From Anthoceros angustus (taxonomy: Eukaryota; Plantae; Anthocerotophyta): DNA of 64,000 bases. The position numbers and the translations under genes were made by a program. Within the stretch, counting starts at the first letter, position 1. Each line of letters begins with the position of its first letter. Under the pieces are notes generated by a model. That model worked only from the letters and a program-made list of their open reading frames with translations, was not told the DNA's origin and did no database searches. This document shows positions 1 to 64,000 of this stretch, piece after piece. The stretch spans positions 496,001 through 560,000 of the forward strand of contig MU008170.1 of assembly GCA_010909165.1 (NCBI GenBank), in the 5' to 3' direction.

Positions 1-1
1 C

Positions 2-199
2 TTTGATGGCAATTCTGAATTAAATTTGTTTAAAAATTCTTGCACTGAAGGCTTAATACGTTGCAATGGAGAATGTGTCAATCTTCCTTCTGATAATAGC
101 AATTGTGGATCATGTGGATTTAAGTGCGGAGTATTAGGTCAAAATGGCTCGTTTATCACACTTCCCATATGTGTAGAAGGGCAATGTATCATGGATTGA
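2..199 (+). CDS. 3' end of a STIG1-like Cys-rich protein (runs off the window's 5' edge)
   Basis: Manual frame +2 translation: FDGNSELNLFKNSCTEGLIRCNGECVNLPSDNSNCGSCGFKCGVLGQNGSFITLPICVEGQCIMD*. The CxGxCV...DxxNCGxCGxxC...CxxGxC pattern matches the Stig1 motif; stop TGA at 197-199. Confidence 0.7.
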   Translation, partial: FDGNSELNLFKNSCTEGLIRCNGECVNLPSDNSNCGSCGFKCGVLGQNGSFITLPICVEGQCIMD

Positions 200-1016
200 G
201 TTTTATTTAGACAGATAAGTGAGGAGTATTGGCCATAGATGACTCATTTATCACATCTCCTATGCGCATCATGGATTGACTACCTACTACCTATTTAAGT
301 TTGTAATTATTTTTGGAAATAGAAGTTTATTTCCGCAAACACTTGTTTTAATTCAATCTTGATTATAAAGTGATATCTTAATACTCGTTTTAGTTTAATC
401 TTGGATATAAAGTGATGGTCAAATAGTTGTTTTGATTCAATCTTTATTAAACTAAGAATTTTTATAAATTTACTATTTCCATTATAATACATGTGGGCTT
501 ACAAAAGATGAATTATAGCTAGATGAGTTTAATTAGATAATTAATCACCTACAAAACATCTTATCCCGGATTACAAATTAGGCGAATATTGCCATGAGAA
601 GAATGAGATAGATGAGAGGGATGAGGCACATTAGATCCAATAAGAAGGCTCTAGAGACGTGTTGGGCGAGCTATTTCTCCCTAATCTTTACGCACATGCT
701 ACCTGCACAAGCTATTTTCCCCTAATTTTCAAGCACATGCCATCTGCACGACCAGCATGTGCTAGTGCTAGAATCCACTTGTACTTCATTGAGTTTCTTT
801 GTGGTTGGCTTTATGTATTGTTGTATACTGAAAGGAAAAGAGTAGTACAAATAACCTCTGTTTGAACAATATGATACACTTCCTTCAATAGTTATGTGTT
901 AGAGAAGCAGATAAGTAAAAATTATCTTGAATGATCGAAATGTCTTGGGTGATTGTTGATTGGAATTTTTGAAAAAACTCTTCTTGAAAAATATTTGTAA
1001 GTATAGGATACTTTTG

Positions 1017-1463
1017 TTATGGTGAAACAGGACAAAATGTTGAATCTATCGTATATTCCAAAGAACATTGGCTTTCTTGTATAAAACCTGAGCGTCTCCC
1101 TACACAATAAACATCTAAGAGTTCAAACTTGGCCATCTCTAAACATACACTACATAATTTTTTTTGAGATCCATAAGTTGATCCATCAATCTTTATATTG
1201 CATGCAGCATAACCTTGAAAATACCATGGACTTCGAAAAAGTACAGTATATGGATGGTTGTCAGGAAATGTGTCAGCACCTCTTAATGCAAGCACAGAAA
1301 CTCCTGCTCGAACCACTTTATGATCTTCACTTGCTGCTGGTTCAATGTATTGCCCACATCTATAAAGTATGTTTTGAGATGATATAGTACTACTGGACAT
1401 GAGTAAAATAATTGATAAATATATGATATGAAAAAAATAATTCCATCGTACATTTTGATGCAT
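1017..1463 (-). CDS. Small secreted Cys-rich protein, single Gnk2/DUF26-like domain (paralog 1)
   Basis: 148-aa intronless ORF with ATG and a hydrophobic N-terminus (FFHIIYLSIILLMSS). Pattern GYAAC-X15-CSVCLEMAKFELLDVYC...G...CSLEY resembles DUF26 (GLAQC..C..CL..A..EL..CC....A.I...C.LRY). Clearly homologous to 27203-27646. Confidence 0.7.
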   Translation of the reverse strand: MHQNVRWNYFFHIIYLSIILLMSSSTISSQNILYRCGQYIEPAASEDHKVVRAGVSVLALRGADTFPDNHPYTVLFRSPWYFQGYAACNIKIDGSTYGSQKKLCSVCLEMAKFELLDVYCVGRRSGFIQESQCSLEYTIDSTFCPVSP

Positions 1464-1975
1464 AATTTTTATTTATAAAAAATAACGAGCACTTACGTGT
1501 TTACAATTAAGAACACACATAAGTAACATGATATAATACACTCCATCCATTACGAGGACAACATGAAAGGTTACTTTGTTAAAATGCATAGTGAGATTCC
1601 ATATGTCCGTCTATATGAAAATATACGCCATATTTACGCCATAGGGGACGAAAAATCAAATATAATTAACTCAACAGTTGCAATGGTGTATTTGATGAAT
1701 ACATTTAATAGAAGTGTGAAGAATGAATAGATTTTGGGATGCATATATAAAACATGTGGTAGGCAGGTCAACCTCACATCTTAAATTCATGTAGCACTTC
1801 CTATTGTTATGCACAACAATAATTTTGTTATATCTAGGGAATCCATGAGCAAATACGCCAATTTGAAGGTCACATCTTGAGCAATTAGATCAAACAAAGA
1901 TTCTATTATTAAAATGGTAAATTATGGAAGAGATTCTAAAATTGCATAGAATAATATTATATTAAAATTTGTGCT

Positions 1976-2880
1976 TGTTAGTGTGAGTGCACTTGGTTTT
2001 TGTATAGGACTTCCTTGGAAGAACTTAGAGCGTAGTAGTGTTGGAACACTTGGAAATAATTACAAAGGACAATGAGTATCACAATAGCTTGGCTAGTAAA
2101 CGAAGTTTCTAGACTACCATGTTGGAGAATAATAAGCTCTAGATTCTGAACTCTTGTGTGAGATTTGGTCTTGGGGCTGCCTATCGTGAGCTGGTCAGGG
2201 CAGCCAAAAGGGGTGCTGTTGTGAAGCCCTAAAAGGCTGCTGTTGTGAAGCTTTTGGGGACCTTTTTGAATTGAAGGATGTAGGAGTATGGAGCCTACGT
2301 TGAAGGTGGTGAGTGTTGACGAGGCTGACGAGAGCAGCGCAGATATGACGGGGTCCAACGACCGTCCCCACCAGAGAAGGGAGCTTCATGGAGATAGAAG
2401 ACGTGCCAAAAGAGGGTAAAGCGTCAGCGAATGTTCAACGCGGTAACCTGGACATGGCGGAGCTTGCAGCACAAGCCACCCAAGATATCCTTCAACATGT
2501 ATTGATTCCTCCCTTTGCAGCTTGAAGGCATGCGTTCCCGGGACGTGGCGGATTCCAGCGTCGTGGGGTCCTGTGGCGGGAATCCGCATTTATTGGGCTC
2601 CTGAGGGCAGGACACCATATTTGGTGAAACCGATATATTCCCCGACTGGATAAAGCACACTGGGGGCCCCCGCAGGGGACTCACGTACCTGGTTGGGAGA
2701 ATACGCGCACTGCGTATGACCATACGTAGATTGCAGAGGAAGGGACCCCGCAGGCTTGGGCGACACGGCACAGACCCTTGGGCTGCTGCTGGAGCGTTTG
2801 GTGGGCGATTTGAGCCACTTGGTTCCCGGTTGCTTCGCACCGGGCTGCAGCCGGGCAGGGTCAGTCGGGGGCCAGGGCCC
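1976..2880. mobile_element. Possible LTR/TE-derived fragment
   Basis: Abrupt AT-to-GC transition starting TGTTAGTGTG at 1976 and no coherent ORF. No second terminus, TSD or coding domain was identified. Confidence 0.2.
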
Positions 2881-2890
2881 CGGAAGTCCG

Positions 2891-3517
2891 AGGGGAAGGA
2901 AAAGGAAAAGGAAAGGAAAGGGAAGGGGACAGGGAAGGGAAGGAAGGGCAGCGAAGGGAAGGGAAGGAGAGGGAAGGAGAGGGAAGGAGAGGGAAGGAGA
3001 GGGAAGGAAAGGGAAGGAAAGGGAAGGAAAGGGAAGGAAAGAGAAGGGAAGGGAAGGAAAGGGAAGGAAAGGGAAGGAGAGGGAAGGAATGGAAAGGGAA
3101 GGCAAGGAAAGGCAAAAGGAAAGGAAAGGAAAGGGAAGGGAAGCGAAGGGAGGGAAGGAGGGAAGGGAGGGAAGGGAGGGAAGGGAGGGAAGGCAGGAAG
3201 GGAAGGGCAGAGCCGGGAAGGGAACGGAAAGGAAACGAAAGAAAACGAAAGGAAACGAAAGGAAACGAAAGGAAATGAAAGGACAAGAAAGGAAACGAAA
3301 GGAAACGAAAGGAAACGAAAGGGAACGAAAGGAAACGAAAGGAAACGAAAGGAAACGAAAGGAAATGAAAGGAAATGAAAGGAAAGGGAAGGAAAGGGAA
3401 GGAAAAGAAAGGGAAGGAAAGAACGCGGAAGGAAAGGAAACGAAAGGGAAGGAAAGGCAAGGGAAAGCAAGGGAAGGAAAGGCAAGGAAAGGGAAGGCAA
3501 GGCAAGGCAAGGAAAGG
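2891..3517 (+). repeat. ~625-bp polypurine low-complexity array of pentamers (GGAAG/GGAAA/GAAAC/GGCAA)
   Basis: Directly visible; the + strand is almost T-free and is arranged in successive blocks of different pentamers. Confidence 0.95.
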
Positions 3518-3649
3518 CCCCGTGGCTCGTCTGCGTGAGAGCACAGAGGTCGCAACTGCGGCGCTGGATAGGAATTTTTGGGCTCCGGGATTGGCGGGCT
3601 CCGGGGACGGAAATTGGGCGGTGGGCACCTGGGCGGGCGCAGTTCGGCG

Positions 3650-5105
3650 ATGCAAGAGCTGGAGAAGGGCCGCATCGCCCTCCGGCGCAGGGACGAGAGG
3701 GGCGGTAGCAGCAGCCTGCTGGTGGATCAGTGGGTCAGGCTGTGGGACTGCAGCGTGAGATGGGTGCTGGCTCTGCTGCACCTCTTGCTGCGCCTGGCGC
3801 TGCGATCCCCCGCCCTCCGCGCGCTGCTCTGCTTTGTGGGTCTGCACACGCTCTGCGCCGGGGCTGAGCCCGCGCCCTCGTACTGCGCCCCGCAGCTCAG
3901 GCATCCGTCGCTGCTGGCGCCCAGGGGCTGCCGGGACGGGAGCAGGCTCACGGTGCGTTTGTTGGGTTTGTGGAATTCGGGTGCTTGGGAGGGGAATTGT
4001 GCGCAATTCGGGCGGGGTTGGAAAACCGGGTTGTGGGTTTGATTCCGCTTGGCTGGGTTGGTGATCCGGGTTGTGGGTTTTGGGTGCAGGTGGTGCTTGA
4101 CCTGGACGAGACGCTGGTCTGCGCCTACGATTCCCAGGGCCTGCCCCCTCTGCTGCACAGCCAGGCTATCAGGTCCGGGGTGCAGTGGTTCCAGCTTCAG
4201 TGTCTGGTGTATGATGTGAGTACTGGGTGCAATTACGTCCGCGTTGGTTCTTGGCTGTTTCTGGAAGTGGGTGTGGTCTGAATTGTGGCGGGTTTGGGAG
4301 CAGGAGGCTGATGGCAGGCAGAGGATGAACACTGTGATTGTGTATGAGCGGCCGGGGCTGCAAGAGTTCCTGGAGAAGGCTAGCAGGTTCTCTGAACTTG
4401 TCATCTTCACAGCAGGAGTGGAAGGTGGGTCGTGTTGGAAGCTTCCAAAAACGAGGCTTGTGTTACCTTCTTTGCTCTCTGGCTGATTATGGTGTGTGCC
4501 GTGCATTGGGGTGCAGCTTATGCAAGTCCGCTCATTGACAAAATTGATCCCGACAAGAGGGTTACGTCAAGGCTTTATCGGCCAGCCACCGTCGTCACGT
4601 AAGTGTGTACTTACAACAGGCTTGTGCTGATTGCTCTTGTTGTTCTGCTTCAGTGTAATTTACCTTGTTTCACATCTAAACTTTTGGCGGAAACTTTTCA
4701 GGAAGTACAAGGACCAAGTCCATGAGGTCTCTTGTCATGTCAAGGATTTGTCATGCCTCGGAAGGGATCTGAGGAGGACTGTCATCATAGATAACAACCC
4801 CTTCAGCTTTGTGTTGCAACCCACTAATGGGATACCTTGTGTGCCTTTCACTGGGGACAATGCACAAGATCAACAAGTAAGAGAAATGCCCCTTCAATCC
4901 CTTCAATCTTCACTCCTGTTAGTATCGCAGTCTGTCCGCTGTTGCTAATGTTTGCCCTCCATACTCTTTCCAGTTACTCCAGGTCCTGCTACCCTTGCTG
5001 GAACTTCTATCCAATGAGAAGGACGTTCGACCCGTGCTGGATGGTAAGTTCCGCATGGCCTCATGGTTTCGATCTCGTGGAGTACCCGTGGTGATGGAGA
5101 GTTAA
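3650..5105 (+). CDS. SCP1-like / NLI-interacting-factor (FCP1 homology) HAD phosphatase, multi-exon
   Basis: ATG 3650; intron 3953-4089 (GT..AG) then VVLDLDETLVCAY (DxDxT motif). Later exons read YERPGLQEFLEKASRFSELVIFTAG, YASPLIDKIDP, HVKDLSCLGRDLRRTVIIDNNPFSFVLQPTNGIPC and VLLPLLELLSNEKDVRPVLDGKFRMASWFRSRG; TAA at 5103-5105. Confidence 0.9.
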
Positions 5106-5218
5106 ACGAGTTACTAGAGCCTTCCAGTCAAGCAAACGCCTGGTCCCAGGAAATGGTGATGGAGAGTTAAACGAGTTGCTAGAGCTTTCCAGTCCAGCAA
5201 ACGCCTGGTCCCAGAAAA
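5089..5218 (+). repeat. 65-bp tandem duplication spanning the phosphatase stop codon
   Basis: TGGTGATGGAGAGTTAAACGAGTT..CAAACGCCTGGTCCCAG occurs at 5089 and again at 5154 with a few substitutions. Confidence 0.9.
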
Positions 5219-5453
5219 ATGCAACCTCTGCTTGGGTTGTGCAGCCATCAAGGTAAGGTATGTCCTCCTTTCCATACCATCCGGGTTTTGACCATACAGC
5301 CTGTGCGTATGCCGAGTCCATAGCTGGAGTGCGGTGTGGCCTTTGCACATGCAATTCCTGATCCACAGTCACGGCTGGATCAGGCTCTCGCTGCTACAGT
5401 ATCGTGCCCCCTGCACACCAAGTTGCAACACACTTGAGCGGAGTTGAATAGCC

Positions 5454-5489
5454 CCGGACAGATTTAGCGCTGGCGCTAAATTTGTCCGG
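5454..5489. other. 36-bp near-perfect palindrome
   Basis: CCGGACAGATTTAGCGC-TG-GCGCTAAATTTGTCCGG: 17-bp arms with one mismatch (G:U if RNA). Confidence 0.9.
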
Positions 5490-5697
5490 CTTGCTCACTA
5501 CATTGTTTATATCGCCCTGTAAAGTACAAATTGTAGAACCTTCTCCATCTCAAGAATACGTTTCTTGGTCTGCCATGCTTGGAGGCTTTCAGAACACCAA
5601 CAGCTGATACTGTGACAAGAAAAAACTCAAAAAACCCGATGCTGGTGTGCTCGGCAAAGGCAGTAAGCGCTGGCTACCCGGCGGGCTAGGACCAATT

Positions 5698-5786
5698 CAC
5701 TCATACAAATTTCAGTGCACTCATACACAAATTTCAGTGCACCCATATACAAATTTCAGTGCACTCACATACAAATTTCAGTGCAC
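5698..5786 (+). repeat. ~22-bp minisatellite, 4 copies
   Basis: CACTCA(T/C)A(T/C)ACAAATTTCAGTG repeated. Confidence 0.9.
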
Positions 5787-5909
5787 AACTCTCAACGCTC
5801 TCTCTATTTCATCACACAGGGGTTCCAAGTAACCCCCTCGCAGACCACATCCCGACCACATCCTCGAGATTTGCTATTGCTCTCGACTCAAACAACAAAG
5901 CTCCCTAAT

Positions 5910-7100
5910 TAGACTCTCCACAACTCTCTCACCACGACGTTTGACAACCTCTCCACCTTAAGTATACTTTCCACTCTCCACAACTCTCTCATCACAAGGT
6001 TCGACAACCTCTCCAACTTAAGTACGCCCTCTCTCCACAACTCTCTAAACACAAGGTTCGATAACCTCTCCACTTTAAGTACGCTCTCTACAACTCTCCA
6101 CCTTAAGTACGCTCTCTACACAACTCTCCACCTTCAGTACGCTCTCTACAACTCTCCATCTTATGTACGCTCTTTTCAACTCTCCACCTTAACTACGCTC
6201 TCTAAAACTCTCTGAACACAAGGCTCGACAAACTTCCTATCTACGCTCCCCACAACTCTCTCAACAACACAAGTCTCGACAAGCTCCCTAACTCCGCACT
6301 TTACAACTCTCTCAACAACACAAGGTTCGACAAGCTCCCTAACTACGCACTTTACAACTCTCTCAACAACACAAGGTTCGCTAACTACGCTCTCCATAAT
6401 TCTTTGAAGAATACAAGGTTCGCTAACTGCGCTGTCCACAACTCTCTCAACACAAGGCTAGCTAACTATGTTCTCCACAATTGTCTCAACACAAGATGCC
6501 CTAACTAGGTTCTCCACAACTCTCTCAACACAAGGCCGCCTAACCACAACTCAAGGCTCCCTAACTAGGTTCTCCACAACTCTCTCAACACAACGCTGTC
6601 TAACTACGCTCTCCACAACTCTCTCAAGGCAACGCTCACTACCTAGGCTCTCCACAACTCTCTCAACTCTCTCAACGCTCTCAACTCTCTCAACTCTCTC
6701 AAGGCTCCCTAGCTAAGCTCTTGACAACTCTCTCAACATAAGGCTCCCTAACTACGCTCTCCACAACTCTCTCAACACAAGGCTTCCTAACTACGCTCTC
6801 CACAACTCTCTCAACACAAGGCTCCCTAACTATGTTCTCCACAACTCTCTCAACAAAGGCTCCTAACTATGCTCTCCACAACTCTCTTAACACAAGGCTC
6901 CCTAACTCTACTCTCCATAATTGTCTCAACATAGGGCTCCCTAATTCCACTCTCCACAACTATCTCAACACAAGGCTCCCTAACTATGCTCTCTACAACT
7001 CTCTCATCATAGGGCCCCTAGTTCCGGCCTTCAGAACTCTCTCAACACTCAACACAGGGCCCTAGTTCCGATCTTCAGAACTCTCTCAACACAAAGCCTT
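5910..7100 (+). repeat. Degenerate ~39-bp tandem array, C/A/T-skewed
   Basis: Consensus CAACTCTCTCAACACAAGGCTCCCTAACTACGCTCTCCA, with shorter variants at the 5' end. Confidence 0.9.
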
Positions 7101-7264
7101 AGCTACGGTCTCTATAGTTTTTTCGATGGCTTTAACCTATTGCTCTAGCCCTTATATGCCCTTATATTGCACTGGCCCTTATATGCCCTTAAGTTGCTCT
7201 AACCCTTATATGTCTCACAAGCTCGCTTCGACTTAGCAGCTGCTAACTCAAGGAATTTTTGCAG

Positions 7265-7430
7265 ATCACCAATCTCTAAGAGTCCTTTGAAAACCACCAA
7301 TCATTCAAAGTCCTCACCAATTGCTAAGAGTCCTCTCCAGACCACCAATCACTAAAAGTCCTCATCAATTACTAAAAGTCCTCTCCAGTCCACCAATCAC
7401 TAAGAGTCCTCTCAGACCACCAATCACTTG
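7265..7430 (+). repeat. ~28-bp minisatellite, about 5 copies
   Basis: ACCACCAATCACTAAGAGTCCTCTCCAG repeated. Confidence 0.85.
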
Positions 7431-9851
7431 CAATTCCTTTTGTACTATAATAGGAGATAGTATGAAACATGCAACACATCCATCTCTTAACAGGCCAGCT
7501 ACTAATCATTTTAACCCGTTTTTCTCTTTTAACTTTTCAGCGGTACCATTACCGCTGCCCTCGTCATTGACATAAACTACAGAAAACGCGGATCATCGTA
7601 AACAAATATTGAATGTAAAAAATTTTAGAGAACCCATCGCATCTTGTTGAAAAGCGCAGGAAGAAGAGTTGGTCTTCTGCAAAACCCACAATGCAGAGCT
7701 GTATTCTTGTAAAACTCGCCTCAAAAACCCAAGGCCCGTAGTCGAACTAGTTGTCCTGCCTACCCTTCACTACGGCAGGCAGAAAGGAACAAGCATCTTG
7801 ACCACAGCAGGAAATGCAAGCATCCAGAGGTCCGTCGAGCGGCCGACGCTGTCGTCATCTCCATTAACAAATGACTTCAAAGCAGCCATGGACATATAGA
7901 ACTTGGACCACCACGAAAAGGCAGCTAGTGGAATGCAGAGTGAGACACACCGTTGACAAACTCACCTGTTTGCTGTTCGCGACCCTAAGAAGAATCCTGC
8001 ACAATTCAGCAATCTGGCAATGGTCTAGCAGAGAAAACAGCGGGCTCTAACGGGCTATAGGTTTTTGAGGTGGGTTTTACAGAAGGAGCAACTGTGCGCT
8101 GCGAAGTTTGCAAAAAATCACGTCTGCTTCGTGGGCTTCTTGCATCTCATCGTCCAGTCAGTGTTCGATGGGGGCAGATCACCTCCCACATCGAGCTCCC
8201 AGGATTCCAGAAGTCACAGTCCTCCTCCGAGCTCCTCTCAACACCAAGAGCTACAAGCAAATGAGACGTGAGCTCGCTCTGCTGCACGCCGAACTTCCTC
8301 TCCAGAGCAGGGAGATGAATAGACGCACTCCCGGCGCTCTTCTCCAATGCTTCCCCCAGTTGCTCTCCGCCACAGAGCACCTCCGTCCAAGCCATCCAAC
8401 TGTCTGTACAACATTTGCAGCAAACTGCTGGTAGAGATGCAATCAGTGAGAGACAGGGGCAGCTGGCTCATGTACGTCGGGGCCCTGGCTCTGGCCCTGG
8501 CGTCACCACACACTTGAAGCCGCAGCACTAGTCCCTCCAAGACATGAATTCCAAAGCTCGAGCACCATCTTTCCTGGTCACCACATGATGCTCACAAGCC
8601 GTGACTGCAGAAGAGAGAGAGGGAAAAGCTGACAGCAGCAGGAGACGACCAATTATGGAACAGGCTGCCATAGATTGCAATCTGTGCCGATGATACACGA
8701 GTCAAAGCGAGTGTCTGCCCAGGCCCCATCCTCTGGAAGCCAGTGCTCTCACAAGCGGGCAAAACCCACCCTCTTCTGCAGTAATGGAAGCAGCTCGACG
8801 TTGTGGTGAGCCTTGAGAGGGAGAAGGAAGGGGAGGCCACTGGCCAGACTGGGTCACCTTGGAGCGGGTTCGCCGGCAGCGGCAAAGTAGAGGAGGGTCC
8901 ACCTCCACAGTCCCCTCCTACCCGGATCCACCGCCACGTTGCCCCCAGCTGATGAAGATCTGTGTCCGTGCACGTTGCAGCAACGTGTCTGGTCCTGTCC
9001 TTGACCTTCTTCTTCTTCACACTTGCCAATACCATAATTTGCCCCTACCATCTCCTAGCCTCGAAGATGGTGCAGCTCACCGGACAAGAAAGGGTGCAGC
9101 TCTGCAGCCTTGCCCCCTCTTCGACTGCTGTACTCTGTACCGTGTTACAGGCTGCGTCACGACACGTTGAAAAGCCTTTCAGCACAGTTGTGGGACCACG
9201 CGGGACCTGTGCAGATGCACCGGTACACTCACACGAATCACTTTCTCCGTCTCTCACACTTTCTCTGTCTCTCAATCATTCGAATGCTTATCTCTGTCCC
9301 TCAATCATTCGCCTGCAACATAAGAGGTGCCAGAATCTGGTCACTGCTATCGATTACTGACTTGAACATCCATGGCAGACAGCATAGACAAGCGGGCCAT
9401 GACACTCTGATCAATTTGGCGCACCAGAGCCTAAGTAAGGCATGAGTATGCCGATTCTGCTGCTTCCTTTTCTCTTAGGGGAGAGTATACGCTTTCACTG
9501 CATACAGCAACACTGTTCCAAACCTCTCGAGCTCTGGCCCAATTTGTCGCCATCATCGTCTTCATTCTGGTGATGCCCGATGTGCAAGAATCCGCAAACA
9601 TCCTCTGTACTTTCAGGCGGTTTCTATCCAGAAACAAGTCTACTCAGCTCCCGCATTCCTTCAGTAGCTGGTCTGACAGAGCCTCCAGCAGCTTCTCGAA
9701 GAATAAATTTGAAACACCCTGCGCCCCAACAGGGAACCTGTTTCATCTTCAGTCTGGCAAGCCATACCAGGGTTGAAAGACCCAGATATGTCTGGCTGGA
9801 ATGCGGCTCACCAAGGAGGCCACTCTCTTCTGATGACCCCAGCCTGATGAC

Positions 9852-10615
9852 CTAGGAGTAACTTGGCAAGATATTGACAAAATGGTAAACCTCATCACTG
9901 TCTAGTACAGCCACTTCTGCATCGCACTCTGCACAACGTACTGGCTTGTACACCTCACCAACCTCCCCTTCCACACTGCTGCTTTCTGTAGCCTCTTCTG
10001 CATCACGTCTCCCTCTCTTGGGGCGTTTCTTTTGCCGTCTTCTGTTAGGAATGCTCCGAAGCACCTCATTTTGCACAACCCTACAGTTCACCACGAACAT
10101 AGCCCGATACTGATTCACATACAGCTCATGCCTGCAGCACAATAAAAAACTGATCAGTTCCAAATCAACGTCCTCCTGCACCGTAGCCAGCCACATAATC
10201 ATATAAACTCAGACTAGCTCAATTAAAAACAAGACATGGTGAAAAATCTCTTCATTGAATGCATGACATACAGAAACCCTGAACTCTCAGCCTGCCGAGC
10301 TCCACGACGTCTCACCTCTGACAGTCGATGCACAAGGTGGTGAAACAGCAAGGGCAGCTGAGCACAGCATCTGACTTCCTGCCCTGCCTTTTCACCGCCA
10401 CCCAGGCTTCATCCTTGTCATCCAAACTCGGATCGTAAAATTCTGGCTCCGCTTCTTCGTGTTCCTGGTCACCGGCCTCCAATTTCTCCAATGACGAGGC
10501 TGCGCATTGAAAAGGTGGTCAGTCCCTTTAGACAGCACATCCAACACAAAGCTCTCCAAGGATCAATACCAGCTTCCGACACCGAGGATATCTCCTCAGA
10601 CGCCACACCCGCCAT
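9852..10615 (-). CDS. EAPP: E2F-associated phosphoprotein homolog, 3 exons (10615-10570, 10499-10316, 10131-9852)
   Basis: Spliced product MAGVASEE...PEFYDPSLDDKDEAWV...[36 protein letters not shown]...YKPVRCAECDAEVAVLDSDEVYHFVNILPS matches the Eapp_C motifs; GT-AG introns. Confidence 0.9.
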
Positions 10616-10934
10616 GCGGTCTGGAATTCTTGGTGAATTACGTCACCCTAATGCCCACAAAATCACCACCAACAACGATTGTCTTTGTTTGGCACTACCC
10701 ATAGTAGTGGGGCTTCTTCAATGACAGTTCCCCAGTGTACCGCTGCCAAGCTCGTCAAACACCAATATTTTCCACAAACTATCTTCCGTATTGGAACTCG
10801 AAGCTAGTGCAATCTCTACATGGACTGGAAAAGATTTTATGGCTTAAATTTTTCTTATATTATACTTAAGATCTTTTTTGAAGAATTCAGAGGCTTTATA
10901 TAGATATTTCAAAATATACATCGAAGTCCCGCAC

Positions 10935-12160
10935 TAGGAGTTTAATCTTGGAGTGACCCGTAGAACACTAACAATTAGAGTAACCCCATAGGATACTAAC
11001 AACTGGAGTTTTAATCTGGATTAATCCCGTAGAATGCTAACAACTAGAGTAACCCCGTAGACACTAACAATTGGAGTTTTAATCTAGAGTAACCCCATAT
11101 AACACTATGCAGTAACCCCATAGGATACTAATAATTGGAGTTTTAATCTGGAGTAACCCCGTAAAATACCATGGAGTAACCCCGTAGGACAGTAACAGCT
11201 GGAGTTTTAATCTGGAGTAACTCCATAGAATACTAACAACTGGAGTTTTAATCTGGAGTAACTCCATAGAACACTAACAACTGGAGTTTTAATCTGTAGT
11301 AACTCCATAGAACTCTATGGAGTAACTCCGTAGGATACTAACAAATGGAGTAACTCCTTAGGACACTAACAAATGGAGTTTTAATCTGGAGTAACCCCCT
11401 AGAACACTAACAATTTGAGTAACCCCGTAGGACACTAACAACAACTCGAGTTTTAATTTGGAGTAACCCCGTAAAATACTATGGAGTTACCCCGTAGGAC
11501 ACTAACAACTGGAGTTTTAATATGGAGTAACTCCATAGAACACTGTGGAGTAACTCCGTAGGACACTAACAAATGGAGTTTTAATATGGAGTAACTCCAT
11601 AGAACACTGTGGAGTAACCTCGTAGGACACTAACAAATGGAATTTTAATCTGGAGTAATCCCGTAGAGCACTAACAATTGGAGTAAATCTGTAGGATACT
11701 AACAACTGGATGTAGCCCAATAACCCTGCACGGCACTAACAACTCTAGCCCCACATAGTACGGGAAGGAGGGTTACTAAACCCCGTGAGGACACTAACAA
11801 CAACTCGAGTTTTAATTTGGAGTAACCCCGTAAAATACTATGGAGTTACCCCGTAGGACACTAACAACTGGAGTTTTAATATGGAGTAACTCCATAGAAC
11901 ACTGTGGAGTAACTCCGTAGGACACTAACAAATGGAGTTTTAATATGGAGTAACTCCATAGAACACTGTGGAGTAACCTCGTAGGACACTAACAAATGGA
12001 ATTTTAATCTGGAGTAATCCCGTAGAGCACTAACAATTGGAGTAAATCTGTAGGATACTAACAACTGGATGTAGCCCAATAACCCTGCACGGCACTAACA
12101 ACTCTAGCCCCACATAGTACGGGAAGGAGGGTTACTAAACCCCGTAGGACACTAACATTT
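10935..12160 (+). repeat. ~41-bp tandem array containing a near-exact 359-bp internal duplication
   Basis: Consensus GGAGTAACYCCGTAGGACACTAACAACTGGAGTTTTAATCT; identical ORF translations at 11517 and 11876 (offset 359). Confidence 0.9.
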
Positions 12161-12479
12161 GGATTGCAGGGCACTAACAACTGTAGCCCCTCACACTATG
12201 GAAATGAGGGCCAGTAACCCCTTACACTACGGAAATGAGGGCTAGTAACCCCTCACGTTGCGGAAACGAGGGCCAATACCCCTACAAGGCACTAACAATT
12301 GTAGCCCCTCACATTGCCGAAACGAGGGCATGATTTACAGCTGGGGAACAGGTGGCACCCCAAAACAAGGGCATGATTTATAGATCGGGAATGGGTGGCA
12401 CCTCATTCGTGTACTGATCCATCCAAAGGACGCTTGATTATGGAGTTCCAATGGGGTGACCCCGGAAGGCACTAACAAC

Positions 12480-14440
12480 GCTTGACTATGAATGAGTGGC
12501 ACCCCATTCGAGTACTGATCCGTCGCTTGACCATGGAGTTCTATGGACCCTTGTCCTATGAATGAGTGGCACCCCATTTGAGTATGATCGGTTGCTTGAA
12601 TATGGAGTTCCAAGGACGCTTGACTATGAATAGGAGGACTGATCCGTCCTAAGGACACTTGACTATGAATGGGTCGACTGATCCATCCTAAGGACGCTTG
12701 ACTATGGGAGGACTAATCCGTCCTAAGGACACTTGACTATGAATGGGACGACTAATCTGTCTTAAGGACGCTTGACTATGGGAGGACTAATCCGTCCTAA
12801 GGACACTTGACTATGAATGGGACGATTGATCCGTCCTAAGGATACTTGACTATGGGAGGACTAATCCGTCCTAAGGACACTTGACTATGAACGGGACGAC
12901 TTATCCGTCCTAAGGACGCTTAACTATGGGAGGACTAATCCGTCCTAAGGACACTTGACTATGAATGGGAAGACTGATCCGTCCTAAGGACGCTTGACTA
13001 TGAATGGGTGGCACCCCCCCTAAGGATGCTTGACTATGAATGGGTGGCACCCCCCTACGGGATGACTGATCCGTCCTAAGGACGCTTGACTATGAATGGG
13101 TGGCACCCCCCTAAGGACGCTTGACTATGAATGGGAGGACTGATCCATCCTAAGGACGCTTGACTATGAATGGGAGGACTGATCCATCCTAAGGATGCTT
13201 GACTATGAATGGGAGGACTGATCCATCCTAAGGATGCTTGACTATGAATGGGTGGCACCCCATTCGAGTACTGATCCATCGCTTGACTGTGGAGTTCCAG
13301 GGATCCTTGACTATGAATGGGTGGCACCCTATTCGAGTATTAATCTGTTGCTTGACTGTGGAGTTCCAAGGATGCTTGACTATGAATGGGTGGCACCCCA
13401 TTCGAGTACTGATCCGTCGCTTGACTATGGAGTTCCAAGGATGCTTGACTGTGAATGGGTGGCACCCTATTTGAGTATTAATTTGTCTATGGAGTTCCAA
13501 GGATGCTTGACTATGAATGGGTGGCACCCTATTCAAGTATTAATCTGTCGCTTGACTGTGGAGTTCCAATGAATGGGTGGCACCCCATTCGAGTATTAAC
13601 CTGTCGCTTGATTTTGGAGTTCCCATGAATGGGGCTTGACTGTGGAGTTCCAAAGATGCTTGACTATGAATGGATGGCACCCTATTCGAATATTAATTTG
13701 TCTATGGAGTTCCAAGGATGCTTGACTCTGAATGGGTGGCACCAAAGATGCTTGACTATGAATGGATGGCACCCTATTCGAATATTAATTTGTCTATGGA
13801 GTTCCAAGGATGCTTGACTCTGAATGGGTGGCACCCTATTCGAGTATTAATCTGTCGCTTGACTGTGCAGTTCCAATGAATGGGTGGCACCCCATTCGAG
13901 TATTAACCTGTTGCTTGATTTTGGAGTTCCCATGAATGGGGCTTGACTGTGGAGTTCCAAGGATGCTTGACTATGAATGGATGGCACCCTATTCGAATAT
14001 TAATTTGTCTATGGAGTTCCAAGGATGCTTGACTCTGAATGGGTGGCACCAAAGATGCTTGACTATGAATGGATGGCACCCTATTCGAATATTAATTTGT
14101 CTATGGAGTTCCAAGGATGCTTGACTCAATGGGTGGCACCCTATTCGAGTATTAACTGCCGCTTGATCGTGGAGTTCAATGAATGGGTGGCACCCCATTC
14201 GAGTATTAACCTGTTGCTTGATTTTGGAGTTCCCATGAATGGGGCTTGACTGTGGAGTTCCAAGGATGCTTGACTATGAATGGATGGCACCCTATTCGAA
14301 TATTAATGGATGGCACCCTATTCGAATATTAATCTGTCGCTTGACTGTGGAGTTCCAATGAATGGGTGGCACCCCATTCGAGTATTAACGTTGACTGTGG
14401 AGTTCCAATGAATCGGTGGCACCCCATTCGAGTATTAACG
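12480..14440 (+). repeat. Tandem array of related 35/39-bp and 69-bp units with higher-order structure
   Basis: Shared core GCTTGACTATGAATGGG. 35/39-bp units at about 12620-13230 and 69-bp units at about 13230-14440; 307-bp block duplication (13629 vs 13936). Confidence 0.9.
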
Positions 14441-16109
14441 GTGTTTGAGATACCCTGAGTGGAGCTCTGTGGAAAGGACCGATGGGTTGCCAGTCTGGAA
14501 CTTGAGTTGCAGAGTGGTACACGCCTAGGTCGTGCGGTTCCGCCAGACCCAACATGACGGAGCCCATTCAAGCGATAAGTTGTGGAGTCCCAACGTGACG
14601 GAGCCCATTCAAGCGATAAGTTGTGGAGTTTAGGCAGAATAAGCACGAGTTCATTCCCTGTAGAACGAACCCCAGTACTACATCGACATTGGGTTATAAG
14701 TGTGCACTCGGCTAGTCCTCTAGCAAAAGTTGCCCCACAAACTTGCATGACTTAATCGGCACAATTACATGTAATTATTGATATAGGTCGTATGGTGGAA
14801 GGTTGAACCAATGATACCAAACAATTCAATTCCGTTCATGAACACGGAAAGAGGAAGCTGGAAATATGTATCACCGCCAGAAGGTAAGAATAAGTTTATA
14901 TGGAGCTCAAGCACCCACCTTTGATGCCGAAGGCTAGATTCCATCGGGTCTTCTTGGTGCTATTACATAACATAGTAATCACAAAGCTTTCATTTCAAAA
15001 GCCATATTTTGAGAGATTTATCAGTTTTTTTCATAGAATATATATGTATATAAATATATATACATATATATATATCAATTACAAAGTATGTATAAGCCGG
15101 TAGTAAGTAGGCCTTTTCAAATACCTGACCACGAAGTTCTTCGAGCGGTTGGTAATTTTGAAATGCGTGATCGTAGGGGCTAGTCCCCTGGCATGGTGCC
15201 CTTCGTTGGGTTTTTTCCCCTTTGTTTAAGGGGTGGATGGGATTTTCCATCTCTTTTTTATAATAAAGTCTTCTTTTCCGCTATAAGGAATGATGTTTCA
15301 ATAGGTTTCTAACCATCCCATTTGTAGCGGGGGCTAAATCCTTGCTATTGCCACCTTAAGAATAGTGGGACTTCATCTTTTTTGGTTGGATTGAGAGACA
15401 TATTATGAAGTATTTCTTATCTCAAAAGCTGAGCAATTGAGTATTTTTGGGTTCACTCACTTATCCCTCACTCTAGCATTTACTTCTATCTCAACTCTAG
15501 AGCTGACTGGATCCTTAACTCTAGAACTTGGAATGAGGTATATGAAGGTTATTATGTTTGATTATTTTAAAAGATGTTGTTCTATTGTCAAAGGACTTGC
15601 CAATTGAGTATCTTTTGGCTGGCTGACTAATCCTGACGCTAGATTAGTGGATGAGGTATATTATTTAAAGATCCCTCTGCTTGGTTAATTCAAGAGGTCT
15701 TGTTTGTTGTAAGATGGCTCTCCACTAAATGCAAGTTTTTGATAATCGGAACAAAAAATGAAAGATATTGTAATATAAAGAGATTTTCTAGTTTTTATTG
15801 ACGCTCTATTGATTCCATAAAGTATCGAGTAATATTTTCTAGACTCTTGCTCATATGCTGGTATATGTGGGAGCTGCGAGCAGGCCGTGAGTTGTGTTTT
15901 GTTTAAATCGGATGTGTCTATGTCACTTGCACGGAACCTGAACCGGTCCGCTTCAGCGCTGGAGCAGCTTGAGCCGCGTCCAACGGTCTGAATTCTGCGT
16001 GGACCTCTGTACAGTTCCTATCCTTGCTTTGCAAATTGCGGGGAAGCATTGGAGGGGAAGAAGAATGGTCCAACCTGCTTTCTCTCACGATCGCCGGACT
16101 GGTGTGCAA

Positions 16110-16607
16110 ATGTACGTGGTGACTGAAACAGTCTGGCGGGATTCACCAGCTGACGATGTGGAGGAAGAGGCGGAGAAATGCCTCGTGAGCGCGCACACAA
16201 GCTATGAGGATGCATGCATCGCTGCTGTCGCCCGGTTTGCGACGTATGCAGGCGCGGATTACCTGAGCTCGAGTATCGGGGGCTGGGATTCTTTGTTACC
16301 AAGGAGTAAGTACCTGGCCATGACGAAGTTCTTTGATTGTTGCGAGCGCGAAGCTGGTGAGTCCCCCTCCAGGTTCCGCGTCGAGCCTGTCGTTCTCTAT
16401 TCTGAGAAAGACAAATCCTCCCCGGGGAATGTTGAACAGGACATCGTTGATCCAGGGAAGTCAGTTAGCGACGACAGTTCAGTGAAGGAGGTCGGTAGAG
16501 AAGAATTCTTGCGGAGCTCTCGGAAGAGGAGGTTAGATAGCGTTGCAGGCAGGCTCACCCGCAGCTCGCGAAGAGCTCCTCGCCAAAGGGCTGAGATTAG
16601 ACCTTGA
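16110..16607 (+). CDS. Unknown ~165-aa protein (candidate orphan gene)
   Basis: Open frame in a GC-rich island. ATG at 16110 gives MYVVTETVWRDS...; acidic N-terminal half and a basic RKRR NLS-like C-terminus. No family recognised. Confidence 0.4.
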   Translation: MYVVTETVWRDSPADDVEEEAEKCLVSAHTSYEDACIAAVARFATYAGADYLSSSIGGWDSLLPRSKYLAMTKFFDCCEREAGESPSRFRVEPVVLYSEKDKSSPGNVEQDIVDPGKSVSDDSSVKEVGREEFLRSSRKRRLDSVAGRLTRSSRRAPRQRAEIRP

Positions 16608-17672
16608 TTCCGGAGGGGATGATGGCAAGAGCTCGGTTCTATGCCTTAGGCCTGAGTCGAAGGGGCACAGGCGGTAGATCGTCATTGTTTCGTTATAAAA
16701 TTCTTGTTAGGGCTGGTCGTTGTACAATATCACCTCGGCGTTGTAGAGTCCAGAAATGTCCTTATACAACTTGCAACTCTGGATACGGAGCTATGAGACA
16801 CCAGAAGGAGGAGGTGCTTTTTACCATATCTCAGAGGTAGGAGATTAGTCAAGGGTAGGATATTAAGCTGCATTGCTCCAAGACCACGACTGAAGATGTG
16901 AAAACCAGGATTCTACCTCGGCTAGTCTTTGAAGGATTTCTTTAACATAAAAAACGACCAATTTACGTTCCCAGTTCTTTGATGATAAAGGTGGATGCTT
17001 CCCCAGTCGCTTGTATCTCAATTTCCTGGAAGCAGGAAGGACTGAGCAGAGCCCCTCAGTCCACCCATGTGCCAAATGGCAGGGTTTGCCAAAAGCAGTA
17101 CCCTACCTTGCTAGTCCAGATCCTGAAAAAGGGTAACAAATATTTCGAGGTTTGCCTGGAGAGCAGTACAGGAGTTCAGCATGCCCAATCAGGCATCGGT
17201 AAGCTAGTCCCGACTTAGCCTTGATATCGTCCGAAGAGCAGTGTGCAAGTTCTCCATCTTCTCGTTGATATCTATGACGACCTGTACAATTGCTGGAACT
17301 CCAACAGTGTGGCAACTTTCTCCCTTGCACACCGTCTTATATCGATCTGGTGCCGCGAAATGCTTTTCAAGGGTCCCTGCGACAGTACAACTTTGCTGTC
17401 ATCAATGAGTTCTGCAAAACATGCAAAATCAGGTGAGAGACGTAGACATAGTTAAAGCAGCTGATGGGAAGGTGTACGACTCACTGTAGGAATGCTGCTA
17501 GCATGACAAGCCCACACCCACAAAACTGAATCCTGAAATTCAATGTTGCTGGGTGGATAGGACTCTTCAGATGAAACTTGAACACACCTGGGTTGTGACA
17601 GACTGCAGTCTGAGACACAGTGGGTGCCGCTCATCAACTCAAAGCCCTGCTTCCCAGAGCATCCTCCAACTG

Positions 17673-20453
17673 TTAGCGATGATCACCACAAGAACAATAT
17701 CCATCCCTGAAGTGATGAACACGGTGTGCATCTCGGACTATGATCTCTCGGCCTTCGATCCTGGAGATGATCTTCGTCCCACTATGACAGTTATCACACA
17801 TTCGAAGATTTTTGGTGACGAGAAGAGTAGAGCCTGCAGCTGTGTTCAGCAGGCCAAAAGCCAAGGCGAGCTTTTCAGCATGCCCACATAAGGCATCTTC
17901 TTTCTCCTCCTCGGACAGGGGCTTTAAGACTTGGGCTGTATGCGGCACATGGCCTTCTTCCTTCATCTGTCCGTTGAGACTCCTTATCTTGTGAGATATG
18001 TCATTTGTCTGGTCACCCACGATGAACTCGTGCACCTTCTTCTCTACTTCGATTGTGGCTGCTGCAGGTTTCTTGAAGGCACGAGTCTGTATTCTCATTT
18101 GCTCTATGCTGTTGACATCCTCCCAGCGTCCAGCACTGGCATAGATACTTGACATCAGCACATAGACAGCAGAGTGTTGGGGTTCTATCTCCAGGAGCTG
18201 ATTGAAGCATATCCTTCCTCGTTCCAAGTCACAGTGAGATTTGCAGGCGCTGAGCAGAGACATCCACACTGCACCTGACGGTTGAAAGGGCATGCTATGC
18301 AGGAGACTCTGTGCCTCATCCAGGTGCCCTGACCGACCAAGAAGATCTACCATGGAGGTGTAGTGTTCTATTCCTGGTGGGAAACCCTCATCTTCCATCA
18401 TTTTGAAATACTGTTGACCTTCATTCACTCGACCAACATGACTGCAGGCAACAAGGAGACAAGTAAATGTGGCAGCATCTGGTTCTACTCCATAACGTTT
18501 CATCTCCTTGAAACATTGGATTGCGCTTTCACAGTCATTATGTTGGCCATAAGCATTGATAAGTGAGGTCCAAGTCACAACGTCTTTGGTTGGAAATCTG
18601 TCAAACAGCCTCTCAGCTTCGACAAGGTTCCCACATTTTGCATACATATCGACCAGTGTGCTGGCAACAAAAGCATTGGATTCCATTCCCCCTTCCAGGA
18701 TCTTAGCATGAACTTGCTTGCCAGTTTGTATGGCTCCTACACTTCCACATGCTTTTAGAACACTAACAAAAGTGAGATTGTCTGGCGTCATCCCATGCTG
18801 CTGCATACTTGCAAACAGATTGAGGGCCTCCCGTCCAAGTCCACGCTGGGCATACCCTTCAACCATAGCAGTCCATGTAATCACATTCTTGATAGACAAG
18901 CTGTCAAAGACTTCGCGGGCATCATCGACGCTTCCACACATTACATAAGTGTCCACTAGTGTGCTCCCTACAAACACATCTGCATCATAGCCACGTTTCA
19001 AGATTTGTGTATGAATCTGCTTGCACAATTGCAGATCTTTCCTCCTGCCACAGGCTTTTAGAATGTTAACAAATGTAACACTGTTTGCTCTTATGCCCCA
19101 TCCACACATTCTTGAATAAAGATCAAGGGCCAATGTATCAAACCCGTGCTGACAGTATCCCACGAGCATTGAATTCCAAGTTGCCAAATCTCTGGCTGGC
19201 AATCCATCGAGCACTCTGCGAGCCTCATCTAATTTCCCACATCTTGCATACATGTCCACCAAGGCACTTCCAACAACTGCATCGTCCAGACCACCTTCCA
19301 GGATTTGGGCATGAATATGCTTGCCCATCTCTACCTCACCCATGCTACCACATACTTTCAAAATGCTCACATACGTTCCAGTGTCTGCTGAGATGCTGTG
19401 CTGCTGCATAGTCCCATAAAGTTGTATAGCTTCTTCATTGAATCCGTTCTGAGCATATCCCACAATCATGGCAGTCCAGGCAGCCACGTTCTTTGCAGGT
19501 AGATTGTCAAACACTACACGTGAATCCTCCAGGCTACCACACTTTGCATACATGTCCACCATGCTGCTTCCTAGAAAAGCATCTGTGTCGAGTCCCTGCT
19601 CCAGAAACTGGGCATGTATCTGCTTGCCGCTGTAAAGGTCACCAATGCTGCCACATGCTTTAAGGACGTTCACATATGAAAGACTGTCTGGGTTTATGCC
19701 ATCCTGTGACAGCATCATGTAAAGTTCCAAGGCTTCCAGGCCAAGGCCATTCTGAGCATAGGCTCCAATCATGGTATTCCACGTGACTATGTTTCTGCTC
19801 GACATCCTGTCAAACACAGCACGAGCATCTTCCAGGCTCCCAAATTTTGAGTACATGTCCACAAGTGTGCTTCCGACAAATACATTCAACTCCAGCCCAC
19901 TGTCCACAACATCGGCATGCACCAGCTTGCCTGCTGCGATATCAGCTGCACTGATACAAGCTTTAACAATAGCCACGTAAAGATACTCATTTGGTTGGGT
20001 CGTCGATTGTCTCATCTCCTGGTAGAACTTGATAGCTTGTTCAGGTTGCCCATATTCACCACACCCTGAGATGATGGCAGTCCATACAAACACATCGGGT
20101 GCAGGCAGTTTCCGGAACACTTCATTTGCTTCAAGAAGCTTCCCTTGAGAAGCATACATGCGTATAAGGTGATTTCCCAGAAAATTGTTGAACTCATATC
20201 CACATCTCACAGAAAGAGAATGAACTTGCCTGCCAACCACTAGGTCCCCTTTCAAAATGCAGCCCCTCAATATCCTGTACAACATAGCTCGGGTGACAAA
20301 CTCTCCTTGTCGGAACATGTGTTCCAGGGCCTGGAAAGCCTGGTCAAGCTCTCTGTCCCTGCCAAACTCTGTCCAATCCTGGCACTTACCAGAACCGTCG
20401 AAATGTAACACCCTGTAGGGTCCAGGAAACACGACGTCAGTACTATGATTCAA
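17673..20453 (-). CDS. PLS-class PPR protein with E1/E2 and a DYW:KP (KPAxA) deaminase-like domain; candidate organellar (U-to-C) RNA editing factor
   Basis: About 20 PPR motifs (L-S-P triplets, then P2-L2-S2), E1, E2, then KKPAAATIEV, HAEKLALAFGL, RMCDNCH and CSCGDHR. The ORF call starts at TTG with an in-frame TGA 7 codons upstream; the first ATG is at 20318, so the true 5' end is uncertain. Confidence 0.95.
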   Translation of the reverse strand: MNHSTDVVFPGPYRVLHFDGSGKCQDWTEFGRDRELDQAFQALEHMFRQGEFVTRAMLYRILRGCILKGDLVVGRQVHSLSVRCGYEFNNFLGNHLIRMYASQGKLLEANEVFRKLPAPDVFVWTAIISGCGEYGQPEQAIKFYQEMRQSTTQPNEYLYVAIVKACISAADIAAGKLVHADVVDSGLELNVFVGSTLVDMYSKFGSLEDARAVFDRMSSRNIVTWNTMIGAYAQNGLGLEALELYMMLSQDGINPDSLSYVNVLKACGSIGDLYSGKQIHAQFLEQGLDTDAFLGSSMVDMYAKCGSLEDSRVVFDNLPAKNVAAWTAMIVGYAQNGFNEEAIQLYGTMQQHSISADTGTYVSILKVCGSMGEVEMGKHIHAQILEGGLDDAVVGSALVDMYARCGKLDEARRVLDGLPARDLATWNSMLVGYCQHGFDTLALDLYSRMCGWGIRANSVTFVNILKACGRRKDLQLCKQIHTQILKRGYDADVFVGSTLVDTYVMCGSVDDAREVFDSLSIKNVITWTAMVEGYAQRGLGREALNLFASMQQHGMTPDNLTFVSVLKACGSVGAIQTGKQVHAKILEGGMESNAFVASTLVDMYAKCGNLVEAERLFDRFPTKDVVTWTSLINAYGQHNDCESAIQCFKEMKRYGVEPDAATFTCLLVACSHVGRVNEGQQYFKMMEDEGFPPGIEHYTSMVDLLGRSGHLDEAQSLLHSMPFQPSGAVWMSLLSACKSHCDLERGRICFNQLLEIEPQHSAVYVLMSSIYASAGRWEDVNSIEQMRIQTRAFKKPAAATIEVEKKVHEFIVGDQTNDISHKIRSLNGQMKEEGHVPHTAQVLKPLSEEEKEDALCGHAEKLALAFGLLNTAAGSTLLVTKNLRMCDNCHSGTKIISRIEGREIIVRDAHRVHHFRDGYCSCGDHR

Positions 20454-21263
20454 GCATGACGGGGTGTGAATTCACAGGCTTGGCATTTACGGCTGTTGGA
20501 CCTGTCAGCATCTTGAATAGCACCACCAGGACTGGATGACCCAACAGGCTGTGCTTCTCGCACCTTTGCCTTACTACCCACATACTCGGAGCTTGTCTGT
20601 CCATCCAGTCCGATGATTAGAAAAGCTCGACACAACAAATCACCAGGCCATAAGCCTACAAACAGGCATTGGTAGAATCAATGTACCTTCTTCCACTTAG
20701 AGGGATGCCCCACAAAGTTTTCCCACAATGTCTGCGGTTCATCTGCAAGCCAGCTGGAAACATGGACTCGTCAAATCCTCACACGCATCATCCGCCAAGC
20801 AAGAGTAACGCCGAAAAAGAGCCACTCACCCAGATCTCTGTCCCGCTGCTGAGGTCGGCGGACCTGTCGGCCGCCTGGACCATGCTTTCGTGGAGCTGCA
20901 GGGACTGCACTTCCTGTCTTTCAGGTATGACACAACCAAGTTCCCACCCACAAGACCAGTTCTCCTCATTCCGGCTTAACGAGCCCCCCGACATGATACC
21001 CTTACAGGTGCAGTGCACTACATGCAATTGCGGGCTTGTAGTTCACAAGTCACAACGAGCCTTTCTGGTGAATGCTGTCCCTTCCCAGATCTCGCTGTAT
21101 GTGGAGCTCCGTTCCCCTGAATTGTTGTTGTTGATGCACCCTAATAAGCTATGCCGTTTGCCTATCCACTGGACGAGGTGTCGGGCAATTGTTGGAATGA
21201 AAAGAAGTTGTGCAATTGTTGATCGCGTCGAGCTGGAAGGGAGTTGGCGAGAGGAGGCTGCAA

Positions 21264-22702
21264 ATGGCGTGCTTCCAGAAGCATCATGATATCATGGGAA
21301 GAGGAGGAATCACAACCGGCCTCTGTGTGACTCCTGTCAGGGGTGAAAACTCCATCGGCTTTGGCAGCCAATGTCGTCGCCTGTATCGCTTGCATGTGTA
21401 TGGCATGCTGAAACTCGGAATTCGCAGCAGTCAGGAGGGTCTTAATGTGAGGAGAGTTGCCAGCAGGAAGGAACGGCCATTAAGGAGAGTGTTCGTGGAC
21501 TATGCAACCGGTCCCACAGTCTCAGGCCAGCCTTCCAGTGCACCCAGCGTAGATGACCTTCAGAAGCAGCTTGAAGCACTGCAAGAAGAGGCAGAAGGAG
21601 TACAATACCGAGGTACCTCTCCTTAGCCCTGAATGCCTCGTCGGCACATGGAGGAGGATCTGTTAGGTGGATAGATACCATGGCATTCCTTTGCAACAGG
21701 GGAATTTGGGTATGCTCTGACGGAGGGAGGCCTGTGTACTTGCAGCCAACAGTGCAAGGGCCCGGTTTGTGCGTTTGTCAGAAGCAGCAGAGCAGCTCAG
21801 ACTTCGGGCTGCACTGGATGTGAAAGCTGGTAGAGAGGAGAGTGCAGTGCGTTTGCTCGAGGAGAAGCAGAAAGTGATGCAAGCGTTGGCTGTGTCCAAG
21901 AAGCGGGCAGCTGTGTTGGAGGAGCTTTCTGCAAAGTTGAATGAGGTGACCACCATAGTGTTGTCTATGTTTGCTTTCGTGGTAGGGATGTCATTGAAGA
22001 TGAGGGATTTGTGCAGTGGATTTGAACCGTTATTTGGCTTGGAAGGCTATCTCGAGGAAGGAGAGCCAGTTAATTGCAGCACTCTCTTGTGCACAACTAG
22101 ACATGGGCACTGTGGTGGTGGGCAGCACCAATGGGGTCCGAGTGGTGCCACCCACAGAGCCACTGGATGGGAAAGAGCATGCTGATTCTGAAGTGGTCGG
22201 TGACAGAGAGCCTGTGGAAGTGGCCGAGGCAAAATCTGAGAGTGGGGAAGAGACTGTCTTGTACCTGGAGGATGACGTTTCTCAGAATCTGGAGCACGAC
22301 CCAACGGCCCCAAGCAGCACTGCTGACAATACCTCCTTTGCAGAGGGATGTGAGACCGGTGTCACCCAAGCAGGTGCACAAGATGAAGGCATGCACCAGG
22401 ATGTCCATGCTGGGGATGAGGGAGCTGACAGCATCATCAGCAACGAGGACTACCATTATTTGATACAACAAATCAATCAAGAAATGATGATGTTGGAGTC
22501 TGACCTGAGATTTCTTCTTGAGGCCATTCCTTACAATGTCACCAGTGGTGATGATTTGAAACTGAAGGAAGTAGAGCTTCTGAAGCATCGGCGCAGGTCA
22601 CATTCTGATCCATGCTCAATTCTGTTAGGAAAGGCTTTATTCAGACTCAGCATAGCCGAACTCACGCTTGATTGTGTGCTGCAGGATATTTCGCTTAGTT
22701 AA
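21264..22702 (+). CDS. Plant coiled-coil protein with transit-peptide-like N-terminus, 3 exons (21264-21612, 21746-21945, 22046-22702)
   Basis: Spliced frame gives LQKQLEALQEEAEGVQYRANSARARFVRLSEAAEQLRLRAALDVKAGREESAVRLLEEKQKVMQAL...LEELSAKLNEAISRKESQLIA; GT-AG introns. Weak PspA/IM30-like resemblance is my inference. Confidence 0.75.
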
Positions 22703-22789
22703 AATGTGTTTTGAAAGAAGATGGGGCGCCAGTGCTGGGTATGCTATGTCATATGACAGAATCGTCACGGGGGACCGACATGACCCGCT

Positions 22790-23063
22790 GCGGACACTAA
22801 TGATCAAGCACGACATGACGGCACTAGAGGCTGACCTGAGATTTCTTCTTGAGGCCATCCCTAATGGTTTCACCTGTGGTGATGACTTGAAACTGCACTA
22901 TGAAGAGCTGTACGCGCATCGGGAAAGGTCAGATCCTGACCCATACTCAGTTCTGTTGGAAGAAACTGAATTCGAACTTAGCATAGCTGAACTCACTTCG
23001 ATTGTCTGCTGCAGGATCGATAGCCTTGGTAAGATGTGTTTTGGACCAGACGTCTACCAGTGA
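22790..23063 (+). pseudogene. Direct copy of the C-terminal ~80-aa module of the 21264-22702 gene
   Basis: ALEADLRFLLEAIPNGFTCGDDLKLHYEELYAHRERSDPDPYSVLLEETEFELSIAELT aligns to MLESDLRFLLEAIPYNVTSGDDLKL...DPCSILL...FRLSIAELT. Confidence 0.7.
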
Positions 23064-23643
23064 CAAGGGATGCCGAATGTGACATCATTTCATACCACCG
23101 ATGTCACAGACAACAAACCTACATGTCCCATTACGCAAACTATTAGATCTCAAGAAAAGGAAAATAGTCCCATGCATCGAAAATTTTGTGGAGTTATGTT
23201 ACGTAGAAATACTATTCATAAAGATCTACCCACGTTCAGTTTCACATTTATGACCATCACATGGGGCAGCTGTATGATACAAAGACATGATTTCAGACTC
23301 TGAACCTGAAGAAAACAGCTACGCATGCACAGTAAGAGCCCAAGTGGGAACGGATGCAGAAAGCCACAACAAACATGGCTGATGGAAGGAGGTTCACCTT
23401 CAGGGTCCTTAGACTTGGGACGTCCGACTTTTGGACATGGAGTTCCTACTTGCTCACCTTAGGTCCTGTCAATATCTTTATGAGTTTGCTCATCTGGTGT
23501 GAAGCCATCTGCTACCTCCTTTCTCGACAACCGGAACCAACTGAAATCTGATGAGTTTGCTCATCTGATGTGGAGTCTTCTGCTACCTCCTTTTTCAACA
23601 ACCGGATCAACCAGAAAACCCATGAGTTTGCTCATCTATGGCA

Positions 23644-23808
23644 TGCCGTTCGGGACATGTAGAAGTTTCACCCCCTTTTTTTCTTGTGATGTCCCTACTT
23701 GACACTCTAGTAGGGACACTCCAGCTTGATGGACACAGCCAGCTAGAGTGTCAAGTAGGGACATCGCAAAAGCAGAAGGGTTGAAACTTCTGGATGTCCC
23801 AAACGGCA
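23644..23808. other. ~165-nt inverted repeat (hairpin)
   Basis: Arms 23644-23710 and 23743-23808 include a perfect 23-bp pair (GATGTCCCTACTTGACACTCTAG / CTAGAGTGTCAAGTAGGGACATC) and an outer imperfect stem. Confidence 0.85.
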
Positions 23809-23809
23809 A

Positions 23810-24070
23810 ATCTTCGTGCTGAAGTTTCCAATAATCACCACCGGTGACATTATGAGGGATGGCCTCAAGAAAAAATCTCAGCTCAGACTCCATCATTTCT
23901 TGATTGATTTGTTGTATCAAATGCTGGTAGTCCTGGTTGCTGAAGATGCTGTCAGCTCCCTCATCCCCAGCATGGACTCGTGGTCAGATTCTGAGAAACG
24001 TTGCTCTCCAGGTACAAGACAGTCTCTTCCCCACTCTCAGATTTTGCCTCTGCCACTTCAACAGATACAA
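23810..24070 (-). pseudogene. Inverted, internally deleted copy of part of exon 3 of the 21264-22702 gene
   Basis: Reverse complement matches about 22210-22290 joined to about 22400-22570 (IQQINQEMMESELRFFLEAIPHNVTGGDYWKL). Confidence 0.8.
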
Positions 24071-24257
24071 ATGGCGATCTTATTCATCTTCTTCACGTTG
24101 TCATTTTTATCTTTTGATTATGTATACGCCTAAACTCGCAGCACCCAACCAGTAAGCAAAACTTGTCAGACTAAGCCAGTCAGACTTTGCTGAGTCCTGA
24201 ACCACCTTCAAGACTCAGCAAAACCATGAACGGTACAAGGGAGGTGACATCAGCGGC

Positions 24258-24524
24258 ATGGAGTTCCTAGGTCCCCAGTGGTCCATGGAAATGATCAAGC
24301 GAAACAATATGGCGCTAGATGCTGACCTGAGATTTCTTCTTCAGGCCATCCCTAATAAATTCACCTGTGGTGCTGATTTGAAACTGCATGATGAACCCCT
24401 GCACAAGCAACGGGAAAGGTCAGATCCTGACCCACACTCATGTCTGCTGGAAGAAACTGCATTCGAACTCAGCATAGTTGGACTGACGCTTGACTGTGTG
24501 CTGCAGGATATTTGGTTTCGTTAG
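24258..24524 (+). pseudogene. Fourth copy (direct) of the same C-terminal module
   Basis: ALDADLRFLLQAIPNKFTCGADLKLHDEPLHKQRERSDPDPHSCLLEETAFELSIVGLTLDCVLQDI. Confidence 0.7.
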
Positions 24525-24834
24525 CATGTCTTTTGGACATGTTTTTGACAGACATAACCGCATCGACTTATGTTGACAAGAGATGTCGGATGGGATCTAA
24601 ATATCTCATTACACAAACGAATAGATGTCAAGAAGAGGAAAATAGGTCCATGCTTGGAAGCTATGTTATGGAAGAAAACTACTGTGAAAATTTTGCCTAA
24701 TCCTTCTGACTTAAGGGGTGCGTTGTATGGCGGGAGAGGAGTTGGAAGAATTTTATTTATGGAGGGACGATCTTTAACCCCAGAAGAAGTGCGGATGGTG
24801 TTCGATAACAAGAATGGTAAAAATAAGGATACAA

Positions 24835-24965
24835 GTGAAAATATTAAAAACAAACATACGATTGAAAACGTGAAAAACAAACATACGACTGAAAATGTTA
24901 AAAACAAACATACGGGTGCAAATGTCAAAAACAAACGTCCAAATAATGATGTTAAAAATAAATAA
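24835..24965 (+). repeat. 27-bp minisatellite, about 5 copies (reads ENVKNKHTx in one frame)
   Basis: GAAAAYRTKAAAAACAAACATACG-type units. Confidence 0.8.
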
Positions 24966-25705
24966 AAACATACAGACGAGTGAAAATGTACTGCGAGGAC
25001 TCCAAATGGGATTCGTCGTTATGGGGTTAAGTATGGGGTTAAGTTTACAGGTACCTATGAGGGTTAAGTCTACAGGCACTATGTATATATTTTACAAGCG
25101 TCCATGATGGTTACTTATGGACTGACCGTTAGCCATACAACGTGACAACGCGATAATTTCAATGTCAATATTTTTACATTCTGTATATTATGATTATTTA
25201 CATATAGTATTCTAAGAAACATATTAATCTATAATCATTTTGAGGTCATACATAGATAACCTGAAACCCGTCTGTCAAGAACGAAGAAGAAGAAGAAGAA
25301 GAATATATTATAGTCCACTTGGACGGAATTTTCCTGTCATGGGGCTTGGTACTTAACAGAAGAAGAAGAATATATTATAATCCACTTTGACGGAATTTTC
25401 CTGTCATGGAACTTGGTACTTAACAACTTGTACTATAGTGTGCACAAGCTACTTGCACCAAGGGCATCCACTGCCTTTAGGCACCCCATCTAAGTACCGA
25501 TCTAAGCGCATGATGCTTAAGATCTCAGTGCAGGATGCTTAAGATCTAAGCGCAAGATGCTTAATAACGGCTTTTTTATAAATATGTGTCCATTTGGCCT
25601 AAGTAATTTGGCCTAAGCAAATAATCTCGAACAAAATACAAGATAAGAAAGTTGTTTGTAATATTTGGATACTAGAACTGGAAAAAGATCAAAAACTTCT
25701 TTCAA

Positions 25706-25843
<138 letters not shown>

Positions 25844-27202
25844 TTTGAAGGGGGTAGGGGTGTTCGATCTTGCTTTTTAATTTGAAATAATAATATGTAG
25901 TTTGAAGAGGTAGGGGCGTTCGGTAGCGTCAATTCCAGGTTAATTTTGTATGTCCGTCATTCCTTAATATGTACATGCGGTCAGCTCAAAAATGGAAAAA
26001 CTGTCGTGAGTGCACCAACAAGCACCTAACATGTATTTGTGCACTCAGGATAGTTATGCATCTCAAACAGCTTAATTTTATAAGCGAGGCCCCATTCTAA
26101 GGTTTTAAGGTTTGCAAACTCCTATTTTGGAAACATATTTAGGAGTTCAATAACATCGCCTCTCTGGATCCAACCTAAGATCTTAGAAATAAAAAACACA
26201 TAAAAACCATTGTTTCGATCTGTAAGATTTGCGCCACTTCCTTCTCTTTCAGTGGCTATTGTCAAACATGTCCTCGAAAGCACTAGTCCAGTTAGAGTTC
26301 ACGATGCCCCAGCAACGTGTCTGTATCACGATAGGTGTCTCATGATTAGTTGGACCTACTCGAACTTCACCAACTACATCAATTTCGGTTGCTTGTTCAA
26401 TTTCGTCAACATTGACCAATCCAGCATTTTGGGCCATTTCTTTGTCCAAGAGTTGGTAAGAAACGTCACAACCATCGTTCATCATTCTCACCTAGCCTTG
26501 AAATTGTTGAACTTAGAATAACTTGGTCTTGATAAGCTCACGTGTCCAGACATATAAAGTGCTCTTCTGGGTCACTGCAAACCCATACGCTAAAATGTTT
26601 TTGTCTGAAATTAGGAGCCGATCAAGGTGCTTAAGGTTTATGCAGGGCAACATGGTGGGCAAGCAATGTTTCTTGTTTTGGTTGTATCTAGCAAGATAAA
26701 TGAGCAATAAAAGCAAAAACATACTTAAAAAACACAAATCATTAATCATTGCATGAATTAAACCAAGAGCTAACTCTAGTCCCAACTAAATCACAACAAA
26801 AGTATGAAGAATGGCCGACTAAATAGTCATTAGTCTCTATGCATAGATCATCAAGACATACTTGATCTCCAGCATACCATACTTACTTAATCTCCAACAC
26901 ACTATACTTGTGCAAAAATACACGATAAGAATGTTTTCGTAAACTTGATGAGATTAAAACATGATCATCGCATGCAACAAACTTAAAGAAGCACCATTGC
27001 TTTCATGAAAATCTTGAATATGAACTAATTATTATTTTATTTCATATTTAATAGGTTATTAAGCTTCAAATTGGAATGAAAAGTGATGTTGTTCTTGAAA
27101 TATTGAAAGACTCAACAACATCGCTTCTACACTGAATCCCACAATGAAAAAGTGGGGTTAAGAAAACCTCTCATGGAGAGACCAGTTCAGATTATTTCTC
27201 AA

Positions 27203-27646
27203 CTATCGTGGTGCTAGACAAACTTGGGGTGGAGGTGAATCTATAGAGTATTGCAAATCACAATGATCTCGTCTATATGATGCAGATCGCCTACTGATGC
27301 AATAGTGGTCTAAAAGTTCAACCTCAGCAATTTGTAGGCACAACTTACATAGCTCTTTTATTCGCTCATCTATGGGATCAGCAAAGTAACATGTAACTCT
27401 TCCACTAAAAAAAAATGGAAAAGTTAATATCAAATAATATGGAGATACTTTCGGATAATTCTCTCCTCCGCTTGTAACAAGTGTAGATACCCCAGATCTC
27501 ACAACGTCAATAGCATTATCAAAAGGCCATATTATTTCACCACATCTATACGCAACCCCTGGTCCAAATTCAAATGGTTGTGTCTTTACAAAAACCAATA
27601 CGGTTTGTAATATTAGATATATTTTTAATAGATAAATACATTTCAT
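27203..27646 (-). CDS. Small secreted Cys-rich protein, single Gnk2/DUF26-like domain (paralog 2)
   Basis: 147-aa intronless ORF with a signal-peptide-like N-terminus and C-X13-CKLC...ELLDHYC..RRS....CDLQYSIDS. Shares YRCG, VVRxGVS, PY, ELLDxYC and RRS with 1017-1463. Confidence 0.7.
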   Translation of the reverse strand: MKCIYLLKIYLILQTVLVFVKTQPFEFGPGVAYRCGEIIWPFDNAIDVVRSGVSTLVTSGGENYPKVSPYYLILTFPFFFSGRVTCYFADPIDERIKELCKLCLQIAEVELLDHYCISRRSASYRRDHCDLQYSIDSPPPQVCLAPR

Positions 27647-27741
27647 TCTATATGCTACTGAATGACACCAAATTTCTGAATTTTTGAGTTGAACAAATTT
27701 CAGGATGTGAAATCCTTAGTGCATTGTATATTTATTTTGAT

Positions 27742-27794
<53 letters not shown>

Positions 27795-28345
27795 TGTATG
27801 GAATGTTAGGTCAATATAAAGTGATTTAATATTATTATGTACAGCTCATAAAAGTTATCACAGTTTATTTGGTCACCAATATATTTTTTGAAAATATCGC
27901 TTAGTTACTTGTCGCTTTTTGGGTTGTTCCTCCTCACACTTCAGGAGTAGATGGGATTTTCCATCTCGTGTATTAATAACGTCTACTCTATTCTATCTTG
28001 TCAAGTATGTTTTGTGTCAAGTCTTTGAAATAGACTATCTTTAAGGAGTTCAAAATCTCATATACCCAATTAACTCTAAGCAACACAACTATATGTGAAA
28101 TGGAATTAATATAATGGCATGTCATCCTCTAGAAAAAAGCTCCTATACACCAACAGGAAATGGTTTATAATCGATGTCCTTGTGCAGCGGATTATGGAGA
28201 ACCTATAACATTTTTAATGTCTCATGTTTTTTGTGGTAATTTATGTTTTTCTCGAATACTCATGGAGAAACCATTTTATATTCTGTTGTATAATTTAAGG
28301 ACTCCTCATCTAAATTACGTAGGAGCCAGCGGTTTTGATGAAAAT

Positions 28346-29675
28346 CTTGAATATGAACAGGACAAGCCTGCCTCACCTGTCAGGCATCAGGGTGCGCTTG
28401 TGGCCAAGGAATCTGCGATGTCCTTGCACAGCTCGAGCCATGTTGCCGTCATAGGTGGGAACGAAGACGTCGCTGGCCACAGCCACCATGTAGTCCAGGG
28501 CTGCCATGCGGTTCTGATAATCCTTGAAGGGACTAAGCTCCTCTGGCGAGGCCAAGGTTTCTTTGGTAACCACCTTGGGAAGAAGGAGGTGAATCTATAG
28601 AGTATTGCAAATCACAATGATCTCGCCTATATGATTAACTATTTGTAAAAATATTCATACTATGAATATATATAACTAGACTCAGAGAAGGGTACCCGTG
28701 ATGGTTTTTACATTAGATGATTTTCATGAGGAAGAAATATTGACAACGGTAAAGGTTTTATATGGGATATTTTATGATAAAAATACTGACAACACTGCGG
28801 TGCTGGGGACCGTCAAGTGATCATTTTAGCGACGCTCAGTACTCTTGTTAGAAAGAACTTTGTTTTCTTACTGGCTATACGAAACAGGCCAAAAGAATTA
28901 AGTACAAATATAACTCATCCCTGTAAGCAGACACCCCTGCAACAAGGGCACCCATAGTGGACTAAGGAACATCAAGACTTCCTCGCATCCCTCAAATTTC
29001 GACTCTTGCTCCTCCGGAGGCCGGATGTACAATTGCGGAGCTTAGATAGGAGGAATGCAACCAGGCTCTCCTTCACGGGATTTATTGCAAACAATGACCT
29101 ATACAATGTCGAAACGGGATGCAATGGGAAAATGTTAGGTCAATATAAAGTGATTTAATATTATTATGTACAGCTCATAAAAGTTATCACAGTTTATTTG
29201 GTCACCAATATATTTTTTGAAAATATCGCTTAGTTACTTGTCGCTTTTTGGGTTGTTCCTCCTCACACTTCAGGAGTAGATGGGATTTTCCATCTCGTGT
29301 ATTAATAACGTCTACTCTATTCTATCTTGTCAAGTATGTTTTGTGTCAAGTCTTTGAAATAGACTATCTTTAAGGAGTTCAAAATCTCATATACCCAATT
29401 AACTCTAAGCAACACAACTATATGTGAAATGGAATTAATATAATGGCATGTCATCCTCTAGAAAAAAGCTCCTATACACCAACAGGAAATGGTTTATAAT
29501 CGATGTCCTTGTGCAGCGGATTATGGAGAACCTATAACATTTTTAATGTCTCATGTTTTTTGTGGTAATTTATGTTTTTCTCGAATACTCATGGAGAAAC
29601 CATTTTATATTCTGTTGTATAATTTAAGGACTCCTCATCTAAATTACGTAGGAGCCAGCGGTTTTTGATGAAAAT
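28346..29675 (+). other. Composite templated insertion built from local fragments
   Basis: Successive matches to 27005-27025, 31147-31391, 27231-27281, 30191-30710 and 27802-28345, each junction sharing 8-9 nt of exact microhomology. Confidence 0.9.
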
Positions 29676-30836
29676 TAATTAATTATAGCTAGTATTAAAA
29701 TTTTAAAAAATATTGAAATGAGTGGCCGAAAACTAAAAAATGCAAAATGGTAAAGTGCCAAAAACATGCTGGTGTGTACACACCTCGATTGTAAGGAGTG
29801 GGAGAATGCACACCCTGGTGAGAGGAGGGGGAGAGCGCACACCTCCGCCAGGATCCAAGCTCCCGATTGCACATCGAGATTGGATTCAATCCTTCGAGGG
29901 GTTCAATTTCTGTGCAAATATGAGCAAGTCTCAAAAGCCATGGTGTTAACAAGGTAAATAGATAAAATAAATCATAATATTTATCCACTATCTTTTGTGA
30001 GGTATACAAGTTGAAACTTCTTTTTTCAAATGACTACTTAGTTGACATTAGGCAGTCCAAAACCGATGGATCTCGTAATAGATGAGACGTGATACTTTTT
30101 TGAACAGGAGCTGAAACTTATGAATTCCACATATTATCCTCCTCAATTATTTGAATACGATCGTTTGTCTAAATTTATGACTTAAATATGCTATATGATT
30201 AACTATTTGTAAAAATATTCATACTATGAATATATATAACTAGACTCAGAGAAGGGTACCCGTGATGGTTTTTACATTAGATGATTTTCATGAGGAAGAA
30301 ATATTGACAACGGTAAAGGTTTTTATATGGGATATTTTTATGATAAAAAAATACTGACAACACTGCGGTGCTGGGGACCGTCAAGTGATCATTTTAGCGA
30401 CGCTCAGTACTCTTGTTAGAAAGAACTTTGTTTTCTTACTGGCTATACGAAACAGGCCAAAAAGAATTAAGTACAAATATAACTCATCCCTGTAAGCAGA
30501 CACCCCCTGCAACAAGGGCACCCATAGTGGACTAAGGAACATCAAGACTTCCTCGCATCCCTCAAATTTCGACTCTTGCTCCTCCGGAGGCCGGATGTAC
30601 AATTGCGGAGCTTAGATAGGGAGGAATGCAACCAGGCTCTCCTTCACGGGATTTATTGCAAACAATGACCTATACAATGTCGAAACGGGATGCAATGGGA
30701 AAATGTTAGGCCATGGATCCCAGCCATGGGTGATTGGTACACCACTGCCCTTGTTGTTCAGAAAGGGATCAAAGAATTTTTTATTGGGCTAAAACAATGA
30801 ATGAATACCTACACAGGATAGGGGAAGAGAGGTCGG

Positions 30837-33800
30837 CTATCGTTGTCTCAGCTTGTGCTGCACAGCAGGAGAGGGAGCCCGGCACAAGCACTCAGTTGGG
30901 TTAGCATAGAAATTCTCTTCCTGCTTCACTCTGGATGGAGACAAAGGCTTCCTGTCATGGTGCGATCCTTGCCTACTCCTGTGTGTCCTCTGTACCTGCT
31001 TCTTCAGTGAGATCCAATCCAGATCCCCACTGGTATAGGCATCCAAGAGCTTCACGAGCTCAACCCTGGAGACAAAAAGCCCCTAAGAATTCAGTCTGTT
31101 TGAAACTTACACTGGAAAACGCAAGCAACTATCTGTGGGCTTGTGCAATATGAACGGGACAAGCCTGCCTCACCTGTCAGGCATCAGGGTGCGCTTGTGG
31201 CCAAGGAATCTGCGATGTCCTTGCACAGCTCGAGCCATGTTGCCGTCATAGGTGGGAACGAAGACGTCGCTGGCCACAGCCACCATGTAGTCCAGGGCTG
31301 CCATGCGGTTCTGATAATCCTTGAAGGGACTAAGCTCCTCTGGCGAGGCCAAGGTTTCTTTGGTAACCACCTTGGGGAAGAAGGAGGTGAAGGACTTCAT
31401 CCGCTGCTCACCGCCGTAGATCTGGCCTGCAGCGACGTAGATGACGGTCTCCTCCGGGTATCCCATAGCCTTGAGCATGAGCCCAATTTCACGGGGAGTG
31501 AGGGGGCACGAGCCTTCTGCTCGCCTCTGTACTGGGTCGATCTCTTTCTCCTTCCACCGGCTCACATTGTACCGGATCCCTTTTAGCTCTAGGGACTCCC
31601 GATGACTCAACCCGAATGTGCATCCGGAGAAGGCCAGCATGTCTTTCTCGTACCTGCAGCAACGTACGCAGAGGAGATCAGCACCCTCCCACCGGGCAGC
31701 AGGGCGTCATGCAATGCGAGTCATTTACCTCAAGTGCAGTGCGATGAATGGGCCTTGGCTTTTCAGTCTCTTGATGATCTTGTTGGCTAGATCTCGGATC
31801 GCTGGATGGAATGTGAGAGCCCGGTAGTTTGCTCTGCAACGCAAACGCTGGATGTCGCGGTCTATCCGATTGTTTGCAAGTCGGGAGTCTGTAAGCACAA
31901 ACCGGATTACTTGATGCTCCTTCAGCAGCGGCAGAATCTCTTCCTCATAGTAACTTGTCTGCGGCAAGACAGCAGGAAGGAGTGTTAGCTCTGAGTTTTT
32001 CAGCTGTAGCAAGTTGGTAGCAGCTGCAGTTGTGAAAAGAAATGGGAGTTCGGGCTAACCTCAGACCATGAACGAGGAGCAAGCTCAAACACAGTACGAT
32101 TCTGCAAGTGCGGAGGAAGGGCCATGACCACTTTGACATCGTCCTGGAGAGAGGTGATGAAGTGCTCCACGTCAAAGACCTTTCCAAAGTCACTGCAAGA
32201 GGGAGACTGTTCATTGACATGCGCACAAAGCGTGAACCGCCGAATACATGCCTTCTTTGGATAAAGCTCTGCCCCCTTTCATACCTTGGGTCCGCCCAGT
32301 AGGAAGTATGATCTAGTTCCGGAATGACCAGGGTGGCATTCAAGACTCGGGCCACAGCCACCATGTCACAAATCTGGCACATAGAGTTACTGCAAAAATG
32401 AGAAAAAAAATTGAACGAATAACACTTCCAGGCCTCATCACAGACTCAGATGTACGTGCTCGTACCCCAGTGCGCATTTGATTGAGTCCTCCATTTGCAA
32501 ACATCAGAATGTATCCATTGGTCGTATCCGTAGCTCCTGCCCGAGAGGGAGGCAGAGTTAAGAAGCCAATAAAGGGACTAGAATCACACCCAAGGAGATG
32601 AGCAAATTGTGCGTGAAAGGTGCAGGAAGCCTTACTTTGGTAATGGTCCGCAGGCTTTACACATTGCTTCAATTTGCCGGAGCTCAGGGGCTTTGCCCAA
32701 GGATATAGATCTCCCCAGTTTGACTGATGAAGATAATCAGGTAAGGTGATGGAATTGGGAAAGCCTTCGAAAAAAAAAAAAACAAGCCAAGGTCCAGCGA
32801 GGACGGAAGGTCCACAAAGCATACCTGATCAATAGCTGAAGTATCCACACCTGGAAGGCCTTGTTCTTTATCTCCCACCCTTCTGACCACATCAGAGGCT
32901 AGAAAAGAAGAATCGCTTCTTTCCTCAGACGCTAAGTCTACTGACTGGGTTACCCAGCTTTTCAATTGCTTGCGGTCGCTGCGCACCTGCCCATCAAGAA
33001 CAGGAATGGGTGGTCCAGTGTCACTAGCCTGAAACTGTGTGAGCTCCTGTCCAGTTTGACTAGATTGGGCCACACTTTGTGAATGAGAAGATAGTTGGTG
33101 GAAACTGTGACCATCCTCCGGCCTGGAGGCAACTCTCGACCTGGAGACTTCATTGTTGGCTATCTGTTTGAGGGGCGTGGGAAGAGCCTTCCAATACTGT
33201 CCTAAAACACCTGAATCTGTCAAGGAATCTTCTCTCAAAACATTTATTGGCATATCCGAGACAACTGATTGCACTTGTCCCAACGTTGGCACCTGCAATG
33301 TCCATCAGAGTGTGTTCGTGTGAAGTCCATTAGCTTGTGTTCAAAGACATAGATGACTATTTCAATTGCTATGTTGCTGAACTGAAATCATGCGACTCCT
33401 AGACTGGGTTGCTTTGGAGGACCAGGTCAGGGTGGAGTTTAGGCAGGGAATTCAGACCTACAAGCATTTGCTTAAGCAGATGCGGACAAAGTTGATTCAA
33501 CGAAGTTCCTAAAACTGGGTACTTTAACGCAAGAAGATCTTCAGGCGTAGGTAAGGGTTCGTTTGGAACAGACACAGGAAGAGAGAAGCAAGAAGAAGAA
33601 GAGCCTCCCAGAGAAGCCAAACAAAAGAGGAGCGACACATACACACGGAAGGGAGGCAGCAAAAAAGATACAACAATGAGAGCAAGAACACACCTTGAGA
33701 GGATTGATGAGGACACCGAACCCCCCTGTCACAATCTGCAGAAGAAGAAACATGGAGACCAACCCACTGATGCAGCAAGTGGCCAAAACTCTGGTCTTGC

Positions 33801-34084
33801 GTACAGCCTGGTCCGCGGAATGCAGTCTTCTCTGAGGCCCCATTCCACAGCCCCCAACATCCACTACACCCACGTCCAGGGATTCGTTCCTGTTAATCCC
33901 TGCGGGCGACGGAGCTGCTCCAGCAACGGACGGCCTGTCCAGCTTCTCGAACTTGCTGTCCTGTCTCAGAATTGCAGACGAATTCACCGAGTTCTTTATC
34001 TCCAGGTGCACCTGCAGATCATTCATAGCCCCGCGCATGGAACTGACCCGTCGGAGGCCTTTCCACAACAGTCATGGCCACCAT
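30837..34084 (-). CDS. Plant O-fucosyltransferase family protein (GT106/DUF246), multi-exon, with apparent indel errors in exon 1
   Basis: Motifs [122 protein letters not shown] and [13 protein letters not shown]; TAG at 30837. Confidence 0.92.
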
Positions 34085-34872
34085 CGATCCCGGCATCCAC
34101 TTCCTCAAGCGCAGTCGGAATTCCTTCCTACCTCTTTCCTTCCTTCCTTCCTTCAGCAGGCCAGCGCAATTCGAAAACTTCTTTCCTTCCTTTTTTTCAG
34201 CGCGGCAGCGCAATTCGAAAATCCATGGCTCTAAACCGCTCGCTCTACACCACACAATCTGCTGCCAGAAACGTCACAACCTGCTACCAAAAACGTCAAG
34301 AAGGACTTTCCTTCCCCGATGCCCTAATAGCTCGCCTGCCTATCACAAGGGGGATCGTTCACCCTGGGATCTGCCTCGCTGCTTCCTACTCTCTTCCGGA
34401 TCTACATACCGGGACGAAACACAGAATCCGAAAGCCGCATTGTGACCTCCCGCAAACGGCCACACCCCGACCCGCTCAAGGCATCCCTGCGCCCATGCTT
34501 GCGCCCACATCCATAGTCCTGCTACTCTTTCTCAATCTCCTTATTGAGCCATGAGTCCACCGAGAAGGAAGAAGCGGACGCCTGGTCCCCGAGGCCAACA
34601 TACTCCATTTCTCGTCCATAAGTAGCCAACCACCCAGGATCGGAAACCCCCAATACCGGGCTCAGCTGCACATAAGAGACGGAATCTGCATTGCGCTGCT
34701 GCGGGTGATCGCCGAATTGAGACCCCCGAACTCGACCAATCTACGCCACCTGCACATCATCCAGGCACCAGGTCCTCGGCATTGCAGCAATGCAGCAGCG
34801 GGAAGCAGGGGGCGGAATTCCGGGCGATCCGGGCCGGGGGCTGGTGGCCGCAAGACAACCAATCCCAGAACC

Positions 34873-36528
34873 ACACCTGAATCTGTCAAGGAATCTTCTC
34901 TCAAAACATTTATTGGCATATCCGAGACAACTGATTGCACTTGTCCCAACGTTGGCACCTGCAATGTCCATCAGAGTGTGTTCGTGTGAAGTCCATTAGC
35001 TTGTGTTCAAAGACATAGATGACTATTTCAATTGCTATGTTGCTGAACTGAAATCATGCGACCCTAGACTGGGTTGCTTTGGAGGACCAGGTCAGGTGGA
35101 GGCAGGAATTCAGACCTACAAGCATTTGCTTAAGCAGATGCGGACAAAGTTGATTCAACGAAGTTCCTAAAACTGGGTACTTTAACGCAAGAAGATCTTC
35201 AGGCGTAGGTAAGGGTTCGTTTGGAACAGACACAGGAAGAGAGAAGCAAGAAGAAGAAGAGCCTCCCAGAGAAGCCAAACAAAAGAGGAGCGACACATAC
35301 ACACGGAAGGGAGGCAGCAAAAGATACAACAATGAGAGCAAGAACACACCTTGAGAGGATTGATGAGGACACCGAACCCCTGTCACAATCTGCAGAAGAA
35401 GAAACATGGAGACCAACCCACTGATGCAGCAAGTGGCCAAAACTCTGGTCTTGCGTACAGCCTGGTCCGCGGAATGCAGTCTTCTCTGAGGCCCCATTCC
35501 ACAGCCCCCAACATCCACTACACCCACGTCCAGGATTCGTTCCTGTTAATCCCTGCGGGCGACGGAGCTGCTCCAGCAACGGACGGCCTGTCCAGCTTCT
35601 CGAACTTGCTGTCCTGTCTCAGAATTGCAGACGAATTCACCGAGTTCTTTATCTCCAGGTGCACCTGCAGATCATTCATAGCCCCGCGCATGGAACTGAC
35701 CCGTCGGAGAGGCCTTTCCACAACAGTCATGGCCACCATCGATCCCGGCATCCACTTCCTCAAGCGCAGTCGGAATTCCTTCCTACCTCTTTCCTTCCTT
35801 CCTTCCTTCAGCAGGCCAGCGCAATTCGAAAACTTCTTTCCTTCCTTTTTTTCAGCGCGGCAGCGCAATTCGAAAATCCATGGCTCTAAACCGCTCGCTC
35901 TACACCACACAATCTGCTGCCAGAAACGTCACAACCTGCTACCAAAACGTCAAGAAGGACTTTCCTTCCTGATGCCCTAATAGCTCGCCTGCCTATCACA
36001 AGGGGATCGTTCACCCTGGGATCTGCCTCGCTGCTTCCTACTCTCTTCCGGATCTACATACCGGGACGAAACACAGAATCCGAAAGCCGCATTGTGACCT
36101 CCCGCAAACGGCCACACCCGACCCGCTCAAGGCATCCCTGCGCCCATGCTTGCGCCCACATCCATAGTCCTGCTACTCTTTCTCAATCTCCTTATTGAGC
36201 CATGAGTCCACCGAGAAGGAAGAAGCGGACGCCTGGTCCCCGAGGCCAACATACTCCATTTCTCGTCCATAAGTAGCCAACCACCCAGGATCGGAAACCC
36301 CCAATACCGGGCTCAGCTGCACATAAGAGACGGAATCTGCATTGCGCTGCTGCGGGTGATCGCCGAATTGAGACCCCCGAACTCGACCAATCTACGCCAC
36401 CTGCACATCATCCAGGCACCAGGTCCTCGGCATTGCAGCAATGCAGCAGCGGGAAGCAGGGGGCGGAATTCCGGGCGATCCGGGCCGGGGGGGCTGGTGG
36501 CCGCAAGACAACCAATCCCAGAACCACA
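34873..36528 (-). repeat. Tandem duplicate (~1.67 kb) of 33207-34875, containing the O-fucosyltransferase 5' exons and leader
   Basis: Near-identical to 33207-34875, differing mainly by 1-3 nt indels; possibly an assembly artefact. Confidence 0.85.
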
Positions 36529-39500
36529 GGCAGCAATTCGTAGGCGCCTCCCAGCCGGAAGAGAGAGAGAGAGAGACGAAGGAGAGACAGGGGCAGAGGC
36601 AGAGGCAGAGGCAGAGGCAGAGTCCCGAAGCAGGCTATGGCGGAGCAGGAGGCCGAGGCCAAGGCCGAGGCCGGAGCAGGAGCATTGGCAGCAGAGAGCA
36701 GCCCTCCCCTCCCCTCTCCTCTCCTGGTCCGGGTCTCCTCCCGGCTCCTCTGCGCTCCTGTCCTGTCCTGACACTCCTCTGGGTCTGCTGCCTTCCTTCC
36801 CCCTCCCCTCCACTCGCCTCTCCGGCCCTCTCCCAAGAGAGAAGGCTCACGCGCCCACTGGAAGGGAGGGCAGGCCGGAGGCGAGGTTGGGCTGGACCGG
36901 GCTGGGCCAGGCGAGCAGACAACAGTAGCGTGCAGCTGGTGCCGGCAGGGGCGGGACTCGGGAGCAGAGCAGAACGAGGCAGAAGCGGGGACTCGGAGGG
37001 CAGAGAAGAGAGAGAAGTATCCTGGTAACTGCGCGGTGGGCTCTGGGAGCGAGCAGGGGAAGGCTCCGGATTATAAGGGTGGCAGGCCCCGGTCCAGACT
37101 CTGGGTGACGAGGAGGGTCAAGAAGCAGCAGGCAGGCAAGAAGCGGGAGGAGGGCGAAGACGAGGCGGCAGCGGCAGAGCAGATGCGAGATCACGACCCA
37201 TGACGAGCAGCAGGCCTGGCTGGCTGGCTGGCTCCCGCACCTGCCTTGCCTTGCCTGCATTCTCCTCCTCCCTCTCCTTCGCCGGCACTACCCCTTCACT
37301 TCACCTTCCGTTGCACGGCTGGATCTGCTGCTGATGCTCATGCTCATGCTCATCCTCATCCTCATCCTCATACTCATCCTCATGCTCCTGCCTCTTCTTC
37401 TTCTTCCGTTGGGTCCTCTCTCTTGAAGCTCCTCTTCCCCCATGCCCATGGCCGGTTCTTGCCCTGGCCGTGGATGGAGAGATGGACGGCCCGGGTCGGG
37501 CCCCTGTAACTTCTGCCTCTCTCTCAGCAGAAGCAGCTATCCCATGGATCTTGGGACCCCTCCCCCATGCCCTGCCCGGCCCCAGCCAAGCAAGCCCCAG
37601 GATCAACCACCAGCAACCGCCTCTGAAACCTCTTCACTGTCCGTGTGACCGGCATGCAACCGGCTGTAACGCCTCGGGCCTTGGTAGGCCTGGGCAAGAC
37701 CCTGCACAGGCAAGACAGCAGCTGTTCAGGGCCCCTCCATCTTGGCTCGTTTCTTGCAAACCTCCTTCCCGTCACCTGCACGTCCACTAGCCCGTCGCCA
37801 GGTCGACGCCATGCTGCATGTGCACGCCTTGGAAGGCACACGCTTACGATTTCTAACAAGATTACTCGGAATTTGTGTCCTCACAAATTAAATCAGCGCC
37901 CGCAGATAAGCATCGCCACTCACCATGAGATTTGCTCATCTTCCTCCTCTGCTTTGGTGCGACGTGAGACGCATGCAATCGGCAAAGCGTACTCCTCCGC
38001 CTCGAGGACCCCGCCTGACCTGCTCAATCATTGGGTCCAATATTGCTACTACGCGCATAAATGCCGGGCAAAAGTTAACCCACTTTTATGAACATACATT
38101 CGTATTACCTCCTACCGAATGAGCCCCGTTCACACCTGGGGCTGCAGAGCCGGAGCAGTGGACGGCAGAGAAGAGCGGCAGCATCCTTCCGTTGTGGGCT
38201 GTCAGCGAAGCCTGCTCCCGTCCGTTGGACGGCGCAACGGGCGGGCGCCCGTGTCCCCATATCTCTCCTTTTTCTATGCCTGCGGATATCCTCCCCTGGA
38301 GTTGGGTTATTAGCGACAGTGTAAAGCAACACACACAAGAGTTACAGTCTGGAATGGAATAGGCAAAGGCAGAATTCGGGGTTGCCAAAAAAAGGGCTGT
38401 GGGGAAGGAAGGGAGAGACAGGGCACGTTGCCACGATGGTTGATGGTTTCAGGTAGGCTAGGACGCCAGATCCCATGCCATGGGCATCAGACCTGGACCC
38501 GGACAATGACAAGGGAACATGCCATGCAAAATGCACGTATCATAGATTTCTTCTCCTTTCTGCAAGTCCCGTGACACGGAAATTCCGTCTGTGTGCACAA
38601 TTACAGACTTCTCTTCTTCTTCTCCCCATGGTCTGGTGTGCCCTCCTAAGGGTTGTTCCCCCTTGTCTTGGGTAGATGGGTTTTCCCATCTTTTTTCCAT
38701 AATAAAGTCTCCCATGGTTCTTCTTCTTCTACAAGTCCCATGACAGGAAATCCCGTGCACCGGGACTAATAGACTTTTCTTCTTTTATTGTGTCGTACGA
38801 GGTCGATAACCTGTTGCAAAGTACAAGTTATGCAGGCATTAGAAGCAGTGGGGCCAAAGCATCATGCATGATTGGAGGCATCAGCAGCAGCATCTGACAC
38901 CTCCCACGTGTACCTACCCTAGAGCCTAGAAAGTTACCGACTTTGAATGCCAGTTGTCACGCTCCCGACGTGGAGACATGTAAGCCCTAAAGGTGACGGC
39001 ACCGACACTTGGTTGACTAGAGTAGCGCATTGGCATGGCTGCTTGCTTGCCTGTCTCATGCGGTCCTGCCACAACACGACTAGGTCATCCAAACCCACTT
39101 GCCACTTTCTGCATACATATCTAGGATCTACTACTGTGCTGATTGCAAGTTTGAAGCTTTCAAGTTTCCCCCACAAATTCTCTCTTCCTTCACACAATTC
39201 TCCCTTCCTTCGCACAAATCTCTCTTCCTTGACCCAAATCTCTCTTCCTTGACCCAAATCTCTCTTCCTTTACGCAAACGGGCAAACCTCTCTGCCCTCA
39301 TCAAACAATCTCTCTTCCTTCATCACACAATTCTTCTCTTCCTTCCTCAGACAGTCTCTCTTCCTTCACACACCTGGCGTCATTGACGTCACCGAGCCAT
39401 TCACATGGCACTGACAGGGCAGCGGCACCTTCGTTCCCACCGCCCCCTGCAGTGGTTGCTTCTCTCGCTCGCTCGCTCGCGCAGTGTGTTTCATATGTAC

Positions 39501-41112
39501 AAAGGTGAAAACAGTATTTGATGTACTGGGTTGGCACAGGGGTCTGACATCAGTACCTCTTCACCCTTCCGGAGGCAAGCAAAATGCGAGGGCCCGACGA
39601 GGGGGCGGCGAGGCTGATGACATGTTACTGACCTCTCTCATCCCTGCACAGCCGTCAATCGTCCCCCTTCGTTTTCTTGTCATAACATGTAACCTACCTA
39701 GACTAGGCCTAGGCAAAGTAGTCCGACAAAGCGAAAACAGGGAAGTGAACCAGGTGGGTGGCTGGCTGGGCCGGCGACTTGTACCTTTTTGTCGTTGATG
39801 CTCCATACATACACTGCACCGGTATTGTATCTACTGTAGCCACTCAAGACCATACATAAGACCGGAATCCCAGTCGGGACGGCCCCCGGCTGGCCTGGAT
39901 TATCTATGTGGATCTCTTCCCTCCTGGCACCTTCCTGGTGGGGAGCAGACGACACATTGCATGAAAAGCAATGCACGGAACAGGTGCAGGCTTTGCCGGT
40001 CCCTCACGTTTCTCCATGGGCGGCAGTCATTTCCACCCAACGCAAAAGGGCCACCTTGAGGTCACCCGGGGTGGGCTTCACAGGGCTCTGCCGCGGGCAA
40101 CCACCACCGTCTGCTACCCCTGCAAGAAATATATGCATGTACAGTGGGTAAGTACAAAATCGCCTCTCACTTCCATGGGTCACACACAACAGAAGCTGGG
40201 CTGCCACACCTTTACAGCACAGCCTGCTGCTGCAGCCACGGGACGACATGGCAACCCCTTCAATGATGTACCGCCGCTGCACACTGCCACTTCACAAATA
40301 CATACAGCGAGTTGACACTCTGCCAGCCGCATTCAAGTATCTCAGCTCTGCCTGTCAGCTTGTAGGTTCAACACACAAGACTTGTTCAGGCCTCCAATCA
40401 GTTCGGTCATGTGTCGCTCTCACAAAATTGGTTCTGGTTACCGGGGCCGGACTCAACCCTATTGCACTCACTGTCAGCACCAGAGATGAATAGCAGCAGC
40501 ACATGGCGTAGACCTCAAACGATTACATCTAACAGAAGTGACCGCGACATTCCATCCCCCGGTTACAATCCAGTACCCGGGCCATTGATGGCACAGACCA
40601 AATCAGCCAGCAAACGCTTTATTGTCCGCTGAAAGGAGATCGAATAAAACATTGCTCAGACGTTTCTCCAATCCTCTCCTTGGTTACATGAGAACGTACC
40701 CGTCAACTACCCACTAAGTGCATTCAAACTCTATAGATGAGCTCATAAGCCTTGGGTCTCGGAAACCCCCTTCCCAGTGTACAACAAAAGCCATGAATTG
40801 CACAAGTGCTGACAGCCAGCCAACGACAGACTGTCCACTCTTCATGGGAACAAACCGAAAACTGTCTACGTGGAATTTTTCAAAAAGTCAGTTCCCACCA
40901 TGGCTGATCGTCGCAAGCTGCGCTTTCTGCATTCACAAAAGGTTGGTATCCCTTATCTGACCACACAGCCACACATCGTCATTGACAATTGTGTTCATCA
41001 AGGGTCTCTGACCCATGCTTTCTGACTCATCCCTGTTCTCAATGTCAAGTTTGATCTTCTGAGAGAGATCTTCAAGACTTCCTTCTCCACTTCTCCCTAA
41101 TCTGACTCAAGC

Positions 41113-41631
41113 TCATCTTCTAACAAATTTGGGCCTTTGAGCCTTCTTTTCCAACTTCTCCCTCCGCTTTTTTGTCTTGGCATCCTCTGCCCCAGACTCT
41201 GACGATCCCTGAAAGATGAAGGGATGAAGCACCACCTGCCAAAGCTTGTACAGAGCGAAAGCTGGAATGACCAGGTAGATGTACCACAAATAGTCTGAGA
41301 TTATGGACAAGACCTGCACTAAAGCGGTGACGTACACAACATCGTGGAGGTACCCTGTGAGACCTCCCAGATTCATATCAGAGCCACCATCTAAAAGCTC
41401 TCCATTTTCTCCAAATACTGGCTTTGCCATGCCTGACAGCTGACTGTAGGTGAAGTAGTACACTCCAGAGGTAAACGCCAGCCCAACCCAGTGCTTCCAC
41501 GTGAAGCTGGAATAGAAAATGCCCAACCTCGCAATGAGGTAGACCAGGTTGCATCCGAGGATGACATAACGGAGGATTTGAAGGTGCTTATCATTTTCCT
41601 CCTTCCTCTTCTTGGCGCCCTTGTTTGCCAT
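41113..41631 (-). CDS. TMEM208: TMEM208/SND2 (DUF788) membrane protein, intronless
   Basis: MANKGAKKRKEEN...GELLDGGSDMNLGGLTGYLHDVVYVTALVQVLSIISDYLWYIYLVIPAFALYKLW...KRREKLEKKAQRPKF matches the family motifs; ATG at 41631. Confidence 0.92.
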   Translation of the reverse strand: MANKGAKKRKEENDKHLQILRYVILGCNLVYLIARLGIFYSSFTWKHWVGLAFTSGVYYFTYSQLSGMAKPVFGENGELLDGGSDMNLGGLTGYLHDVVYVTALVQVLSIISDYLWYIYLVIPAFALYKLWQVVLHPFIFQGSSESGAEDAKTKKRREKLEKKAQRPKFVRR

Positions 41632-42344
41632 GGCAGCTGATGCTTGTGAAATACACTCCTGAGTCCTCAAGAAAAAACACTACTGTCAGAAAAATGGCAT
41701 GTCTATAATTCGTGCATCTTACTGTCAACCCAAACTGGAAAACCATGAGAACCATCGTCAGTTCTAAGACGCCTAAAACACTCAGCAACTTGGAGAATAC
41801 GGTTTGTGATGCAAGACTAATACAGGGACTCATACTTCCTTTGGCGACGATCAGAGTAAGCTGTCAAAAGACCGTCCAGTGAAATTGTCACCTAAGCGTT
41901 AAGCAGCATGGGATCAACAGCTGTGCAATTCCTGAAGTCCTTCACTCCTTGACGAGAAACACAGCAAGATGCGACAAGCTCTCTACAACAGCCAAAATAT
42001 CTGGGTATCTATCAGAGTGCAGCAGAAAGAATCGCGAAGCATACAGAAGAAAACTTACACACTTCAAGCTTGTGCCGTCGAAATATACTTTGAGGAGGCT
42101 GCGAGCGACGGACGCTGTCAAGTCCCTGAGATAGAGAACCACCGTCACCCTGACGATGCATCGGTCTCTCAGGCAGCAGGGAGCAGGGAATCCCGGAAGC
42201 CTGAAGTACAGATTAGGTCGAACAGGGAAAAGACGAGAAGCCTGGAGGAAAGTAAATTTTTTTCATTTGCGGCTAACGCGGTGATCTGTGATTTTTGCAT
42301 CCAGGAATGCGTGATCGCGGGAGGAAGGGCAAGGCGAGGTTCCA

Positions 42345-43249
42345 GCTGCTGCAGCAATGAAGGCCCTGGCGAGAGTGCACCCAGGCGCATCCACAGCCGT
42401 GGCTGTGGCTCTGCAATCAGCCATCCAGCCCTCTGCATCGCGGTCCCGCCTCATGCTTTCGGCATGTGCTTCTTTGCCTTCATCTGCGGTGGCCTCTTCC
42501 TCCTCTCCTCTCAGCTCCAGCTTCTGCACAGGATTTTGCCTTTCGAGACATGGCAGGATGGGATTTTTGTGTGCTGGTAGCACGGTAGACGGGGAGAGGA
42601 ACTTGACGGGCAGTTCGGTGAGACTGACTGAGAGCTCCTTCTCGGCTGCCAGACGGAGTGCCAGTGCGTCGTCGGAGCTGCTTCCTGTGGTGTCTGAGAA
42701 GGAGGATGTTCAGGTGGCAGAGCAATCGGGTTCCTCAGCTGTCTCGGGATCGGAAGAGGAGGCAGGGAGTGGAAGGCCTTCTTGGCGTGCCAGCATTGAT
42801 TTCAGGTGGATGCGGGAGAAGCAGGATGAGATTGCGGAGAATATACGGAACAGGAAGTCCGGGGAACGTGGAGCTCGTGGTGCAGCTTTACGAGCAGTTT
42901 TGCAGCCTGAACCTGGAGGCGGACAGGCTGCGAGCGGAGAGGAATGCCGTAGCGAAGATGATGAAGGGCAAGCTTGATGCTGCCAAGAGGGAGGAGCTTA
43001 TTGAGCAAGGGAAGGAGCTGAAGGATCAGCTGGCCGGGCTGGAATCCGAGCTTGCGGTTCTGGAAGATGGTTTGCAGCGGGAGGGGCAGCGGATTCCGAA
43101 CATGACGCACCCGAGTGTGCCTGTGGGATCTGAGGATGTAGCTGTTGAGAGGAAGGTGGTAGGGAGTCCGAGAGAGTTCAACTTTGCAGTCCGGGATCAT
43201 GTGGATCTGGGGCTGGCTCTCGATCTGTTCGACTTTGAAGCTGCTGCAG
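42345..43249 (+). pseudogene. 5'-half tandem duplicate of the seryl-tRNA synthetase gene (truncated, frameshifted)
   Basis: 895-bp unit nearly identical to 43240-44145; ATG at 42357; ends at DLFDFEAAA and joins copy 2 through GCTGCYGCAG. Confidence 0.8.
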
Positions 43250-43251
43250 CA

Positions 43252-44999
43252 ATGAAGGCCCTGGCGAGAGTGCACCAGGCGCATCCACAGCCGTGGCTGT
43301 GGCTCTGCAATCAGCCATCCAGCCCTCTGCATCGCGGTCCCGCCTCATGCTTTCGGCATGTGCTTTGCCTTCATCTGCGGTGGCCTCTTCCTCCTCTCCT
43401 CTCAGCTCCAGCTTCTGCACAGGATTTTGCCTTTCGAGACATGGCAGGATGGGATTTTTGTGTGCTGGTAGCACGGTAGACGGGGAGAGGAACTTGACGG
43501 GCAGTTCGGTGAGACTGACTGAGAGCTCCTTCTCGGCTGCCAGACGGAGTGCCAGTGCGTCGTCGGAGCTGCTTCCTGTGGTGTCTGAGAAGGAGGATGT
43601 TCAGGTGGCAGAGCAATCGGGTTCCTCAGCTGTCTCGGGATCGGAAGAGGAGGCAGGGAGTGCGGGAAGGCCTTCTTGGCGTGCCAGCATTGATTTCAGG
43701 TGGATGCGGGAGAAGCAGGATGAGATTGCGGAGAATATACGGAACAGGAAGTCCGGGGGGAACGTGGAGCTCGTGGTGCAGCTTTACGAGCAGTTTTGCA
43801 GCCTGAACCTGGAGGCGGACAGGCTGCGAGCGGAGAGGAATGCCGTAGCGAAGATGATGAAGGGCAAGCTTGATGCTGCCAAGAGGGAGGAGCTTATTGA
43901 GCAAGGGAAGGAGCTGAAGGATCAGCTGGCCGGGCTGGAATCCGAGCTTGCGGTTCTGGAAGATGGTTTGCAGCGGGAGGGGCAGCGGATTCCGAACATG
44001 ACGCACCCGAGTGTGCCTGTGGGATCTGAGGATGTAGCTGTTGAGAGGAAGGTGGTAGGGAGTCCGAGAGAGTTCAACTTTGCAGTCCGGGATCATGTGG
44101 ATCTGGGGCTGGCTCTCGATCTGTTCGACTTTGAAGCTGCCGCAGTGGTGAGTGGCAACAAATTCTACTATCTTAAGAACGAGGCAGTGTTATTGGAGAT
44201 GGCACTCATCAACTGGACACTGTCGCAGCTTCAGGCCAAGGGTTTTGTGCTCCTCACAACACCGGATCTTGTCAGGTCTAGCGTGCTGGAGAAATGCGGG
44301 TTTCAGCCTCGAGGTGCTAACACTCAGGTTTACTCTGTGGAAGGCACGGATCTGTGCCTGACAGGGACGGCAGAGGTTCCTCTAGGCGGGCTATACATGG
44401 ACAAGATACTGCCCGAGTCTGCTCTGCCTGTGAAGCTGGTTGCATTTTCTCACTGCTTCCGGACAGAGGCAGGAGCTGCTGGTGCTGCCACTAGGGGTCT
44501 CTACCGAGTGCACCAGTTCAGCAAGGTGGAAATGTTTGCACTTTGCAGACCAGATGAGAGCAATGCCCTTCATGAGGAGCTGATTACCATCGAAGAAGAA
44601 CTCTTCACCTCGCTGGGCCTGCATTTCAAGATTTTGGACATGTCCACTGAGGACCTAGGAGCTCCTGCCCACAGAAAATTCGACGTGGAGGCTTGGATGC
44701 CTGGACTTGGTCGGTATGGTGAGATCTCCAGTGCATCTAACTGCACCGACTATCAGAGCCGACGGTTGAACATCCGGTTCAGGCCCGAGTCGTCTGCAGC
44801 TCCTAAATCGCCAGCGAAACCCAAACTGCCATCTCCCCAATTTGTACACACTCTGAATGCCACTGCCTGCGCTATCCCGAGGATGATGGTAGCCATTTTT
44901 GAGAACTTCCAACAAGAGGACGGCTCGGTGGCAATACCCGAGGTGTTAAGGCCTTTCATGGGAGGCCTAGCGGCCATCTCTCCTAAAGGTAAAAGATAA
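43252..44999 (+). CDS. SerRS: Organellar (plastid/mitochondrial-type) seryl-tRNA synthetase, intronless
   Basis: Coiled-coil arm, [78 protein letters not shown] and [12 protein letters not shown]; Ser/Ala-rich transit-like N-terminus. Starting at ATG 43252 requires restoring one C (GTGCACCAGG here vs GTGCACCCAGG in copy 1). Confidence 0.95.
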
Positions 45000-45923
45000 A
45001 ACCGCTCGGGGAGTCTGAGAACAAAACCAGTAAGTAGTGATATGAGATTGATTCAGCTTTGTTCCGATGTATCTTCAGTTAGTGGAAGAGCGGAACAAGG
45101 CTGAATCAAGCTTTAGAAAGCTTCGTCCTATACAATCTAGGCGAATTGGTGAATCACCACAGCCTACTAACTTTCTACCTGGTCAGCTTCTCGGTTGGAA
45201 ATTGTGATGAATATTAACCATTGGACACTGAAGTTGAAACGGAGAGAGCAGAGCGGGAATGCCTATTGACATGATGGTTCCATCACCTTATTTGGTGGAA
45301 GAACATTTGTAATATACAGATCGGCAAGGTTGCTGCATCTGTCTACTTACAGAGCAGATTGAAATAGGGTTTAGGGTTGCACCTGCAGAGAATGTGTGTG
45401 CTTACAGCCAGGACTGTGCAACGAGACCTCCCCCAAGAATACATACGTCTATGCATACGTGCCCTCAAGTAGAGAGGATCGGTCGAGGATCTGAGATGCT
45501 CAATAGGTTAAAACTACATCCTCTCCTCTCTCCCTACGCAGGATCAACAGCATGTGTTAGCCCATCCATCTGGCATTCGGAGCGTGACTCACCAGTCCCT
45601 TCCTTGCCAAATGCCCGCACTGGGGTCATGTTACGAGAACATATGCTGTGAGGAAGCCAATAATCTTGACAAGAAGGGCAAGGCCGGGAACAATTCCACA
45701 GACTTCTGGTCCTGCATGGCAAGGAAACTAGGTCACTCCTGCAGGGGCATCAATCAAGTCGAAATTCCAGCATCAACAGAGGAGCAGCCTGGAACCATGA
45801 CATACCCCTAGACCAGGTTAATGTGAAGCTAGCTGGAGCAGAAACGCTCCCGAAGGTAAAGGGGGAAGGTCTTGGTGCAGTTCAACTTGGGCAATGATTA
45901 CAGGTACTGAGCCACTTCGAGGC

Positions 45924-46535
45924 TCAAAGTACCCAAGCCAAATCTTCCACATCCACCCCGGCATACTCACACAGCTCCACTTGCAGTTCCCGTGCATACG
46001 TTTTCATCTCCTGTATCGTGGCCTGCACTCCGGCCATGAGCCGCTCCCGCCGCCTCTCCCTCTCCGAATCCAACCACTCGGCTAACGTCATCCCCCGAGA
46101 GTCCGCCACCTTTCCTTCTTTCCTCTCTTCCGCCTGCACTCCCTCAGGTGCCCTCGCCTCCGGAACCCTAGCTTCTTGAACCCTCAGTTCCTGCCATGAG
46201 GGTTTCGCCTGCTCTACACCCTCCCCTGGACCGTCACCACCACCGATATCCGGGCCGACCGAGATGACATCTCCCGTCTTGAGACCGACCGGAACATTGG
46301 CATCCAGCATCACCCCATTGTGAAAGGTCCCGTTTGAGCTGCCCACGTCCTGCAGCACCCATTGCTCTCCCTTCCACTCGATCAGGGCATGCTTTTGCGA
46401 CACGGTGGATTCCTTGATCTGGAAGACATTGGCCCTGGTCCGGCCAACAGTCACGCGCTTCTTCCTGCCGCTCCGGCAGACCAAGCCTGCAAGCTCCCCT
46501 TCCTCCACAGACAGCGTCAGCTCCGGGTGCACCAT
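45924..46535 (-). CDS. FHA-domain protein, intronless (local indel near 46230)
   Basis: VTVGRTRANVFQIKESTVSQKHALIEW...LQDVGSSNGTFHNG...LKTGDVISVG (GR, SxxH and NGT FHA motifs); C-terminal MTLAEW. Comparison with the second copy restores PDIVAVVTVQGE. Confidence 0.9.
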   Translation of the reverse strand: MVHPELTLSVEEGELAGLVCRSGRKKRVTVGRTRANVFQIKESTVSQKHALIEWKGEQWVLQDVGSSNGTFHNGVMLDANVPVGLKTGDVISVGPDIGGGDGPGEGVEQAKPSWQELRVQEARVPEARAPEGVQAEERKEGKVADSRGMTLAEWLDSERERRRERLMAGVQATIQEMKTYARELQVELCEYAGVDVEDLAWVL

Positions 46536-47297
46536 TTGTTCCTACCCGGACACCATGCAGCGCCGCAGCTCCAAGAACAGAGGCTTGTTTACAAGACAGA
46601 CTATCTCGGGTCCATCCAACCTTCCTCTCCAAGGCCTTCTGAAGTGCGAAAACCTAACCACCCAGAGCAAGCTCCGGCCAGCATCCTCCAGGACCGAACA
46701 TGATCCCAGTAGCTGTGCCCCTCAAGAGTACAACTTTGTGGTTGGACATAACAGAGTGCAGGCAAAGCCGCATCGGCGTGGTTCCAACACACTGGACAAC
46801 ATCATGCGGCAAAAATACTGTGAGCGCACAGACAACGCATGAACACTTATCACCCTCAACTTCGCAGCACAGGCAAGGCCATTCTCACTTCGAGACGCTG
46901 GCGCAGCGGAGCTCGATTCTCTGCTCTGCGCATGAGCCAAAAGCGCTCAAGAATGAGGAGCCCGTGAAAGAGCTGTTGAAGCTACGGCACGCGGAGCTCG
47001 CCAATTCAAAATCTAAACTTTGTCCTTTACAGGAGGGAAATTCTCGGGTGAATGTTCCTTTTATCTTTAACAATGTATTTCATGTCTAAAAGAAAAAATA
47101 TTCAAACACTCATAGATTTTAAAAAATGACCGTCACCGAACTTTGTGGGCGCAGAAGCTTCTAGAGATCCCATATTTCTGCCTACAAGACATGGGGCAAG
47201 ACATGGAGACATGGGGCTGAGCGTGAAGGAAGTCAGGGACTTCGGCGGATGTTGACAACCCTTGAAGACGAAACAAGTGTCCACGATGTGGGCTCGC

Positions 47298-47890
47298 TTA
47301 CCTCAAGGCTCCTGGGATTGCAGCCACATATATCTCCGATGATACAGATAATTCTATATAATTGGTTTTGCCCCAGCTTCTCCAACCTGGTCGATAGCAG
47401 ATTGTCTCCATCCACAAATCCACCACGACTCCAAGTTTGTACAAAGCGTCCATTCCCAGCAAGACATCAAATGTGTCTACATCAGTGACCAAGTAGTGAC
47501 CATCAGTGACCAAGTAGTGACCATCATTGACCAAGTAGTGTGACAAAGGTGAAGTCAATTGTTCTTGGTTTGAATGAAACCTTGAACTTGTATTCACAAA
47601 CTCAATCCTATAATCCGTCCGGAGTATCTTAAGTAAGTGACCAGACTGCCTCTGTGCTGTAACAAGCCAATCCTTGAAGTGGTCAAAGATGTCACTTTTG
47701 AGCTTCATAGGGTAGGTCCATGAGTATCGACTAAAGTCATCTGTCAATGTGAAATAATAGAGGGAACCTCTTAAGGACGGTTCATGAATCTTGCCTGAAA
47801 TGTTTGCATGGACTAATTCAAGGATCGCCTCTGGCCCTATGTGCATGTTTTGGAACTAGGAGCTCCCTCTACTTCGCTAAAATGCAAGAC
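47298..47890 (-). mobile_element. Chimeric retroelement fragment: copia integrase core fused to a gypsy-type protease C-terminus
   Basis: LELVHANISG...YYFTLTDDFSRYSWTYPMKLKSDIFDHFKDW...LKILRTD, then 3x HYLVxDG (21-bp repeat), then FDVLLGMDALYKLGVVVDLWMETICYRPGW. Confidence 0.7.
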
Positions 47891-49761
47891 TCACACAGCT
47901 CCACTTGCAGTTCCTGCATACGTTTTCATCTCCTGTATCGTGGCCTGCACTCCGGCCATGAGCTCCCGCCGCCTCCCTCCGAATCCAACCACTGGCTAAC
48001 GTCATCCCCCGAGAGTCCGCCACCTTTCCTTCTTTCCTCTCTTCCGCCTGCACTCCCTCAGGTGCCCTCGCCTCCGGAACCCTAGCTTCTTGAACCCTCA
48101 GTTCCTGCCATGAGGGTTTCGCCTGCTCTACACCCTCCCCCTGGACCGTCACCACCGCCACGATATCCGGGCCGACCGAGATGACATCTCCCGTCTTGAG
48201 ACCGACCGGAACATTGGCATCCAGCATCACCCCATTGTGAAAGGTCCCGTTTGAGCTGCCCACGTCCTGCAGCACCCATTGCTCTCCACTCGATCAGGCA
48301 TGCTTTTGCGACACGGTGGATTCCTTGATCTGGAAGACATTGGCCCTGGTCCGGCCAACAGTCACGCGCTTCTTCCTGCCGCTCCGGCAGACCAAGCCTG
48401 CAAGCTCCCCTTCCTCCACAGACAGCGTCAGCTCCGGGTGCACCATTTGTTCCTACCCGGACACCATGCAGCGCCGCAGCTCCAAGAACAGAGGCTTGTT
48501 TACAAGACAGACTATCTCGGGTCCATCCAACCTTCCTCTCCAAGGCCTTCTGAAGTGCGAAAACCTAACCACCCAGAGCAAGCTCCGCCAGCATCCTCCA
48601 GGACCGAACATGATCCCAGTAGCTGTGCCCTCAAGAGTACAACTTTGTGGTTGGACATAACAGAGTGCAGGCAAAGCCGCATCGGCGTGGTTCCAACACA
48701 CTGGACAACATCATGCGGCAAAAATACTGTGAGCGCACAGACAACGCATGAACACTTATCACCCTCAACTTCGCAGCACAGGCAAGGCCATTCTCACTTC
48801 GAGACGCTGGCGCAGCGGAGCTCGATTCTCTGCTCTGCGCATGAGCCAAAAGCGCTCAAGAATGAGGAGCCCGTGAAAGAGCCGTTGGAAGCTACGGCAC
48901 GCGGGAGCTCGCCAATTCAAAATCTAAACTTTGTCCTTTACAGGAGGGAAATTCTCGGGTGAATGTTCCTTTTATCTTTAACAATGTATTTCATGTCTAA
49001 AAGAAAAAATATTCAAACACTCATAGATTTTAAAAAATGACCGTCACCGAACTTTGTGGGCGCAGAAGCTTCTAGAGATCCCATATTTCTGCCTACAAGA
49101 CATGGGGCAAGACATGGAGACATAACATGGCGTGAAGTCGGGGACTTGGATGTTGACAACCTTGAAGATTTAAATAAGTGTCCACTGTGGGCTCATATTC
49201 TCAAGGCTATACACAGCCACATATATCGGCGATAATCATAATTGGTTTTGCCCTCCAACCTCGGGTCGATAGTGCATTGTCTCCATCCACAAATCCACCA
49301 CGACTCCAAGTTTGTACAAAGCGTCCATTCCCAGCAAGACATCAAATGTGTCTACATCGGACCAAGTAGTGACCATCGGTGACCAAGTAGTGACCATCAT
49401 TGACCAAGTAGTGTGACAAAGGTGAAGTCAATTGTTCTTGGTTTGAATGAAACCTTGAACTTGTATTCACAAACTCAATCCTATAATCCGTCCGGAGTAT
49501 CTTAAGCAGAGTGACCGGGCCTGTCAGTAACAAGCCAATCCTTGAAGTGGTCAAAGATGTCACTTTTGAGCTTCATAGGGTAGGTCCATGAGTATCGACT
49601 AAAGTCATCTGTCAATGTGAAATAATAGAGGGAACCTCTTAAGGACGGTTCATGAATCTTGCCTGAAATGTTTGCATGGACTAATTCAAGGATCGCCTCT
49701 GGCCCTATGTGCATGTTTTGGAACTAGGAGCTCCCTCTACTTCGCTAAAATGCAAGACTCA
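47889..49761 (-). repeat. Tandem duplicate (~1.92 kb) of 45964-47893, including a frameshifted FHA copy and retroelement fragments
   Basis: Near-identical sequence with many 1-nt deletions; ACTCA shared at the junction. Confidence 0.85.
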
Positions 49762-51069
49762 AAGACAAGTAACTCTTTGAAACACTTTGGCAAGGGTTCT
49801 CTATAGCAGTCTTTTAAGGACATGTTTATTAATTTGTGCCTGTTTGCATGTCCTAGACGAGCGTGCCACAAGGAAGCTAATTGTGAAGACGACATGGAAG
49901 GTGGTCCAATGGAGTAGGCTGCTGGGACTGTTCGACTAGAGATGTCCAAAGGATAAAGATCATCACTAAGGACTCCCCTGAAGACAGCTGCCTGGAACAT
50001 CAGTTCTATAGAAGCAGCAGACTCCCTCTAAAGCACTCATCTCAAAGGTTCATAACTTCAACAACTTACTCATGGACATAGAATTCTTCCCCATCAGTGG
50101 CACGTAAAGGACATGATCCAAAGTAAGATGTGTACCATATGACAATTGAAACTTACATACACCTTAGCCTTTGATGTATAGGCTTGTCTGGTTTTGTTCT
50201 ATCTCAAGCAGACACGTTTCTTTCACCGTACCAAGTGTAAAATTGTGCCTTTGTCGGATGTGGGCTATGTGATAGTCAAGGTACCAACCACCATCTCCAG
50301 GCAACGAGCTCGTCAAACAAACTGTAAGAATCTTGACTGTTGCTTTTGGTCCAGGTCCGTCATTGGGAGCCTTGTCCTTCAAAGCTACATTACACGTCGA
50401 GCCCCGATCGTGTTCTCACTTCATATTCCAAAGACTACATGCCCAATGTCTAGCGACACCACACCAATTATAATTGCCTATGCGACGTGGGTTAGCAGAG
50501 CTAGACTCACCCTTAGAGTCTGCAGATGCTTTTCCCTTGTTTCGATTCTACTTGTATCCAACTGCCAGTGCCTTGTGGTGCTTAGGTTTAGAGCCTCTAC
50601 TGACGAACAAAGCGACTTTTGTTCCTCACGGAAGGCGCAATTATCTCCTCGGTGAGATGGTAGGCGTAACACCTTAAGAAGCTTGATATGCAATCCTAAT
50701 TGGAGCATTGTGACTAGTCACAAAATTCTAACAGGATGCTGGGAGACTGGTGAGCAACTGAGCAGCAGCATCAACTTCCTTCATGTCTAAGCCAAGAGAT
50801 TTCAGCTGCCGACGAAGCTGTCGGAACTTGGCGACATGTGCTATCTTGAGCCTTCTTGTCCTTGACGTCCCAGGTACGTTTGCTCTCAGGACTCCAAGTC
50901 CAAGGGCGCTATAGGCTTCCACTAACGATGTCTCATAGTTTTCGGTTTCGCAGGACTCCCCTCATTTGCAAGCGCCAGACGTCATAGTCCTTGCCTTTGA
51001 ATCTATCCTTTTCTTTGAATCTATCTCCAAAGTTATGAACCACTGTTGGTTTGGATTCTAGTGGGTCTT
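49420..51069 (-). mobile_element. Degenerate Ty1/copia retrotransposon (gag, GAG-pre-integrase, integrase core)
   Basis: RFKGKDYDVWRLQMRGVL, IAHVAKFRQLRRQLKSLG...AQLLTSLPAS, GGWYLD, LWHARLGHAN, CILAK, VHANISG and DDFSRYSW; many stops. Confidence 0.88.
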
Positions 51070-54000
51070 TGTCACGACAGTGACCCCGATCGGCATCAGC
51101 AAGCCTAAGACCCCACCAATCGACGTGGAGGGCTGACCACAAAGCGGCTGCCGCAGCGAGAGGCGGGACACTCACAGGCCACACCTCGTCCGCCCGGCAG
51201 CCGGGCCGGACATAGCGTTAAGCGCGCGGTGTGAGAATCGCGATCCCGTTATCCCACCGTTAGAGTGCTAACCCCTTCACGTCCGTAGATAGGAAAACCC
51301 GTTACTAACCAATCGATGTAAATAACGGTGTCGCCTAACAATTTGGATGTTCTTGGTCCGTAAGAGTGTATATAAAACCCGGTAATGAAAGCATCGGTGA
51401 TTCGGGCACATCACGGAGCCTCGTTCCGTCGCGGTCCTCGGCGGTTTGGGCGTAGCATCTTAGTATCGAGCCACGCGATCTTCGATCTCGGCGGAGGGGC
51501 CGGCACCGATCGGACGGCTATGGCGGACACCGATCGCTCAATGGCGCGACCGCTTACGTTGCGTGGCGGCCTCAGTTCTTCCCTGTCAGAAGGCGGACCG
51601 CGGCGGTCGGGACGCTCCTCTCCCGGCGCGGTAGAGACAATCCAGTGCGTAGGCGCTCGCGGCCACCGTCCCACGGAGATCCCACCATCCGGAGGTGGAG
51701 TCAAGTACCACGAGCAGTCCCTCGGCCGGGCCGACCTTGAAACTCCGGGCGCCGAGGCTCCTCCGCGGCCTGGACTGGCAGCCAAGGGCCGAGGCCTCAG
51801 CATCCTGGACACAGGCAGCTCCGGCCCCTGGGCGGAGAAGACCACGAGGGTGGAGGCCGTCTGCAGGGCGTAGCGGCTCGCCCGGCAGGAGTCATGGAGT
51901 CGGCCCCTACGCGTCAGATCTCGATGGTCGAAGGTCGGTGGGCGCCGATTGGAAGGCTTGTTGAGGCTATCAGGCGGCAGTCTGCGCGAAGGCGGCGGTG
52001 GATCCCGCTCCCATGCCATCGGCGCCACGAGCCCGATCGGGCCGGCGCCGTACTCGGATCTTGTCAAGAACCCCGGGTCGATGTGAAAGAAGCGGCATCG
52101 GTGGGTCATGTGGCGACGAAGCAGCGAGGAGGAGCAAACCTTGCCGGTGACGGTAAACCTCCTCCACAGTGAAAACAACAACAAGGACATCCAGTAAGGC
52201 TGCGGCTCTCTGATGCGAGCTGGGAGGCCCGGAAGGGTCGGGCCTAAGGAGCAACAGTCCCAAGAGGACTGTCCACCCAGCGCTCGATAAAAATTACGTA
52301 AGATCGAACCACGACCTTCAATGGAAGCGAAAAAGATGCACAAGCGGTTCATGTTGGTGGACAAAATTTGGACAAGTACCTCGGCGCCTCGGAGAAGGGC
52401 GACCCGGAAGATACAATTGCGTGATGTCATTGGAAGAATGCAGCGTCAGTTGGTGGAAGCGGGAAAAGCAAGTAGAATTGGGCATGGAAGCCCCATCTAC
52501 TCTGGCCCTCCTTAGCCAAATCTTCCTCGAACACTTCGCGGTCAACCCGCCGGAGCTGTATCACGATTGGAAGATTCAGAATCTTGTGCAAGAATCTGCG
52601 ATAAATTTAGCTAACCTTGGACATGCCCGCTGGGCGAGCAATCGGCGCTTCATCGATGGTGAAATTCGACCTTGAGCCGGCGTCAGGAGCACCGGTGAAG
52701 CAATGAAAGCGGCGATTAATTACGGCAATAACAAGTACAAGCATGCCAACACCCAACTGCGAAGCCCAAATGGGGACAAGCGGCAAGCGATGGAAAAGAA
52801 ACCTTCAAGCTCTTGGTGAGGAGGCGGAAGAAATGTCGGGACAAACACTTGTGCTTCACATGTGCCTCCACCGGGTCGAGTCATGCCCACAAGTCGGGAC
52901 TTCATCAAGCGGCTCAAAGGCGGGCGGACCACCCGCCCCTCGGTGGGATCGGAGGTAAGCCCAAGAGCAACGAGGTCAAGATCGAGAGATCGAGGAACCC
53001 CGAAATCGTGCCAGTAGTCGGCCAAACCTCAAACCCTTTGAGCTTCCCACATCTGGATCAAGATGCCGATAAGCATCGGAGGAGAGCAGCAGCTGGACTC
53101 GGGGAGCCAGCCACCATTTCATCTCGCGATTCGGCGGCCAACGAGTATCCTCCATCGGGGACACCGGGGCCAGTGTCGGCCAGTGGTCACCATGTTGAGC
53201 AGCAGAGGCCAAGCCAGGCGCCACACCGTGGTTTTCTGGAGGCACCAAGAGGCTGAGTTCACGGTCGTGCCGCCCTTTGCCACGATCTCATCGTTGGCTT
53301 ATACCACTCCAAGCACACCTGGGTGTTGGGCACACACGGTTGTGCAAGTCGGTGGCACCAATATGTCATGCGAGGGAGATACATCCCGACAAATTGTTTT
53401 GCGGTATCGGCCCTCAATAAGCGGTGCCGGCGTTATACATCGCCCTCAAGAGTCTTACCTCTGGAGTGCAGTGAGTCCGGGCCACTCGGACGGAGGCTGC
53501 ACTTCCATGAGCCATGAAGGATACGCTCACGAGTCGCCGGTTCGAGCCGCCCGAACTTCCCCCGCGGCGATGCATGGACCACGCCATCGAGCTTGCGGGC
53601 ACAAAGGTTAGTATCGCCTTATGGTGCTGCGAGCGAAGAAATCAAGCGGTGGATGAACTCTTCTGGCGGCTTCGTTCGGCCCTCGGTGTCGCCCTTGATT
53701 GCACCGTGATCTGGTGGCCAAACCGGCGGTTGGAGGTTGTCGTCGATTAGCGGCTGAACAAGGCAACCATCGAGGCGTGTACGGATGCGGAATCGATGAG
53801 ATTACGGACCAACTCCATGGGACACGTTACTTCACCAAGATCGACACGAGGTCGGGGTTTTACGGATCGAGTCGGGAAGGCGATGAACACAAGACCGCCT
53901 TCCGCTGACCGCTTGAGTGTCGTTATGGCGTTCGGGCTCTGCGCCCGCCACCTTCGATGTCTCATGCAAGAGATCCGAGGCCTTTCGGCCACGGGGTGGA

Positions 54001-56585
54001 GTCTTCGGGCGACATCCTAATCTACACAAGCGATCGGAGGAACACTATCGATTATTCCGGCGAGTCATGGAACTCCTTGGAAGCATAATCTCTGGCAAAG
54101 AAGCAAGTGCGTCTTATGCGGGAAAAATCACGAATACAGGGCACATCATGCATGGCGGTATCTCGATCGACACCCATAAAATCCAAAGCGATTATGGGTG
54201 GCCCTTCCAGCGTGACCAGGTGCGAGGCTTCCTCGGCATGGCGGTTTCTACCGCGAGTTAGTCGAATTTCGATCGGTGCCATGCCAGCGGAGGCCCTCAA
54301 AGCATCCGTAGAAGGCCATCACGTTGGGAAAAGGCGCGAAGGCCTTCTCTCTCCAAGCGGCTCCTCGGCACCGCTCCCGTCCTTCGTGGCGGACGGCGCA
54401 GCCCTACAGTACGGGCGCCTCCGATCGGGCTATTGGGGCGTGTTGTCCCAAAAGCGGGGTCATCGCCTGAGTCCGTAAGCTACGATGCTGGCGTAACTTC
54501 TGCTGCGACAAGAAATGTTAGCCATCATACCGCCACCAGGTATGGCGCCACTACCTACTCGGCCAACATTTCACTTGCTTCGACCACCATTCGCTCTGAC
54601 ACACTACTCAACGCCTACGGTAGCGGTGAACACTATGATATGGACATCAAATCGTGGCGGGACCCTCCAGCGTCGTGGCGGGCTCGGCGGGAGGCTGCAC
54701 CTTGATGGTGACGGTGGAAACCCTGCGCCAGGTTCGCGGCTACGCCAAGGACCCAAAATGGTGGTCGGTTTATCAGCGGTGTTAGCGGAACGCATAAGCG
54801 GCATACCCACTAGCCTCCTGCGGTCTACTCTATCAGGGGCGCAAACCTATAGGGCCGTTTGGTCATACCAACCCGGTGACCCAACTCAAGCGGGCCATCC
54901 TACACGACTGCACGGCGGCCCGATCTCGGGACACCTCGGCATCGACAAAACTTGTCGAGGTCAGCGGCATTACCATTGGGAGGACATGCGGCGGATGTCA
55001 TAGCATGGGTCCGCTCACCGCACCTCCAGCAGGTCAAAGCAGGCATCGAAACTCCACAGGCTGCTGCAACCCTTACAGATCCCTTGGCGATTTGATCCAT
55101 CTCCATGGACTTCATCACTCACCTACCTCGGACACGCTCCGGCAAGGGCGGCATCGGGTGATTGTCGAGGTGTCAAGGTTTGCCACCTAGTCCCCACCAC
55201 ACAGTTTGACGACCGGCGGATGTTATCGGGAAGTGTTTGGTGCATGGCGGAAAGTATCGTGTCGGCGGAGACCAGAAGTTCCATCTCGATTACGGAAGGC
55301 GTTCACGAATCCTCGGGATCCGGCAACTCATGTCCTGACTGCCACCCAGGGGCAGGGCGGTCGACGGAGAAGCACAACCAAGTCTCACGAAGACATCTTT
55401 GCGCCACTTACGCCGGGAAAAACAAGGGCGGTGGGAGGAGCTTTTACCTCTTATGGATGCAGCGTATAACTCCTCCAAGCATGCCTCAAGTCGCCCCTTC
55501 AAGCTCTTGTATGGTGAATGCCCACCACCTCTGGCCTCTGGCCTCCTCTCCCAACGCCAATGGCAAGCGCATGAGAACTCACGGAGGATGTGTTTCCACG
55601 AAGTTCATGAGGCAGAAGGCGTGGCGGCACGGGGCAGTACAAGCGACATGTCTTTGACAAGGGGCCTTGCCCATCTCTTACCGAGGTTGGACGGATGGTG
55701 TGGCTTCGTATGAAGCCCATAGGTATCCCTCTCAGTGCGAAGCAGCTCGCGTCTCGGTTTGTGGGTCCTTTCCCATCACCATTTGCATCAACCGGTCGCA
55801 TATCGGTTGGGCTTCACGCTGGAAAGATGTGCCGGACGTTCCATGTCTCTATGCTCAAACCACAGGTTCCCGCCCCGCCACCTCCGGCCGGAGGACCACG
55901 GCCTGACTACCGGCCCCTCGGCATCTCCCAGTCGGACCCATGGGACCCGAGTGCAGGAAGGCCGCGTCTCATCGGTAGGCCCTAACCCTCTTCATCCGCC
56001 CCCGGCTGCTCCAGACCACGGTCCCTCACGGTCTTCTAGCCGGACCCGCATCCTAGCAAGCGCCCGGTCGTGCGCTCTCGGGCGATCACAGTTTCAGTCG
56101 GATGGGCCATGAGCCGATCACGGCCGCCACATGGGAGGCGAGCTTGGTGCAACTTCCCTCGACTCCGCACCCATGGTCGGGAGGACGGACCAGCCTCGGT
56201 GGGGAGAATGTCGCAGCGGTGACCCCGATCGGCATCAAGCCTAAGACCCCTGCCAAGCGTAAGGAGGCCGGCGTACCAGCCACGCGGCTGCCGCGGCGGA
56301 GGGCGGGACACTCACGGTACCCACACCGTCCGCCCGGCGAGGCGGACATGCGTTAGCGCATGCGTGTGTCAGAATCGCCGGTCCCGTTATCCCACCCGTT
56401 AGAGTGCTAACCTTCACGTCCGTAGATAGGAAAACCCGTTACTAACCAATCGATGTAAATAACTTGAATTGTCACTAACAAATTTGGATGTTCTTGGTCC
56501 GGACCGAGGTGTATAAAACCCACACGTAAATGAAAGCATCGATTCGGAGCACATCACGGAGCCTCGTTCCGTCGCGGTCCTCGGT
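51070..56585 (+). mobile_element. Ty3/gypsy chromovirus-type LTR retrotransposon, heavily frameshifted
   Basis: 5' LTR 51070-51457 (TG..CA); degenerate Met PBS TTAGTATCGAGCC; gag CFTC; RT fragments LPPRRCMDHAIEL, LHGTRYFTKID and EGDEHKTAFR; integrase SGHLGIDKT, MDAAYNSSKHAS and RFVGPF; chromodomain-like GHEPITAATWE; PPT GGGGAGAA at 56201-56208; 3' LTR 56209-56585, truncated. Confidence 0.9.
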
Positions 56586-56594
56586 GATTTAATC

Positions 56595-59500
56595 ATGTAT
56601 ATATACATATGTATATGCAATACGCTTGTAACCTAAATGTTACATATACTCATATCATTTTAAATAAAATTTGCATATACACGCATACGCTACCTACAAG
56701 CAAGCTTCCACCTTAACTCAAAGCGCTTACAATTGTTTTTTCAATGATAACCTCCGTATATCAATTCCACACAATCTAGCTACGGAGATGGAGGGTGCAG
56801 CACATATTGTTAACATGAGTCTTGGCAGCACTTCCCATTGCACTCTACATGATCCGCCGGACATACTACAAATGGAGCGACATGATCCGAGGTGGAGATG
56901 GAGCAGTGAACCACACAATGTTCCCATGTCTCCCGGTTGGAAATATTCCCGAGTACATAACATAGATGGGGCATCTCCTTTGGCTCACTTGGCATGAATT
57001 CAAATGCAAACTCATGATCCAGCTGGGGTGGAGCAAGTGCGGCACATGGTGTCAACCACGGATCTCCGCATGAGTTCCCAATCCAAGTGATCTTGCACAA
57101 TCCACGATGGAGCTTCCACTTTCACAAATCTCCCAAGCTTGCGATGCCACCTTCCATACACCGATGTGTTTGTCAACACCCTGATGATCCTGCATCCCTA
57201 TCCTCCACCTCAAGTTCCTCTTCTACATCAGCAACCAACTTGTTCTTGATAGCGCCACCATCTTGTATAAAATAAAAGACAATTGGGTCACTATTCCACC
57301 TAGTTGTCACCTCTGTCTACACACATTCGATTTCTTCACTCGCCCATAAAATCCACCAAGAGATGCCCTTTTCCACTTACCAACATCCGAATCCGTGATG
57401 GAGCCTACATCACATTTTACAATCAAGGTGCGTGATAGCCATAGATTTGAAGTAAATAAAAAAAACAATTAACTCACTATTCTAATCCTGCAATCTATCT
57501 CTAGATGTCATACCATCGATGCCCACTGCCACAATTGCCTATCCATAGGAAACATAACAAGATACACAAGGATGTCTTCATTGGAATGAAAGAAAGAGCC
57601 AAACAACAAGATAAAAAATATATATGGAACCTTCCAAGGAAGCTTAGGGAGACCTCATATACCTCACATATATAAGACGATCTCTAATCAGAAATCAAAA
57701 CAATTTATATTGTCGATTATAAAATAAAATAGATTTCTAATCTAAATTTAAATCCAAGTAAATAAAATATTCAATATATGTACATAGATAGCTTAAGAGG
57801 TGTAGCGGACATGGGGTCTCTATGCTAAGGTCATATGATGAAAATTGAGAAGAAGCTTTAGGTGTTGCAATTACAAGCGTTGCGATAACATAAAAAGGTA
57901 TCAAGTACCGGGGACCGTGTTTGGTGTTCGAGTCTTATGACTTATGACCGTATGTATGAAAAAGTCGCCGTAGTTGAGGGCACGGACCAGGTAAGCATGC
58001 GGACCTGGAAGGTCGAAATGCCCGATGGCAAAGGCGAGCCGAGTAATCGCTTTGTGCTTGCATGCCGTGTGAGATTGAAGTCCCCTGCTACTACTGGATG
58101 GAGGAGGATTTTACCGTGCGGCAAGAGCTGAACTGAGCTTCCAAGGCGCTTTCTTGTGGCGTCTTCTTCCTCCCTCATGGATGTTTGCATGCTCGTTGAA
58201 GAAATGGATCATGCATCTTCGTTGGGATTGATCCCAGCTTTGCGCCTCCTTTGTGAGACCTGCAGGTGGAACAAAATTTCTTCAATTCAATTCAAATTAG
58301 TTGTGGCAAGAGGTGGCGGTGGAGAAGCTTCGTGCTCTTGCCCTCGTTGAGGTGGATTGGGAGCGTCTTGGCCATGCCAAGGGATGTGTATACTATTGGG
58401 CCGCCCAATTCTCTCAACGCCTCCTTGTTGCCGCTAGGAAGGCCCCTGCGGCGATCTCGCGACAAGAAAACCTCGCAGGCCTCCGATCCTAATTTCTCAA
58501 GCCGATGAACATTGTACGCCGCCGTCCTTCCTCGTTGATAAGCTATAGCAACGCTTGACGAGCTCTTCTCGCAGAGCGGATGATGGGATGGACCCATTCA
58601 TGGCTCCTTCTAAGATGTCGGGTCCAGATTCACGCTCAAGAACGCGCTCTCCTTAGTTAGCTTCGTTGGTATAGTTTTCTACGTTTAATTCCACCGCCTT
58701 TGACTAAAGGGCGTGCATACTCGAACTCACAATATAAATTTATTTTTTCTCGCAAAACATGCTAAGATCACTTAGAGAGGCTTGCTATTAAATTTATTGT
58801 TCTCTAGCCAGAGTTCTATTCCTCAGAATTAGTTATGACATTGAAATAGTCACTAGTGAGTATCATTCTAGGTAGAATGAGCTTATTCTAAATGGCGACA
58901 AAAAAAAGCTCATTCTTTCCAAGAATCACTAGCAAAAATAAGAATGATGGAAGATATTAATTTCAAGAATGTATATATACATAGATAGCTTAAGAGGTGT
59001 AGCGGACATGGGGTCTCTATGCTAAGGTCATATGATGAAAATTGAGAAGAAGCTTTAGGTGTTGCAATTACAAGCGTTGCGATAACATAAAAAGGTATCA
59101 AGTACCGGGGACCGTGTTTGGTGTTCGAGTCTTATGACTTATGACCGTATGTATGAAAAAGTCGCCGTAGTTGAGGGCACGGACCAGGTAAGCATGCGGA
59201 CCTGGAAGGTCGAAATGCCCGATGGCAAAGGCGAGCCGAGTAATCGCTTTGTGCTTGCATGCCGTGTGAGATTGAAGTCCCCTGCTACTACTGGATGGAG
59301 GAGGATTTTACCGTGCGGCAAGAGCTGAACTGAGCTTCCAAGGCGCTTTCTTGTGGCGTCTTCTTCCTCCCTCATGGATGTTTGCATGCTCGTTGAAGAA
59401 ATGGATCATGCATCTTCGTTGGGATTGATCCCAGCTTTGCGCCTCCTTTGTGAGACCTGCAGGTGGAACAAAATTTCTTTCAATTCAATTCAAATTAGTT

Positions 59501-61590
59501 GTGGCAAGAGGTGGCGGTGGAGAAGCTTCGTGCTCTTGCCCTCGTTGAGGTGGATTGGGAGCGTCTTGGCCATGCCAAGGGATGTGTATACTATTGGGCC
59601 GCCCAATTCTCTCAACGCCTCCTTGTTGCCGCTAGGAAGGCCCCTGCGGCGATCTCGCGACAAGAAAACCTCGCAGGCCTCCGATCCTAATTTCTCAAGC
59701 CGATGAACATTGTACGCCGCCGTCCTTCCTCGTTGATAAGCTATAGCAACGCTTGACGAGCTCTTCTCGCAGAGCGGATGATGGGATGGACCCATTCATG
59801 GCTCCTTCTAAGATGTCGGGTCCAGATTCACGCTCAAGAACGCGCTCTCCTTAGTTAGCTTCGTTGGTATAGTTTTCTACGTTTAATTCCACCGCCTTTG
59901 ACTAAAGGGCGTGCATACTCGAACTCACAATATAAATTTATTTTTTCTCGCAAAACATGCTAAGATCACTTAGAGAGGCTTGCTATTAAATTTATTGTTC
60001 TCTAGCCAGAGTTCTATTCCTCAGAATTAGTTATGACATTGAAATAGTCACTAGTGAGTATCATTCTAGGTAGAATGAGCTTATTCTAAATGGCGACAAA
60101 AAAAAGCTCATTCTTTCCAAGAATCACTAGCAAAAATAAGAATGATGGAAGATATTAATTTCAAGAATGTATATATACATATGTATATACGCTTGTAACC
60201 TAAATGTTACATATACTCATATCATTTTAAATAAAATTTGCATATACACGCATACGCTACCTACAAGCAAGCTTCCACCTTTAACTCAAAGCGCTTACAA
60301 TTGTTTTTCAATGATAACCTCCGTATATCAATTCCACACAATCTAGCTACGGAGATGGAGAGGGTGCAAGACATATTGTTAACTGGAGTCTTGGCAGCAC
60401 TTCCCATTGCACTCTACATGATCCGCCGGACATACTACAAATGGAGCGACATGATCCGAGGTGGAGATGGAGCAGTGAACTACACAATGTTCCCCTGGTC
60501 TCCGTTGGAAATATTCCCGAGTACATAACATAGATGGGGCATCTCCTTTCGCTCACTTGGCATGAATTCAAATGCAAACTCATGATCCAGCGTTGGGGTG
60601 GAGCAAGTGCAGACATGGTGTCAACCACGGATCTCCGCATGAGTTCCCAATCCAAGTGATCTTGCACAATCCACGGATGGAGCTTCCACTTTCACAAATC
60701 TCCCAAGCTTGCGATGCACCTTTGACGCCGCAACATCCGAATCCGTGATGGAGCCTACATCACATTTTTCAAGGTGCGTGATAGCCGCCTATAGATTTGA
60801 AGTAAAATAAAAAACAATTAACTCACTATTCTAATCCGTGCAATCTATCTCTAGATGTCATACCATCAGATGCCCACTCGCCACAATTGCCGCAATCCAT
60901 AGGAAACATAACAAGATACACAAGGATGTCTTCATTGGAATGAAAGAAAAGAGCCAAACAACAAGATAAAAAATATATATGGAACCTTCCAAGGAAGCTT
61001 AGGGAGACCTCATCACCTCACATATATATAGGCTCGAGCAACGATCTCTCGATCACAAGAATCAAACAATTTATATTGTCGATTATAAAATAAAAAATAG
61101 ATTTCTAATCTAAAATTAAATCCAAGTAAATAAAATATTCAATATATGTACATAGATAGCTTAAGAGAGGTGTAGCGGACATGGGTCTCTATGCTAAGGT
61201 CATATGATGAAAATTGAGAAGAAGCTTTAGGTGTTGCAATTACAAGCGTTGATAACATAAGTACGATCAAGTACCGACCGTGTTTGGTGTTCGAGTCTTA
61301 TGACTTATGACCGTATGTATGAAAAGTCGCCGTAGTTGAGGGCACGGACCGTGGTAAGCATGCATCGGAAGGTCGAAATGCCGCCGATGGCAAAGGCCGG
61401 TCGGCCTGCTTTGTGCTTGCATGCCGTGAGATTGAAGTCCCCTATCTACTCGGAGGAGGGATTTTACCGTACCAAGAGCTGAACTCGTGAGCTTCCAAGG
61501 CGCTTTCTTCGTGGCGCTTCTTCCTCCCTCATGGATGTTTGCATGCTCGTTGAAGAAATGGATCATGCATCTTCTGCTGGGATTGATCCG
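56595..61590. repeat. Unclassified repeat arranged X-Y-Y-X-Y(partial)
   Basis: Y = 57781-58983, repeated at offset 1197. X+Y is repeated from 60167 as a much noisier copy. Junctions fall at ATGTATATATACATATGTATAT or TACATA. Confidence 0.8.
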
Positions 61591-62542
61591 TCTGTTGCTT
61601 ATATGTGGAGTTAAAATTTCAGCTCGTGTATATGCACCCCCTATCTTTGAGGTGCACATAGCCGAGCCTGCTAGGATAGCGGACACCGCAGAGCAAGTGC
61701 TAGTGCTAAAAATGGGAATTTATAGTTTAAGTGTCATGCCGCAATACCATTTCATGGCATTATTGTACAATAATGCATACATATCATTTTTTAAGTAACA
61801 AAATGGAATAATTTGTGCGTCTTTACCACACTATACGGTTGATCAATTTGGACCAGGCCACCAAGGCCCGCAATATGCATGAACGACAATATGTTTGATA
61901 GTCCGAAGTAGAGTAATCCGCTCCAAGATCCACACACCCTACAATAGAGAGTGTGTCGAAATTCAAGATTGGGTTAGGAATAAAACGTGTTGTAGCTTGT
62001 TTGGTAGCTTCCTAGTTGGACCCTTGACGCCTTCAAAAACTACATGTATTACCTACTCTATTAGTACTTGGTAGCTTTCTAGTTTGGGAGACGCAAAAAG
62101 AATTTCAGCTACATGTGGTGCCTACCCTTACTAATTGCATATTTGGTAGAGCTTGTTTTGCATTCTAAAATTAAAAGTTTCCTAATTGGGGGAGGCCGCG
62201 AGATATAAAAGAGTGAGCCCGCAGTTCATTAGTCACTCTTAGCTCAATTGTCATAGATGCTATTCTTAAGTTTTCATAGAGTACAACATTTTATTTCTTA
62301 GAGTACAACAATCTATGTTTAAGAGTATAACACTCTATTTTTAAGAGTACAACCCGTTATTTCTTAGAGTGCAACAATATAGTCTAGCCACCAACGCCCT
62401 TTAACCGCTTACACAAGCTCGTGGTTTCTTAGTTGGAGAGAGTTCGTGGGACATAAAAGAGGTAGCTGGTTATGACAAGTGAGAGCTTATCTTACCTTCT
62501 CATTAAGCAAAGAGGTTATCTTATATTCTACAAAACATAACC

Positions 62543-63790
62543 ATGGAGCATCCAAATGAAGGATTTACGCAATTTAAATCTAGTAATGTAATGATTCAAA
62601 AAATTCGTGATTCCAAGTATCGTACCTCAAACAATAGTCTTTCTGAATATTCCAAATCTCTTCCATATGTTTTGAATAATGATATCAATACTGAGAACAC
62701 GTTTACACAATTGGGATGTCATAATGTATTTCAAGTCATGTCACAAGAGTATTGTATACTAGACAACATTCTTTTTGAACCATATCCAGAACTTCTTCCA
62801 TGTGCCTTGGATGATATGAATAATGTAACCCAAGTCTTATCTCAAGAGTATCATATCCGGGATAACATTCTTTTTGAATCATATCTAGAACCTCTTCCAT
62901 GTGTTTTGGATGAAGAAATCGATGATGAGAAGAGTTGTTATTGGAGAAATATGACATGTGAAAATCAAAGAGATTCATTGTATGGCATCTTAGGTCTCTT
63001 GCAGGGTATCATGGATGTTTCAAACGGTATGCGGGATAACATTATGTTTGATCCACATGAACCTCTTCCATGTGTTTGGGATGATGATATCAAGAGTAAG
63101 ATAAAATTGACACGATTTGGACTTAATAATGTACCCAAAGTCCTTCCCCAAGATTATCATATGCAAAATAATACTAGTTTTGTATCATATCCAAAATCTC
63201 TTCCAATTGTTTTGGATGAAAAAATCGATGGTGAGAAGAGTTGTGATTTGAGTAATATGACATCTAAAAATGAAGGTAATTCACTGCATGGCATCCTGGG
63301 TCTCCTGCAGGGCATCATGGATGTTTCAAATAGTACACAAGACAATTTTGGGTTTGAATCGTATGATGAACCTCTTTCATGTGCTTTGGATGATGATATC
63401 AATAGTAAGAAAAAAATTACACAATTTGGATCGAATTACGTATCCAGAGTCCTGCCGCAAGAGTATCATATGTGGAACAATAGTGTTGTTGAATCAGATA
63501 CAAAACCTCTTCAAAATGTTTTTGATGGAGATATCAATGATAAAAAGAGTTGTGATCGGGGAAATACAACATCTCCAAATGAAGGTCATACCCTATGTGG
63601 CATCTTGGGTTTTATGCAAGAAATCATGGATGATAATCTAGGTCTTCAATCAGGTATCTCGCGGATAAATAATTCTTCTAGAGTGCAATATGAATCAACA
63701 TTGTTCATAGAGTTTGAAAACTTTGAAGGTATGTATCTGCCAGAGTTTGAAAACTTTGTAGATTTACTAGCTATTGAGATGCACGCATAA
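62543..63790 (+). CDS. Unknown 415-aa acidic protein with ~102-103-aa internal repeats
   Basis: Intact ATG-to-stop ORF in AT-rich DNA. VLxQ(E/D)YH recurs at aa 98, 200 and 303; GILG(L/F)xQxIMD occurs three times and (E/K)PLxCxxD(D/E) recurs. Confidence 0.6.
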   Translation: MEHPNEGFTQFKSSNVMIQKIRDSKYRTSNNSLSEYSKSLPYVLNNDINTENTFTQLGCHNVFQVMSQEYCILDNILFEPYPELLPCALDDMNNVTQVLSQEYHIRDNILFESYLEPLPCVLDEEIDDEKSCYWRNMTCENQRDSLYGILGLLQGIMDVSNGMRDNIMFDPHEPLPCVWDDDIKSKIKLTRFGLNNVPKVLPQDYHMQNNTSFVSYPKSLPIVLDEKIDGEKSCDLSNMTSKNEGNSLHGILGLLQGIMDVSNSTQDNFGFESYDEPLSCALDDDINSKKKITQFGSNYVSRVLPQEYHMWNNSVVESDTKPLQNVFDGDINDKKSCDRGNTTSPNEGHTLCGILGFMQEIMDDNLGLQSGISRINNSSRVQYESTLFIEFENFEGMYLPEFENFVDLLAIEMHA

Positions 63791-64000
63791 TACGTGATGG
63801 AATCCAAGATCTTGACTTTATTACAGCTCCTCCCTCGGATGTATAATGTAGTCTCTTAGAGTGGATTCTGAATGAACATAGCATGTAAAGTGTGAAACTT
63901 GGAATATCTATTGGAGTTATCCATTTGTGACCTCAAAATGTATTATGGATTAATATGTTCTTAGAATAATGGAGAGACTTTATGTAGAAAGAAAAGAGAT

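What the first reader, a model, noticed from the sequence alone, without database searches (positions are those of the whole stretch)
27005..31391. Five-step microhomology-chained templated insertion (MMBIR/FoSTeS-like mosaic)
Seen in sequence: 28346-29675 is an in-order patchwork of nearby templates, all in the same orientation. Sequence ending ATGAAAAT (28338-45) switches to 27005-27025; via AATATGAAC to O-fucosyltransferase 31147-31391; via GGAGGTGAA to the DUF26 gene 27231-27281; via CTATATGAT to 30191-30710; via AATGTTAGG back to 27802, re-copying about 545 bp before resuming at 29676. All five junctions carry exact 8-9 nt microhomology, and all donors lie within 4.4 kb. Established: serial microhomology template switching is the signature of MMBIR/FoSTeS and Pol theta templated insertions. 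Inference: this is one complex replication/repair event that shuffles exon pieces of two unrelated genes. An amplification chimera is the main alternative.
Basis: partly seen in the sequence, partly recalled or inferred. Interest (0 to 1): 0.85.

Follow-up and report, generated by a model that had tools for sequence, protein, structure and literature searches.

The report
Patchwork insertion, probably a sequencing artefact
A 1.33-kb insertion stitched from five nearby pieces really is in this sequence, but its error pattern suggests it came from a chimeric DNA molecule in the long-read library that ended up in the assembly, not from a rearrangement in the plant.

Summary
Window 28346-29675 is a same-orientation chain of copies of 27005-27025, 31147-31391, 27231-27281, 30191-30710 and 27802-28345. 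The joins are exact microhomologies of 8, 9, 9, 9 and 9 nt, and those 9-mers occur nowhere else in the 64 kb.

The in vivo MMBIR/FoSTeS reading is not favoured. The copy differs from its donors mainly by homopolymer shortenings that depend on run length: 5 of 7 runs of 5 nt or more, against 1 of 31 three-nt runs. That pattern is long-read consensus error, not polymerase mutagenesis. Four of the differences lie 1-16 bp from junctions, where accurate reads spanning a real junction should have corrected them. The donors look polished.

The window also holds at least four plain head-to-tail duplications and two noisier repeat pairs with the same indel-dominated differences. One of them splits the seryl-tRNA synthetase gene so that neither copy reads from ATG to stop, while a one-copy model gives 582-583 aa. 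Genuinely old repeats in the window differ mostly by substitutions.

First-stage notes on other contigs of this genome had already flagged similar back-jump duplications and fold-back palindromes. I did not check those.

Best reading, at about 0.7: a template-switch chimera present only in the long-read library, of the whole-genome-amplification type, that was kept in the assembly. No reads or independent assembly could be reached, so this stays an inference.

The parts
27802..28345 (.). A1: first copy of the 544-bp segment that is repeated after the filler. Its last 12 bp hold a shortened T-run (T4 at 28333 against T5 at 29662).
28338..28345 (.). Junction 1 microhomology ATGAAAAT (8 nt exact, 12 nt with one mismatch), shared with 27005-27012.
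28346..28358 (.). Segment 1: 13 newly copied bases matching 27013-27025. Its last 9 nt (28350-28358, AATATGAAC) are the junction 2 microhomology with 31147-31155.
28359..28593 (.). Segment 2: copy of 31156-31391, which is the 3' end of the last O-fucosyltransferase coding exon (minus strand) plus 3' flank. It has an A/G substitution at 28359 and GGG for the donor's GGGG at 28577, which breaks the reading frame that the donor keeps. The last 9 nt (GGAGGTGAA) are the junction 3 microhomology.
28594..28635 (.). Segment 3: copy of 27240-27281, with a C/T substitution at 28626. The last 9 nt (CTATATGAT) are the junction 4 microhomology.
28636..29139 (.). Segment 4: copy of 30200-30710 (non-coding, downstream of the O-FucT gene). 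Seven bases are deleted in six homopolymer runs and there are no substitutions. The last 9 nt (AATGTTAGG) are the junction 5 microhomology.
29140..29675 (.). A2: re-copy of 27811-28345, running on into the original downstream sequence at 29676.
27005..27025 (.). Donor 1.
27231..27281 (.). Donor 3. It lies inside a 147-aa minus-strand ORF (27203-27646) that has no Pfam match; the 'DUF26' label is not confirmed.
30191..30710 (.). Donor 4. Its homopolymers are full length.
31147..31391 (.). Donor 2, within the O-FucT exon ORF 31170-31640 (minus strand; PF10250).

Best explanation
The mosaic is most likely a technical chimera, not part of the organism's genome.

A DNA polymerase did switch template five times at 8-9-nt annealing sites within about 3 kb of one molecule, with jumps of -1.3, +2.8, -2.8, +1.6 and -1.6 kb. 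That molecule, or a family of copies of it, existed only in the long-read library. The likeliest source is strand-displacement whole-genome amplification, where displaced 3' ends re-prime nearby.

The assembler took the chimeric path. Long-read polishing brought the insert to about 98.6% accuracy. Accurate short reads, which lack these junctions, corrected the true flanks and donors but not the insert.

Shown here: the structure, the microhomologies, the error signature, and the same pattern in neighbouring duplications. Inferred: that accurate-read polishing was used, that reads spanning the junctions are absent, and that amplification was the source.
For: 1. Copy-versus-donor differences depend on run length. 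In segment 4, 5 of 7 donor homopolymers of 5 nt or more are shortened. Across segments 2-4, only 1 of 31 three-nt runs is. Every indel is a deletion in the copy. At 28577/31374 the donor allele keeps the O-FucT reading frame.

2. Four differences (28333, 28359, 28577, 28626) lie 1-16 bp from junctions 1-4. A2 and the donors are clean.

3. The window has further head-to-tail duplications with indel-dominated differences: 33207-34875/34873-36528 (1 mismatch, 15 gap openings), 42344-43249/43239-44145, 45965-47893/47889-49761 and 57775-58983/58972-60181. There are also two noisier repeat pairs. One 150-bp patch shows about 20% deletion-type error.

4. Old repeats in the same window are substitution-dominated: 109 mismatches to 5 gaps, and 36 to 1.

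5. In the duplication inside the seryl-tRNA synthetase gene, neither copy has an ATG-to-stop ORF (206 and 75 aa). A one-copy model, first copy's left part plus second copy's right part, gives 582-583 aa. Across three duplications, deleted alleles are never found within 300 bp of the ends anchored in true flanks, but seven lie within 300 bp of the novel junctions.

6. Overlap length, jump distance under 10 kb, multi-segment chains and event density match published amplification chimeras. This window has about one novel junction per 6-7 kb, against one per 3.4-10.9 kb in the literature.

7. The chain used the longest annealing sites available, as expected if annealing stability alone limits the switch.
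Against: No reads, depth data or independent assembly could be examined. The species is absent from the searchable collections: even the true donor exon ORF gave no exact hit.

All novel junctions in this window are direct, whereas 85-90% of amplification chimeras are inverted. I have to assume that the assembler selects against inverted chimeras inside contigs.

Phi29 polymerase is highly processive, so newly copied stretches of 13 and 42 nt are unusual for it.

About 1.4% error in the insert implies several supporting long reads, which needs a chimera formed early and then amplified many times (a 'jackpot').

Whether the DNA was amplified at all is unknown. Published hornwort assemblies used unamplified nanopore libraries, and I could not show that this window belongs to any of them.

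Substitutions next to breakpoints are also reported for in vivo replicative rearrangements (my own knowledge, not checked here).
Confidence: 0.7

Rival explanations
1. The event is real and happened in vivo. A break at 28345|29676 was repaired by synthesis-dependent strand annealing, or by break-induced or fork-stalling replication, with five microhomology-primed template switches on the sister chromatid. This left a 545-bp tandem duplication with a 785-bp patchwork filler. The homopolymer differences are then polishing failures in two-copy sequence.
For: The structure is a textbook match: all templates in cis within 3 kb, microhomology at every junction, and a tandem duplication flanking the filler. 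Plants are reported to give patchwork templated insertions, and failed strand annealing gives tandem duplications of about 1 kb (PMC8654963). The short 13- and 42-nt stretches suit a low-processivity repair polymerase. The insertion is intergenic and so tolerable.
Against: If the event were real and fixed, donor and copy would have equal long-read support, and junction-spanning accurate reads would exist. The error asymmetry and the errors 1-16 bp from junctions are then unexpected. Shortening of 5 of 7 long homopolymers is orders of magnitude above any polymerase slippage rate (my inference). Polymerase-theta joints use minute microhomology, often 1 bp, not a uniform 8-9 nt. Five or six such young events in 64 kb, one of them disabling both copies of the start of an essential gene, is implausible for a living genome.
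Confidence: 0.2
2. The mosaic is a purely computational artefact. An assembler, read corrector, gap closer or consensus stitcher joined pieces at short shared seeds, or failed to trim overlaps, and no such molecule ever existed.
For: The plain head-to-tail duplications, and an unchecked note of a 'shingled ladder' on another contig, resemble untrimmed overlaps. Error-rich extra copies are the hallmark of homotype false duplications (PMC9516828).
Against: The overlaps of 8-9 nt (3-12 nt in the other duplications) do not match the seed sizes I know for common tools, which are 14-47 nt; this is my own knowledge. In run-length-compressed space the overlaps are 5-9 symbols and not uniform. There are no N gaps in the window. 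The inserted pieces carry long-read-type errors, so they were not pasted in from accurate contigs. Untrimmed overlaps do not explain a non-collinear five-piece chain with 13- and 42-nt pieces.
Confidence: 0.1

Closest known systems
Chimeras from multiple displacement (phi29) whole-genome amplification, direct type, seen in long reads
   Same: They form within one molecule. The junctions show overlap (mostly 5-8 nt, with 12-13-nt hotspots preferred). Jump distances are under 10 kb. Multi-segment reads are common. There is one event per 3.4-10.9 kb. They are absent from the original genome (PMC9984789 and bioRxiv 10.1101/2022.08.13.503872).
   Different: About 90% of such chimeras are inverted, yet every junction in this window is direct. 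The very short copied stretches (13 and 42 nt) are not typical. Use of amplification for this sample is not documented.
Homotype false duplications in genome assemblies (Ko et al. 2022, PMC9516828)
   Same: The extra copy lies next to the true one, carries sequencing-error differences, and creates false or broken gene models (seen here in the seryl-tRNA synthetase gene).
   Different: The described cases usually flank assembly gaps or show depth gaps. Here there are no Ns and depth cannot be checked. A five-piece microhomology chain is not part of that description.
MMBIR / FoSTeS complex rearrangements
   Same: Serial template switches, microhomology at each join, templates nearby in cis, and a net duplication.
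   Different: Those are in vivo events supported by independent reads and inheritance. Here the copy carries technical errors up to the junctions, and the microhomology is uniformly long.
Polymerase-theta end joining on failed strand-annealing intermediates: tandem duplications with patchwork templated insertions (Kamp et al. 2021, PMC8654963)
   Same: A tandem duplication of about 0.5 kb with a patchwork filler at the joint, a pattern reported as especially common in plants.
   Different: Reported microhomology is minute, often 1 bp. To my knowledge the templated stretches are short and come from the immediate flanks. Here the overlaps are 8-9 nt, and stretches of 236 and 511 nt were copied from 1.3-2.8 kb away.

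Membership tests
MMBIR/FoSTeS complex rearrangement (in vivo) | Two or more template switches, each with junction microhomology | tested here: met
   Five junctions with 8, 9, 9, 9 and 9 nt exact.
MMBIR/FoSTeS complex rearrangement (in vivo) | Templates lie nearby in the same genomic region | tested here: met
   All donors lie within 3.06 kb once the insertion is removed.
MMBIR/FoSTeS complex rearrangement (in vivo) | The rearranged allele exists in the organism (independent reads, inheritance) | tested here: inconclusive
   No reads are available. Indirect evidence points against it: long-read-type errors 1-16 bp from junctions, clean donors, and sibling duplications that break a gene. Exact-protein look-ups were uninformative because the species is not in the collection.
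Polymerase-theta patchwork templated insertion with tandem duplication | Minute junction microhomology (about 1-4 nt) | tested here: not met
Polymerase-theta patchwork templated insertion with tandem duplication | A tandem duplication flanks the filler | tested here: met
   27802-28345 and 29131-29675 flank a 785-bp filler.
Whole-genome-amplification (MDA) chimera | Overlap at the junction and an intramolecular jump under 10 kb | tested here: met
   8-9-nt overlaps and jumps of 1.3-2.8 kb.
Whole-genome-amplification (MDA) chimera | Predominantly inverted orientation (about 85-90%) | tested here: not met
   None of the 9 or so novel junctions in this window is inverted. Fold-back palindromes are noted on other contigs, but those notes are unchecked.
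Whole-genome-amplification (MDA) chimera | Absent from unamplified DNA; the sample was amplified | not testable with these tools
   No reads or sample metadata are available. The organism and assembly were not identified.
Homotype false duplication of an assembly | The extra copy carries sequencing-error differences rather than evolutionary divergence | tested here: met
   The shortenings depend on homopolymer run length. Young copies have a mismatch-to-gap ratio of 1 or less, against 20-36 to 1 in old repeats.
Homotype false duplication of an assembly | Low or absent read depth, or an assembly gap between the copies | not testable with these tools
   The window has no Ns. Depth is unavailable.

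The most novel reading that the evidence does not exclude
The mosaic and its sibling duplications are real products of an unusually active in vivo process in a bryophyte (probably hornwort) lineage. In this reading, serial template switching at long (8-12 nt) microhomologies seeds kilobase tandem duplications and patchwork insertions genome-wide and shuffles exon fragments. The error signature would then only reflect polishing failure in two-copy sequence.
Probability: 0.12. Interest if true: 0.7.

Novelty: not a real feature. Interest (0 to 1): 0.15.

Why it matters
As biology it probably does not matter, because the rearrangement is most likely not in the plant.

As quality control it does matter. 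This assembly appears to hold one false junction every 6-7 kb in this window. These create false partial gene copies, such as the O-fucosyltransferase exon fragment. They also break real gene models: the seryl-tRNA synthetase start is split between two damaged copies. Duplication, 'exon shuffling', palindrome or gene-family-expansion findings from this genome should be treated as suspect until they are checked against reads.

If the event were real, it would be a clean natural example of a five-step templated insertion in a non-seed plant. That is a known kind of event.

Tried and rejected
1. Independent evidence from public assemblies. I ran exact-product look-ups of the mosaic-specific ORF (28160-28597) and, as a control, the true donor exon ORF (31173-31640). 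Both were 'not on record'. Protein searches with the PPR-DYW ORF and the seryl-tRNA synthetase ORF found nothing above 51% and 75% identity. The species is therefore absent and the test says nothing either way.

2. Transposon capture (Pack-MULE or Helitron type). No inverted repeats or short target duplications bound the insert, there is no transposase, and all donors are local. Rejected.

3. Retroposition or spliced RNA. The pieces are not bounded by exons, are not collinear, and have no poly(A). Rejected.

4. Error-prone repair synthesis as the source of the copy's differences. Rejected, because the shortenings depend on run length and affect most long homopolymers.

5. Software seeds. The overlaps fit no k-mer size I know of and are not uniform in run-length-compressed space. 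Considered unlikely.

6. The DUF26 annotation. There is no Pfam match, even at E<=10.

7. Naming the assembly from the hornwort genome papers. They show that nanopore-plus-Pilon pipelines were usual, but I could not tie this window to any of them.
Full report
OBSERVATION

The patchwork is real in the sequence. Repeat finding and BLAST of the region against the window, followed by pairwise alignment, give these matches:
- 28334-28358 with 27001-27025, one mismatch.
- 28350-28593 with 31147-31391: an A/G substitution at 28359, and GGG in place of GGGG at 28577.
- 28585-28635 with 27231-27281: a C/T substitution at 28626.
- 28627-29139 with 30191-30710: no substitutions; seven bases deleted in six homopolymer runs, one run losing two.
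- 29131-29675 with 27802-28345: one T-run difference (T4 at 28333, T5 at 29662).

All pieces are in direct orientation, and the original sequence resumes at 29676. The junction overlaps are exact: 8 nt (12 with one mismatch), then 9, 9, 9 and 9 nt. Each 9-mer occurs in the 64 kb only at its two donor ends and in the copy.

Put another way, the structure is a 544/545-bp tandem duplication with a 785-bp patchwork filler at its joint. With the insertion removed, the donors span 3.06 kb and the five jumps are -1332, +2801, -2821, +1589 and -1569 bases.

Pfam confirms the O-fucosyltransferase exon (PF10250, E 8e-39) and its truncated copy (E 6e-16). The 'DUF26' label for the ORF at 27203-27646 is not confirmed, even at E<=10.

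WHAT THE JUNCTIONS SAY

The one-copy locus of 3.3 kb contains 225 direct exact repeat pairs of 7 nt, 59 of 8 nt, and only 23 of 9 nt or more. Inverted pairs are about as frequent. The chain used four 9-mers and one 8-mer, that is, the longest annealing sites available.

That argues for physical annealing of a 3' end followed by polymerase extension. It argues against ligation, plain concatenation, or the software seeds I know of, which are longer. So a polymerase did switch template five times. The open question is whether that happened in the plant or in a tube.

WHAT THE DIFFERENCES BETWEEN COPY AND DONORS SAY

The differences are not random mutations. In segment 4, 5 of the 7 donor homopolymers of 5 nt or more are shortened in the copy, none of the five 4-nt runs, and 1 of 23 three-nt runs. 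In segment 2 the single 4-nt run is shortened and none of seven 3-nt runs. Every indel is a deletion in the copy.

Loss that depends on run length and hits most long runs is the signature of noisy long-read consensus. No polymerase slips at 70% of five-base runs (my inference). Where there is a ground truth, the donor is the correct allele: GGGG at 31374 keeps the O-FucT reading frame through a Pfam-aligned stretch.

The errors are confined to 28333-29049. The re-copied segment A2 and the donors are clean.

Four differences lie 1-16 bp from junctions 1-4. If the mosaic were present in the accurate reads used to polish the rest of the window, reads spanning those unique junctions would have corrected them. 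That the rest is well polished is inferred from two points: uninterrupted 926-aa and 568-aa ORFs, and the asymmetry between donors and copy.

THE NEIGHBOURHOOD

- 33207-34875 / 34873-36528
- 42344-43249 / 43239-44145
- 45965-47893 / 47889-49761
- 57775-58983 / 58972-60181
- noisier pairs at 56595-58234 / 60167-61589 and 51080-51441 / 56219-56584

Their junction overlaps are 3, 11 (one mismatch), 5 and 12 (one mismatch) nt.

Their differences are dominated by indels: 1 mismatch to 15 gap openings, 24 to 45, 19 to 42, and 22 to 32. One 150-bp patch (about 49120-49260) shows roughly 20% deletion-type error between near-identical flanks.

As an internal control, genuinely diverged repeats in the same window are dominated by substitutions: 109 mismatches to 5 gaps, and 36 to 1.

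A READING-FRAME TEST

The duplication at 42344-44145 lies in the single-exon organellar seryl-tRNA synthetase gene.

As assembled, the ORF from the first copy's ATG stops after 206 aa, because of a shortened G-run at 42861. The ORF from the second copy's ATG stops after 75 aa, because of a shortened C-run 36 bp past the novel junction.

A one-copy model that takes the first copy's left part and the second copy's right part reads 582-583 aa from ATG to stop, for any switch point between 42400 and 42860.

This is what a false duplication predicts. The ends anchored in true flanking sequence get polished, and the sequence next to the non-existent junction does not. Across three duplications, no deleted allele lies within 300 bp of an anchored end, while seven lie within 300 bp of the novel junction. 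The fourth, dupC, contains a transposon integrase fragment and is messier.

MOST LIKELY MECHANISM

The mosaic existed in molecules of the long-read library but not in the accurate-read data. At about 1.4% error the insert is of long-read-consensus quality, so several reads probably shared it.

A chimera formed early during strand-displacement whole-genome amplification and then copied many times would give exactly that. Published properties of such chimeras fit:
- They form within one molecule.
- Jumps are under 10 kb.
- Overlaps are mostly 5-8 nt, with a preference for 12-13-nt hotspots.
- Long reads carry one event per 3.4-10.9 kb.
- Reads with five adjacent discontinuous segments are described.
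- 99.9% are absent from the source genome.

Points that do not fit: about 90% of such chimeras are inverted while all junctions here are direct, and the 13- and 42-nt copied stretches are short for phi29. I assume inverted chimeras are removed or end contigs during assembly. First-stage notes on other contigs of this genome report fold-back palindromes, a 'shingled' back-jump ladder and microhomology jumps. Those are unchecked leads, not evidence.

Whether the DNA was amplified is unknown. The organism looks like a bryophyte, perhaps a hornwort. This rests on seryl-tRNA synthetase identities of 70-75% to mosses and liverworts and an unchecked note of a DYW:KP-type editing factor. It could not be named. 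Published hornwort assemblies used nanopore backbones (miniasm, wtdbg or MaSuRCA) with Pilon polishing. That is the kind of pipeline my argument assumes, but I cannot tie the window to them.

RIVALS

A real in vivo event, meaning strand annealing or replication with template switches, or polymerase-theta joining on a failed intermediate, matches the architecture. It is reported to give patchwork insertions in plants and tandem duplications of about 1 kb.

It does not explain four things:
- the error asymmetry between copy and donors;
- the errors right at the junctions;
- the uniformly long microhomology;
- the density of sibling events, one of which damages both copies of an essential gene's start.

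I give it about 0.2.

A purely computational origin gets about 0.1. The pieces carry long-read errors and are joined at overlaps unlike any seed size I know of, but I cannot exclude it without reads.

VERDICT

Observation confirmed. Interpretation partly supported: template switching yes, in vivo event probably not. Either way this is a known kind of thing.

The practical message is that this assembly carries frequent false junctions that fabricate and break gene models. The decisive tests are junction k-mer counts and donor depth in the accurate reads, raw long-read inspection, sample-preparation records, and a PCR across 27700-29750 (0.72 kb without the insertion, 2.05 kb with it). None could be run here.

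Noticed in passing
window 42344-44145 (gene to 44999): A head-to-tail duplication covers the 5' 0.9 kb of a single-exon organellar seryl-tRNA synthetase gene. Frameshifts at 42861 and 43275 leave neither copy with an ATG-to-stop ORF, while a one-copy model reads 582-583 aa. Any gene model annotated here is probably wrong.
   Followed up: yes
window 33207-36528: A 1.67-kb head-to-tail duplication with a 3-nt junction overlap. The copies differ by 1 substitution and 13 indel events, mostly homopolymer shortenings in the second copy. It starts just upstream of the O-fucosyltransferase gene region.
   Followed up: partly
window 45965-49761: A 1.9-kb head-to-tail duplication carrying an FHA-domain ORF (PF00498) and a weak integrase-core fragment. 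The second copy has a patch of about 150 bp (about 49120-49260) with roughly 20% deletion-type differences, like uncorrected long-read sequence.
   Followed up: partly
window 56219-61589: A chain of noisy re-copies. 57775-58983 is repeated at 58972-60181 (99.8%). Then 56595-57153 and 57381-58234 are re-copied at 60167-60722 and 60731-61589 at 95% and 90% identity, with gaps outnumbering mismatches. 51080-51441 reappears at 56219-56584 (83%, 32 gap openings). It looks like a back-jump ladder.
   Followed up: partly
window 17673-20453 (minus strand): An uninterrupted 926-aa PPR-DYW ORF. The best database relatives are only about 51% identical. It shows that unique parts of the window are free of frameshifts.
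   Followed up: partly
window 25706-25822 and 27744-27794: Perfect trinucleotide microsatellites (ATT/AAT type), in opposite orientation, 2 kb apart. The second ends 7 bp before the start of the duplicated segment A1.
   Followed up: no
window 10900-14450, 2890-3520, 6230-7090: Arrays of diverged tandem repeats (73-91% identity, both substitutions and indels). They look like genuine satellite or coding-repeat sequence, unlike the young duplications.
   Followed up: no
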